A stretch of 50,078 nt of DNA from Bacteroidales bacterium (GCA_017538085.1 JAFYJP010000022.1:1-50078); one strand, 5' to 3'. Counted from the first letter of the stretch, positions 1 through 50,078 are shown. Translations and numbers: made by a program. Notes: generated from the sequence alone by a model not told the origin.

Positions 1-1182
1 CACAAGGCTTATCTGGTAACCGTCTTTCTCTATCATACGTTCATCATTGTTCGTCACAATGACAAGGTTGCTGCATTTCAACTCTCCGGCACACTCAACC
101 AAACTGTCAACCTCGCGTTTCTCGGTTTTGGGGCTGCTTATGTCGTAACAAACCTGAACCAGTCTCTCAATATGTGTTCCCCTTCGTAGGACGAAATCGA
201 CCTCCTTGTCATTACGCGAACGATAATAAAACATCGTCTTATCGGTATCATAGCCACGACGTATGAGTTCGATGAACACTTGGTTTTCAAGCAAACGCCC
301 AAGATTATCGCTCAATGCGAAAGCCTTGGCCGCCACAAAGCCATTATCTACCACATAGACCTTTCGCGGGGCCTTCTTCATCAGTTTCAGTTTGTTATTG
401 TAACGGGGCAAATAATAAAACAAGTATGGCTCGTGCAGATAGTCCATGAACTTCTTGGTGGTATTGACGCTCGAGAAGCCCAGCTCCTCCGTCAATTCAT
501 TGGCACTGACAGGATTACAAAAATTGGAGACAAGATACATGGCGAGATTGTTCAAGTCTGTTACATTACGTACATGATGCCGTTTAGCCACATCCTTCCA
601 CACAATGGAGTCAAACAACGTATCGAGATAACTACGCGTCAATTGACGTGTAGCCACCACCTCCGGATAGCCGCCATTCCTCATATAATCATCCGTCAAA
701 ACTGCAGCTTCAGTTTCCTGTTCTGGCTCAAGTTTGTGGAGGTCGAGTTTATGCCAGTCGAAAAACTCCTCCAGACTGAACGGCAGCATCTCCACCTGAA
801 GATACTTGCCTGTCAGCACCGTAGCCATCTCGCTGCTGAGCATTTTGGCGTTGCTACCCGTGATGACAAGGTTCTTGCCCATCCTGTAAAGTTCACTGAC
901 CCACAAATCCCATGCATCAAGGTTCTGCACCTCGTCAAGCAGGATATATTCATAATCTGGATAGACGTCATCCAGCATCCGCATGATCAGGTTCGCATCC
1001 CAAGCATCTAACAACGGCTGACTGTCGAAGTTTAAATAGGCAAAGTTCTTGTTGCGCAACATCAGTAGAGCCTGAGTGGATTTGCCCACACGCCGAGGCC
1101 CAGTAATTAATTTGATGAGGTTGCTGCCCAGCAATAAGTCTGTATCTTGATTGCCTCGTCGCGTCAAATAAGGACGTGACAT
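1..1182 (-). CDS. AAA-type ATPase with C-terminal DUF4143-like domain (3' end runs off the window; 394 codons visible)
   Basis: My own minus-strand translation from the ATG at 1182 gives MSRPYLTRRGNQDTDLLLGSNLIKLITGPRRVGKST (Walker A) and YILLDEVQ (Walker B). The C-terminal part reads MFYYRSRNDKEVDFVLRRG..RLVQVCYD, typical of DUF4143 tails. The frame stays open to position 1. It is missing from the ORF track because no stop lies in the window. Confidence 0.8.
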   Translation of the reverse strand, partial: MSRPYLTRRGNQDTDLLLGSNLIKLITGPRRVGKSTQALLMLRNKNFAYLNFDSQPLLDAWDANLIMRMLDDVYPDYEYILLDEVQNLDAWDLWVSELYRMGKNLVITGSNAKMLSSEMATVLTGKYLQVEMLPFSLEEFFDWHKLDLHKLEPEQETEAAVLTDDYMRNGGYPEVVATRQLTRSYLDTLFDSIVWKDVAKRHHVRNVTDLNNLAMYLVSNFCNPVSANELTEELGFSSVNTTKKFMDYLHEPYLFYYLPRYNNKLKLMKKAPRKVYVVDNGFVAAKAFALSDNLGRLLENQVFIELIRRGYDTDKTMFYYRSRNDKEVDFVLRRGTHIERLVQVCYDISSPKTEKREVDSLVECAGELKCSNLVIVTNNDERMIEKDGYQISLV

Positions 1183-1250
1183 CAGATTGTCGCGTTCTTT
1201 TTTTTGGTTGAGTATAACCGTCTTCATCTTCTATTTCTTTATTGTGTCGG

Positions 1251-1258
1251 CAAAGATA
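1251..1258 (-). promoter_or_regulatory. Bacteroidota -7 box candidate (TATCTTTG on the minus strand) for the 1-1182 ATPase
   Basis: Plus-strand CAAAGATA is the reverse complement of TAnnTTTG. It lies 69 nt upstream of the ATG at 1182. Confidence 0.4.
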
Positions 1259-1280
1259 CTTTTTTTTTCAATCCATAAAG

Positions 1281-1317
1281 CTTATTGCATAAAAAATATG
1301 CTTTTTTATGCAATAAG
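1281..1317. repeat. Perfect 16-bp inverted repeat with a 5-nt spacer
   Basis: cttattgcataaaaaa / tatgc / ttttttatgcaataag. The arms are exact reverse complements. It lies between the stop of the 1396-2694 gene and the promoter of the 1-1182 gene. Confidence 0.9.
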
Positions 1318-1395
1318 GATTATTTATGGTGTAAAACAAGGCAACATCATTGTCATCCTTAGAGTCCTCAATCCATGTCGGGCGCAACTTATATT

Positions 1396-2694
1396 TTAAT
1401 GTTTCAAACAACCTATCGGAACAACTAAAACACCGTCCTCGCGGCGGTAAGCGTATCTGCCGATTCCTACAACAACCATCATAAATGACGGAGCATACAT
1501 TTTGTCAGTGTCAATCTTTTTCGCCAAAGAGCGGAGGTTGGCCGCTCCTTCTTTGATCAAGGACTCACCGCCCAGTTTGATTTCAACCAGACCGTAATGG
1601 CCGTTGCGAAGATGCAGCACGCTGTCGCATTCCAGCCCGTTATTGTCACGGTAATGGAAAACATTGCCGTCAAGAGCTTCGGCATAGACACGCAAATCAC
1701 GGACCACCAGGGTCTCAAAGAGCAATCCCAACGTGTTGAGGTCTTTCATCAGGTCATTGGGTCCCAAGCCAAGCGACGCTGTTGCAATACTCGGATCCAC
1801 AAAATAGCGCGTGTCGGTAGTGCGTATGGCAGCCTTCGAGCGCAGGTTAGGGTTCCATGCCTCCATGTCCTCAATCACGAAAATCTTGCGCAAGGCATTC
1901 AAATAGGAGGTAATGGTGGCATCATTCAAGGTGTTGCCGTCATTGGTTTTCAAGTCGGCGGCGATAGTGCCGTTGGTGGCTTGCGAGGCCTGATGACGGG
2001 CGTAACTGCGCAACAGTCGGCGCGTGTTGGCCTCACTGCGATGGACCTTGTCCACCTCAACAATCTCCCGTTTGGCCACCGCATCCACATAGTTGAACGC
2101 CTGTCGGAGTGCCGCACGTTCCGACTTGCCAATGGCTTTCGGCCATCCGCCACGACATATTAGATAGCACAACGCCCGCAAATTCAACTCGTTCCCTTCG
2201 GCAGGTTTAAAACGGTTGTCAAACAAGGCACCAAGCGAAATACTTCCGTTTGACTCGCCCGACTCAAACAGCGTCATGGGACGCATCTTCACCCAACCCA
2301 CACGGCCCGTTCCCGTATGGCTCATTTTGCTTTGGTCAACTGGTTCGGCACTCCCGGTCAAGATGAACTGTCCGTCAGCATCCCGTCTATCCACCACATA
2401 GCGGCAGGCATCCCAAAATTGCGGCGCCTTTTGCCACTCATCAATCAGTCGTGGGGGTTTGCCTTCCAGCAGTACTTCGATATCCGATTCCGCCAAACGC
2501 TGATATTCCTCTTTTCGTCTCGGCTCATCCATAAACAAAACGCTTTTTGCCTGTTGAAGCGCCGTGGTGGTCTTCCCACACCACTTTGCACCTTCTACCA
2601 GCACCACACCAGCTGCTTCCAATTGCAATTCCAACAACTCATCAGCAATACGTCTCAAATATACTTTTTCTTCTTCCATTATTTTCATCAACAA
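1396..2694 (-). CDS. AAA-type ATPase with C-terminal DUF4143 / PD-(D/E)XK-like domain
   Basis: 432 aa. Walker A is GAKWCGKTT and Walker B is RLIDEWQ. The C-terminal FHYRDNNGLECDSVLHL..GLVEIKLG gives a D..ExK nuclease-fold signature. Confidence 0.85.
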   Translation of the reverse strand: MLMKIMEEEKVYLRRIADELLELQLEAAGVVLVEGAKWCGKTTTALQQAKSVLFMDEPRRKEEYQRLAESDIEVLLEGKPPRLIDEWQKAPQFWDACRYVVDRRDADGQFILTGSAEPVDQSKMSHTGTGRVGWVKMRPMTLFESGESNGSISLGALFDNRFKPAEGNELNLRALCYLICRGGWPKAIGKSERAALRQAFNYVDAVAKREIVEVDKVHRSEANTRRLLRSYARHQASQATNGTIAADLKTNDGNTLNDATITSYLNALRKIFVIEDMEAWNPNLRSKAAIRTTDTRYFVDPSIATASLGLGPNDLMKDLNTLGLLFETLVVRDLRVYAEALDGNVFHYRDNNGLECDSVLHLRNGHYGLVEIKLGGESLIKEGAANLRSLAKKIDTDKMYAPSFMMVVVGIGRYAYRREDGVLVVPIGCLKH

Positions 2695-2703
2695 TAATCA
2701 TTG

Positions 2704-2711
2704 CAAAAATA
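2704..2711 (-). promoter_or_regulatory. -7 box candidate (TATTTTTG on the minus strand) for the 1396-2694 ATPase
   Basis: Plus-strand CAAAAATA lies only 10 nt upstream of the ATG at 2694, which implies a very short leader. Confidence 0.3.
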
Positions 2712-2719
2712 CAATAATT

Positions 2720-2734
2720 ATTTGAATTTCAAAT
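2720..2734. promoter_or_regulatory. 15-bp palindrome (operator-like) next to the -7 box
   Basis: atttgaa-t-ttcaaat has 7-bp perfect arms. It lies about 26-40 nt upstream of the ATG at 2694. Confidence 0.5.
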
Positions 2735-2753
2735 AAAAAATAGAAGAATCATT

Positions 2754-2822
2754 AAGGAGTTTGGAGATATTTAGATAAGGAGTTTAGAGATTATTTGATA
2801 ATGAATTTGGAGATTATTCGAT
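2754..2822. repeat. Three head-to-tail imperfect 23-bp direct repeats
   Basis: aaggagtttggagatatttagat / aaggagtttagagattatttgat / aatgaatttggagattattcgat. Neighbouring copies share about 19/23 positions. A degenerate fourth unit may follow at 2823. Confidence 0.85.
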
Positions 2823-2859
2823 AATGCAATTTATACCTCATTCAAATATAGACCAGACC

Positions 2860-4458
2860 TCACATCCCCCATACCACAATCGTGCGGCCTTCATATTCGT
2901 AAGGCTTATGCCAGATGCGCTCGTCCCATGTCTTCTCTTGGGTGCGGTCAAAGATGATGAGATGGCCTTCATCGACGGAACCAACCGTGTCCATGTAGCC
3001 GACCGTCTGTTCCAAACCTTTCTCGATTACCTTGTCAAGGTCGCCCCGCTTGATTTTCAATTCCAACACCACCCGTTGCACAGGGCCGCCGTAATGGTCG
3101 GTCAAAGGTTTTCGAATGAGCAGGTCGGTGCGTTTGCGCCCCAAGCCATATTCACGGTCTATATAGCCTCCGCCGTTCACCACTCGCTGCAGGAAAGCCT
3201 GCAACAGCAGTTGCGGTCCGGCCTCAGCATAGTCGAATTTGCCAATCCAGGCATCCGCATTCTGGCGGAAGAACTGCTGGAAGTCGAGCAGCAGTTTCTC
3301 CACGTTGATGCTGTGGTCAGGATTCTCATACCATAACGGATCCTGCGTAAGAGCGTCTTGTGTACTCCATGTCAGCTCACGTGGGATAATTTCCCGATAG
3401 ATGCCGTTAGCAATTCTACGAGGTTTGCCTTTCTCTCGTTTAATTAATCCCATGTCTTCCACATATTGTATGTCATCCGTTGGAATCAAGGCATCGTCCA
3501 CCTCATCATCATTAGCCAGCATCGGTTCAATAACTCGCCGCACGCGAGGCTCTTCCAGTTTGTCAATCAGGATGTCAATGTGCGTGTCTCTACGATAAAT
3601 GATGTTCTCGATAGCCTGGTCAATCATTTCAGGGATGATACGGACGCTGCGGTCGCGGTTCCCCTTCATCTTGTAGGTCACCTCGCGTCCAAGGGCGTTC
3701 ACCAACCACGGCTGCCCTTCGGTGGCGTCCCATACCATCGGGAAACAAACCTCATCAAACACTTGGCCCGTCTCACGAGTATGCTGCATATAAAGCTCAT
3801 GGATTTCCTCTTTTGAGAAATTGCCTAAGCGCAACGACTCTGTCTTAATGTTGAATGCAGACCCACCCGTGATGATGTCCTGGTTAGAGAGCACGATGCG
3901 GTAGTCACGCACATCGCGAACACCACAGAGGATTATGCTCTGGGGGAATGCGGCAGGACGATCCGTGTATCCAGAACGAATCTGGCGGAGAATGCTGACC
4001 AAGCTGTCGCCCACAAGTGCGTCAATCTCGTCAATGATTAGAACGATAGGCTTTGGGAGCCGCTCTGAAAGATAGTGCAGATAAGTAGCCAACATCGAAT
4101 CTTTACCCTCCTGCTGAACTTCATCGCGGATTTGCAAAGGTAAGTCACTTTTCATCACACTTCTGAATTGAACCGCCAGCGTGTCAACGGTCGATTTTAC
4201 CACGCTTTGTGCATCGTTTCGCGAGGCTTGTCCCCCCTCTACATTTGCATAGACGGCGATATAGTCACCCTCTTGGTTCAAGTAATCGCGAAGGGCGAGC
4301 ATACAAGTGGTCTTACCCGTCTGTCGGGGCGCGTGCAGCACGAAATAACGCTTTTGGCGGATCATCAGCAGAATATCCTCCAAGTCGAACCGGCTCAGCG
4401 GGTCGATGGTATAGCTGTCGGGGGTCTGCGGTCCGGCGGTGTTGAAGAATCTTTCCAT
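2860..4458 (-). CDS. AAA-like ATPase (FNTAGP-type N-terminus) with C-terminal PD-(D/E)XK-like module
   Basis: 532 aa. MERFFNTAGPQTP...YFVLHAPRQTGKTT is Walker A and VLIIDEIDA is Walker B. The C-terminal GRKRTDLLIRKP...VVLELKIKRG gives D..ExK. Confidence 0.8.
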   Translation of the reverse strand: MERFFNTAGPQTPDSYTIDPLSRFDLEDILLMIRQKRYFVLHAPRQTGKTTCMLALRDYLNQEGDYIAVYANVEGGQASRNDAQSVVKSTVDTLAVQFRSVMKSDLPLQIRDEVQQEGKDSMLATYLHYLSERLPKPIVLIIDEIDALVGDSLVSILRQIRSGYTDRPAAFPQSIILCGVRDVRDYRIVLSNQDIITGGSAFNIKTESLRLGNFSKEEIHELYMQHTRETGQVFDEVCFPMVWDATEGQPWLVNALGREVTYKMKGNRDRSVRIIPEMIDQAIENIIYRRDTHIDILIDKLEEPRVRRVIEPMLANDDEVDDALIPTDDIQYVEDMGLIKREKGKPRRIANGIYREIIPRELTWSTQDALTQDPLWYENPDHSINVEKLLLDFQQFFRQNADAWIGKFDYAEAGPQLLLQAFLQRVVNGGGYIDREYGLGRKRTDLLIRKPLTDHYGGPVQRVVLELKIKRGDLDKVIEKGLEQTVGYMDTVGSVDEGHLIIFDRTQEKTWDERIWHKPYEYEGRTIVVWGM

Positions 4459-4475
4459 CCGTAATTATTTTTTCG

Positions 4476-4483
4476 CAAAGATA
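4476..4483 (-). promoter_or_regulatory. -7 box candidate (TATCTTTG on the minus strand) for the 2860-4458 ATPase
   Basis: Plus-strand CAAAGATA lies 18 nt upstream of the ATG at 4458. Confidence 0.45.
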
Positions 4484-4522
4484 AACTATTTACTTGTTTA
4501 ATCCAATAGCTGCGACAATAAT

Positions 4523-6262
4523 TTAAAACTGGAAATAGACAAACGGCTGCACCTCCGCTGTGATGAACTGATACACCAAAAACACCGCCAATATTACAAC
4601 CAAAACCATCACCCACATCGGCAACATGGCGAAATTCAAGCGATACCAACGTTTCCACCTCTCAGGCAACCAATGGATTATCATCCCTGCCACAAACAAT
4701 ATGAACACAAAACGATGCACATACAGTATCTGCGGTATCTGCTCAAAATGCCACTGGCCACCTATCATCGAAACCATCTCCTTCGCGGTGCGCCACGCAT
4801 GCACACTCTCCTCTGCCGGACTCAGATTTGAACTGCTCCTGAAAAATAATCTCGTGAACGATATAAATATGAACGTCAAAAACACATTCCACGCTCTTGA
4901 CATCCATGACGCCACTTTACCAATATTGTTTGAATGCATATCTCCAACAAACACACGATAAATCGTCCCTATGAACGTACCGGTAAATATAATCCCCGAC
5001 CATACAATTCCTATCCTGAAAAGGGGCAAATCATACAAATAGTCCAACATCAGCATTATGGCAAACAACAATAACGTTGCCATGGTCTTAATGCCATCAG
5101 TTATGAAACGCCAACGCTTATAAATTAAAATGCCGACGCCATTCAATCCGCCCCAAATGACGAAATTCCAACTCGCCCCATGCCAAAGACCTCCCAACAG
5201 CATGGTTATCATGAGGTTAATTTTGGTCCTGACATTGCCTTTTCTGTTGCCGCCGAGCGGAATATATAGATAATCCTTCAACCACGAGGACAATGAAATG
5301 TGCCATCTTTTCCAGAATTCACCGGGGTTGGTTGACTTATAAGGTGAATCGAAATTCTTCGGCAGATAAAACCCCATCAGCATCGCCATACCGGTAGCCA
5401 TGTCAGTGTATCCGGAAAAGTCGGCATACACTTGCAACGAATAGACAAACAACGACATGAGGTTCTCAAAACCGGTAAAAAACAGCGGATTGGCAAACAC
5501 CCTGTTCACATAGTTGACAGCAATATAATCGCTGAGGATTATCTTCTTCAGCAGACCGTTGAGAATCCAGAAAATGGCAATGCCGAACTGTTTCCGCGAC
5601 AGGAAATATTTCTTGTGTATCTGCGGAATAAACTGTTCTGCTCTGACAATAGGCCCCGACACAAGTTGCGGAAAAAACGTCAGGTAAAAACCAAAGTCAA
5701 AAATGTTGCCGACATGATGAATCTTATTCTTGTAAACGTCAACTATGTAGCTGATATTCTGAAAAGTGAAAAAGGAAATACCAACTGGCAGGAGTATCTT
5801 GCTGCAATCGAAATAATCCCTGCCGACGAACTCGTTGGTCCATTTGGCAAGATAATTCACAACTTCCACATTGCAGTGAAACAGCGAGTTATACACATCG
5901 GTGAAGAAATACGCATATTTGAAATATACCAGAACTGACAGATTCAGCACCACACCAAGTATCATATAGAACTTACGCCACCCGCGACTCTCCAGACGGT
6001 CAATGCGCCGCGCTATGAAATAGCCGTAAAGCACCGTAAATACAAGCATCAGCACAAAAAGTCCAGATGTCTTGTAGTAAAAGAAAAGGCTTACAAAAAA
6101 CAAATAAGCATTTCGCAGCAATATCTTGTTTCGCAGCAGACTGAAAATGGCAAACACAATCGCAAAGAACGCCCAGAAATAAAATTGGGTGAAAAGCAAC
6201 GGATATTTGCTGTCGAAAGAGAACAATGTCTCGAAAAATATTTTCAAATTCTGCAATAACAC
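4523..6262 (-). CDS. MBOAT-family membrane O-acyltransferase (AlgI/PatA/DltB-like)
   Basis: 579 aa and polytopic. It has the MBOAT histidine context FWKRWHISLSSWLKDYLYIPLGGNRKG. Confidence 0.85.
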   Translation of the reverse strand: MLLQNLKIFFETLFSFDSKYPLLFTQFYFWAFFAIVFAIFSLLRNKILLRNAYLFFVSLFFYYKTSGLFVLMLVFTVLYGYFIARRIDRLESRGWRKFYMILGVVLNLSVLVYFKYAYFFTDVYNSLFHCNVEVVNYLAKWTNEFVGRDYFDCSKILLPVGISFFTFQNISYIVDVYKNKIHHVGNIFDFGFYLTFFPQLVSGPIVRAEQFIPQIHKKYFLSRKQFGIAIFWILNGLLKKIILSDYIAVNYVNRVFANPLFFTGFENLMSLFVYSLQVYADFSGYTDMATGMAMLMGFYLPKNFDSPYKSTNPGEFWKRWHISLSSWLKDYLYIPLGGNRKGNVRTKINLMITMLLGGLWHGASWNFVIWGGLNGVGILIYKRWRFITDGIKTMATLLLFAIMLMLDYLYDLPLFRIGIVWSGIIFTGTFIGTIYRVFVGDMHSNNIGKVASWMSRAWNVFLTFIFISFTRLFFRSSSNLSPAEESVHAWRTAKEMVSMIGGQWHFEQIPQILYVHRFVFILFVAGMIIHWLPERWKRWYRLNFAMLPMWVMVLVVILAVFLVYQFITAEVQPFVYFQF

Positions 6263-6274
6263 TTTGTATATCTG

Positions 6275-7801
6275 TTATTTGTTAGTTAAGATGCTGTCAG
6301 TTTGAAAGTGGCTTCGGGAAGACAAGGTATCTCTGTTGAAATCGCAATGTTTTCGTGACGAATACAATTCGTAAAGTATTGAAAATGAATTTATAATGGC
6401 TTTGCCGACTTTTTCTGCCCCGGCATTGGTGAAATGAATGTAATCTTCTCCGGCAAGCCCGGCTTTAACCCATTTCACCATGGAATTTCTTCCACCCATC
6501 ATCCTGTACATATCCCAATATGCCACACCGTTGGAAACCAACGTATTGCGCAGACAATCGATGGCAAACGGCAACAACGGATATGTCACCATTTCACCTC
6601 CGTCATTCTTTGACATGTCTGCAGGTCCGACAAACAGAATCTGACACTGAGGATTTATGCTCTGAACATACTGTATCTGTCGCAACATATTGCTGACGAA
6701 TGCTCTGACTGAAACTGTGTCACAAAATAACGGGACCGAATTACCGCCGAATTGCATGATTATCAGTCCGACATTGGCTATCAGATAGGAATCGCGCAAC
6801 TGCTTGCGGTCGATAATAGTGTAAACCATCCCAGACGAACCCCTCATTGGAATGTTGTCAACACTTACCCCATAACCGCCGTCAAGCATGATTCCGTATA
6901 TGTCAGCCTCACCTTTGAGAGTGAGTGTCATGGAATTAATCGGATAACCTATATTCCACTCAAACATATCAAGTCCTGTCGTGTCCGAAATAATTATCTC
7001 GGAATAACCTTCATCGTCATTCGACAATGTCGCGGTGAAATTGCCATTGCAATCGTTGAAAAGCAGTTTCACATCTGAAAAACACCTGACATGCTTATTG
7101 GGATTGGCCTCATTGCCGAGTGCTGTAAAAGTCACAGAATCAGTAATATGAAATCTTTTACCCATGATACCGTAGTTGTGTAAGGCATCGTGTTTGCCTT
7201 CACCGTAGGCAACATATTTGGTAAAATCACCTGCAACACTTTGGGTTACCGAGTATGTCGGAACAGTCTGTGACAACGGCAGGAGTCCCGGTCCCATGCC
7301 GCCGAACAGTTCCTGAAAATATTCGCGAAGGACACAGCTTATTCTGTCAAGTTCTATCTGTGAATCACCGTAGTGAAGCACTCTTACAGTCCTTCCTTTA
7401 GTCTTGGCTTTTTCGGCTGAAGCAAAGAATTTGTCGAAATAATTCAACTGATTTTCAGGCAGATAAAGATAACTGTCGTTTAATTTCAGTTGATGCTCGA
7501 AACATTTCATAGAATCGGTAACAGACTGCAGTTCTGCACTGTCGGCAGTCTGCATGTTTGAATCATTGAAAGCGGCCATAGAGGCACTGTCTTCCCACAT
7601 TTCGTAAAGTATCCCGGCATCATCTGTTTCCTGGAAAGTGTCAAAACTGGTTTTATCATGTCCCGTCAACACTTTTTCCAACGATGGAAAACGCAGTGTA
7701 ACATTAAAACAATGTACGCCTTCTTGCGGGAAGAAGGCGCACATTGCAGCCAGTAACAATATTACTGTAAAAATAAATAATACTATACGACCGACTTTCA
7801 T
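6275..7801 (-). CDS. Membrane-anchored SGNH/GDSL-type hydrolase or acyltransferase, partner of the MBOAT
   Basis: 508 aa with an N-terminal TM helix (IVLFIFTVILLLAAMCAFF). SGNH blocks are HYGDSQIE (block I), QFGGNS (block II/III) and GEDYIHFT (block V, DxxH). The stop of this gene is 12 nt from the MBOAT start. Confidence 0.7.
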   Translation of the reverse strand: MKVGRIVLFIFTVILLLAAMCAFFPQEGVHCFNVTLRFPSLEKVLTGHDKTSFDTFQETDDAGILYEMWEDSASMAAFNDSNMQTADSAELQSVTDSMKCFEHQLKLNDSYLYLPENQLNYFDKFFASAEKAKTKGRTVRVLHYGDSQIELDRISCVLREYFQELFGGMGPGLLPLSQTVPTYSVTQSVAGDFTKYVAYGEGKHDALHNYGIMGKRFHITDSVTFTALGNEANPNKHVRCFSDVKLLFNDCNGNFTATLSNDDEGYSEIIISDTTGLDMFEWNIGYPINSMTLTLKGEADIYGIMLDGGYGVSVDNIPMRGSSGMVYTIIDRKQLRDSYLIANVGLIIMQFGGNSVPLFCDTVSVRAFVSNMLRQIQYVQSINPQCQILFVGPADMSKNDGGEMVTYPLLPFAIDCLRNTLVSNGVAYWDMYRMMGGRNSMVKWVKAGLAGEDYIHFTNAGAEKVGKAIINSFSILYELYSSRKHCDFNRDTLSSRSHFQTDSILTNK

Positions 7802-7807
7802 CGGTTG

Positions 7808-8830
7808 TTATTCAACGTCCCAAGTGTTGCCTGAATTGAGCAGGTCGTCAACACATTTGAATTTGGTCTGTGCTTTTGCTGTCTCAATCTGTTGTAGCAT
7901 CAATTCACTGTAACAAGGTTTGCTGATGTCTCTGATAACACCGACAGCCATTGGGAAATCAGGGCCTTTCATTTGAGCAATCATCAATTGGAGGCCTCTG
8001 TTGGTCTGGTGTGGATTATGGACAAGGATATCATCTATTGTGACACCGTTTTCGCCGAGTGTAACCACTTCGAGTTGGTTTGTATCCTTGTTGAGGCGGA
8101 TTCCCTTATTCATTTCTTTGCCAAAAAGCATAGGTTTTCCGTCTTGTACGTGGATTATTCTGTCGGCGCGTGTTTCCTTATCGGTATAGTAGCTATGGGC
8201 GCCGTTATTGTAAATCATGCAGTTTTGGAGCACTTCCACGAGAGCCGTGCCAGTATGTTCGGCAGCTGCGAGGAGGATTTCGTCCATAATAGGCATGGAA
8301 ATGTCGAAAGAACGGGCGAAGAAGGTGCCGCCTGCACCGATGGCGAGTTCGCCTGGATCGAACGGGTCTTCAATGGTTCCCATAGGGGATGTCTTAGTGA
8401 CTTTTCCGAAAGGGCTTGTAGGTGAATACTGACCTTTGGTAAGGCCATATATCTGGTTGTTGAAGAGTATGACCTTAATGTCCATATTACGACGGAGGCA
8501 GTGGATGAAATGGTTGCCGCCAATAGCGAGGCTGTCGCCGTCACCTGTTGTAACCCACACACTCAGATTAGGGTTTGCTATTTTTGCACCGGAAGCGATA
8601 GGCAAAGCCCTGCCGTGGATGCAGTGCATACCATACGTGTTTACGTAGTAAGGGGCTCTCGATGAGCAGCCGATACCTGAGACAACGAGTATGTCTTCCT
8701 TCTTTTTGCCGGCTTGAGGTAAAACCTTTCTTAGAGCAGCAAGGATGGCATGGTCGCCGCAGCCTGGGCACCACTTTACCATCTGGTCACTTGCGAAATC
8801 TTCTTTTGTGAGATTGAATATATTTGCCAT
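7808..8830 (-). CDS. korB: 2-oxoglutarate/2-oxoacid:ferredoxin oxidoreductase, beta (TPP-binding) subunit
   Basis: 340 aa with WCPGCGDHAIL and the TPP motif GDGDSLAIGGNHF. Confidence 0.9.
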   Translation of the reverse strand: MANIFNLTKEDFASDQMVKWCPGCGDHAILAALRKVLPQAGKKKEDILVVSGIGCSSRAPYYVNTYGMHCIHGRALPIASGAKIANPNLSVWVTTGDGDSLAIGGNHFIHCLRRNMDIKVILFNNQIYGLTKGQYSPTSPFGKVTKTSPMGTIEDPFDPGELAIGAGGTFFARSFDISMPIMDEILLAAAEHTGTALVEVLQNCMIYNNGAHSYYTDKETRADRIIHVQDGKPMLFGKEMNKGIRLNKDTNQLEVVTLGENGVTIDDILVHNPHQTNRGLQLMIAQMKGPDFPMAVGVIRDISKPCYSELMLQQIETAKAQTKFKCVDDLLNSGNTWDVE

Positions 8831-8832
8831 AG

Positions 8833-10686
8833 TTATTCCTCCATTAATTTTTTGTAAGCATCAACAAGTTCTGATACCATAAACGGCTGACCTTTCACTT
8901 TGTTATACTGGTCGAAATGATAGCCTTCGAATTGTGTGCGAAGATAATTTGCAAACTGGCCAAAGTTGAGCTCGCAGACGATTAACTTCTTGAATTTCCT
9001 AAAGATATCCTCAGTATTCTTTGGCAGAGGATTGATATAGTTGAATTGGGCAAGGCCGATTTTTTTGCCTGGACATTCTTTTCTTATTTCATCGAGAGAA
9101 TTGCGGAGTGCGCCGTATGTGCCGCCCCAGCCTATTATAAGCATGTCACCTTCCTGGTCGCCTATAACTTCCTGGTCACCAATGGAATTAACGATGTATT
9201 CAACTTTCTTTCTTCTGTTGTTGCACATCAGTTCATGGTTATCAGGAGCTGTGCTGACTGCGCCGGTGATATTTTCCTTTTCAAGGCCGCCGACTCTGTG
9301 ACGAAGTCCTTCCATACCCGGGATAGCCCATTCAGGGACGAAAGTCGTTTCGTTTCTCCTGTAAGGAGCATAGTCAGGGTCATTTGGTTTTGCGTATGGA
9401 ATGTTGAAATCCGGAAGGTCAGCAACTTTAGGTATTTTGATAACTTCGGTGCCGTTGGCGATGTAACCGTCAGTAAGCAGGATGACAGGGGTCATGTGCT
9501 CGACAGCGATTTTGGAAGCCTCGTAGGCAAATCTGAAGCAGTTGCCTGGCATTGAAGCAGCTATAACAGGTATCGGACATTCGCCGTTTCTGCCATAGAG
9601 AGCCTGGCTGAGGTCGGATTGTTCAGTCTTTGTAGGAAGTCCTGTTGAAGGGCCGCCGCGTTGGACATCGACGATAACGATAGGCAACTCTGTCATAACA
9701 GCCAGTCCCATTGCCTCACTTTTAAGTGACAGTCCCGGACCGCTTGTGGTGGTGATAGCGAGGGCGCCAGCGTATGCGGCACCGATAGCGGATGTGATTC
9801 CGGCTATTTCATCTTCTGCCTGATAAGCCTTTACGCCTAAGTCACGGCGGCCTTCAAGCTCTACAAGTATGTCGGTGGCAGGAGTGATAGGATAAGACCC
9901 TTGATACAACTGCAAGCCAGATTTCTCTGCTGCTGCGAGGAAACCCCAAGCAGTTGCGAGATTACCCGTAATATAACGATATCTACCTTTGCTGAGCGGA
10001 TATTTGTCAACTATGAATGTTGTTGCATTTGCACTTACACTTTCAGCGTATGTGTATCCTGCAACCAGAACTCTCTTGTTGGTCTCTATGAATTCCGGCT
10101 TCTTTGCAAATTTCTTCTCGAAATATTTTATTGTTGGTTCCAAATCGCGGTGGAAGAGGAAATATACAATACCCAAAGCATAGATGTTTCTGCATTTGTC
10201 AGCATTCTTGACATCAACATTCAGCTCCTTCTGAGCCTCTCTTGTCATAGAAGTGATAGGTGCTGGAATAACGTGATAATCAAGAAGAGAATCGTTTGCA
10301 AGAGGGTTTTCGGTGTAACCGGCCTTAGTAATGGCGTCGCCAACGAATGTATCGGCATCAACGATAATGGTGCCGCCTCTTTTCACATTATGCATATTAG
10401 ATTTCAATGAAGCAGGATTCATGGCAACGAGGACATCGGCGCGGTCGCCCGATGAGATGACTGCCTTAGAACCGAAGTGAATTTGGAAACCGGAAACACC
10501 GGCTACCGTGTTGTGTGGTGCTCTGATTTCAGCCGGATAATCCGGGAATGTGACGAAATCTTCACCGACAAGAGCTGTGTTATCCGAGAACAACGTGCCG
10601 GCAAGCTGCATGCCATCACCTGAATCGCCTGCAAACTTAACAACCACGTCTTCCAACACTACAACATTACCTTTGTCTTTAGTCAT
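8833..10686 (-). CDS. korA: 2-oxoglutarate/2-oxoacid:ferredoxin oxidoreductase, alpha subunit
   Basis: 617 aa with an N-terminal VVKFAGDSGDGMQLAG. There is a 2-nt gap to korB. Confidence 0.9.
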   Translation of the reverse strand: MTKDKGNVVVLEDVVVKFAGDSGDGMQLAGTLFSDNTALVGEDFVTFPDYPAEIRAPHNTVAGVSGFQIHFGSKAVISSGDRADVLVAMNPASLKSNMHNVKRGGTIIVDADTFVGDAITKAGYTENPLANDSLLDYHVIPAPITSMTREAQKELNVDVKNADKCRNIYALGIVYFLFHRDLEPTIKYFEKKFAKKPEFIETNKRVLVAGYTYAESVSANATTFIVDKYPLSKGRYRYITGNLATAWGFLAAAEKSGLQLYQGSYPITPATDILVELEGRRDLGVKAYQAEDEIAGITSAIGAAYAGALAITTTSGPGLSLKSEAMGLAVMTELPIVIVDVQRGGPSTGLPTKTEQSDLSQALYGRNGECPIPVIAASMPGNCFRFAYEASKIAVEHMTPVILLTDGYIANGTEVIKIPKVADLPDFNIPYAKPNDPDYAPYRRNETTFVPEWAIPGMEGLRHRVGGLEKENITGAVSTAPDNHELMCNNRRKKVEYIVNSIGDQEVIGDQEGDMLIIGWGGTYGALRNSLDEIRKECPGKKIGLAQFNYINPLPKNTEDIFRKFKKLIVCELNFGQFANYLRTQFEGYHFDQYNKVKGQPFMVSELVDAYKKLMEE

Positions 10687-10713
10687 AACTGTATTTTTTA
10701 TTTTATAAAACTA

Positions 10714-10746
10714 AAAGAGTATCTCGGTTATCCCTTGATACTCTTT
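10714..10746 (-). terminator. Candidate intrinsic terminator after the skp genes
   Basis: A 10-bp stem (aaagagtatc / gatactcttt) with a 13-nt loop. On the minus strand it is followed by uaguuuuauaaaauaaaaaa. Confidence 0.4.
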
Positions 10747-10767
10747 GTAACATGAAAAGTCTAAAAA

Positions 10768-11292
10768 CTATTTTAGTCCTAATTTTGCCTTCACCAACGG
10801 TAATATATCGTCTGACGGTTCGGCATATAGAAGTGTCTGTACTGACTGTTCACTATAATCAAAAATGTAAGAATATCCGTTTTCTTTGGCAACGGCAGCG
10901 ACAGCAGCTTTTATCTTGTCAACTATAGGCTGCGTAAGCTCTGTCTGCTTCTCCTGCAAACGTTGCTGTGCCAATTGCTGGAATTCCTCTATTCTGTTCT
11001 GCAAATCGGAAATCTCCCTTACCTTCGTCTCCTTGATGATGTCCGACATGCTTGCTTCATTTTGCTGAAAATCAGTAACCTTAGTCTGATATTCCTGTTG
11101 CATTGCGACCATTTGCTTTTCAAGTGTCCCATAATAATCCTGCAACGCCTGCTGAATTGAATCTCTTCCCGGCATTATGGCAAACAAAGACTCACTGTCA
11201 ATATGGCCAATCTTTACTGACTTCTGTGCATTCAAATCAGTGAAACCAAAACAACAAAACAGTGCTAATACAATTACCAATAACTTTTTCAT
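10768..11292 (-). CDS. OmpH/Skp-family periplasmic chaperone
   Basis: 174 aa with a signal peptide and a Q/E-rich coiled body. It sits downstream of bamA. Confidence 0.8.
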   Translation of the reverse strand: MKKLLVIVLALFCCFGFTDLNAQKSVKIGHIDSESLFAIMPGRDSIQQALQDYYGTLEKQMVAMQQEYQTKVTDFQQNEASMSDIIKETKVREISDLQNRIEEFQQLAQQRLQEKQTELTQPIVDKIKAAVAAVAKENGYSYIFDYSEQSVQTLLYAEPSDDILPLVKAKLGLK

Positions 11293-11336
11293 TCTTTAAC
11301 TTTTTATTAATTAATTTATATTTCCAAAACAATTTG

Positions 11337-11344
11337 CAAAGGTA
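11337..11344 (-). promoter_or_regulatory. -7 box candidate (TACCTTTG on the minus strand)
   Basis: Plus-strand CAAAGGTA lies 45 nt upstream of the ATG at 11292. Confidence 0.35.
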
Positions 11345-11388
11345 TAAATTTATAGACAATAATCTAATTAATTGTCAGAAAATATTCA

Positions 11389-11904
11389 TTAATAGGAATA
11401 CCCTAATTTGTCAAGCACATCATCACTGATGTCATACTTGGAATTGGAATAAATGATTGAAACGCCTTCAGCTTTGTTGAGAACGACCGCATAATTTTCC
11501 TTTTCGGCAATATCCTGGATGGCAGTGAACACCTTCTCCTGAATCGGCTTTACAAGTTCAGTACGTTTTTTGTAAAGTTCACCGTCAGTGCCGAATTTTT
11601 TCTTTTGGAAGTCTTTGATTTCTTTTTCCTTAGCTAAAATTTCAGCTTCTTTCTTTGCACGTACTTCTTCAGGATAAATAGCCTTTTTTGCCTGATATTC
11701 CTGATATAGTTTATTTACTTCCGTATAAATTGCCTCCATCTCGTTCTGCCATTGCGCCGAGAGATCGTCAATCTGCGCCTGTGCGTCATTATATTCAGGA
11801 ATCTTCGACAATATGTAATCTGTATCAACGAAAGCGAATTTCTGAGCCTGTACACTGAAAACACCTGCAAGTAATGCGAGGATAATTAAAATTTGTCTTT
11901 TCAT
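11389..11904 (-). CDS. OmpH/Skp-family periplasmic chaperone (second copy)
   Basis: 171 aa with a signal peptide (LLAGVFSVQAQ) and a K/E-rich coiled body. It lies directly downstream of bamA. Confidence 0.8.
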   Translation of the reverse strand: MKRQILIILALLAGVFSVQAQKFAFVDTDYILSKIPEYNDAQAQIDDLSAQWQNEMEAIYTEVNKLYQEYQAKKAIYPEEVRAKKEAEILAKEKEIKDFQKKKFGTDGELYKKRTELVKPIQEKVFTAIQDIAEKENYAVVLNKAEGVSIIYSNSKYDISDDVLDKLGYSY

Positions 11905-11931
11905 TTTCTGATATTTTTAAATAGTTAATAA

Positions 11932-14580
11932 TTAATCAATTGAACCGTTAATGGAGAAATGGAACTGACTGCCGTTGGCACTTGGATCGCCTGGGACATT
12001 ATCGAAGCCATAACCCCAGTCAAGACCAAGCAAACCGAACATCGGCATATAGATTCGTACACCCACACCCGCCGAACGATACAGGTCAAAAGGATTGACA
12101 CTCCTGAATGTTGCCCAGCAATTACCTGTTTCTATGAACATCAGCGCATAAATAACTGCATTCGGGTTGAGAGACAGAGGGTACCTCAATTCCACTGTGT
12201 TTTTGTTATAGACAGTACCGCCCACATCATTGTCAATGTAATGGTCAGGAGTAAGCGATTCGTTGGCATAACCTCTGAAACCAATGATTTCACGGCCATC
12301 GAAATTGTTGTAGGTACTGATACCGTCACCGCCAAGGAAATATCTTTCGAAAGGTGTGATTCCCAATGTCTTGTTGTAACATCCCAACACACCAACCTTG
12401 GTTCTTACCATAAGCACAAGATCACCTGCTATCTGCTGATACCAGGCAGCCTTGAAATCCCATTTGTGATATTCAATCCATCTGTAACGGTCGTTTGTTG
12501 ACATCTCGCTGTATTCCGCTGCAGTATGAGGATTGAAGAGAGAATACGGAGGAGTGAGCCTTACTCCGAGAGATATGTCGGAACCCCTGCGCGGATAAAA
12601 TATCTGGTCGGTGGAATTACGCGCCAGCGTTATACCATAATTGAAATTATAGTAATCGCCGTTGCCCGCCTCGTCGAACGCAAAAATACCCGTGTAGTTC
12701 ACCAATGAATATCTTATCATATTTATAGACTGATACAGAGTGAAAAAATCATCTGGCCACTCTAATCTTCTTCCTAATCCAAAAATCAGGCCATGCTGAT
12801 CAAAACTGCCATAATAAGAGCTGGTTTTTGAATATCCGTTGGTATAATGTGAATAATAATAAGTCGTACTGAAAGCGTTAGGTTTCTTGCCACCAAGCCA
12901 AGGCTCTGTAAATGAAACACTTCCACTGATATACCCAACACCGTATGTCTGAAGATGCAGACTCAAAGTCTGTCCGTCTCCCGCAGGAACAGGCTTCCAC
13001 GCATCCTTGTTGAAAAGATTTCTCATGGAGAAATTGGAAAACTTCACACCTACCGTACCGATAATTCTTCCGTAGGCATAACCTCCCGAAAGTTCCAACT
13101 GGTCGGAAGAAGTCTCTTCCACAGTGTATTTGAGGTCAATCGAACCGTCGGTCATGTTCTGCTCAACCTCCGGATTGATGGTCTCCGCATTAAAATATCC
13201 CAACGATGCAAGCTCTCTTTGAGAACGAATAATCTCCGACCTGCTGAACAAGTTTCCAGGGAGAGACCTCACATCTCTAAGTGCCACATTGTCATTTGTT
13301 TTAGTATTTCCAAAGAGCTTAACCTTATTGACCGATGCCTGAGTTCCTTCGATTATCTGTATCTCCATATCAATCGAATCGTTCTCTACCCTCACCTCCA
13401 CTGGATTCACACGGAAATAGAGATAACCGTCATCCATGTAAAGCGAGCTGACATCCATGCCGGTCATGTTGTAATTGAGGTTCGTCTCAAGCTCCTTCTG
13501 ATTATATACGTCACCCTTCTTGATTTTTAGAATCTGATTGAGATAATCCGACGAATATTTGGTGTTTCCGACCCAAGTGATGTTTCGGAAAAAATACTTG
13601 CTTCCTTCATCGATGTTAATGTCAAGCATCAGACTCTGACCATCGGGAGTAAAATAAACAGAGTCATTCAATATTTTGAAATCCCTGTAACCAAGAGTGT
13701 TATACTTATTCTCCAGAAGCAGTTTGTCCTCATCCCATTTGTCCTTGACAAATTTCGAAGACTTGAACAGGCGTATGCTTGCATTGTCAACCCCGTAGTT
13801 ATAGACATTGTAAAAAATGTCTCCAACATCAAGACTTCTTGCCGTCTTTAAGGTTGACATGAAAAGCGTGTCCATATTATCGATAATCGTGAAATGGCCT
13901 TTTTGCTTGGTTTCCTTGAAAGTGTTTTTGATGGCAGCATCGCTGAGATGGTCATTACCTGTAATATTAATGCTCTCAATCTTAACCTTGCGGTTTTTAT
14001 TGATATCTATCATGAGGCTCAGAGAGTTGACCTCAGTGGTATCCGGGATTTGCTTAATATCCACATCAACATTGTAATAGCCTTTTTTCATGTAAAAGGA
14101 CTTTATTCTGTTGGTGACACGGATAAGCATGTTGTCTGTCACGACATCGCCGCGTGTGATGTTGATTTCGTCACGGATGTCATCAACATCGCTCTTGCTG
14201 ATTCCCTTGAATGCGAATTTGGACAGGCGCGGGCGCTCTGCGAGATAAATATCGAGAAATATTTGACCGTCAACAATTGATGTGACAGTGATGGAGACAT
14301 CTTCAAAAAGGCCTTGTTTCCATAGGTTTTTGACTGCCTTTGTGATTTCCTCACCCGGAACTTCAACCACTTGTCCCACCCGCAGGCCGGAAAGCATCTT
14401 GAGGACATTTTCATCAAGAAATTCCACTCCGGAAATTGTGATTCCCCCTATTGTATATTTTTTTGGAGATGAATAACTTATATCCATCCCCGTATTGGAG
14501 AAACTTACCTGAGAGTATGCGTTCCCAACACAAATCAACAGTAAAAACAGGAATAGGTATAATTTTTTATTCATCAGCAA
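11932..14580 (-). CDS. bamA: Outer membrane protein assembly factor BamA (Omp85)
   Basis: 882 aa with a signal peptide, a POTRA-like N-terminal half and a C-terminal barrel. The uppS-bamA-skp synteny supports the call. The start may be the MNKK codon at 14574. Confidence 0.9.
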   Translation of the reverse strand: MLMNKKLYLFLFLLLICVGNAYSQVSFSNTGMDISYSSPKKYTIGGITISGVEFLDENVLKMLSGLRVGQVVEVPGEEITKAVKNLWKQGLFEDVSITVTSIVDGQIFLDIYLAERPRLSKFAFKGISKSDVDDIRDEINITRGDVVTDNMLIRVTNRIKSFYMKKGYYNVDVDIKQIPDTTEVNSLSLMIDINKNRKVKIESINITGNDHLSDAAIKNTFKETKQKGHFTIIDNMDTLFMSTLKTARSLDVGDIFYNVYNYGVDNASIRLFKSSKFVKDKWDEDKLLLENKYNTLGYRDFKILNDSVYFTPDGQSLMLDINIDEGSKYFFRNITWVGNTKYSSDYLNQILKIKKGDVYNQKELETNLNYNMTGMDVSSLYMDDGYLYFRVNPVEVRVENDSIDMEIQIIEGTQASVNKVKLFGNTKTNDNVALRDVRSLPGNLFSRSEIIRSQRELASLGYFNAETINPEVEQNMTDGSIDLKYTVEETSSDQLELSGGYAYGRIIGTVGVKFSNFSMRNLFNKDAWKPVPAGDGQTLSLHLQTYGVGYISGSVSFTEPWLGGKKPNAFSTTYYYSHYTNGYSKTSSYYGSFDQHGLIFGLGRRLEWPDDFFTLYQSINMIRYSLVNYTGIFAFDEAGNGDYYNFNYGITLARNSTDQIFYPRRGSDISLGVRLTPPYSLFNPHTAAEYSEMSTNDRYRWIEYHKWDFKAAWYQQIAGDLVLMVRTKVGVLGCYNKTLGITPFERYFLGGDGISTYNNFDGREIIGFRGYANESLTPDHYIDNDVGGTVYNKNTVELRYPLSLNPNAVIYALMFIETGNCWATFRSVNPFDLYRSAGVGVRIYMPMFGLLGLDWGYGFDNVPGDPSANGSQFHFSINGSID

Positions 14581-14586
14581 TTGGTT

Positions 14587-15309
14587 TTATTCATTGTTTG
14601 ACACTTTGCCGAAACGTCTTTCGCGATTCATATATTCATCAATTGCAGCATTCAACTCTGCGGGGGTGAAGTCCGGCCACAGGATGTCTGTAAAATACAA
14701 TTCCGAATATGAAGCCTGCCACATCATAAAATTGCTCAGACGGAATTCCCCACCAGTTCTGATAATCAGGTCCGGATCAGGGAAGTCCTTAGTGTCAAGA
14801 TGGTCGGAAATGAACTTCTCGTCAATGTCGGAAACGTCAGCTTTGCCGTCTTTGACTTCCTGTGCGACAGTCCGAACCATCCTACTTATTTCGTCACGGG
14901 AGGAATAGTTCATGGCAATAATGAGTTCCATAGCATCATTATCCTTAGTCTCTTCCATACACCAGTTGAAACAGTCAACCACAAACTGATCGATTGCATT
15001 CAAATCACCTATCACTCTAACCCTCACCCTTTTCTCCATAAGGTCAGGCATATTCTTGTTGATTGTAGTTACGACAAGATGGAACAACGAATCAACTTCG
15101 TCCTTGGGACGATTCTTGTTTTCGGTGGAAAAAGTGTACAGTGTAAGATATTTGACACCTCTCGTAAGGCTTGCATCGATAATATCATGGACGATATCAG
15201 CACCGTGTTCGTGCCCGTAACTGCGTGACTCATGGCGTTTTGTAGCCCATCTGCCATTACCGTCCATTATTATTCCGACATGTGTCGGAGTCCTTTTCAT
15301 ATCACTCAT
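14587..15309 (-). CDS. uppS: Undecaprenyl-diphosphate synthase (isoprenyl transferase)
   Basis: 240 aa with HVGIIMDGNGRWA and the C-terminal motifs IRTGGEFRLSNFMMWQASYSELYF. Confidence 0.9.
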   Translation of the reverse strand: MSDMKRTPTHVGIIMDGNGRWATKRHESRSYGHEHGADIVHDIIDASLTRGVKYLTLYTFSTENKNRPKDEVDSLFHLVVTTINKNMPDLMEKRVRVRVIGDLNAIDQFVVDCFNWCMEETKDNDAMELIIAMNYSSRDEISRMVRTVAQEVKDGKADVSDIDEKFISDHLDTKDFPDPDLIIRTGGEFRLSNFMMWQASYSELYFTDILWPDFTPAELNAAIDEYMNRERRFGKVSNNE

Positions 15310-15315
15310 AATCTG

Positions 15316-16164
15316 TTATTTACGCAAATGATCATAACAATCATTCTTATTACTTAAATTGAAAGCAAAGCAGATACCCAACTGGAAAAACGAGTACCAG
15401 TCTTTGGTTGAACGATCACAGATGTGTGCATAGTCGATTCTGTCATCTTGATTCCAAAATTCAGCAGTTGCATCAATATATTTTTTATCAAAATAAAAGC
15501 CGTCAAGCCAGTCGATAAAAGTCTTGTGCATCACCCACTCGGCGAAAAGACCGATACGGTCGGAAACAGAATATTTGAAGCCGAAACCGAAGTTAATATT
15601 AGGTGTGATTTTCGCATGTTTACTCATAATACCAGTAGTGGAAGGATCGGGCCATTTCCGTCTTTGAATATCATCATTAGTTATGACGTATGAATATCTC
15701 AAAGAAGGGTCTTCGCCCACGAACGAACCCGAAAGGGAGAGCTGATAGGTGCCTCCTGCTCCCAAAATCATGTAAGGGGTCCAGAAATACCTTGATGCAC
15801 CGATGAAATAATTCAAAAAGTTGATTTCCAAAGTTGCACTGACATCAATCAAATTCGACTTGAACTCACCTTGGCGTGGAACATATCCAAGCTCTTTGCC
15901 AAAAATGCTTTTTTTGGCGTCATTTCCCGATATAGAGGCGTAATTGGCTGAAAGACGGGCAGAGAGTCGTTGACCGAAATTCCGCCTGTAATAGGCCCCA
16001 AATGAGGCGTGGACATTTGCGAACTGCGTCCTCGGATTCAATTCGCCGAGATAATAACTGCCTCCGCCTACAAAACCAAAATCGTTTCTCATCTGAGAAT
16101 AACAGTTGCTGACGCCAAGCGTGACAACACTCAATATTACCAAACACAACTTCTTCATCTGCAT
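15316..16164 (-). CDS. porG: Small outer-membrane beta-barrel protein (DUF6089-like), positional equivalent of T9SS PorG
   Basis: 282 aa with a signal peptide and alternating beta-strand pattern. It sits immediately upstream of uppS-bamA-skp-skp. As I recall, this is the position of PorG (PGN_0297) in Porphyromonas gingivalis. Confidence 0.5.
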   Translation of the reverse strand: MQMKKLCLVILSVVTLGVSNCYSQMRNDFGFVGGGSYYLGELNPRTQFANVHASFGAYYRRNFGQRLSARLSANYASISGNDAKKSIFGKELGYVPRQGEFKSNLIDVSATLEINFLNYFIGASRYFWTPYMILGAGGTYQLSLSGSFVGEDPSLRYSYVITNDDIQRRKWPDPSTTGIMSKHAKITPNINFGFGFKYSVSDRIGLFAEWVMHKTFIDWLDGFYFDKKYIDATAEFWNQDDRIDYAHICDRSTKDWYSFFQLGICFAFNLSNKNDCYDHLRK

Positions 16165-16171
16165 AAAATTG

Positions 16172-16179
16172 CAAAATTA
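16172..16179 (-). promoter_or_regulatory. -7 box candidate (TAATTTTG on the minus strand) for the porG-like/uppS/bamA unit
   Basis: Plus-strand CAAAATTA lies 8-14 nt upstream of the two candidate ATGs (16164 and 16158). Confidence 0.4.
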
Positions 16180-16191
16180 ATAAATGCTCAA

Positions 16192-17073
16192 TTAATTCCT
16201 AACATCTAATCCCCAATTTAATTTTTCGCGTATGGTTTTTAAGAAATTTTCACTATACGGCCGTATCAAATTGAAATCAAAGTCATTTTTCTGAACAGTA
16301 AAAGAACTGTTGCTTTTGAAGAAGCGTGCAATGGAGTCAACATTCACACAGAAGTCCGGTTCACGACATTCGACATGAACAGTTATCTTACTGTCATCGG
16401 AAATAACGAAAGAACGGGCTGTTAAATTGTGTGATGCCATAGGACTTATCACAAAACTTTTAGTATCGGGATAAAGAATCGGTCCGCCGCAAGACAAGGA
16501 ATAAGCGGTTGATCCCGTTGGTGTTGCGAGTATCAGACCGTCTGACCAATAAGTGTTGAAATACAAGTCATTGACCCATATTTTAAGAGACAGCATCGAA
16601 TAGGGGTAATACCTTGAGAAGCAGATTTCGTTGAGGGCATAGTTGCAGTTTTTGAAGGCATCGGTGCCACATTCGACTTTTATCAGACACCTGTGTTCGA
16701 TTTCATATTTGCCCGTGAAAATCTGGTCAAGCGTGTTTTCGATAAAATCGCTGCGTACAATGGAAAGGAAACCCATTCTGCCAAAATTGAAGCCTAAGAC
16801 AGGAACTGCCGTATCTTTGATGATATGAACGGTGTCGAGCATGGTACCGTCACCACCGACTGAGAAAAGAAATTTCGCATCGCTGACCATGTCATCTTCC
16901 TGGCCGAAGACCAATGGTTCCGAGACAAAAGTTATTTTGCCGGAAATCTTTTCAAAGAAATCCGAATAAACAGCCACCCGGAAATTCTCCTTCTCGATAC
17001 GGGAGATAATCATCTGGAGGTTATCCAGATGATTATCATTGATATCCTTACCATATACGGCTATGATGTTCAT
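16192..17073 (-). CDS. nadK: NAD+ kinase
   Basis: 293 aa with the GGDGTMLD motif. Confidence 0.9.
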   Translation of the reverse strand: MNIIAVYGKDINDNHLDNLQMIISRIEKENFRVAVYSDFFEKISGKITFVSEPLVFGQEDDMVSDAKFLFSVGGDGTMLDTVHIIKDTAVPVLGFNFGRMGFLSIVRSDFIENTLDQIFTGKYEIEHRCLIKVECGTDAFKNCNYALNEICFSRYYPYSMLSLKIWVNDLYFNTYWSDGLILATPTGSTAYSLSCGGPILYPDTKSFVISPMASHNLTARSFVISDDSKITVHVECREPDFCVNVDSIARFFKSNSSFTVQKNDFDFNLIRPYSENFLKTIREKLNWGLDVRN

Positions 17074-17462
17074 AACTGTTCACTAATTGAATTGGCGATT
17101 TCCTCGAATTCCATTGCGTTGAGTGACAATTTTTTACGAGAGAAATCAAGGTCACAGGATTCATTCATCGGAACAAGGTGGACGTGTACATGGTTCACAT
17201 CGAGACCGATGACGGCAATGCCGACCTTCTGACAAGGGATAGCTTTTTTGATGGCGATAGCGACTTTTTTTGCGAAGAGGAACAATCCGGAATATGTCTT
17301 GTCATCCAGGTCAAAGATATAGTCTTTTTCAAGTTTTGGAACCACGAGAGTATGGCCTTTCGCAAGCGGATTGATGTCAAGAAAGGCATAATAATTCTCA
17401 TTTTCGGCAACCTTGTAGGAAGGTATTTCGCCATTAATTATTTTGGTAAATAGAGTTGACAT
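17070..17462 (-). CDS. HIT-family (histidine triad) nucleotide hydrolase
   Basis: 130 aa with the HVHVHLVP triad. It overlaps nadK by 4 nt. Confidence 0.85.
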   Translation of the reverse strand: MSTLFTKIINGEIPSYKVAENENYYAFLDINPLAKGHTLVVPKLEKDYIFDLDDKTYSGLFLFAKKVAIAIKKAIPCQKVGIAVIGLDVNHVHVHLVPMNESCDLDFSRKKLSLNAMEFEEIANSISEQL

Positions 17463-17489
17463 TGAACTAATTATTTAAATATTAATAAA

Positions 17490-17963
17490 TTATCGTGATA
17501 TTTCGAGAATCTTATACTTCATGATTCCAGCAGGCACCTTAATTTCCACTGTTTCGTCAACGGATTTTCCAAGCAGGCCTTTGGCGATAGGTGAAGAGAT
17601 GGAAATCTTGCCCAGTTTGAAGTTGGCTTCGTTTTCCGGAACGATAGTATAGGAGACTTCCTTATTATTCTGGAGGTTGAGGAGTTTCACTTTGGAGAGT
17701 ATCAGCACTTTTGAGGTGTCGATTTTGGATTCGTCAATAATACGGGCACATGCGAGATCTTCCTGCAGTTTGGCGATTTTATATTCGAGCATGCCCTGTG
17801 CATCCTTAGCGGCGTCATATTCGGCATTTTCGGAAAGGTCGCCTTTGTCGCGGGCCTCTGAAATCTGTCGCGCAACAGCCGGTCTTTCTACGGTTATAAG
17901 ATGCTGCAGTTCAGCTTTTAGTTTATTCAAACCTTCTTCTGTGAAATATTTTACTTTAGCCAT
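17490..17963 (-). CDS. greA: Transcription elongation factor GreA
   Basis: MAKVKYFTEEGLNKLKAEL...ARDKGDLSENAEYDAAK. I prefer the ATG at 17963 (157 aa) over the track start at 17981. Confidence 0.9.
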   Translation of the reverse strand: MAKVKYFTEEGLNKLKAELQHLITVERPAVARQISEARDKGDLSENAEYDAAKDAQGMLEYKIAKLQEDLACARIIDESKIDTSKVLILSKVKLLNLQNNKEVSYTIVPENEANFKLGKISISSPIAKGLLGKSVDETVEIKVPAGIMKYKILEISR

Positions 17964-18000
17964 AACACAAATATTTTGCAATAAATGATAGTAATAAAAT

Positions 18001-18037
18001 ACAAAAAGAAAGAACCCTAAGAAGAAAGGGTTCTTTC
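18001..18037 (-). terminator. Intrinsic terminator closing the TBDR / giant protein / PorV-like unit
   Basis: An 11-bp stem (gaaagaaccct / agggttctttc) with an 8-nt loop, followed on the minus strand by uuuuugu. It lies 26 nt after the stop at 18063. Confidence 0.7.
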
Positions 18038-18062
18038 ATTAAAATTCGTTCCTAACTAAAAA

Positions 18063-19133
18063 TTAGAAGTCTAATTTTACGCCAACAGAATGAATGCCAC
18101 CGAACGGGTTGGTAAATCTGTAGCTATAGTCGATATCGAAACCTGTATGCTGTTCTTTGTTTACAGGAATATGGACTGTTGCGCCGCAGCTTGGACCTGT
18201 GTAGATGGTTTCACGGTTTGCAGCGTTTGTGATACCACTTTCATAGGTGTATCCGCCTCTGAGAATGAGGTAATCCTTGAATGAAAATTCAAGTCCGCCG
18301 ACGAACTGGTCTTTGGAGAATGCATTGGATACGAAGGTTGCTGCGAGGGTAAGACGATAGTTACCGTCGAACAGGAAGTCGTAACCGCCGCCGATGAGCA
18401 GTTGTGAAGGAAGTTCAAACGCATTAGGACGTACCATAAGAGTGAACTGGTTTTCACCTTTGCCTGAGAGGGTTGTACGAATTGAGAAACCATCGCCTGA
18501 ATATTTCATTGATGGACCCCAGTTTCTTAAGGTGATACCGAATTTGATGTTCTCGTGACGACCTGTAACATATTGAATACCGATATCAAATGCAACACCG
18601 GTAGCTGAAAGGTTAGGTATTGACTCACTGATAAGTTTAACCAGAATACCTGCGGAGATACTGTTGGAGAACAATCTTGAGAAACCGAGTCCCACATTCA
18701 GGAGATTAGGTGAGAAAGTTGCACCTGTCGGTTCCGGCTGGTCTTCAGAGGTATAATACACTTCACCGATGGAAAGGTTGGTGAAGTAAAGACTCAAGAC
18801 ACCGGCATTCCCCAGCTGTTGTGAAAGGGCAGCAGCCATAAGATTAAGATTGTTCATATAATTTGTATAGGTAAAGCCCACATCGGTACCTTTAGTGAAA
18901 GCGGCACCTGCAATATTGGAGAATGTGCTTTCAATACCGCGGACGAGGCCTGAATTGCAGTTGCCCCAACCGGAGGTCTGTGACCATGGATTTATTAAAA
19001 GTTCTGATGCACCTGCTTCACCGACACGATCCTTGTTTCCGGCCTGAAGTGACAACGGAAACATCATTAACACTACTAATAAAGCAGCAATACAATTTCT
19101 ATATATTTGTTTCATCATTGATAATTTTAACAT
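18063..19133 (-). CDS. PorV/PorQ-family (FadL-like) outer-membrane beta-barrel
   Basis: 356 aa with a signal peptide ending LSLQA. The N-terminal GEAGASELLINPW...GWG...FSNIAGAAF follows the PorV/PorQ N-terminal pattern (G-AGA-xL-I...G...NPAG). The C-terminus is GVKLDF. The start could be the internal MMKQ or MKQ codon. Confidence 0.65.
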   Translation of the reverse strand: MLKLSMMKQIYRNCIAALLVVLMMFPLSLQAGNKDRVGEAGASELLINPWSQTSGWGNCNSGLVRGIESTFSNIAGAAFTKGTDVGFTYTNYMNNLNLMAAALSQQLGNAGVLSLYFTNLSIGEVYYTSEDQPEPTGATFSPNLLNVGLGFSRLFSNSISAGILVKLISESIPNLSATGVAFDIGIQYVTGRHENIKFGITLRNWGPSMKYSGDGFSIRTTLSGKGENQFTLMVRPNAFELPSQLLIGGGYDFLFDGNYRLTLAATFVSNAFSKDQFVGGLEFSFKDYLILRGGYTYESGITNAANRETIYTGPSCGATVHIPVNKEQHTGFDIDYSYRFTNPFGGIHSVGVKLDF

Positions 19134-19154
19134 TTAACATAAAACAACTGAATA

Positions 19155-22100
19155 TTAGAAGGTATTTAAGTCGGTAGGACGTATCTGACCCATCCACTTC
19201 AAAGTCTTTGAACCAACACCTGGAACATCCACGTAAATGATGTAAATACCACTTGCGATAGGAATGTTGTGCTCGTTCTTCAAATCCCATTGCTGATATG
19301 ATTCATCACTGGACTTTGAGAATGAACGGATAAGCTGACCACTAATATTGAAAATCTTAATAGTACACGTTTGAGGCAGATTGACAATTCTTACATTGTT
19401 TTCAAGCTGGTTGGCATCATAATCACCAAGTCCGTAGTAAGGATTTGGAACAATGTTGATGTCATCAAGCTCTGTAACAAGCATTTCCTTGTTGTTTCTT
19501 TCAGCAGCCATACCATCGGTTGTGAAAGAGTAAACAGGATAATAGTAATTGTTATCAGCAGTAGGATCATTGATAACTTCATCTGTAAAGTATCTCTGAT
19601 AAGGTCTGTTGATTCTTATGGATACTGTAGCAGTGTTATCAAGATATGACTGTGCTGCATCATAATAACGCTGGTTAATCAATGGAATTGATACATACAT
19701 TGCAGCTGCATAGACACATTGACGTTTTTGATCTATGAGAACGTTTGGCAAGCCTTCTGTTCTTGTCAGAGCATCGTGGATAAACAGACCTGCATCGTAA
19801 GCCGGGCAGTCGAATGATGGGTTAGGAGTGTTTCCGAATACACCTGTTCTGCTTCCTATCACGTAGATGTAGTGTTTACCGCCAAAGAGAATTGCTGATG
19901 TTGGAGGATCTGCATATTGTGAAATTGGCTGATACATTCCCAAAACCTGATTTGGTGTCGGATTCCATTTCATATCACGTCCGTTTTCACCTATCAGCCA
20001 GGAGTCTTCACCAAACATCATGTTAAGTCTTTCACCAGTTTCAATGTTAATAGCATAACCTGGGAACCAGCCCATGCCCTTTGCACTGATGTAGTCAGGA
20101 GCCTCAGGGTCATCATAGTTAGGAGTGTAGTTGCCAGCAAGATACTGAGCCTTTGCAGCATCGGAGATGGTGTTGCCATTCTTGTCAACTGACCAGCCGT
20201 CTCTTACCATGTATTTTGCAACATTTCCTTCTGAAAGTGATGCATCGGAGCACATTTCGATGACAGGACAACGTGTCCATTTGGACTTGTCGGATGTGAA
20301 TACAACGTCAACGCTGTACAATGATTCCATCGGTGACAGCGACTTGGATGTTGAATTATAGGCAGGAGCCACATCATGCTGTGATGAAAAAGCTGCCATA
20401 CAGTATGGTGCCCATGTGCCGTTGAGAATGCCTTCGTATGCACTTCCTGGGTCCCATGCAAGACCGATAGGTGTACCATTACCACCAATACTCAGGTTCC
20501 AGTCGTTGTTTTCAGGTGCGGTGTTATCGGTTGACTCACCGGAACGTATCCAGTTGTATGCACCTGATTCATCAATATCCCTGACACCTGACAGCCATTT
20601 CTTTGTACTGTCGGCGTAAGTTATACCTGAATAAAGGAGACCGTTTTTACTTGTTCCTACCAAAATAGCCTTTTCAGCTTCTTCTGAACTTGATCCCTGA
20701 TAAGTACCAACAGTATAGTATTTGTTGAAGAATGTCTGTTCAAGTGTGATAGAAAGACCCAAATCCAGGAACAATTGTTCATATTTGAAAACCAATGAGG
20801 TGTCAGAATAGTAGGTGATATCGTTGTTAATATCGTGAAGTTGCCATGTGCACACTTCCATGCCCGCAGTATCCGCAACACCAACAGTAGATGAATTGGA
20901 AACATTGTGTTTTGTTGCGTAAGTGAATGGATCAAACTTAAGCTCGTATGTGGTATTGACAACGTTAAGAGGATCTATAACCTTGATGTTCAGAGGACTG
21001 TAATTCTTTTGGTATTGCATTTCGTATGCGATAGGATACTTGTCTGTTCCCATCACATAATCATTGTCCTTGAGGATGACGGAAGGATAGGTTTCCTTAT
21101 TGATGACTGTATCGACAAGCATCAGAGTACCATCGGCATTGAGCTGATATTTGATAGGCTCCTTGGAAAGGATTGTTTCAACACTTTTTTCATCGACATT
21201 AAGGATGAGACCGCCATTACCATGACCCTGAACACGTTTGATAGCCGGCTGGTCACCGTATGTTGAGTTAACTATTATACCACCCATAGGTTTGTGAGGT
21301 ATTGCCTCGTATGTCTTGATGTTCTTTCTACCAGAAAGGAAAGCCTTAGTCTGACCGTCAAGGCCGCAGTTTTCATCATGTTCTGAAAGCTGGTCGGAAT
21401 ACTTCTTATACATATTATAACCGTATGCAATAGCTGTGAAATAATATGACTTGTGGTTAACAAGCGTAGTATTGTCGAATGCATCAGTCGTAAGTTTGAA
21501 AGTATGGGAAATACCTGCATCTGCACCATTAACCATCATAGTTGGTACATTGGCATCGAGATTGGAATCATAAGTATAGTTGACAATCTTTGAAACGCCG
21601 TTGGTAATATCGCACTGGAAAACCTGACGGATCTTGGATTCATCACCTATATCAGAAATGCTGGCTTCATTGTCAACAAGCTGATACACGATATAACCTT
21701 CGAATTTGTATGTTGAAGAATCTCTGCTGTAGCCGACTGATTCGATGTAAGGGTCAACCTCTGAATAACTTTCACCGAAGTTGTTACCTGAATCGTTAGA
21801 CTCTCTGTTGGAGATGTAGAATACCAATTCGTTTTCAAGTTCAAGGATAGTCAAATCAGGAGCATTAGGACCGTTGACAACAGAGAAGCAGTTGTCAAAC
21901 AAAGCCTGACATTTGTCATCGACTGTGCGGAGAAGTTTAACTGAGCCGTTGATACCAGGGCCGCCGGAAGTGGCTCTTGCCCAAGGAATACCTACGGTGA
22001 TGTAGTTGACCATACCTGGACGAAGGGTGAAAGGACCTGCTGACTGCATGAAACGACGGTCATACGGAGTATTGTTGGCAGTTTCTTCAGTCCATTCAGG

Positions 22101-23795
22101 ATTAGCCGGCTTAACGCCGCTGGTACCCCACCAACAAGGATCGGAGTCACCAGGGAACATGAAGTCAGCGTCAATATCTTCAGCACCTGAACTGATGTGT
22201 CCGTTGCCACCATATTTCATCTTTGTGTTATCATTCCAAATACCTCTCAGCAAATTGTAGTAATCTGCAGCGTATTTAGGATCACTGTTATAGTTACCGC
22301 TTGTGTTAACGTGATATACGAAACGTCTCATGCCGAAACGTTCATCGTCAACTATACCATTACCGAAGTTGACACCGTTTATAGCCTCAGCTCTGACGAG
22401 GAATCTTCCTGTCTTAGGACCTACCTTAGGACCGTTACCGTATGTGAAATTAATCATCTGTCCATTCTGGGCAACGATAGAGCAGTCGAGGTTTTCATTG
22501 GCAGTATTTTGTGCATTGTAAGCAGGGCCGAGGAGACCGTCGCCATAGAATGCAGGGTTATCATAACCATCAGGATCAAGATAAGGACCCTGGAAGAAGT
22601 CAACACCGATTGCAGGAGGCTGTGAACCATAAGCATTGTACTGACCGCTACCATCAACATCCTTACCGTTGTAGCAATATCCGAGACCACGGAGAACATC
22701 ACATCCCACATAGTCATCGTAGCTGTAACCGAGGTCGGTATCAACCCACTGGCTGAAGTAAGTGTTAGTCAATGTATAAGAAGAACGGTTGATAATTTCG
22801 TATGAATAGAAAGTCATGTTATTGATTTCGTCATTGGAAGCGAAACCGAAAGCCTGACCTCTGATTTCGAAACCGGTAGCATCACCGAAACTTTCAGTGT
22901 GGATGTTACCTTTATCATTAAATACCCACCAAAGAGTTTCATCACCCTTGATACACTGGTCAACCTGGATGCCGTTGCCTTCCATAGTGGTTGCAGGAAC
23001 GAATGTCGGGTCACCGGCATAGTTTGAAGAGCAGAGAACGTTGCTCAAATCATAATAAGGGTAATCGCCCTTGTAAGGGTCGTAATTGCCATCATGGTCA
23101 TTGTCATAGAAAGGAGCGAGGTAATAGCTCTGATACTGTGACTTTGAGTCGGTCATATCCGGATGAGCAGGCCAGTTGATGATTTCATCAGGAATATTGT
23201 AATCCTCGTCAATTGAAGCATCGTAGTAACCTGTTTCCGGGTCACAATTTGCGAGGAAGTCATTTACCAGTTCCTGAGACATGAAGAACAATTTATCATA
23301 TTTCAGACAGGTGGCAGCATCGACTTCGGATATTGTGATACCTTCCTGAGGATTAGGGCTGTTCTTAACATACAGAGGACCTGGCCAATAGTCATTACCT
23401 CCGTTGAAAGTAGGACCCTGACGATATTTGACGGCAGCGACCTTCAGAACCTGATTGGCATCCACACCACCAATCCAGAGGGAACCCGAGAACATTGATG
23501 TTTTACTTGAGCCGGCAGGGATTTCATACTGCGGGTTTTCAAAGTCCCACCACATATCACCACCGGTGTTAATTCTACAACTTACGTTGTTGACCTGAAG
23601 ATATTTATAGTTAGCACCAGGTGCACAACCTGCTGAATTTGATTTGATTTCGTTTTCCGATTTACCTTGTTTCCTTCCTTTGGCTTCTTCGCAGTTGGCA
23701 GTAGTAAAGAATGAGAACAAAGCAAATGTTAAAAACAGACAAGCTATTTTTTTCATATTTATATAATTTTTTCTCATATTAAATCTCCTTATCAT
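19155..23795 (-). CDS. Giant uncharacterised secreted protein with a T9SS type-A C-terminal sorting domain
   Basis: 1546 aa in the track. The likely true start is the ATG at 23756 (MKKIACLFLTFALFSFFTTANC signal peptide). The last ~90 aa (IVPNPYYG...TIKIFNISGQLIRSF...GIYIIYVDVPG..KTLKWM) form a classic Por_Secre_tail. The body is N/D/Y/G-rich and I recognise no catalytic motif in it. Confidence 0.75.
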   Translation of the reverse strand: MIRRFNMRKNYINMKKIACLFLTFALFSFFTTANCEEAKGRKQGKSENEIKSNSAGCAPGANYKYLQVNNVSCRINTGGDMWWDFENPQYEIPAGSSKTSMFSGSLWIGGVDANQVLKVAAVKYRQGPTFNGGNDYWPGPLYVKNSPNPQEGITISEVDAATCLKYDKLFFMSQELVNDFLANCDPETGYYDASIDEDYNIPDEIINWPAHPDMTDSKSQYQSYYLAPFYDNDHDGNYDPYKGDYPYYDLSNVLCSSNYAGDPTFVPATTMEGNGIQVDQCIKGDETLWWVFNDKGNIHTESFGDATGFEIRGQAFGFASNDEINNMTFYSYEIINRSSYTLTNTYFSQWVDTDLGYSYDDYVGCDVLRGLGYCYNGKDVDGSGQYNAYGSQPPAIGVDFFQGPYLDPDGYDNPAFYGDGLLGPAYNAQNTANENLDCSIVAQNGQMINFTYGNGPKVGPKTGRFLVRAEAINGVNFGNGIVDDERFGMRRFVYHVNTSGNYNSDPKYAADYYNLLRGIWNDNTKMKYGGNGHISSGAEDIDADFMFPGDSDPCWWGTSGVKPANPEWTEETANNTPYDRRFMQSAGPFTLRPGMVNYITVGIPWARATSGGPGINGSVKLLRTVDDKCQALFDNCFSVVNGPNAPDLTILELENELVFYISNRESNDSGNNFGESYSEVDPYIESVGYSRDSSTYKFEGYIVYQLVDNEASISDIGDESKIRQVFQCDITNGVSKIVNYTYDSNLDANVPTMMVNGADAGISHTFKLTTDAFDNTTLVNHKSYYFTAIAYGYNMYKKYSDQLSEHDENCGLDGQTKAFLSGRKNIKTYEAIPHKPMGGIIVNSTYGDQPAIKRVQGHGNGGLILNVDEKSVETILSKEPIKYQLNADGTLMLVDTVINKETYPSVILKDNDYVMGTDKYPIAYEMQYQKNYSPLNIKVIDPLNVVNTTYELKFDPFTYATKHNVSNSSTVGVADTAGMEVCTWQLHDINNDITYYSDTSLVFKYEQLFLDLGLSITLEQTFFNKYYTVGTYQGSSSEEAEKAILVGTSKNGLLYSGITYADSTKKWLSGVRDIDESGAYNWIRSGESTDNTAPENNDWNLSIGGNGTPIGLAWDPGSAYEGILNGTWAPYCMAAFSSQHDVAPAYNSTSKSLSPMESLYSVDVVFTSDKSKWTRCPVIEMCSDASLSEGNVAKYMVRDGWSVDKNGNTISDAAKAQYLAGNYTPNYDDPEAPDYISAKGMGWFPGYAINIETGERLNMMFGEDSWLIGENGRDMKWNPTPNQVLGMYQPISQYADPPTSAILFGGKHYIYVIGSRTGVFGNTPNPSFDCPAYDAGLFIHDALTRTEGLPNVLIDQKRQCVYAAAMYVSIPLINQRYYDAAQSYLDNTATVSIRINRPYQRYFTDEVINDPTADNNYYYPVYSFTTDGMAAERNNKEMLVTELDDINIVPNPYYGLGDYDANQLENNVRIVNLPQTCTIKIFNISGQLIRSFSKSSDESYQQWDLKNEHNIPIASGIYIIYVDVPGVGSKTLKWMGQIRPTDLNTF

Positions 23796-23798
23796 AAA

Positions 23799-26700
23799 CT
23801 AAAAATTATAACTTACGCCTAAACGAATAAGTCTTGGACCTGAATAGTTGCCCGGAGTATCAACTCTCATCTGATATAACATCCTATAAGAATCGACACT
23901 GAGCTGCTGGCTGATTTCAGTCTGCCATTCGTCTGCTGTCAGATAACCATCATCATCTGGATTACCTGTTGCATCATAAACATCTACGATATTATGAGCA
24001 TTGAACAAGTTCAGAATCTGTAAGTAAACGTTCAGATAAGATTCTCTTGAACCATCCTTTTTAGTCTTGTTTGTAAGATAGAAATCTCTGTCAAGAATGA
24101 TATCGGTTCTCCAGAATGCAGGCATTCTCGAACCATTGATGGAACCATCGATGACTCTGTTGGAAGTTGTGATAGGATAAACCTTGCTGGATCTTGTATA
24201 AGGAGTACCGGAACCGCCACTGAAAACGATGTTAAGACCGGTATTCTCGAGCCAGTTGATATGTTTTTCCTGACCGTCTTTCGTCTTTCTGACTGTAACA
24301 GGACCATTGTAGTCCTTACCGTCAGAGAAACGGTAGTCGAGATTCAAAGACAGTCTGTGTCTCTGGTCTTCGTCCAGAGGTGACAGAGTACGGAGGTTAG
24401 GCTGACCTGAGGTGACAACTGACTTGGCAGCATCAGGGTCAGAGCCGGTACCGTTTGCAAACTGCAAGGTGTAGCTGGCTTTAAGTCTGATGTTTCTTGT
24501 TCTACGCAAGTCGAATGTTGCGGTCAGACCTTTAACTGTACCAAAGTCAAGGTTATCGTATGTGTAATATGTCTTAGGATAAGCACCGGTAACACGGTAA
24601 ATACAAATCTGATCACGGATTTCACGATAGAAAGCTGAAAGTGACAACGACGAGGTGTTGGTCAGCTTCTGCTGGAAACCGACTTCATAGTCGATTGTAG
24701 TTTCAGGTTTCAGATTAGGATTGTTAACCGTAGGAGATGATGTCGTTGAAAGGAAGTAATAGTCAGTCAATGACAATGTATTATAAGATGTAGGACGCTG
24801 TGTCAAGATATCATAGTGTGCAAAGAACAGAGCCTCATCCGAAATTGGGAATGAGAATGATATACGAGGCATAACGTTGATTTGTGGTTTATAATCGGTG
24901 AAAACATCAGCAGTAACTGTATTGCTGTTTTCAGGATTAGTCAGATAAGGTGATATTCCGTTGCCGGCATCGAGAGCTGTCTCAGGGTCGGAGGTATATG
25001 TACCGGCTGCGTCATACCATGTGCTTCCGTCACGGAAACCGAGAATCTGAGTAGGATCGTTGATTGTATTGACATAAACAATATAATCATCACCCATATT
25101 TGAAGGAACATTACCTATATTATTAAGGTTACCTGATGCAACGCCTGATTTGTAATCAGCAACTGTATAAGCACGGGAAGTGATAAGGTAATCATCCTTG
25201 AGGACTGCCTGGTTGGCATCATATCTGTCAACACGTACACCTATATTAAATACGAGGTCTCTGAAAGAGAACACATCCTGAAGGAATAACGCGCCATAGA
25301 CAGGACGGATGGAACCGATGCTTCTTGAATACTTGCCATTAGATAATGTATCTTGGAAAAAGTCATCGATAGTCGGATTGTAAGTCAGTTTGTTACCGTA
25401 TGGGTCATAACCAGCATAAGCAACGTATGAACCACCATCGTTGAGCAATTCGTCAGGGGAGAACATGGAAAGATTGAGTTTGCCGTTCAGACCTGCCACC
25501 TGATAATTGCCGCTTTCATCGTAATAGTTCATCGTATTGTTTATAGGATCGTATGAATCAACGTCTATCCATTCAGTGCCGTCAACAGGAAGATTCAACA
25601 TCTTTCTGAGTTCATAGTCAAAAGAACTCTGTGAAGTGGAACTGTACAGATAATTGTAATCAACAACTCCGAGGAAAACTCCGTTTTCGTCAACCAAAGG
25701 AATAGGGTTCTCGGTGTCAAGCTCGGTGATATGTGAGTTGACTCTACTTCTCATCAAAGTCCACAAAGAAGTGGTGGCTGCGCTGAAGTAAGAATTGATT
25801 TTCTGCTCAAACTGGAAACCGAACTGGAGAGCGTGGCCGCCTATATCACCGGAAGCCTTGAAACTTACACCTACCTGTTGGTTGTTGGCTATATAGTAGC
25901 CTGACTGTACTGTACCGAGAGTACCCCAAAGGCTATAAACTGAAGAAGGAGAATAGCCGTTGAGAAGACAACTTGCCGCAACTATGGCATTGTCATCTGA
26001 ATAGTAGTTAACATCACCCTCAAACAAATCGTAATACTTTGACATATAGTTTGCAAGCACTACATTCTTGGTGCCAGGTGTAAATGTGACGGAATCGTCA
26101 ACATAACCTGTATATACCAAAGCATTTACGTCCTTACCGTCTATGTCAATAGTGGACATCTCGTATCTTTTTGATTTGTAGGTGTTGTATTGACCAATAT
26201 ATCCGTATGAGAAGAGGTCATCCTTAAAATCAAAATCCTGGTTTTTGTAATGATATTGAGTGTAGTCGGCCTGAATTTCATAGAAGACATTCTTCAGGAG
26301 AGCATCTTCACTTGATCTGAAACGCTGGGTGAAACGACCGAAAACACGCCATGTGTTAGTAAGATAATGAACGTTCTTATTATAATTGAACATTGAATTT
26401 GCAAAACTGAAACCTCTGTAGTTCTGATAGTTGAAGCTACCACCGAAACTGAGGTTGGTCATATCAGATGTCTTGACGTCGAGCTTTGCTGAAACAGCGA
26501 CTTCAAGCTTAGGGGTGTTGAGGTTTTGTTTAACCCAATGCAAATCATCCATTGTAGTGAAGCAGGCTTCATTCCAAACGCCTGTACCCTCATCCGACAA
26601 TCTGATAGGATTTTGAGTCAGATAGTCAAGATATTCATCAGTAGCGATGTAGGTACCCTTAGCCGTAGGTCTGTTATCCACCTGATAGATAAAGTCGCCT

Positions 26701-27542
26701 GCGATGAAGTAACCGAGGATAGCACCAGGTTTTTCAGGATTCTTGCTCTGAATCAAAGGTCCGTTGAGGTTGATACCGAGTCTGTTGTAACCGTAAGCAT
26801 CAAGGCCTTTGCCCTGACCCAAGCCGGAAGACTGGAGTTCAACGCCCATACCGAAGACACGGCTTGGGCCCTTGGTTGTAGCGGAAATAATACCACCGGT
26901 AGCATCACCATACTGAGCAGGGATACCACCGAGGATGACTGAAATCTGGTCGTATGCCGACTGTGGAAGTGAAGTAGTACCGGTGACCTTGATACCGTCA
27001 ATGTAATAGACGGTACCTGAAGAACGCTGACCACGGATACTACCGACCTCACCATCACGTGAGAACACGCCACCGACAGTAGAAGCTACGGCAGCGATAG
27101 TCTTTTCAGGCATCTTTTCGATTTCCTCTGATGTAACGGTACCACCACTCTGGGTTTTATCCTTACTGATAAGCGGTACCTCATACTCAACGACCTCAAC
27201 TTCGTTAAGGCCCACAGCACCAGAACTCATTGTGATGTTCTGGAATGTGATTACATCGGCAGAAACATGCACTCCATTCATCTGAAAGGTTTTGTAACCT
27301 ACAAACTGTGCAACCAATGTATAATTGCCAGGTTCCAGAGGCTTGATGGTGAAATTACCATCAAAGTCAGTGGCACATCCGCCCTTCTGAATTCCGTCAA
27401 CCTGCGCAACAACATTTGCGAATGGAATAGGTTCCTTTGTGTCTTTGTCAATAACAGTACCCTTAATGGTACCTGTTTGACCCATCAAACCAATACTTAA
27501 AACAAGCAATAGTCCAATTGAAGAGAGTAATTTTTTTACCAT
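23799..27542 (-). CDS. TonB-dependent-receptor-like outer-membrane barrel with N-terminal carboxypeptidase-regulatory-like domain
   Basis: 1247 aa with a signal peptide. GTIKGTVIDKDTKEPIPFANVV..TDFDGNFTIKPLEPGNYTLVAQFVGY is CarboxypepD_reg-like. A plug-like segment follows (IRGQRSSGTVYYIDGIKV). The terminal GVSYNF is an OMP beta-signal. Confidence 0.75.
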   Translation of the reverse strand: MVKKLLSSIGLLLVLSIGLMGQTGTIKGTVIDKDTKEPIPFANVVAQVDGIQKGGCATDFDGNFTIKPLEPGNYTLVAQFVGYKTFQMNGVHVSADVITFQNITMSSGAVGLNEVEVVEYEVPLISKDKTQSGGTVTSEEIEKMPEKTIAAVASTVGGVFSRDGEVGSIRGQRSSGTVYYIDGIKVTGTTSLPQSAYDQISVILGGIPAQYGDATGGIISATTKGPSRVFGMGVELQSSGLGQGKGLDAYGYNRLGINLNGPLIQSKNPEKPGAILGYFIAGDFIYQVDNRPTAKGTYIATDEYLDYLTQNPIRLSDEGTGVWNEACFTTMDDLHWVKQNLNTPKLEVAVSAKLDVKTSDMTNLSFGGSFNYQNYRGFSFANSMFNYNKNVHYLTNTWRVFGRFTQRFRSSEDALLKNVFYEIQADYTQYHYKNQDFDFKDDLFSYGYIGQYNTYKSKRYEMSTIDIDGKDVNALVYTGYVDDSVTFTPGTKNVVLANYMSKYYDLFEGDVNYYSDDNAIVAASCLLNGYSPSSVYSLWGTLGTVQSGYYIANNQQVGVSFKASGDIGGHALQFGFQFEQKINSYFSAATTSLWTLMRSRVNSHITELDTENPIPLVDENGVFLGVVDYNYLYSSTSQSSFDYELRKMLNLPVDGTEWIDVDSYDPINNTMNYYDESGNYQVAGLNGKLNLSMFSPDELLNDGGSYVAYAGYDPYGNKLTYNPTIDDFFQDTLSNGKYSRSIGSIRPVYGALFLQDVFSFRDLVFNIGVRVDRYDANQAVLKDDYLITSRAYTVADYKSGVASGNLNNIGNVPSNMGDDYIVYVNTINDPTQILGFRDGSTWYDAAGTYTSDPETALDAGNGISPYLTNPENSNTVTADVFTDYKPQINVMPRISFSFPISDEALFFAHYDILTQRPTSYNTLSLTDYYFLSTTSSPTVNNPNLKPETTIDYEVGFQQKLTNTSSLSLSAFYREIRDQICIYRVTGAYPKTYYTYDNLDFGTVKGLTATFDLRRTRNIRLKASYTLQFANGTGSDPDAAKSVVTSGQPNLRTLSPLDEDQRHRLSLNLDYRFSDGKDYNGPVTVRKTKDGQEKHINWLENTGLNIVFSGGSGTPYTRSSKVYPITTSNRVIDGSINGSRMPAFWRTDIILDRDFYLTNKTKKDGSRESYLNVYLQILNLFNAHNIVDVYDATGNPDDDGYLTADEWQTEISQQLSVDSYRMLYQMRVDTPGNYSGPRLIRLGVSYNF

Positions 27543-27608
27543 ACCATATAATTTTATTTATTTATTAATTTGCATAATACACACATTTTACACGAATGTA
27601 ATAATTTG

Positions 27609-27616
27609 CAAATTTA
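27609..27616 (-). promoter_or_regulatory. -7 box candidate (TAAATTTG on the minus strand) for the three-gene unit
   Basis: Plus-strand CAAATTTA is the only CAAAnnTA in the 27543-27830 spacer. It lies 67 nt upstream of the ATG at 27542. Confidence 0.4.
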
Positions 27617-27831
27617 AGTAAATTTTACCTTTTAATAAGGTAAAGTTTATGTTTTTTTTAAAAAAATTTAATATTTCCTTCCTATGGCCCCCTCCAATCA
27701 GTTCAACTTTTTAATTTTTAAGACTTTATAAATTCATTTTTTTATCAACAACCATTCTGAAACCTATTATTATTATAAAAAAATACTTGTATCTTTACAA
27801 AAAATTTTATAAGATATCAAAAAATAACAAT

Positions 27832-27876
27832 AAAAAAAGGGATATTGTTTCAATCATACTGTTGAAAAAATATCCC
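27832..27876 (-). terminator. Intrinsic terminator after the Cys-rich lipoprotein gene
   Basis: The hairpin is gggatatt-g-tttcaa...ttgaaa-a-aatatccc (8 bp, then a mismatch, then 6-7 bp). A U7 run follows on the minus strand. It starts 19 nt after the stop at 27895. Confidence 0.7.
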
Positions 27877-27894
27877 GATATGTTGATAAATATT

Positions 27895-28350
27895 TTAGTG
27901 GCTGACTATGACATACCTGCCATCGAAATAAGTGTCATATTGTTTGAGAGGACAGTTGGTAGGCTGCTTGTCATCAATTGGCCATCCTTCACCGCCGTAC
28001 AAAATCAAAAACTGGGCACCGCATTTGTCACACTGCGGTATCAGTATCCACGGCTCCCATGACACTGTCCCGCCCGCAGAAACACAGTCGTTGGGACAGG
28101 CTCTTTCGTATGCCACAAAATCATCATGGGCACCCTCACTTTTCTGACGAAAGACTATTATTCCTTTGTAACCGACCGTTTCATCAAGGATTGAGCCGTT
28201 GACACTCCACAGGTCACGATTTGAAGTCAGATTAAGGTCATACGAGCGTTGGAATGTCACCACCTCCGGAATTTCACCGTAGTCAACCTGTCTGCAGGAT
28301 GACAGCAGCAACACCGCCATAATCACGGAAAATATTTGCAATTTATTCAT
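27895..28350 (-). CDS. Small lipoprotein with a four-Cys (CxxxC...CxxC) metal-site-like motif, possibly a Rieske-like fold
   Basis: 151 aa with lipobox LLLSSC. It contains ERACPNDC...PQCDKCG and a C-terminal YFDGRYVIVSH. Confidence 0.5.
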   Translation of the reverse strand: MNKLQIFSVIMAVLLLSSCRQVDYGEIPEVVTFQRSYDLNLTSNRDLWSVNGSILDETVGYKGIIVFRQKSEGAHDDFVAYERACPNDCVSAGGTVSWEPWILIPQCDKCGAQFLILYGGEGWPIDDKQPTNCPLKQYDTYFDGRYVIVSH

Positions 28351-28394
28351 AATACATTGAAAACCAATGAATCACAATACAACCAATAAATTGC

Positions 28395-29792
<1,398 letters not shown>

Positions 29793-29815
29793 TTATTTTA
29801 CAGTGTTTCAATTAG

Positions 29816-30871
29816 TTAAATAATAAGCATAGCGTCTCCGTATGCAAAGAATTTGTAGCCTTCCTCTACGGCCACTTTATAAGCATGCATGATAAAGTCG
29901 TAGCCACCGAAAGCACATGTCATCATAAGCATTGGGGAACATGGCATCTGGAAATTGGTTATCAGCCTGTTGGCCACGGAGAAATTATGTGGCGGGAAAA
30001 TGAATTTGTTTGTCCAGCCATCGTAAGGTTTCAGAAGTCCTTCTATGGTGCTTGCCGATTCGAGGGATTTCATGACGGAAGTGCCGGCGGCAAAGATATT
30101 ATGCCTGTTATTTTTTGTATTGTTAATCTTTTCAACAACTTCACGTGAGACCCTGAATTCCTCCGAATCTGACTTGTGTTTGGTAAGGTCTTCAACATCA
30201 ATTCTGCGGAAATTGCCGAGACCGCAGTGGAGAGTGACTGTAGCGATGTCAGCCCCTATTATTTCAAGACGTTTGAGGAGTTCACGGGTGAAATGCAGAC
30301 CTGTGAAAGGAGCCACAACGGAGCCTTCACTCTTGGCATAGATAGTCTGATACCAGTCAGCATCCTCAGGTTTTACTTCACGATATTTCAGAAGCAGTTC
30401 GGGAATTGGGGTTTTGCCGAAGCCATAGAGAGTTTTTTTGAATTGGTCATACGGCATGTCAAAAAGGAAACGTATGGTTCTTCCCCTTGAAGTTGTGTTG
30501 TCGATGACCTCTGCCACCAAATCGTCATTTTCACCGAAATACAACTTGTTTCCAATTCTAATTTTACGGGCAGGGTCCACAAGGACGTCCCACAATCTTG
30601 TTTCAGAGTTTAACTCTCTGAGCAGTAACACTTTGATTTTAACTCTTGTTTTTTCCTTTTCTCCTTCCAGCATGGCAGGGAACACCTTGGTGTCATTGAG
30701 TAAGAGCAAATCGCCATCTTCAAAATAATCGACAAGATCCTTAAACAGTTTATGTTCGATTGTCTGTTTTTTTCTGTCTAAGACCATAAGTCGAGCCTCA
30801 TCCCTGTAATAAGTTGGTTCAAGAGCGATAAGGTTTTCGGGTAAATTGAATTTGAATTGTGATAGTTTCAT
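29816..30871 (-). CDS. queA: S-adenosylmethionine:tRNA ribosyltransferase-isomerase
   Basis: 351 aa. [19 protein letters not shown]...; the C-terminus [12 protein letters not shown] is typical of QueA. Confidence 0.9.
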
Positions 30872-30944
30872 ATATGTATGTTGTTGACCAGTAATCTTTT
30901 AACTCTGAAAAACATTCGAAAAAATTGTGCCCAAAAATGGGCTG

Positions 30945-30952
30945 CAAAGATA
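30945..30952 (-). promoter_or_regulatory. -7 box candidate (TATCTTTG on the minus strand) upstream of queA
   Basis: Plus-strand CAAAGATA lies 74 nt upstream of the ATG at 30871. Confidence 0.35.
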
Positions 30953-30971
30953 ATACAAATCTTGTGGTTTG

Positions 30972-31682
30972 TCAAGAATTATTTTTTGAATTCAGAATTT
31001 CGTCAAATTCAAACACATCATACGCATCCTCAACACGGAACTTTCCTATTGCGGTACGACGGAGTTCCTCAAGGTATGCACCGCAGCCAAGCTTCTGTCC
31101 GAAGTCACGGGCAAGGGAGCGAATGTATGTGCCCTTACTGCAGAGGATTCGGAAATTCACGTCAGGCAAGTTGATTCCGGTTATTTCAAACTCATTGATT
31201 CTGATTTTGCGGGGCTGCATTCTTTTTTCAATTTCAGCATCATTGCTGCGGGCAAACTTATAGGCACGCACCCCTTCTATCTTAATGGCTGAAAATACAG
31301 GCGGGACCTGCATCTGTTCACCCACAAATTCAGAAGCAGTTTTGATTATGTCATCGGACGTCACATGGGAATAATCGAACACATTGTCAATTTCCGACTC
31401 CTTGTCAAAAGAGGGACGGGTTGCACCGAGAGTGAAAGTCCCTGTATATTCCTTGTCTTCGCCCTGCACTTCTTCAATGCGCTTGGTATAAGCTCCAGTA
31501 CAAACTATGACAAGACCGGTTGCAAGCGGATCAAGTGTACCGGCATGACCCACCTTTATCTTTTTGTGACAATAATGCTTTATGGAAATACGCACTTTGT
31601 TAACCACATCAAAGGACGACCAATGGTATGGCTTGTCGAAGAGCAGGATTTCACCTCTCTCGAAATCAGGATTGTCAGTCAT
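30972..31682 (-). CDS. truB: tRNA pseudouridine(55) synthase
   Basis: It has the GHAGTLDPLATGLV catalytic motif. I prefer the ATG at 31682 (236 aa), 1 nt after the uppP stop, over the TTG at 31706 used by the track. Confidence 0.9.
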   Translation of the reverse strand: MTDNPDFERGEILLFDKPYHWSSFDVVNKVRISIKHYCHKKIKVGHAGTLDPLATGLVIVCTGAYTKRIEEVQGEDKEYTGTFTLGATRPSFDKESEIDNVFDYSHVTSDDIIKTASEFVGEQMQVPPVFSAIKIEGVRAYKFARSNDAEIEKRMQPRKIRINEFEITGINLPDVNFRILCSKGTYIRSLARDFGQKLGCGAYLEELRRTAIGKFRVEDAYDVFEFDEILNSKNNS

Positions 31683-31683
31683 G

Positions 31684-32472
31684 TTATAATCCACAGATAA
31701 TTGCAATTACGCCAATTACAACGCAATATACGGCGAACCATATCAATTTGCCTTTCGCAACGATTCTTATCATCCATTTGCAGGCAAACAATCCAGACAA
31801 GAAAGCGGTGAGAAAGCCAACCAGCAAAGGGATAGCGCCAATCGAACCTGCAGCTGTGGCTATATCTCCCCCAACCAAATCGAGAAACATTTCACCGAGA
31901 ACGGGAATTATAACCATGAGGAATGAAAATTTTGCAAGACACGACGGCTTGTTGCCTATCATCATGCCTGTAGCGATGGTGGTGCCTGAACGTGAAAGAC
32001 CCGGCATCACGGCAACTGCCTGCCCCACGCCTATAATCAGAGCGTCAAGCCAGTTGATTTCCCTATCCCCTTTCTTCACGAAATAACTGACTGTAAGAAA
32101 TGCAGCCGTGACAAGAAGCATACATCCCACGAGAATTATTCTTCCGTTAAACAGGTCATCCACATAATCCTTAAACAGAAAGCCGACTATTACAACAGGT
32201 ATTGCCGAAAGCAACAGCTTCCAAACAAAAGACTTGTCGTCATTTTTACCTTTTGAAAAAAAACCGACGAACAGTTTGCCTATTTCCTTTCTGAAGACGA
32301 CAATGGTACTCAAAACCGTAGCAATATGGACAACCACGGTAAAAAGGAGATTCTCTGAAATCTCAACATTAAATAGAGCCTTTCCCAACTCGAGATGACC
32401 GGAACTGCTGACCGGCAAAAATTCTGTCAACCCTTGAATAAGCCCCAATAACAAAGCCTGCCACCAATTCAT
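31684..32472 (-). CDS. uppP: Undecaprenyl-diphosphate phosphatase
   Basis: 262 aa with GLTEFLPVSSSGHL. Confidence 0.9.
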   Translation of the reverse strand: MNWWQALLLGLIQGLTEFLPVSSSGHLELGKALFNVEISENLLFTVVVHIATVLSTIVVFRKEIGKLFVGFFSKGKNDDKSFVWKLLLSAIPVVIVGFLFKDYVDDLFNGRIILVGCMLLVTAAFLTVSYFVKKGDREINWLDALIIGVGQAVAVMPGLSRSGTTIATGMMIGNKPSCLAKFSFLMVIIPVLGEMFLDLVGGDIATAAGSIGAIPLLVGFLTAFLSGLFACKWMIRIVAKGKLIWFAVYCVVIGVIAIICGL

Positions 32473-32720
32473 TGCTCTTTATTTTTCGATTTGTAAAAAA
32501 TAGCGAATATTTCAAAGACAATACCGACCAATATACATAAAGGCGAAAGTGTGAGTCTTCTGAAGTCAAACATCTTTTCGTTGAACACTTCAGGGTTGTC
32601 CGAGCCGCCACCCGTCATAAGGATATAGCCTATCAACATGAGGGCCAGGCCTATAAAAAAGAGTATATAGTTTTTCTTGCCGAAAACAAAATCAGGTTTA
32701 CTTAATTTGTTGTCTTTCAT
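32469..32720 (-). CDS. DUF3098-like small two-TM membrane protein
   Basis: 83 aa with FGKKNYILFFIGLALMLIGYILM. It lies between ftsX and uppP and overlaps uppP by 4 nt. Confidence 0.6.
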   Translation of the reverse strand: MKDNKLSKPDFVFGKKNYILFFIGLALMLIGYILMTGGGSDNPEVFNEKMFDFRRLTLSPLCILVGIVFEIFAIFYKSKNKEQ

Positions 32721-32721
32721 A

Positions 32722-33606
32722 TTAATACAATATTTTTTTCCTAATATCCAAATACTTGTTTATAGCGAAAACAGAAGTGAAGAGCGTGATAACCAGTCCG
32801 AAAACATAAAGTATCACAACTATACCGATGATGTCTTTCATGCGTAGCAGAATTTCGAAGTCGGAATACATGAACTTAATCATTATTAATAGAGTCAGCA
32901 TCAGTGCTATCACTGCGAACGTTGCGCCAAGTACCGCCTGATAAAGGCTTTTTCTTACGTATGGCATTCTGATGAAACTTGTCGTGGCTCCTATGGTCTG
33001 CATAGTTTTGATTATGTTTCTGTTGGCATACACAGTCAGTTTCATAGTACTATGTATGATTACTATTACAATCAGAACCATGACAAGAACAAAACCGAAA
33101 AGAATGGAGCTTGTGCTTTTCCGGGAATTGTTAAGTCTTCGGATAATCTGTTCCTGAGTGGAGACAGACTTGACATATTTCTGGCTGCCGAGATACGATT
33201 CAATCATTTTCAGACTGTCGGGATTTGCATACTCCGAATGCACTTTCAGCTCGAAACTTGTAGGCAGTGGATTATAACCGATAAAACCCACGAAATCCTC
33301 GTCAAGTCTTTCTGCAAGGTCTTTTGCAGCCTCATCATTAGTAGTGAGAATCACCTGTTTAGTAAAAGGTTTGAGATATAGCTGTCGTATGTTGAATCTC
33401 AGTTCATCCTCATCATACAAATCCTTGACAATGACTTCAATACCGATATTTTCCTTCACGTTATTAAGCAACGAGTTGGTATTGGCGATAAAAACAAGCA
33501 GCAGACCGAGAAGATACAGCATTACGCTGATACTTATTATCACTCCCCTATAAGAAGATACAAGCCGGCGATGTGTGAATTTTTCCTCCTGATTCATAAT
33601 CTGCAA
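32722..33606 (-). CDS. ftsX: FtsX-like permease (cell-division ABC transporter permease family)
   Basis: 294 aa with one N-terminal TM helix, a periplasmic loop and three C-terminal TM helices. No ftsE is adjacent. Confidence 0.7.
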   Translation of the reverse strand: MQIMNQEEKFTHRRLVSSYRGVIISISVMLYLLGLLLVFIANTNSLLNNVKENIGIEVIVKDLYDEDELRFNIRQLYLKPFTKQVILTTNDEAAKDLAERLDEDFVGFIGYNPLPTSFELKVHSEYANPDSLKMIESYLGSQKYVKSVSTQEQIIRRLNNSRKSTSSILFGFVLVMVLIVIVIIHSTMKLTVYANRNIIKTMQTIGATTSFIRMPYVRKSLYQAVLGATFAVIALMLTLLIMIKFMYSDFEILLRMKDIIGIVVILYVFGLVITLFTSVFAINKYLDIRKKILY

Positions 33607-33617
33607 AAATAATTATT

Positions 33618-35144
33618 TTATTTGACCCAAAAAGATTTATTGAAAATTATTAGGATGATAAACAATTCGAGACGTCCCAAGAACTGCAAAATCACGGAAA
33701 TCCATTTGCCGATGGCTGGCAGGAAAGAGAATGTGCTGTCGGGTCCGACTGCACCGATGCCAGGTCCGACGTTGGCAAGGGAAGCAATTGAAATACCTAT
33801 AGAGGTCTCAAAATCCATTCCCATCATTGCAAAGGCAAGAGCTCCGGCAATGAACAAAAGGATAAAGAGGATAAAAAATGCATGGATACTGTATATAGTA
33901 CTTTGAGGGACCGCTTCCTTGTTGTATTTGACCGGCATTACAGCCTGTGGATGAATCTGGCGTTTCATTTCAGTAAAAGAGTTCTTCACAAGAACGATAT
34001 AACGCACTATTTTGACACCGCCTGCCGTGGAGCCGGAACAGCCTCCGATAAAATACAACAGAAACAGGACGAACCATATATGTGAAGGCCACAAAAGATA
34101 ATTGACCGAACTGAAACCGGTTGTGGTCAGAGTACATACCACCTCCATTAATGAATCCCTGAAGACCTTTGACGCCGGGTCACCACTATTGTATTGCGAC
34201 AACATCAAGGAGACAAAGATATAGAGTGTTGACACTGCAATAATAATCAGAAACGCTTTGCTTTCTTCGGAGACAAGATTCTTCTTTTTGAATTTGAACG
34301 ACAAAATGAAGTACAGGGAGTTGAAACTCATAGAAGAGATTATCATAAAGAAAATAATCACATACTGCATTGCAGGGGTAAATAACATCACGCTTGTATT
34401 AAACGTGGAAAAACCGCAGGTGGATATGGTTGTGAATGAATGCGCAATGGCATCGTAAGGTGACAATCCACACAAATACAGGGAAAAGGCGCATAAAACG
34501 GTCAAAGCGAAATAGACCGCAAACAAGCCTCTTGCAGTTTCCTTGAGACGCGGATGGGTTTTTAAGACACCTGTAGATTCAGCTGTATAAAGCATAAAGC
34601 TGCTAATACCAAGAGAAGGAATCATGGCAACAAACATGATGATAATTATGATTCCCATACCGCCAAACCATGAAATCACGCTTCGCCAGAAAACAACACC
34701 GCGGGAAATGGATTCCACATCATCGATGACAGATGCGCCGGTAGAGGTAAACCCCGACATGGATTCAAAGAAGGCATCGGTGAAATCGGGAGTCACGCCA
34801 CTAAACAAGAACGGAAGGCAACCGCCTAATGTTATCGTCAACCATCCCACTACAATAATCAGAATACCTTCGCGTTTTCCAAGAGACCTGACCTTTTCAT
34901 TAGAGAAAACAAACGGGATTATTCCAACCGCAATGGCAATCATTGCAGAGATGAACAATGCGGTGAAACCATATTGAGGATTATATAGTTGTGACAAATC
35001 AAGTGCCCGGTCATCGTATATTGCACAGACTATCATAGTCAAAAGCATAAAAGCACCTTCCAAAAGCAAAAGAGCACCTTGCACCTTGAAAATCGAAATC
35101 CAATTCAGCCTCCTCAGGTTATTTCTCTTAAAAAATATCGCCAT
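33618..35144 (-). CDS. trkH: TrkH/KtrB-family potassium transporter membrane subunit
   Basis: 508 aa and polytopic, with repeated pore-loop-like segments (SGFTSTGAS, TISTCGFST, TLTTTGFSS, LANVGPG). Confidence 0.8.
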   Translation of the reverse strand: MAIFFKRNNLRRLNWISIFKVQGALLLLEGAFMLLTMIVCAIYDDRALDLSQLYNPQYGFTALFISAMIAIAVGIIPFVFSNEKVRSLGKREGILIIVVGWLTITLGGCLPFLFSGVTPDFTDAFFESMSGFTSTGASVIDDVESISRGVVFWRSVISWFGGMGIIIIIMFVAMIPSLGISSFMLYTAESTGVLKTHPRLKETARGLFAVYFALTVLCAFSLYLCGLSPYDAIAHSFTTISTCGFSTFNTSVMLFTPAMQYVIIFFMIISSMSFNSLYFILSFKFKKKNLVSEESKAFLIIIAVSTLYIFVSLMLSQYNSGDPASKVFRDSLMEVVCTLTTTGFSSVNYLLWPSHIWFVLFLLYFIGGCSGSTAGGVKIVRYIVLVKNSFTEMKRQIHPQAVMPVKYNKEAVPQSTIYSIHAFFILFILLFIAGALAFAMMGMDFETSIGISIASLANVGPGIGAVGPDSTFSFLPAIGKWISVILQFLGRLELFIILIIFNKSFWVK

Positions 35145-35172
35145 AATGTTTCCTATACATAAATTTAAACTG

Positions 35173-35180
35173 CAAACATA
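35173..35180 (-). promoter_or_regulatory. -7 box candidate (TATGTTTG on the minus strand) for trkH
   Basis: Plus-strand CAAACATA lies 29 nt upstream of the ATG at 35144. Confidence 0.35.
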
Positions 35181-35223
35181 TTACTAATTTTTCAAATAAG
35201 GTTAATTATTACCCAAAAAATAG

Positions 35224-35231
35224 TACTTTTG
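35224..35231 (+). promoter_or_regulatory. -7 box candidate (TACTTTTG) for folB and the PorZ-like gene
   Basis: An exact TAnnTTTG lies 31 nt upstream of the ATG at 35262. It overlaps the TTG start used by the ORF track, which argues for the later ATG. Confidence 0.45.
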
Positions 35232-35261
35232 CAGAATATATTAAGAAATACTGACGTCTCA

Positions 35262-35627
35262 ATGAGCAGAAATTCAATAGCATTACGCGACATAAAACTA
35301 TGGGGATACCACGGCTGTCTGCCGGAGGAAAGGAAAGTCGGGACTGAATATTCCATCGATTTCGTCATGAAATTCGACACATCAGAAAGCGAAATCAGTG
35401 ACGACATCACCGACACCATTGACTATTCCAAAGTCCATGCGCTAATAGTCAGGGTATTTTCGGAGCCGGTGAACCTGATGGAACACCTCGCAAGAAAAAT
35501 AATGGATGCCGTTGTAAATGATTTCCCTGCAATAAAGGAGGCATCAATAACCATAAGGAAATATAATCCGCCGATGAAACAATTCAACGGCAATGTTGAA
35601 ATAACTCTCTATTATTCACAGAACTAA
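35262..35627 (+). CDS. folB: Dihydroneopterin aldolase
   Basis: IALRDIKLWGYHGCLPEERKVGTEYSIDF. It is 121 aa from the ATG at 35262. Confidence 0.8.
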   Translation: MSRNSIALRDIKLWGYHGCLPEERKVGTEYSIDFVMKFDTSESEISDDITDTIDYSKVHALIVRVFSEPVNLMEHLARKIMDAVVNDFPAIKEASITIRKYNPPMKQFNGNVEITLYYSQN

Positions 35628-35638
35628 ATAAGCCGGCT

Positions 35639-37975
35639 ATGAAAAAAATATTAATAACCCTGTCATTTATAACAGTATTTTTTGCAGCCACCGCACAGGA
35701 GACAGTAAGTATAGGCAACTGGCGCGGTCATTTCCCATACAATGCAATGACTTCAGTGGCGTCCGACTACAACGGAAACGTATATGCAGCATCGAAATTC
35801 AGCCTATTTTCCTACAACAAGGCCACAGGACTGATAGATATCTATTCCAAAATAAACTACCTGTCCGACATTGGCATCACATGTATCAGGTACAGCAACA
35901 AGTACAACACACTGCTGATAGCTTATTCCAATGCCAATCTGGATTTGCTGGTTGACGGGAAAATATACAACATGAATGACATTTACAGGAGCAACATCGT
36001 AGGCAACAAGACCATCAACAAAATATTTGTCAAAGACAGATACGCTTATTTGAGTTGCGGTTTCGGAATTGTGGTCATCGACCTCCTGAAGCGTGAAGTT
36101 GCAGACACATACTATATCGGCAGCAACGGCACATACGTCAACGTGCTTGATTTTGCGTACATGGATAACATTCAATCTTTTATAGCTGCAACAGACAATG
36201 GTCTGTATATTGCAAATGCCGATGACAATCTGTCGAATTTTGTAAACTGGCATAAAATTGAGGATATGCCTCATGCCACTTCGGTATTCAATGAAGTTGA
36301 ATATTTCTATTCGAATCTGATAGCCAATGTCAGGTCCACCACTTTCAACAGCGACACCCTACTCGTTTTCAATGGCAGCAACTGGAGATATTTCAGCGAA
36401 AACCTACAGTTTGATGCCGTCAATGACATATCGGTTTCAGAAGACACTCTGGTAATCACATGTTTGTATGACATCAAGACTTACAACAGCAATTTGGAAT
36501 ATATCGAAAACTATTGGCAATATTGGGATGAAAACGGAGCTCCCAATCCAGTTGAGACAGTTAAGGACGGAAAATCCCTATGGGTTGCCGACAGCCGTTT
36601 CGGACTTGTGGAATGCACCGACCCATGGAAAGGCTTTAGCATAAAACCGTCAGGACCTGAAGTTTCGCAGGCCTTCAATCTTATAAAGGAAGGCAAGAAG
36701 ATGTATGCTGTTCCGGGAGGTTACAACCTGTCATGGGTTCCTTTGTATAGTAATGCAAAATACAGCGTTTTCGAGGATTATGACTGGAAAACATTCTCCT
36801 CGGCTGACATTCCGGATTTCGCAGACTTTTCCGACTTTACAGATGTGGCTGTAGATCCACGCAATTCCGACAGGGTATTCATAGCATCATATTTTCACGG
36901 ACTTATCGAAATCAACAACGGTGAAGTCGTCAATGTTTACAACGGAAGCAACAGTCCTATGCTTGCACCTACAGGATATACCGATGAATATGTCCGCTGC
37001 GGGGGAATTGTTTTCGATGATGACAACAATTTGTGGGTCACTCATTCTATCGGTTCGGGAATCCTCAATGTGCTTTTGGCTGATGGCACATGGGCAAACG
37101 CTTCAAACGGAGGGCTTTTCCCAAATGTCAACAACGCAGATGTTTCATCGATAGTCATTGACCATTACGGAAGCAAATGGATTAAGACAAGGAGTTATGC
37201 TTCAATCTACGTCATGAATGATGGCGGCACTCCAAAAAATCCGAGTGACGACAAATATAAGATTCTCACCAACGCTGTAGGAAATGGTGCTCTGAGCGGC
37301 CAGATTTCATCCATCGCCGTTGACTACGACGGTGAAGTATGGATAGGTTCCGACCTTGGACTAAAAGTCATATACAACCCTAGAAACATCTTCGAAGGCG
37401 GCAGTTTTGATGCACAGGAAATACTGGTGGAATATGATGGGACTATACGCCCGTTGCTTGAAAGTGAGAGTGTTACAGCCATAGCTGTCGATTTCGGCAA
37501 CAACAAATGGATAGGCACTGCATCATCGGGTGTTTATTATATCAGCGGCAACGGAACCACCCAGTACAACCACTTCACAAAGGAAAATTCATGTCTGCTG
37601 TCAAACAATATCACCGCAATAAGCGTAAACTACGATGGTGAAGTGTTCATCAGCACATCCAACGGTATCTGTTCTTATAAAGGTGAATCTTCCGAGCCAT
37701 CGGATGACAACAGCGGAATCTACGCCTTCCCTAATCCTGTAAGACCTGAATATACAGGTAATATAGGGGTTACGGGACTTGTTGAGGATGCATTCGTTAA
37801 AATCGTGGATATGGCAGGAAGAGTTGTCTATTCACAGCAGTCCAATGGTGGAATGATAACCTGGGACGGCAATCTTCCTAACGGAAACAGAGCCTCATCG
37901 GGTGTCTATATCGTATTTGCTACCAATAGCAGCGGAAAGGAACGTGCAGTGACGAAAATACTTTTCATCAAATAA
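35639..37975 (+). CDS. porZ: PorZ-like T9SS component: two-propeller protein with a T9SS C-terminal domain
   Basis: 778 aa (P. gingivalis PorZ is about 776 aa as recalled). It has a signal peptide, propeller-repeat-like segments (..WIGT.SGVYY.., ..VWIGSDLGLKV..) and the CTD IYAFPNPVRPE...VKIVDMAGRVVY...GVYIVFAT. Confidence 0.6.
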   Translation: MKKILITLSFITVFFAATAQETVSIGNWRGHFPYNAMTSVASDYNGNVYAASKFSLFSYNKATGLIDIYSKINYLSDIGITCIRYSNKYNTLLIAYSNANLDLLVDGKIYNMNDIYRSNIVGNKTINKIFVKDRYAYLSCGFGIVVIDLLKREVADTYYIGSNGTYVNVLDFAYMDNIQSFIAATDNGLYIANADDNLSNFVNWHKIEDMPHATSVFNEVEYFYSNLIANVRSTTFNSDTLLVFNGSNWRYFSENLQFDAVNDISVSEDTLVITCLYDIKTYNSNLEYIENYWQYWDENGAPNPVETVKDGKSLWVADSRFGLVECTDPWKGFSIKPSGPEVSQAFNLIKEGKKMYAVPGGYNLSWVPLYSNAKYSVFEDYDWKTFSSADIPDFADFSDFTDVAVDPRNSDRVFIASYFHGLIEINNGEVVNVYNGSNSPMLAPTGYTDEYVRCGGIVFDDDNNLWVTHSIGSGILNVLLADGTWANASNGGLFPNVNNADVSSIVIDHYGSKWIKTRSYASIYVMNDGGTPKNPSDDKYKILTNAVGNGALSGQISSIAVDYDGEVWIGSDLGLKVIYNPRNIFEGGSFDAQEILVEYDGTIRPLLESESVTAIAVDFGNNKWIGTASSGVYYISGNGTTQYNHFTKENSCLLSNNITAISVNYDGEVFISTSNGICSYKGESSEPSDDNSGIYAFPNPVRPEYTGNIGVTGLVEDAFVKIVDMAGRVVYSQQSNGGMITWDGNLPNGNRASSGVYIVFATNSSGKERAVTKILFIK

Positions 37976-38713
37976 ATGGAAGCTGTTAAAACACAGGGGA
38001 TTGTATTAAAAAGTATTCCGTATTCGGATAACAGCAGCATCGTAAGAATATACACACGTGAATTGGGGCTGATTTCATGCCTTGTCCGAGGCATAACCCG
38101 CAAAAATTCAAAAGTCAACAAGTATTCTCTGCAGAATCTCGCCATAGTGGAAATGGTGACTGGCCGTAACAAGTTTTCCGACTTATTCCATATCAGCGAA
38201 GTCAATCCTATATACAATTACACCACCATAAACAGCTATCCCGCCATAATGACGAAAAACTGCATCTTTATGTTTGTCAATGAGTTTCTAAGCAAGTGCA
38301 TCAAAGAAGGCGAACATTCCAAAGAACTGTTCGACTACATAATGCAATCGCTGATAACGCTCGATTCCGAAGTGCATACATCATCCGACTATCACATAAT
38401 TTTTCTTACACATATAGCAGGATACTTAGGAATAAACTTTCCGGAACCAACCACCGACACTTACTGTTTTTACGACATACAAAACAACATCTGGTGCCAG
38501 ACACTGCCTTCGCATTCCAATTATATACCAGCAGAATATGTAAGTTATATTTTAAACGCCAAAAGGCTGAATGTCAACGAAAAACTCGATTTTTCCCGTA
38601 ATGGTTCGCAACGCAGGGCTATAACCGAGTATATCATCAGATTTTTTCAGTACCATATTCCTGAAATTGGAAAAATCCAATCGTTAGAGATATTGTCGAT
38701 GATTCTGAACTGA
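37976..38713 (+). CDS. recO: DNA repair protein RecO
   Basis: 245 aa. TQGIVLKSIPYSDNSSIVRIYTRELG is the N-terminal OB-fold signature. The ATG directly abuts the stop of the PorZ-like gene (TAAATG). Confidence 0.8.
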   Translation: MEAVKTQGIVLKSIPYSDNSSIVRIYTRELGLISCLVRGITRKNSKVNKYSLQNLAIVEMVTGRNKFSDLFHISEVNPIYNYTTINSYPAIMTKNCIFMFVNEFLSKCIKEGEHSKELFDYIMQSLITLDSEVHTSSDYHIIFLTHIAGYLGINFPEPTTDTYCFYDIQNNIWCQTLPSHSNYIPAEYVSYILNAKRLNVNEKLDFSRNGSQRRAITEYIIRFFQYHIPEIGKIQSLEILSMILN

Positions 38714-38723
38714 ACATTTTAAA

Positions 38724-39629
38724 ATGAAAAAGCAATTACCGATTACATATTTTCTGCTTATTCTTTCATCCGTTTTCTGGGGAATCAGTTTCATCCTCAC
38801 CAAACAGGTCTTTATTGTGGAGCCGCAAATGTCTGTGACACTGCTTATTGCTTTGCGGTTAGCCTTGGCTACAGCCGTAACGATTCCGATTCTGTCACTC
38901 ACCAAGAAACTGGAACCGATACGCAAAGCAGACCTGAAATGGTTCCTTATCCTCGCATTCACGGAACCTTTTGTATATCATCTTTTCGAGACCACTGGCG
39001 TACAATATGTGTCAGGCAGTTTCGCTTCTGTTGACATCGCCACCATTCCACTGTTCATACCTTTCGGGATGGCTATAGTCTATAAAGAGAAACTGACAAA
39101 AAATATCCTGGCAGGTGTAGTCATGTCGTTCATCGGAATCGCAATTATGCTCATTGGAGGCGAGGCTGTAAGCGGCAGTCTGAAAGGCATATTGTTCCTT
39201 TCAGGAGCCGTATTCACAGCGATAGTCTATACCCTACTTTTAGTCAAAATAGTTGACAATTACAGCCCTCTCACGGTTACTGTCTGGCAAAATCTTTTCG
39301 GACTGGTCTATTTTGTCATCTTGCTTGTCATCCAGAACATGCTTCCCAACGGCGGATTTCATTTTTCAATGCTTAAAAGCCTCAATTGGGGATGGGATTT
39401 AATATGGCCCATCCTAACACTTGGGATATGCTGCTCAACATTTGCATATATGTTCTACAGTCTGGGTGTCAAGCGCATAGGTGCTTCCCAAACATGCATC
39501 TTCAACAATACAATACCGATATTTTCACTTATTGCCGGAATAGCCATCGGCCAGGAGAGTTTTGCCTGGACAAAGCTGATAGGAATGTTGATAGTGATTG
39601 CAGGAGTGGTGATTTCACAGAGGAAATGA
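38724..39629 (+). CDS. DMT-superfamily (EamA-like) transporter
   Basis: 301 aa with about 10 TM helices and duplicated EamA-like halves. Confidence 0.75.
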   Translation: MKKQLPITYFLLILSSVFWGISFILTKQVFIVEPQMSVTLLIALRLALATAVTIPILSLTKKLEPIRKADLKWFLILAFTEPFVYHLFETTGVQYVSGSFASVDIATIPLFIPFGMAIVYKEKLTKNILAGVVMSFIGIAIMLIGGEAVSGSLKGILFLSGAVFTAIVYTLLLVKIVDNYSPLTVTVWQNLFGLVYFVILLVIQNMLPNGGFHFSMLKSLNWGWDLIWPILTLGICCSTFAYMFYSLGVKRIGASQTCIFNNTIPIFSLIAGIAIGQESFAWTKLIGMLIVIAGVVISQRK

Positions 39630-39631
39630 AC

Positions 39632-41386
39632 CTATTTCCTAACAACCTGCAAACATAATTCGTCGAGTTGTTCCTGAGAGATTTCCGTAGGGGAGCCATC
39701 CATAAGGTCTCTTCCGGAGTTGTTCTTCGGGAATGCAATGAAATCGCGGATTGAATCCTGACCGACAATCATAGCACACACTCTGTCAAGACCGAAGGCA
39801 AGACCTGCGTGTGGTGGAGCGCCGTATTCAAAAGCACCAAGAAGGCATCCGAACTTGCGCTGTGCAGTTGCATCATCGAGACCAAGGGCACGGAACATCC
39901 TGTTCTGCAGTTCTCTGTCATGGATACGGATTGAGCCACCGCCGAGTTCAACACCGTTCATGACCATATCGTAAGCATACGCATTTACGGAACCTGGATC
40001 TGTTTCAAGTCTGTCGAGGTCTTCAATTTTCGGACATGTAAACGGGTGATGCATAGACATATAGCGCTGTTCTTCCTCGCTCCATTCAAAGAGCGGAAAA
40101 TCGACAACCCAAAGCGGTGCGTACGTATCATGAGGACGCAGACCAAGCCTGTTGCCCATTTCAAGACGAAGGTCGTTCATCTGCTTGCGGACTTTCATAA
40201 TGTCATCACCACTAAGAACCAGTATCAAATCACCAGGATTTGCGCCAACAGTCTTTGCCCATGTTGCGAGGTCTTCCTGCGAATAGAATTTGTCAACCGA
40301 AGACTTGAAGGTGCCGTCTGCGTTGCATTTCACATAAACAAGTCCCTTAGCGCCCGTCTGCGGACGTTTCACAAATTCAGTCAGACCGTCAAGTTCCTTG
40401 CGGGTATATTCGGCACAGCCTGGAGCAGCGATTGCTATTACAGCCTTGGCCTCGTTGAAGACGCTGAAAGTGCTTGTTTTCACAATATCAGTGAGTTCCA
40501 CGAATTTCATGCCGAAGCGGATATCCGGCTTGTCGCTGCCATAATATTTCATGGCATCAGCCCATGTCATACGTGGAAAATCGTAGTCGAATTCAATGCC
40601 GCGAACAACCTTGAACACGTGTTTCATCATACCTTCAAACATCTCTAAGACATCATTCTGCTCCACAAACGACATTTCACAGTCGATTTGGGTAAATTCA
40701 GGCTGACGGTCGGCACGGAGGTCTTCATCCCTGAAGCATTTCACAATCTGGAAATACCGGTCTATGCCAGCGACCATAAGAAGCTGTTTGAACTGCTGCG
40801 GTGACTGCGGCAAAGCGTAAAACTGTCCCTGGTTCATACGTGAAGGGACGACGAAGTCACGGGCACCTTCAGGAGTTGACTTAATGAGAAATGGGGTCTC
40901 CACTTCAAGGAAGTTACGGTCACTGAGGTAGTTACGGACTTCATGGACAACTTTGTGACGCAAGATAAGGTTATTTTTCACACAATCACGACGGATGTCA
41001 AGATAACGATATTTCATTCTAAGTTCATCACCGCCATCGGTATCGTCCTCAATGGTAAAAGGCGGTACTTTTGAAGTGTTGAGTATTTCAATGTCGGAAA
41101 CAATTATTTCAATGTCACCGGTAGGCATATTGGCATTTTTGTTCGAACGTTCGGCAACCAAACCCTTGACTTTAATGACATATTCCCTGCCGAGGGAATC
41201 AGCCACATCAAAAAGATGGGATTGCGTTTCAAAATTTAAGGCGAGCTGGGTGACGCCGTATCTGTCACGGAGGTCGATAAACAGCATTCCGCCAAGTTTG
41301 CGGACTTTCTTTACCCATCCGCATAAAATCACTTCTTTGTTGACATCGGTGATTCTAAGTTCACCACAAGTATGAGTTCTAAGCAT
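39632..41386 (-). CDS. aspS: Aspartate--tRNA ligase
   Basis: 584 aa. [11 protein letters not shown]..., class II motifs [18 protein letters not shown] and GGGSIRIH. Confidence 0.95.
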
Positions 41387-41401
41387 ATCTCAAAAATTTT
41401 G

Positions 41402-41409
41402 CAAAAGTA
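41402..41409 (-). promoter_or_regulatory. -7 box candidate (TACTTTTG on the minus strand) for aspS
   Basis: Plus-strand CAAAAGTA lies 16 nt upstream of the ATG at 41386. Confidence 0.45.
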
Positions 41410-41430
41410 ATATTTTTATTTAAATATGAA

Positions 41431-42696
41431 TCACGATAAGATGCTGTACCTGTAAGCATCAAGTTTTATAAAAATGAAAAGCAGTATTGTGGTTGCGAGC
41501 AGAGACGAACCGCCATAACTGACAAATGGCAATGGGATGCCGATAACCGGCATCAATCCTATTGTCATGGAAATATTGATGAACACGTGGAAAAACAGAA
41601 TTCCAACCACGCAGTACCCATAAATCCTGCTGAAAGGCGATCGCTGCCGTTCAGCCATCATAATAAGTTTGATTAATAAAGTGAAATAGACAGCCATAAG
41701 CAGAAAACTGCCCAAAAAGCCTGTTTCTTCCGCCAAAGTGCAGAAAATGAAATCAGTATGCTGTTCAGGCACAAAATCCATCTTAGTCTGTGTACCCTGG
41801 AGAAAACCTTTTCCTACCCAGTGCCCAGAGCCAATGGCAATTTTTGACTGATAAAGATTGTAGCCGACTCCCCTATTGTCTTCAATTTTTCCGAGAGTGA
41901 CCATGATACGGTTGCGCTGATGCTGTTCAAGAATATTATCAAAAGCCCATTGTTCAGCAAAAATCCATCCTACTGAAACGATGAATATTACTATGATTGT
42001 CAGCAATATTCCTTTATTTTTACGGAAAATGACATATCCAATCAGCAACAATGCAAAAATAACAGCTATCATAATGTATTTGTCAACAAGAAGGGCTATC
42101 ACCGAGACCGCGATAAGATACAGAATGGCAATAACCAAAGACAATGAAAAGCCTTCCCTGAATAGTGGAATGATAAAAGACAGGAACACTATTGCCGACC
42201 CGGCATCCGGTTCGAGCATAATCAGGGCAATTGAAAGCAGAATAAACAAAAAAACAGGCAATTGTTTCATAAAACTCTGGCCATAAAAGCCCTTGGTGCT
42301 AACATATTTCGAGACTGCCAATGCAGTGCCGAACTTGGCAAACTCAGAAGGCTGAATGCTGAAACCGCCGAGATTTATCCATGATTTTGCACCGGAAATC
42401 TCATCACCCACAACGAGGACGGCTGCCAACATCAGCATTGTCAACCCATAGACAGGGTAGGCGAAACGCTGGAACCAACTGCCTTCAAGAAGAAGTATCA
42501 ACAAGGCGACCACAAGCGAAATGGCAGCATAAACAGCCTGACTGCGGCTCATTGTTCCCGGTGACAAGACACTGGTTGCATCTCCGGAATATTTCGATGA
42601 AAAAATTGTGAGAATACCAGTTACAACCAATACGATGTAAAGGAATACTGCAAACCAGTCAATACTTGCAAAAACTGAATTTCTCTTGTCGGCCAT
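41431..42696 (-). CDS. rodA: Rod shape-determining protein RodA (SEDS family)
   Basis: 421 aa and polytopic with FtsW/RodA/SpoVE-type motifs (EQHTDFIFC, PLPFVSYGGSS). It lies downstream of mrdA. Confidence 0.85.
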   Translation of the reverse strand: MADKRNSVFASIDWFAVFLYIVLVVTGILTIFSSKYSGDATSVLSPGTMSRSQAVYAAISLVVALLILLLEGSWFQRFAYPVYGLTMLMLAAVLVVGDEISGAKSWINLGGFSIQPSEFAKFGTALAVSKYVSTKGFYGQSFMKQLPVFLFILLSIALIMLEPDAGSAIVFLSFIIPLFREGFSLSLVIAILYLIAVSVIALLVDKYIMIAVIFALLLIGYVIFRKNKGILLTIIVIFIVSVGWIFAEQWAFDNILEQHQRNRIMVTLGKIEDNRGVGYNLYQSKIAIGSGHWVGKGFLQGTQTKMDFVPEQHTDFIFCTLAEETGFLGSFLLMAVYFTLLIKLIMMAERQRSPFSRIYGYCVVGILFFHVFINISMTIGLMPVIGIPLPFVSYGGSSLLATTILLFIFIKLDAYRYSILS

Positions 42697-42720
42697 GGTA
42701 TTTTGATTTTGACGTAATTA

Positions 42721-44544
42721 TTATTCAATAGTGGTTGTTTCCAAAACTCGTTTTTCAATCCATTGACGGCTGGAGTCAATCGAATCATTTAGGTAATGCT
42801 CAATCATCATGGCGGCTACGGGAACTGCGAAAGTGGCGCCATATCCTGAGTTTTCGACTATGACTGCAATAGCTATCTTCGGATTGTACATTGGAGCAAA
42901 GGATATAAACAGAGCGTGGTTTTTCCCTGAGTTCTGTGCTGTTCCTGTTTTGCCGCAGACCTCAACCCCCGGAATATCAAGATAGACACGTGAACCCGTC
43001 ATCGACGCCATCTGCCGCATACCCCGCTTCACAGTATCGAAATGCCTTTTTTCAATACCTGTGGTTACAACTTCATTGGAGTAAGGATAAATCGTATCAT
43101 TAGTAGTATGATCGATAATGGCTTTTACGAGATGAGGTTTTATATATGTGCCTTCATTGCCTATAGTGGCAGCAAGGTTGGCAAGTTGGATAGGAGTAAC
43201 CTGTATTTCCCCCTGACCTATTGACAATGAACGGATTGTAGATGATTTCCATCCGCCTTTGCCATACCACTTATTGTAAAAAGTGGTATCTGGAATCATG
43301 CCTGGATTTTCGGAAAAGATATCAGTGTTGAATTTGACTCCGAATCCGAATTTATGGGCAAATTCATTCCATACTGTAAGTCCTGTTTCAGGATTCTTAT
43401 AATGGGAGATAATCTCTTCAAAAGCCTTGCGGAAAAAAGGGTTGCATGATTCCCGCAAAGCAGGGACAACAGAAAGGGGAGTCTGATGGTTGTGGGTGCA
43501 TTTGATAGGGGAGGAAGCAGGACCATTGCACGTGAACTGGGTGTATTCATCAATCACGCCAGTCTGAAGCGCAACCAGTCCGTTGAAAGTCTTGAAAGTC
43601 GAACCTGGAGGATAAACGCCCGAAACCGCACGGTTTATCAATGGTTTCTGAACGGAATCATGGAGTAGTTTGAGATAGTTTTGGGAACGTTCCCTACCTA
43701 CCAGCATGTTGGGGTCGAACCCCGGAGCTGAAACCATGGCGAGAATTCCGCCGGTGTTAGGGTCTATGGCTACAATGCTGCCTCTCTTGTTGGCCATCAG
43801 TTTTTCACCATAACATTGCAGGTCATTATCGATTTCAAGAATCATATCCGCACCCTGAATCGCCTCAACATCGTCTTTCCCATCATTGTATGGGGCCACC
43901 TCAACGTTGGCGGAATTGACAATGATGGCACGGAATCCCTTCTGACCCTTGAGATATTTTTCGTATGTGAACTCCAGCCCTCTGACACCATGATAATCGC
44001 CCAAACTGTAATCCTCATGCTTTTCAAGAAAATTTGCATCCACCTCGCCTACATCACCAAGAATATGGGCTCCGCTGGAAAACGGATATTGACGGACTGT
44101 ACGGGAAACATAATAAATACCCGGAAACTGATACAGAAGCTCCTGCGTTGACAAAAAGTCCTCCTTCGATATCTGAGTGGCAATGACTGATGCCTTGTAT
44201 CTCGAGTATCTGCGGCATTTTTCAAGTTTCTCATTGAACGTGGAAGTATCCATGTTTATGAGATTGCAGAATTTGATGACATCGAAAGTGGAATCAATAT
44301 ATTTAGGCGTAATCAAAACATCATAGACAATGTTGTTGCTGACCATCAGCTTGCCCGTACGGTCATACATTTCACCTCTCGCAGGATATACGACCAAATT
44401 CTTAATGGCATTATTCTTGGCAAGATTTATATACTTGGTGGTAAGTACCTGCATAGTGAAAAGGCGGATTAAAATAACTATGAAGCAAATAGCTATAAAT
44501 CCGATTATAAGATACTTACGATTTTGAAATATGTCAGTTTTCAT
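42721..44544 (-). CDS. mrdA: Penicillin-binding protein 2 (elongasome transpeptidase)
   Basis: SxxK is PGSTFK, SxN is ESCN, and KTG is GKTGTAQ. I prefer the ATG at 44544 (607 aa) because the track start at 44574 overlaps the -7 box candidate. Confidence 0.85.
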   Translation of the reverse strand: MKTDIFQNRKYLIIGFIAICFIVILIRLFTMQVLTTKYINLAKNNAIKNLVVYPARGEMYDRTGKLMVSNNIVYDVLITPKYIDSTFDVIKFCNLINMDTSTFNEKLEKCRRYSRYKASVIATQISKEDFLSTQELLYQFPGIYYVSRTVRQYPFSSGAHILGDVGEVDANFLEKHEDYSLGDYHGVRGLEFTYEKYLKGQKGFRAIIVNSANVEVAPYNDGKDDVEAIQGADMILEIDNDLQCYGEKLMANKRGSIVAIDPNTGGILAMVSAPGFDPNMLVGRERSQNYLKLLHDSVQKPLINRAVSGVYPPGSTFKTFNGLVALQTGVIDEYTQFTCNGPASSPIKCTHNHQTPLSVVPALRESCNPFFRKAFEEIISHYKNPETGLTVWNEFAHKFGFGVKFNTDIFSENPGMIPDTTFYNKWYGKGGWKSSTIRSLSIGQGEIQVTPIQLANLAATIGNEGTYIKPHLVKAIIDHTTNDTIYPYSNEVVTTGIEKRHFDTVKRGMRQMASMTGSRVYLDIPGVEVCGKTGTAQNSGKNHALFISFAPMYNPKIAIAVIVENSGYGATFAVPVAAMMIEHYLNDSIDSSRQWIEKRVLETTTIE

Positions 44545-44571
44545 GAAAAAGCCCCCGTCAGTTATTCTTTG

Positions 44572-44579
44572 CAAAATTA
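44572..44579 (-). promoter_or_regulatory. -7 box candidate (TAATTTTG on the minus strand) for mrdA-rodA
   Basis: Plus-strand CAAAATTA lies 28 nt upstream of the ATG at 44544. Confidence 0.4.
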
Positions 44580-44631
44580 TACTGAATTTTTCAAATGGAA
44601 TATTTTTTGCAGATATTTTATTTATAATATC

Positions 44632-44639
44632 TATCTTTG
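44632..44639 (+). promoter_or_regulatory. -7 box candidate (TATCTTTG) for the 1116-aa gene, ybeY and mnmG
   Basis: An exact TAnnTTTG lies 33 nt upstream of the ATG at 44672. Confidence 0.45.
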
Positions 44640-44671
44640 CAGGCTAAACACTTAACAAGCGGGAATATTAC

Positions 44672-47600
44672 ATGAATATCATTAGGAATAAAATTGATAA
44701 ATTCATCCGAAAATACTATACAAACCAAATACTTACGGGATTTATACTGCTAACGGGAATACTGTTGCTGCTGCTGCTCGTAAGTGTTCTTATAGAATAT
44801 TTTGCATGGATGAATGTAACTGGCAGAAAGATTCTTTTCTGGTCGGTAATCGGCATCTGCGCGATAATCTTCATATACTTTATTCTGCTTCCGCTATTAA
44901 GAATGCTCCGTTTAGGGAAAGTTATCTCTTACCGGCAGGCAGCCAATATTATCGGAAAATACTTCCCGGACATCAAGGATAAGCTGCTCAACTACTTGGA
45001 ACTCGAGCAGATGCAGGACACTTCGCTCGACAACAACGACCTTATTGTCGCAAGTATAAACCAAAAAACCGACAATTTGTCTCCGTTCAATTTCTCAAAG
45101 GCAGTAAGTTTCAAATCAGCCCTCAAATACCTGAAATATGTTGCTCCGGTAATCCTTGTCTTCCTTACAGTGCTGATAGCAAAACCTTCTGTTATCAAAC
45201 AGCCGGCGGAAAGAATCATCAACTATAACACCGAATACGAAAAACCTCTCCCGTTTCATTTCATCCTCAAAAATGAAGACTTGAATGTCGTTCAAAATAA
45301 AGATTATACAGTATATTTCTACACTATCGGCGACAAAAAGCCCGATAATGTGACCATAAACTTCAATAACGGGAAAAAATCAAACATTTCCTCCACGTAC
45401 ATGACCAAAGAGAATGATTCCCTTTTTTCATATACGTTCAAGAGTTTGCATGACAATCTGAAGTTTTATGCTTCAAGCGAGGACATCACGTCAAACACTT
45501 ATGAGGTCAATGTTTTCCCACAGCCGGCTCTTTTGGGGTTCAACCTTGACCTCCATTATCCGAAATATACGAATAAAAAAGACGAAACCATTGAAAATAC
45601 AGGGATAATCAAAATCCTGTATGGAACAGTCGGAAACTGGGATTTCTCAACCAAAGATGCCGACGGACTTGTAGTCATCAAGGGAAGTGGCAAAGACACA
45701 TTACGAAATGACAACAGAAAAAAGTCTGACCATTTCACCATGAGTTCAAGGTTCTCTTCCGATGATGAAATATCAATAGTAGCCTTTAACGAGCATCTTT
45801 TCAGTAAAGACACCCTGAAATATACTATTCAGATTATCAACGATTTATCTCCAGACATTCAAGTTATGGAAGCCCGTGACAGTCTTATGAACAGAGACTT
45901 TTTCTTCAGCGGCACTATATCAGATGACTACGGTTTTTCATCTTTGAAATTCTACTACAGAATCATCCAGGACGACAATTCAGGAAATTACCGGAGTATG
46001 GATGTTCCATTCGACAAGAACAATACCATGCAGCGGTTTTACTGGCGCACGAGCATCAACGAATTAGGAATTCTTCCAGGAGAAAGCATCGAATACTACT
46101 TCGAAGTTTGTGACAACGATGAGGCGAGGGGCCACAAATGCTCAACCACACAAGTCATGTCATTCCGTAGAATGAATGCAAACGAAATGGATGAAATGAG
46201 TGAGAAGATGAGCGAAGAATTCAAGGAAAACCTTGACAATTCAATGGATAAAATCAATGATATCCAACAACAAATCGATGATTTTCTGCGTGAACTCAAA
46301 GAGAAGGAAAACCTGACCTTCCAGGACAAGGAGAAACTCGAAAACATGCTTCAAGAACAGCAAAAGCTGATTGAAAACATGGAGCGGCAACAGGAAAGCC
46401 TTCAGATTAACAACTACAATCAAAACCAATATAACGAATTCAGTGAGAGCATATTGGACAAACAACAAAAGCTTGAAGAGCTGTATGACAAAATTCTCAC
46501 CGAGGACATGAAAAAGTTGCTGGAAGATATGCAGAAGATGCTGGAGAACTTCAACAAAGACCACCTCGACAGTCAGTTGCGTGAATTTGAACAGTCATAC
46601 GAAGACCTTGAAAAACAATTGGATCAGACTCTTGAGCTTTATAAAAATCTTGAATTCCAACAGGAATTTGAAAAAACAATGAGTGATCTTGACAGTCTTG
46701 CCAACAAACAGATGGAATTGTCTGAAAAGACCAAAGAAGCCGACAAAGATGACCTTGAAGATATCGGAAAGGAACAGGATAAGCTGAACGAAGAATTTGA
46801 CAAAGTCATGGAAGACCTCAAGAAGCTTGACCAAATGAATGAACAACTGGAAGATAAATTCGACATTGACTTCGATGACCCGGAAATCGACGACATAAAG
46901 CAAGAGATGCAGGAGGCAAGTGAAAAACTGGAGAAGAAAAAGAAGGATGCCTCTAAAAATCAGGATAATGCGGGCAACAAGATGAAGAACATGGCCCAGA
47001 AAATGCAACAGCAGTTTGATGATTCGATGTTTGCTCAGGCAGCAGAAGACGAGGAATCAGTGCGCAGACTGCTTCAGAATGTAGTACACCTTTCCTTCAG
47101 TGAAGAGCAACTGATTGACGAGTTAAAAAAAGTTAAAGTCGGAAATCCGAAATATGTCGAGATTATCCACAAACAGAATGACATCAACAAGCAGTTGGCG
47201 ATGACTGAGGATACACTTACAGCGATAGCCAAAAGAAATTTCCAGATAAGTCAGTTCATTTTCAACGAATTAAAAGAGCTTAAAGACGTATCGCAGCAGG
47301 CAACGACAAGTCTCACCAACAGAAATGTCTCACAGGCATCGAAGAATCTTCAACAGACAATGAGTTCGTTGAACAAGTTTGCCCTGATGATATCTGAAAG
47401 TTTAGACGAAATGGAACAGCAGATGTCGAATATGTCATCCTGTTCCAACGGGAAGCAGCCCAAGAGTGGGAACGGTGGAAAAGCGAGCATGCAGACCATG
47501 AAAGACCTGCAGGAACAGCTCAAGAAACAGATGGAAGAGATGAAAGAGAATCAGGGCAAGAGCAAAAATTCCGGAAAAGAAGGACAAATTGGAAACAGTG

Positions 47601-48022
47601 AACAGTTTGCAAAAATGGCGATGGAGCAGGAGGCAATCAGAAGGCAGCTGGAACAGCTTCAGCAGGAGTTACGCAGTGAAGGGCAAGGCCTTGACGGTGA
47701 CCTGCAGAAAGCTATTGAAGCCATGGAGCAGAATGAGGTTGACCTGATTAACAAACGTCTCACTGATGAAATGATGAAACGTCAGGAAGAAATCATGACA
47801 CGGCTGCTCCAATCGGAAAAGGCACAGAAGCAGCGTGAACAGGACAACCAGAGACAATCGAAGGAAGGCAAAGTTTTTGACAGACCTTCACCAGAAGAAA
47901 TTTTCAATCCCGAAAACAAGGGAGACAAGTTTGATGACAAACTGCACACTGTTCCGCCAAGCCTCAACAATTTCTACAGACAGAGAGTGGACAAATACAG
48001 ATATGAACTCAAAAAGCAATAA
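44672..48022 (+). CDS. Large membrane-anchored protein with a very long acidic coiled-coil (DUF4175-like, function unknown)
   Basis: 1116 aa with two N-terminal TM helices (ILTGFILLTGILLLLLLVSVLI, ILFWSVIGICAIIFIYFILLPLL). A beta-rich middle is followed by about 550 aa of E/K/Q/D/L/M heptad-like low-complexity sequence. The family name is from memory. Confidence 0.6.
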   Translation: MNIIRNKIDKFIRKYYTNQILTGFILLTGILLLLLLVSVLIEYFAWMNVTGRKILFWSVIGICAIIFIYFILLPLLRMLRLGKVISYRQAANIIGKYFPDIKDKLLNYLELEQMQDTSLDNNDLIVASINQKTDNLSPFNFSKAVSFKSALKYLKYVAPVILVFLTVLIAKPSVIKQPAERIINYNTEYEKPLPFHFILKNEDLNVVQNKDYTVYFYTIGDKKPDNVTINFNNGKKSNISSTYMTKENDSLFSYTFKSLHDNLKFYASSEDITSNTYEVNVFPQPALLGFNLDLHYPKYTNKKDETIENTGIIKILYGTVGNWDFSTKDADGLVVIKGSGKDTLRNDNRKKSDHFTMSSRFSSDDEISIVAFNEHLFSKDTLKYTIQIINDLSPDIQVMEARDSLMNRDFFFSGTISDDYGFSSLKFYYRIIQDDNSGNYRSMDVPFDKNNTMQRFYWRTSINELGILPGESIEYYFEVCDNDEARGHKCSTTQVMSFRRMNANEMDEMSEKMSEEFKENLDNSMDKINDIQQQIDDFLRELKEKENLTFQDKEKLENMLQEQQKLIENMERQQESLQINNYNQNQYNEFSESILDKQQKLEELYDKILTEDMKKLLEDMQKMLENFNKDHLDSQLREFEQSYEDLEKQLDQTLELYKNLEFQQEFEKTMSDLDSLANKQMELSEKTKEADKDDLEDIGKEQDKLNEEFDKVMEDLKKLDQMNEQLEDKFDIDFDDPEIDDIKQEMQEASEKLEKKKKDASKNQDNAGNKMKNMAQKMQQQFDDSMFAQAAEDEESVRRLLQNVVHLSFSEEQLIDELKKVKVGNPKYVEIIHKQNDINKQLAMTEDTLTAIAKRNFQISQFIFNELKELKDVSQQATTSLTNRNVSQASKNLQQTMSSLNKFALMISESLDEMEQQMSNMSSCSNGKQPKSGNGGKASMQTMKDLQEQLKKQMEEMKENQGKSKNSGKEGQIGNSEQFAKMAMEQEAIRRQLEQLQQELRSEGQGLDGDLQKAIEAMEQNEVDLINKRLTDEMMKRQEEIMTRLLQSEKAQKQREQDNQRQSKEGKVFDRPSPEEIFNPENKGDKFDDKLHTVPPSLNNFYRQRVDKYRYELKKQ

Positions 48023-48025
48023 AAA

Positions 48026-48481
48026 ATGGAAGTTGAATACAGAAAGAACATAATAATTTGCTGCGATGACACAATCCAATATCGTGTCAGAAACATCCTA
48101 AAAATCAAAGAAGCCCTTTACAAAGTTGTAAAAGCCGAGAAGAAGCGGCTCATTGCCATCAATATAATTCTCACCGACGAGAGCACCATGCTCTCATTGA
48201 ATGAAAAATATCTCGGACATGACACTGACACAGACACCATAACATTTCCGTACAACGATTCGGAAAAGGATGTTTTCGGGGATGTTTACATCAGCATCGA
48301 CAGGGTGAGGGAGAACGCAAAAACATACGGTTGCCACGTTCAGGAGGAGTTGTTCAGGATAATGGTTCACGGCACCCTGCATTTATGCGGTTATGAGGAC
48401 AAGAAAGACGAGGAGGAGAAGAGCATAATGATTGAAAAACAAGAGAAATACATCAAGATGTTCCACGTGGAACAAAAGTGA
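48026..48481 (+). CDS. ybeY: rRNA maturation endoribonuclease YbeY
   Basis: 151 aa with the zinc motif HGTLHLCGYED. Confidence 0.9.
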   Translation: MEVEYRKNIIICCDDTIQYRVRNILKIKEALYKVVKAEKKRLIAINIILTDESTMLSLNEKYLGHDTDTDTITFPYNDSEKDVFGDVYISIDRVRENAKTYGCHVQEELFRIMVHGTLHLCGYEDKKDEEEKSIMIEKQEKYIKMFHVEQK

Positions 48482-48482
48482 A

Positions 48483-50078
48483 ATGGAAAGCCAATATGAT
48501 ATAATTGTGGTTGGAGCAGGTCATGCCGGATGCGAAGCAGCGTGTGCGGCATCAAATCTCGGTGCCAAGACTTTGATGGTAACACTGAACAGGGAGAGTG
48601 TCGCCAGGATGTCATGCAATCCGGCAATAGGCGGCATAGCAAAAGGCCAGATAGTCAGGGAAATCGATGCCATGGGAGGATACACGGGAATAGTCGCCGA
48701 CCGCTCAATGCTGCAGTTCAAGATGCTGAACCGGTCAAAGGGTCCTGCAATGTGGAGTCCACGTTCCCAAAACGACAAGAGACTGTTCACCCTCGAATGG
48801 CTCAATGTGCTCGACTCGATGAAGAATCTTGATTTCATTCAGGATGATGCCAAAAGTCTTATCATCGAAAACGACACTGTAAAAGGCATCAGAACAGCCA
48901 TGGGGAAGTCGGTTTATGCCAAAGCCGTGATACTTGCCAACGGAACCTTCCTGAATGGCAGAATACATATTGGAGAAGTATCATTTGCAGGAGGCAGGCT
49001 CGGAGAGCAAAATTCTATCGGCATAAGCGACCAGCTGTTGTCACTCGGCTTCACCGTAGAAAAGCTGAAAACTGGCACACCTGTCAGAATCGACGGCAGA
49101 ACCATAGACTATTCGGCACTGATTGAGCAGCCTTTTGACGATGTCCCCGGAAAATTCAGCTTCTCTGACGAGACGCAATGTCTTGACATTTCCAAACAGC
49201 GCAAATGCTATATTGCCCACACCTCGCCAGAAGTGCATAATATCCTAAAGGAGGGGTTTGACCGTTCACCAATGTTTCAAGGACGCATCAAAGGCAAAGG
49301 GCCGAGATACTGTCCTTCAATTGAAGACAAGCTGAACAGATTTGCCGACAAAACGCAGCATCCTATTTTCGTAGAGCCTGAGGGATTCAACAATATTGAA
49401 GTTTATCTCAACGGATTCTCCTCATCTCTTCCAGAAGAAATACAATACAAAGCCATCCGTAAGATGGCAGGTTTTGAACATGCCAAATTCATGAAGCCCG
49501 GATATGCCATCGAATATGACTTTTTCCAGCCCACACAGCTGAAAAGCACACTTGAGACAAAACAGATATCCAATCTTTACTTCACCGGGCAGATAAACGG
49601 GACCACCGGATATGAGGAGGCAGCATGTCAAGGTCTTATGGCCGGCATCAACGCCGTAAGAAAAATCCGCAATGAAGAGCCGATAGTCCTGTCCCGTTCC
49701 GAGGCGTATATCGGTGTGCTCATCGACGACCTTATAACCAAGGGTGTTGACGAACCGTACCGTATGTTCACTTCACGTGCCGAACACAGGATTCTTCTTC
49801 GCCAGGACAATGCCGACATAAGACTCACACCGTTGTCACACCATTTAGGCCTCGCCGATGACAAACGATACAATAGGGTAGAGGAAAAGATTGACAAGAT
49901 AAAAAGGCTGAGCGCATATCTTGAAGAGACCAACATAACCCAGGAAGAAGTCAACCCTTATCTTTCAACATTACTGTCGGGTCCTATCAACGAAAGCACC
50001 AGGTTGTCAAAGATAATTCTCCGCCCTGATGTCAATATCGGAACTTTAAAAAAATACTCTGTCGGACTCCAGAATTTC
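48483..50078 (+). CDS. mnmG: tRNA uridine-5-carboxymethylaminomethyl modification enzyme MnmG/GidA (3' end runs off the window)
   Basis: My own translation from the ATG at 48483 gives MESQYDIIVVGAGHAGCEAACAASNLGAKTLMVTLN (FAD fold), and later QGLMAGINA is in frame at 49629. The frame is open to the window end (532 codons). Confidence 0.9.
   Translation, partial: MESQYDIIVVGAGHAGCEAACAASNLGAKTLMVTLNRESVARMSCNPAIGGIAKGQIVREIDAMGGYTGIVADRSMLQFKMLNRSKGPAMWSPRSQNDKRLFTLEWLNVLDSMKNLDFIQDDAKSLIIENDTVKGIRTAMGKSVYAKAVILANGTFLNGRIHIGEVSFAGGRLGEQNSIGISDQLLSLGFTVEKLKTGTPVRIDGRTIDYSALIEQPFDDVPGKFSFSDETQCLDISKQRKCYIAHTSPEVHNILKEGFDRSPMFQGRIKGKGPRYCPSIEDKLNRFADKTQHPIFVEPEGFNNIEVYLNGFSSSLPEEIQYKAIRKMAGFEHAKFMKPGYAIEYDFFQPTQLKSTLETKQISNLYFTGQINGTTGYEEAACQGLMAGINAVRKIRNEEPIVLSRSEAYIGVLIDDLITKGVDEPYRMFTSRAEHRILLRQDNADIRLTPLSHHLGLADDKRYNRVEEKIDKIKRLSAYLEETNITQEEVNPYLSTLLSGPINESTRLSKIILRPDVNIGTLKKYSVGLQNF

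Follow-up and report, generated by a model that had tools for sequence, protein, structure and literature searches.

Three adjacent genes of a Bacteroidales bacterium, here called A, B and C, encode a divergent TonB-dependent transporter, a giant protein of no known family that carries a T9SS sorting domain, and an outer-membrane barrel of the PorV/PorQ family. They lie in the window, i.e. the whole stretch of 50,078 nucleotides that was analysed (GCA_017538085.1 JAFYJP010000022.1:1-50078). We tentatively propose that they specify an unrecognised class of outer-membrane machine, in which a TonB-dependent barrel is combined with a T9SS-delivered giant of novel fold mounted on its own PorV-family dock; this class would be ancient, nearly universal in a large environmental and gut Bacteroidia clade, and absent from T9SS model organisms. 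A literature search found no paper describing the A-B-C trio, and it has apparently never been described before. The features of the locus are as follows.

27839..27876, minus strand: terminator-like hairpin of a small lipoprotein ORF (27895..28350) upstream of A, with a T run to 27832; 5' boundary of the putative unit
27543..27894, minus strand: AT-rich leader or promoter spacer 5' of A, 352 bp, 19.9% GC
27609..27616, minus strand: candidate -7 promoter element TAAATTTG, 67 nt before the ATG of A
23799..27542, minus strand: gene A, divergent TonB-dependent transporter, 1247 aa, with signal peptide, N-terminal extension, plug, large barrel and C-terminal Phe
19155..23795, minus strand: gene B, uncharacterised family, secreted with a T9SS type A sorting domain, 1546 aa, probably 1533 aa from 23756
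18063..19133, minus strand: gene C, PorV/PorQ-family outer-membrane barrel, 356 aa, probably 350 aa from 19115
18008..18037, minus strand: intrinsic-terminator-like hairpin 3' of C and before greA, with an 11-bp stem and a T run; 3' boundary of the putative unit

A sequence-only reading of this DNA had described three large co-oriented genes, and the three ORFs were indeed found on the minus strand. It gave gaps of about 3 and 21 nt, which holds for the longest ORFs but not for the likely start codons: the start of B was put at M14 (23756) and that of C at about M7 (19115), from homologue lengths and from how the gene was called in a 98%-identical relative, and M14 of B is also backed by a related locus. 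With these starts both gaps are about 40 nt, in line with the median A-B and B-C gaps in 80 related loci (35 and 33 nt), in which the median distance from C to greA is 107 nt. The same reading took the two hairpins for bracketing terminators, and both fold well, the downstream one with -17.1 kcal/mol (z -5.5) and the upstream one with -14.7 kcal/mol (z -3.8; none of 200 shuffles was equally stable). An equivalent hairpin and T run was present in the C-greA spacer of 68 of 75 related loci. From the spacing, the bracketing hairpins and this conserved terminator after C, we infer that A, B and C form one transcription unit.

The AT-rich spacer upstream of A was likewise as read, its GC content being 19.9% compared with 43% for the window, and the 300 nt 5' of A are also AT-rich in related loci (median GC 0.32). 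Its candidate -7 element fits TAnnTTTG, the Bacteroidota -7 promoter consensus; this motif occurred 5' of A in 23 of 63 loci compared with 17% of random 300-nt windows, a weak enrichment. A search of the leader for an Rfam family or a riboswitch gave none, and no anti-sigma factor, regulator or riboswitch pointing to a substrate was found for the A-B-C unit. Putative Sec signal peptides were recognised by eye on A, B and C.

Synteny of the trio was checked in related genomes. The trio itself showed strict synteny in about 150 of some 160 related loci. The order A-B-C was found in nearly all of these, at identities as low as 31-41%, and so was the longer order A-B-C-greA-HIT, at identities as low as about 32%; this speaks for a functional link of the three genes. 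Loci with the A-B-C order include those of the cultured Lentimicrobium saccharophilum and of a TARA ocean contig. B was present in more than 598 species-level genomes, with relatives across hundreds of Bacteroidota genomes. The unit appears to be single-copy (80 loci from 80 assemblies) and its neighbours are fixed across a large clade, with ahcY upstream and greA-HIT downstream; A-B-C looks vertically inherited beside housekeeping genes. A single-copy, vertically transmitted unit wedged among ahcY, greA and HIT is more to be expected of a core function of the envelope than of nutrient uptake, and differs in this from the variable polysaccharide utilisation loci.

Pairwise-distance correlations were 0.92 for A-B, 0.80 for B-C and 0.74 for A-C, compared with 0.50 for the GreA-HIT control pair, and amounted to 0.83, 0.61 and 0.48, respectively, after controlling for GreA and HIT; these mirror-tree values are inflated by protein length, since long proteins yield less noisy distances. 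The mean evolutionary rate of A, B and C is the same as that of the HIT protein.

This rate, together with the single-copy, vertical-looking state of a unit fixed among housekeeping and envelope genes (PorG, just under its cut-off, UppS, BamA and Skp are encoded 2-7 kb away), would also suit a module that is specific to this lineage and acts as an accessory to the T9SS or to cell-surface biogenesis rather than as a nutrient importer. This is the main alternative, and we consider it rather unlikely. A would then be a PorF-like TonB-dependent barrel, C a third dock of the attachment-complex type beside PorV and PorQ, and B a docked surface enzyme or carrier, positioned like PorU or PorZ, that would modify, sort or anchor other molecules of the surface, for example some of the cargo or a glycolipid anchor.

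Pfam searches bore out the TonB-dependent-receptor-type barrel that had been read in A. A CarboxypepD_reg-like N-terminal extension occupies residues 26-117 (PF13715, CarbopepD_reg_2, 67.4 bits; PF13620, 59.5 bits), a plug residues 128-218 (PF07715, 34.3 bits, cut-off 23.9) and a barrel residues 642-1179 (PF00593, TonB_dep_Rec_b-barrel, 46.1 bits, cut-off 27); the PF13715, PF07715 and PF00593 scores each exceed the Pfam cut-off. The N-terminal extension matches 9hfj_A (extension of a SusC homologue, E 4.7e-6) and 6ytc (a TonB-dependent receptor), and a profile of A orthologues matches the plugs of PqqU, YncD and PfeA. The name TonB-dependent receptor is carried by 2157 homologues of A. The N-terminus, MVKKLLSSIGLLLVLSIGLMGQ, reads as a signal peptide and the C-terminus is ...SYNF, F1247 being invariant among orthologues. 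One further element lies within A.

27183..27203, minus strand: TonB-box-like motif EVEVVEY, residues 114-120 of A, between the N-terminal extension and the plug

By eye this motif resembles xEVVVxGY, the Bacteroidota TonB box. In 20 orthologues the region has the consensus VEVVDY; E116 hardly varies, and Y120, P123, L124, I125 and D128 are invariant. The conserved candidate box and the plug argue for real transport by A, and against an accessory module of the T9SS.

A resembles the transporters of the SusCD, RagAB and BtuB-BtuG systems and of utilisomes by its CarboxypepD_reg-type extension, TonB-box-like motif and plug, and by the partner gene, predicted to encode a surface-exposed protein, directly downstream. 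It is not a SusC/RagA protein: NCBIfam searches (E<=0.01) gave only two generic TonB-dependent receptor models, far under cut-off, and solved SusC/RagA chains match the N-terminal extension and nothing beyond it. In contrast with SusCD-type systems, the partner is a 1,500-residue T9SS substrate instead of a SusD-like lipoprotein, and a third gene would supply an anchor. The sequence-only reading had seen no SusD-like partner; B and C were indeed without a match to any SusD family, and the same was found in the L. saccharophilum locus.

A second comparison is with PorF (PG0534), a TonB-dependent-receptor-type barrel tied to the T9SS, whose partners are unknown and which is required for full T9SS output (PMC5445135, PMC12704123). 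A PorF-like TonB-dependent receptor co-purifies with PorV in C. hutchinsonii, as found by co-immunoprecipitation (PMC8564354), which sets a barrel-barrel precedent. Both observations agree with an accessory role in the T9SS. Compared by description only, however, PorF is set apart from A by size (about 92 kDa, PMC5445135, or ~820 aa, compared with 138 kDa and 1247 aa), and it has not been reported to share its locus with the gene of a giant cargo or of a PorV-like protein.

The B protein was divided into four regions.

21876..23657, minus strand: N-terminal domain of B, residues 47-640, largest highly conserved block, mostly beta
21306..21875, minus strand: FN3-like beta-sandwich region, residues 641-830, conservation 0.66
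19464..21305, minus strand: central and C-terminal body, residues 831-1444, beta-sandwiches, then an alpha/beta domain with invariant motifs
19158..19463, minus strand: type A sorting domain, residues 1445-1546 (TIGR04183), proposed to be uncleaved and to dock on C

The sequence from M14, MKKIACLFLTFALFSFFTTANC, resembles a signal peptide by eye only. That the giant protein belongs to no known family, as had been supposed, was upheld by Pfam, NCBIfam and PDB searches, which matched the sorting domain only (PorU, 6za2, being in the library) and gave nothing for the ~1,400 residues outside it. None of the more than 5764 full-length homologues of B has a Pfam domain, all being named hypothetical or 'T9SS type A sorting domain-containing', and the N-domain alone is matched by 6329 clusters at 50% identity. 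No Pfam or NCBIfam match to Peptidase_C25, a glycosidase, a protease or an adhesin was obtained in B or in 52 relatives (for C25, 20 relatives searched at E<=1 and 32 more distant ones at E<=0.001). B was also considered as a PorU sortase or a PorZ. No C25 or PorU model matched, 6za2 aligned via the sorting domain only, and Foldseek found nothing in the body; no propeller (PF21544) was matched, and 5m11 aligned over the sorting domain only, about 121 columns.

B is collinear end to end, with 44-53% identity in 80 genome loci and ~33-40% in the most divergent ones, hundreds of invariant columns and clustered charged motifs. Residues 47-640 have a mean column conservation of 0.70, 37% of nearly invariant columns, many invariant Asp, Asn, Tyr and Trp and one DxDxDG loop at residue 231. 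The AF2 model of this domain had no PDB match under E 5e-3, which for the N-terminal half is a weak result because the model is mediocre (pLDDT 69.5); the sole recurrent Foldseek matches in this half were FN3 and cytokine-receptor domains, at E 0.1-1. Residues 800-1546 were modelled with a pLDDT of 89.2 and a pTM of 0.84, and despite this confident model Foldseek matched nothing in PDB or BFVD over residues 831-1444. The invariant motifs of the alpha/beta domain (GMGWFPGYAI.ETGERLN..FGEDS, GGKHY and YDA) are kept in members at 32-49% identity. B contains 152 invariant polar residues, as for an enzyme, which again would suit an accessory module of the T9SS, and no protease motif.

Alternatively, B could have a structural role at the surface, for example in adhesion, in an S-layer-like coat or in gliding, with C as its anchor; A would then be a transporter that is only co-transcribed and has no mechanistic link to B. 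In favour of this are the size of B and its high beta content, with modules of the FN3-like and beta-sandwich types; PKD inserts are present in some distant members of its family. Moreover, five loci carry an extra copy of B without an extra A or C, and three a lone B, indicating that B is not strictly dependent on its own A and C. However, rapid evolution and a variable number of repeats are typical of adhesins and S-layer proteins, whereas B keeps its collinearity and its invariant columns, and A-B is the tightest co-evolving pair, of which the adjacency is almost never broken. We regard a purely structural B as improbable.

T9SS machinery is present in the genome that encodes B: the window contains a canonical PorZ gene (35639..37975; PF21544, E 1.2e-40) and a match to PorG (15316..16164; NF052316, 127.7 bits, just under the cut-off of 130). 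The sorting domain of B scores 24.8 bits with TIGR04183 (NCBIfam, cut-off 23), in agreement with the C-terminal sorting signal reported from the sequence, and 17 bits with PF18962, under the Pfam cut-off of 27; 16 of 20 relatives match PF18962 at E<=1. Its structural match in Foldseek is the PorZ sorting domain (E 8e-6, prob 1.00), and it aligns to the sorting domain of the window's own PorZ (E 1e-4). The only PDB matches of B are sorting-type domains, PorU and PorZ first: in profile searches the PorU (6za2, E 0.004) and PorZ (5m11, E 0.007) domains came ahead of all cargo proteins, these matches being weak and possibly just mirroring which sorting domains PDB contains. No other region of B is as conserved as the sorting domain (0.74, without gaps).

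C clears the family model NF033709 (NCBIfam; 142.7 bits, cut-off 90), its residues 42-356 covering the whole 326-position model, and is thus a PorV/PorQ-family barrel, as first read. It is, however, none of PorV, PorQ and PorV2. As PorV it scored 63.1 of 250 bits (NF033710), F. johnsoniae PorV (6h3i_F) being matched at E 0.086 only; as PorQ, 67 of 220 bits (NF033711) with a partial alignment of residues 68-210; and as PorV2, 21.1 of 325 bits (NF052325). The 3803 homologues of C are named 'PorV/PorQ family protein' or DUF3308, and their precomputed Pfam assignments are alternately PF19572 (PorV) and PF11751 (PorP_SprF, weak in some orthologues). The proposal of a dedicated PorV/PorQ paralogue agrees with these three equivalog cut-offs, none of which C reaches, and its scope is the window, where only PorZ and the near-cut-off PorG were seen.

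The porU and porV genes are adjacent, like those of B and C. In Porphyromonas gingivalis, PorU-PorV and PorZ-PorQ each pair a T9SS-exported type A CTD protein with a 14-strand barrel of the PorV/PorQ family, on which the sorting domain is retained as an anchor, and type B cargo is held on PorP/SprF (PMC10202324). B and C resemble these pairs by the best matches of the sorting domain and by the family of the barrel; they differ in that B has no C25 domain or propellers, C fails the PorV and PorQ equivalogs, PorZ is encoded separately and the unit includes a TonB-dependent barrel. In Flavobacterium johnsoniae, the large type B cargo SprB is similarly adjoined by a small dedicated PorP/SprF-like barrel, SprF, and such a cognate barrel anchors type B cargo without A-LPS (PMC9143113, PMC10202324). 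Some C orthologues match PF11751 weakly, in keeping with this likeness, but B is type A (TIGR04183), C is of the PorV/PorQ family and SprB-SprF has no TonB-dependent barrel. By analogy with these cognate-barrel pairs, and given the conservation of the sorting domain without indels, its best matches in PorU and PorZ, and the family of C, the sorting domain of B is probably retained rather than cleaved and would dock on C.

C might instead be the general PorQ/PorV-type shuttle of this lineage and B an ordinary cleaved cargo, their adjacency reflecting conserved gene order and no dedicated interaction. It is true that C clears the broad family model only, and that greA and HIT are equally syntenic without a presumed functional link. 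However, Bacteroidales orthologues of PorQ or PorV would be expected to pass the models that C fails, B and C are closely spaced (~33 nt) and the terminator follows C alone, a disposable signal would need nothing like the conservation seen in the sorting domain, and distances are more strongly correlated for B-C than for the control pair. This explanation appears very improbable.

The proximity of the sorting domain of B to those of PorU and PorZ also favours the accessory module of the T9SS described above. Nevertheless, neither the sequence nor the fold of B resembles the C25 peptidase of PorU or the propellers of PorZ, and the window already has a canonical PorZ. To our knowledge, the B family is absent from P. 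gingivalis and the other T9SS model organisms, whose components came from saturating screens; the family would therefore not be a universal part of the T9SS.

The reading that we prefer, and that we hold to be possible although somewhat short of an even chance, is that the T9SS exports B, C holds it at the surface and B works with the transporter A. A, B and C would be expressed from one operon to build an outer-membrane surface module. B would be exported through its type A sorting domain; cleavage of this domain by PorU and ligation of B to anionic lipopolysaccharide (A-LPS) probably would not occur, and the retained domain would plug into the extracellular face of the dedicated barrel C, thereby keeping the body of B, of ~1,400 residues, on the surface of the cell next to A. 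A would act as a TonB-coupled gated barrel, in which ~400 residues of extra loop may form a large extracellular platform. The body of B would capture or process a ligand outside the cell, for which a glycan or some other polymer is the most plausible candidate; A would import this ligand or its product with TonB energy. B is about threefold larger than known transporter lids, which counts against this reading, as do the core-like setting of the unit and the copies of B that have no A and C of their own.

A comparable architecture exists in the Bacteroidota BAM complex, where a small FadL/PorV-like barrel, BamG, carries the large extracellular protein BamH on its loops beside a bigger barrel (PMC12578637). 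BamH, however, is a surface lipoprotein and not a T9SS cargo, and the bigger barrel is BamA instead of a TonB-dependent transporter; here BamA is encoded separately (11932..14580).

In conclusion, the surface complex mapping to no described system that the sequence-only reading suggested stands as a well-founded hypothesis, since B belongs to no characterised family, the trio is syntenic and no paper describing it was found. If this is correct, A-B-C would add a third means of providing TonB-dependent transporters with extracellular partners to the two represented by lipoprotein lids and soluble hemophore-type carriers, and B-C would be a third pair of retained CTD and barrel beside PorU-PorV and PorZ-PorQ.

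The unit consists of three genes on one strand, encoding a TonB-dependent barrel (A), a giant protein with a T9SS type A sorting domain (B) and a small barrel of the PorV/PorQ family (C). These genes and the hairpins that flank them are located as follows:

23799-27542, minus strand: A, ORF of 1247 aa
19155-23795, minus strand: B, longest ORF, 1546 aa
18063-19133, minus strand: C, longest ORF, 356 aa
27839-27876: hairpin and T run 3' of the upstream gene, fold -14.7 kcal/mol, z -3.8
18008-18037: stronger hairpin and T run 3' of C, fold -17.1 kcal/mol, z -5.5

The gaps of 3 and 21 nt given in the sequence-only reading are correct for the longest ORFs, and not for the likelier later starts of B and C, which are favoured by the lengths of homologues and by a 98%-identical relative, L162, in which B is called at 1533 aa. 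The probable start is M14 (23756) for B and about M7 (19115) for C, so that both gaps would be about 40 nt. The 352-bp spacer upstream of A (27543-27894) has a GC content of 19.9%, compared with 43% for both the window and the unit. It contains TAAATTTG at 27609-27616, which fits the Bacteroidota -7 promoter consensus and is read as a putative promoter element; enrichment of the TAnnTTTG motif in related loci was weak. A scan for sigma-70-type promoters, which does not cover those of Bacteroidota, gave 28 sites for 28.9 expected. The 352-nt leader was searched for an Rfam family or riboswitch as a clue to the substrate, and none was found.

Two small ORFs that lie upstream of A in the window or in related loci were rejected as members of the unit. 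The first (27895-28350, minus strand, 151 aa) has no Pfam match; the lipoprotein that it encodes combines LLLSSC, which resembles a lipobox, with ERACP.D...C..CG, a motif rich in Cys. The ORF is kept beside ahcY in many loci (L001-L080; L081:8778-9275), on the opposite strand, and so seems, by comparison with most loci, to be inverted in the window. The second has no counterpart in the window; it encodes an acidic protein of 160 aa whose N-terminal segment is hydrophobic and, in 45 of 80 loci, lies directly 5' of A.

Full-length homologues of B number more than 5764, and the N-domain of B alone matched 6329 clusters at 50% identity (1473 at E<=1e-30). The only names available, also for distant relatives looked up by cluster, are 'hypothetical' and 'T9SS type A sorting domain-containing'. 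In a scan of one genome per species, relatives of B were found in at least 598 genomes. The three genes, taken for one unit in the sequence-only reading, were indeed syntenic in relatives: in the best 80 loci, from 80 different assemblies (uncultured Bacteroidales, Lentimicrobiaceae, Prolixibacteraceae), the order A-B-C-greA-HIT was near-invariable, the exceptions being contig ends or an extra B copy. Median gaps in the genome loci were 35 nt from A to B, 33 nt from B to C and 107 nt from C to greA, and a hairpin with T run was present 3' of C in 68 of 75 loci. A second scan, of metagenomes and seeded with a divergent member, showed the order to be kept at identities as low as 31-38% (A), 33-40% (B) and 34-41% (C), also on a TARA ocean contig. 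The block is likewise present in the cultured Lentimicrobium saccharophilum TBC1 (L081, DF968182.1, about 2.126-2.150 Mb). The unit is carried by Lentimicrobiaceae, Prolixibacteraceae, Salinivirgaceae and numerous unnamed Bacteroidales that come from digesters, sediments, guts and the ocean.

The unit is apparently single-copy, vertically inherited and housekeeping-like in its genomic behaviour, which favours the main rival to the cooperative surface complex proposed below, namely an accessory role of the trio, specific to the lineage, in T9SS or in surface biogenesis. The same explanation is favoured by the parallel with PorF, a T9SS component that resembles TonB-dependent receptors and whose role is unknown (PMC5445135; PMC12704123). 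We consider it rather unlikely.

In almost every locus the trio is followed by greA and a HIT-family gene (17070-17981, minus strand, in the window), even where identity of the trio proteins is about 32%. Striking as this persistence is, it looks like frozen gene order, since a terminator separates C from greA. One complete A-B-C-greA-HIT block of the Bacteroidales type has been deposited under the name 'Omnitrophica WOR_2 bacterium' (L009, JBLMZZ010000017.1) and one homologue of A (P0455) carries a Chloroflexota label; both are probably mis-binned contigs.

In five loci B is duplicated with no extra A or C, the additional full-length copies lying downstream of greA:

L029: 3937-8147 and 10001-14179
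L036: 14936-19132
L041: 16096-20313
L076: 16094-20065
L157: 9528-13673

Three further contigs (L140, L148 and L161) carry B alone or as a B-B tandem. These paralogues may share one A/C pair or function without one.

Three parts of A scored above their Pfam cut-offs: an N-terminal extension of the CarboxypepD_reg type, the plug and the TonB-dependent barrel. A conserved TonB-box-like EVEVVEY lies between extension and plug, and the last residue of the protein is Phe. A matched no SusC/RagA model of NCBIfam. In the PDB, matches were restricted to the N-terminal extension (those of a SusC homologue and of a TonB-dependent receptor) and to the plug (those of classical transporters), and the identification of A as SusC/RagA was therefore rejected. 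Taken together, the domain set, the lack of a SusC/RagA match and the restricted PDB matches argue that A is a divergent, unusually large TonB-dependent transporter.

C scored 142.7 bits (cut-off 90) with the PorV/PorQ family model of NCBIfam and stayed far under the equivalog cut-offs for PorQ (67 bits, cut-off 220), PorV (63.1, cut-off 250) and PorV2 (21.1, cut-off 325). The names given to its 3803 homologues are 'PorV/PorQ family protein' or DUF3308, and in their precomputed Pfam matches the PorV model alternates with that of PorP_SprF.

In B, a type A T9SS sorting domain was identified by TIGR04183 (24.8 bits, cut-off 23). No other Pfam or NCBIfam domain was found in B, in 20 close relatives or in 32 distant ones, in agreement with the earlier proposal of a giant protein of no known family. 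B was modelled with AF2 in two parts. With residues 40-860 (pLDDT 69.5), Foldseek against the PDB gave nothing significant beyond FN3-like pieces; with residues 800-1546 (pLDDT 89.2, pTM 0.84), only the sorting domain was matched, in the PDB (PorZ 5m11, E 8e-6; RgpB CTD, E 0.03) and again in BFVD. PDB profile searches with B ranked PorU 6za2 (E 0.004) and PorZ 5m11 (E 0.007) first, then the FlgD Ig-like domain, and gave no match outside these related sorting-type domains. Since PorU was present in the searched library and was matched by its sorting domain only, the body of B is not PorU-like. All these searches (Pfam, NCBIfam, PDB profiles, Foldseek against PDB and BFVD) being negative outside the sorting domain, the identification of B as PorU, PorZ or another characterised enzyme or adhesin was rejected. 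Invariant polar residues number 152 in B, which also contains one DxDxDG loop; no catalytic motif (HExxH, GxSxG or similar, protease motif included) was recognised in it. That B is purely structural or adhesive seems to us unlikely, and less likely than an accessory role of the trio.

Column conservation in B was highest in the sorting domain (residues 1445-1546; 0.74, no indels), compared with 0.70 in the N-domain and 0.50-0.52 in the central and C-terminal body. The sorting domain thus appears conserved beyond the need of a disposable export signal, which fits a domain that is retained and specifically bound. Among solved structures, it is most closely related to the sorting domains of PorU and PorZ, two T9SS proteins that keep this domain and are thereby docked on PorV and PorQ (PMC10202324). 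In 8gl6 and 8gl8, the sorting domains of cargo proteins are seated on PorV. Association between barrels has a precedent in C. hutchinsonii, where a PorF-like TonB-dependent receptor co-purifies with PorV (PMC8564354). A structural analogy to C holding B is provided by the BAM complex of Bacteroidota, where the surface protein BamH is held by BamG, a FadL-like barrel (PMC12578637).

Co-evolution was assessed by correlating pairwise distances over 61 loci. The values were highest for A-B (0.92) and B-C (0.80), compared with 0.50 for GreA-HIT, and with GreA and HIT regressed out they were still 0.83 and 0.61; they are only supportive, because long proteins yield less noisy distances. A non-dedicated C is, in our opinion, improbable, again less likely than the accessory role and marginally less likely than a structural or adhesive B.

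Our preferred reading is that A, B and C would form one operon, that B would be exported by T9SS and held at the surface by C through its retained sorting domain, and that B would cooperate with the TonB-gated barrel A, the ligand possibly being a glycan. The analysis establishes the gene content, the identity of the domains, the synteny and the pattern of conservation; docking, complex formation and substrate are what we infer here, and we give the whole chain of steps somewhat less than an even chance. Should this architecture be right, B would represent a large new protein family, probably with a new fold.

Other envelope genes are present in the window:

35639-37975, plus strand: canonical PorZ, 778 aa (PF21544, PorZ N-terminal beta-propeller, E 1.2e-40)
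10768-16164, minus strand: envelope-biogenesis cluster 2-7 kb downstream of the unit, with a PorG match, UppS, BamA and two tandem OmpH/Skp genes

The C-terminal domain of this PorZ aligned to the sorting domain of B (BLASTP, E 1e-4). The PorG match (NF052316) scored 127.7 bits, just below the cut-off of 130, and BamA (TIGR03303) scored 326.7 bits. Judging from PorZ and the PorG match, the organism has T9SS machinery. Elsewhere, a 1116-aa ORF (44672-48022, plus strand) had a sub-threshold DUF4175 match only (27.0 bits, cut-off 27.3), in a stretch whose AT skew is very high (0.34-0.36 at 46-48 kb, about 0 elsewhere). At 1396-6262 (minus strand), two AAA-type ATPase genes (DUF4143/AAA_14; AAA_22/NPHP3_N-like) adjoin an MBOAT acyltransferase gene, and local GC reaches 0.52 at 3-4 kb; this segment may be a mobile or defence-type insertion.

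Each class of part (TonB-dependent transporter, type A cargo, PorV-family barrel) is already known, as is the anchoring of a protein by a cognate PorV-like barrel via a retained C-terminal domain. The novelty lies in the combination of the three parts, in its near-universal conservation in a large clade without model organisms, and in the body of B, which has no family model in Pfam or NCBIfam and no structural relative in the PDB or BFVD. A search of the non-subscription literature found no description of the trio; we call it undescribed provisionally, given that scope and a structure search confined to the PDB and BFVD.

T9SS biology and TonB-dependent uptake in Bacteroidota have been built on a few models, P. 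gingivalis, F. johnsoniae and Bacteroides. Conserved like housekeeping genes, the unit is carried by at least about 600 species-level genomes and represented in metagenomes by thousands of protein clusters. Its presence in cultured L. saccharophilum TBC1 makes the hypothesis directly testable. If the proposed architecture is true, T9SS surface anchoring and TonB-gated import, usually handled separately, would become linked, and the principle that a cognate PorV-like barrel retains a C-terminal domain would gain a new partner.
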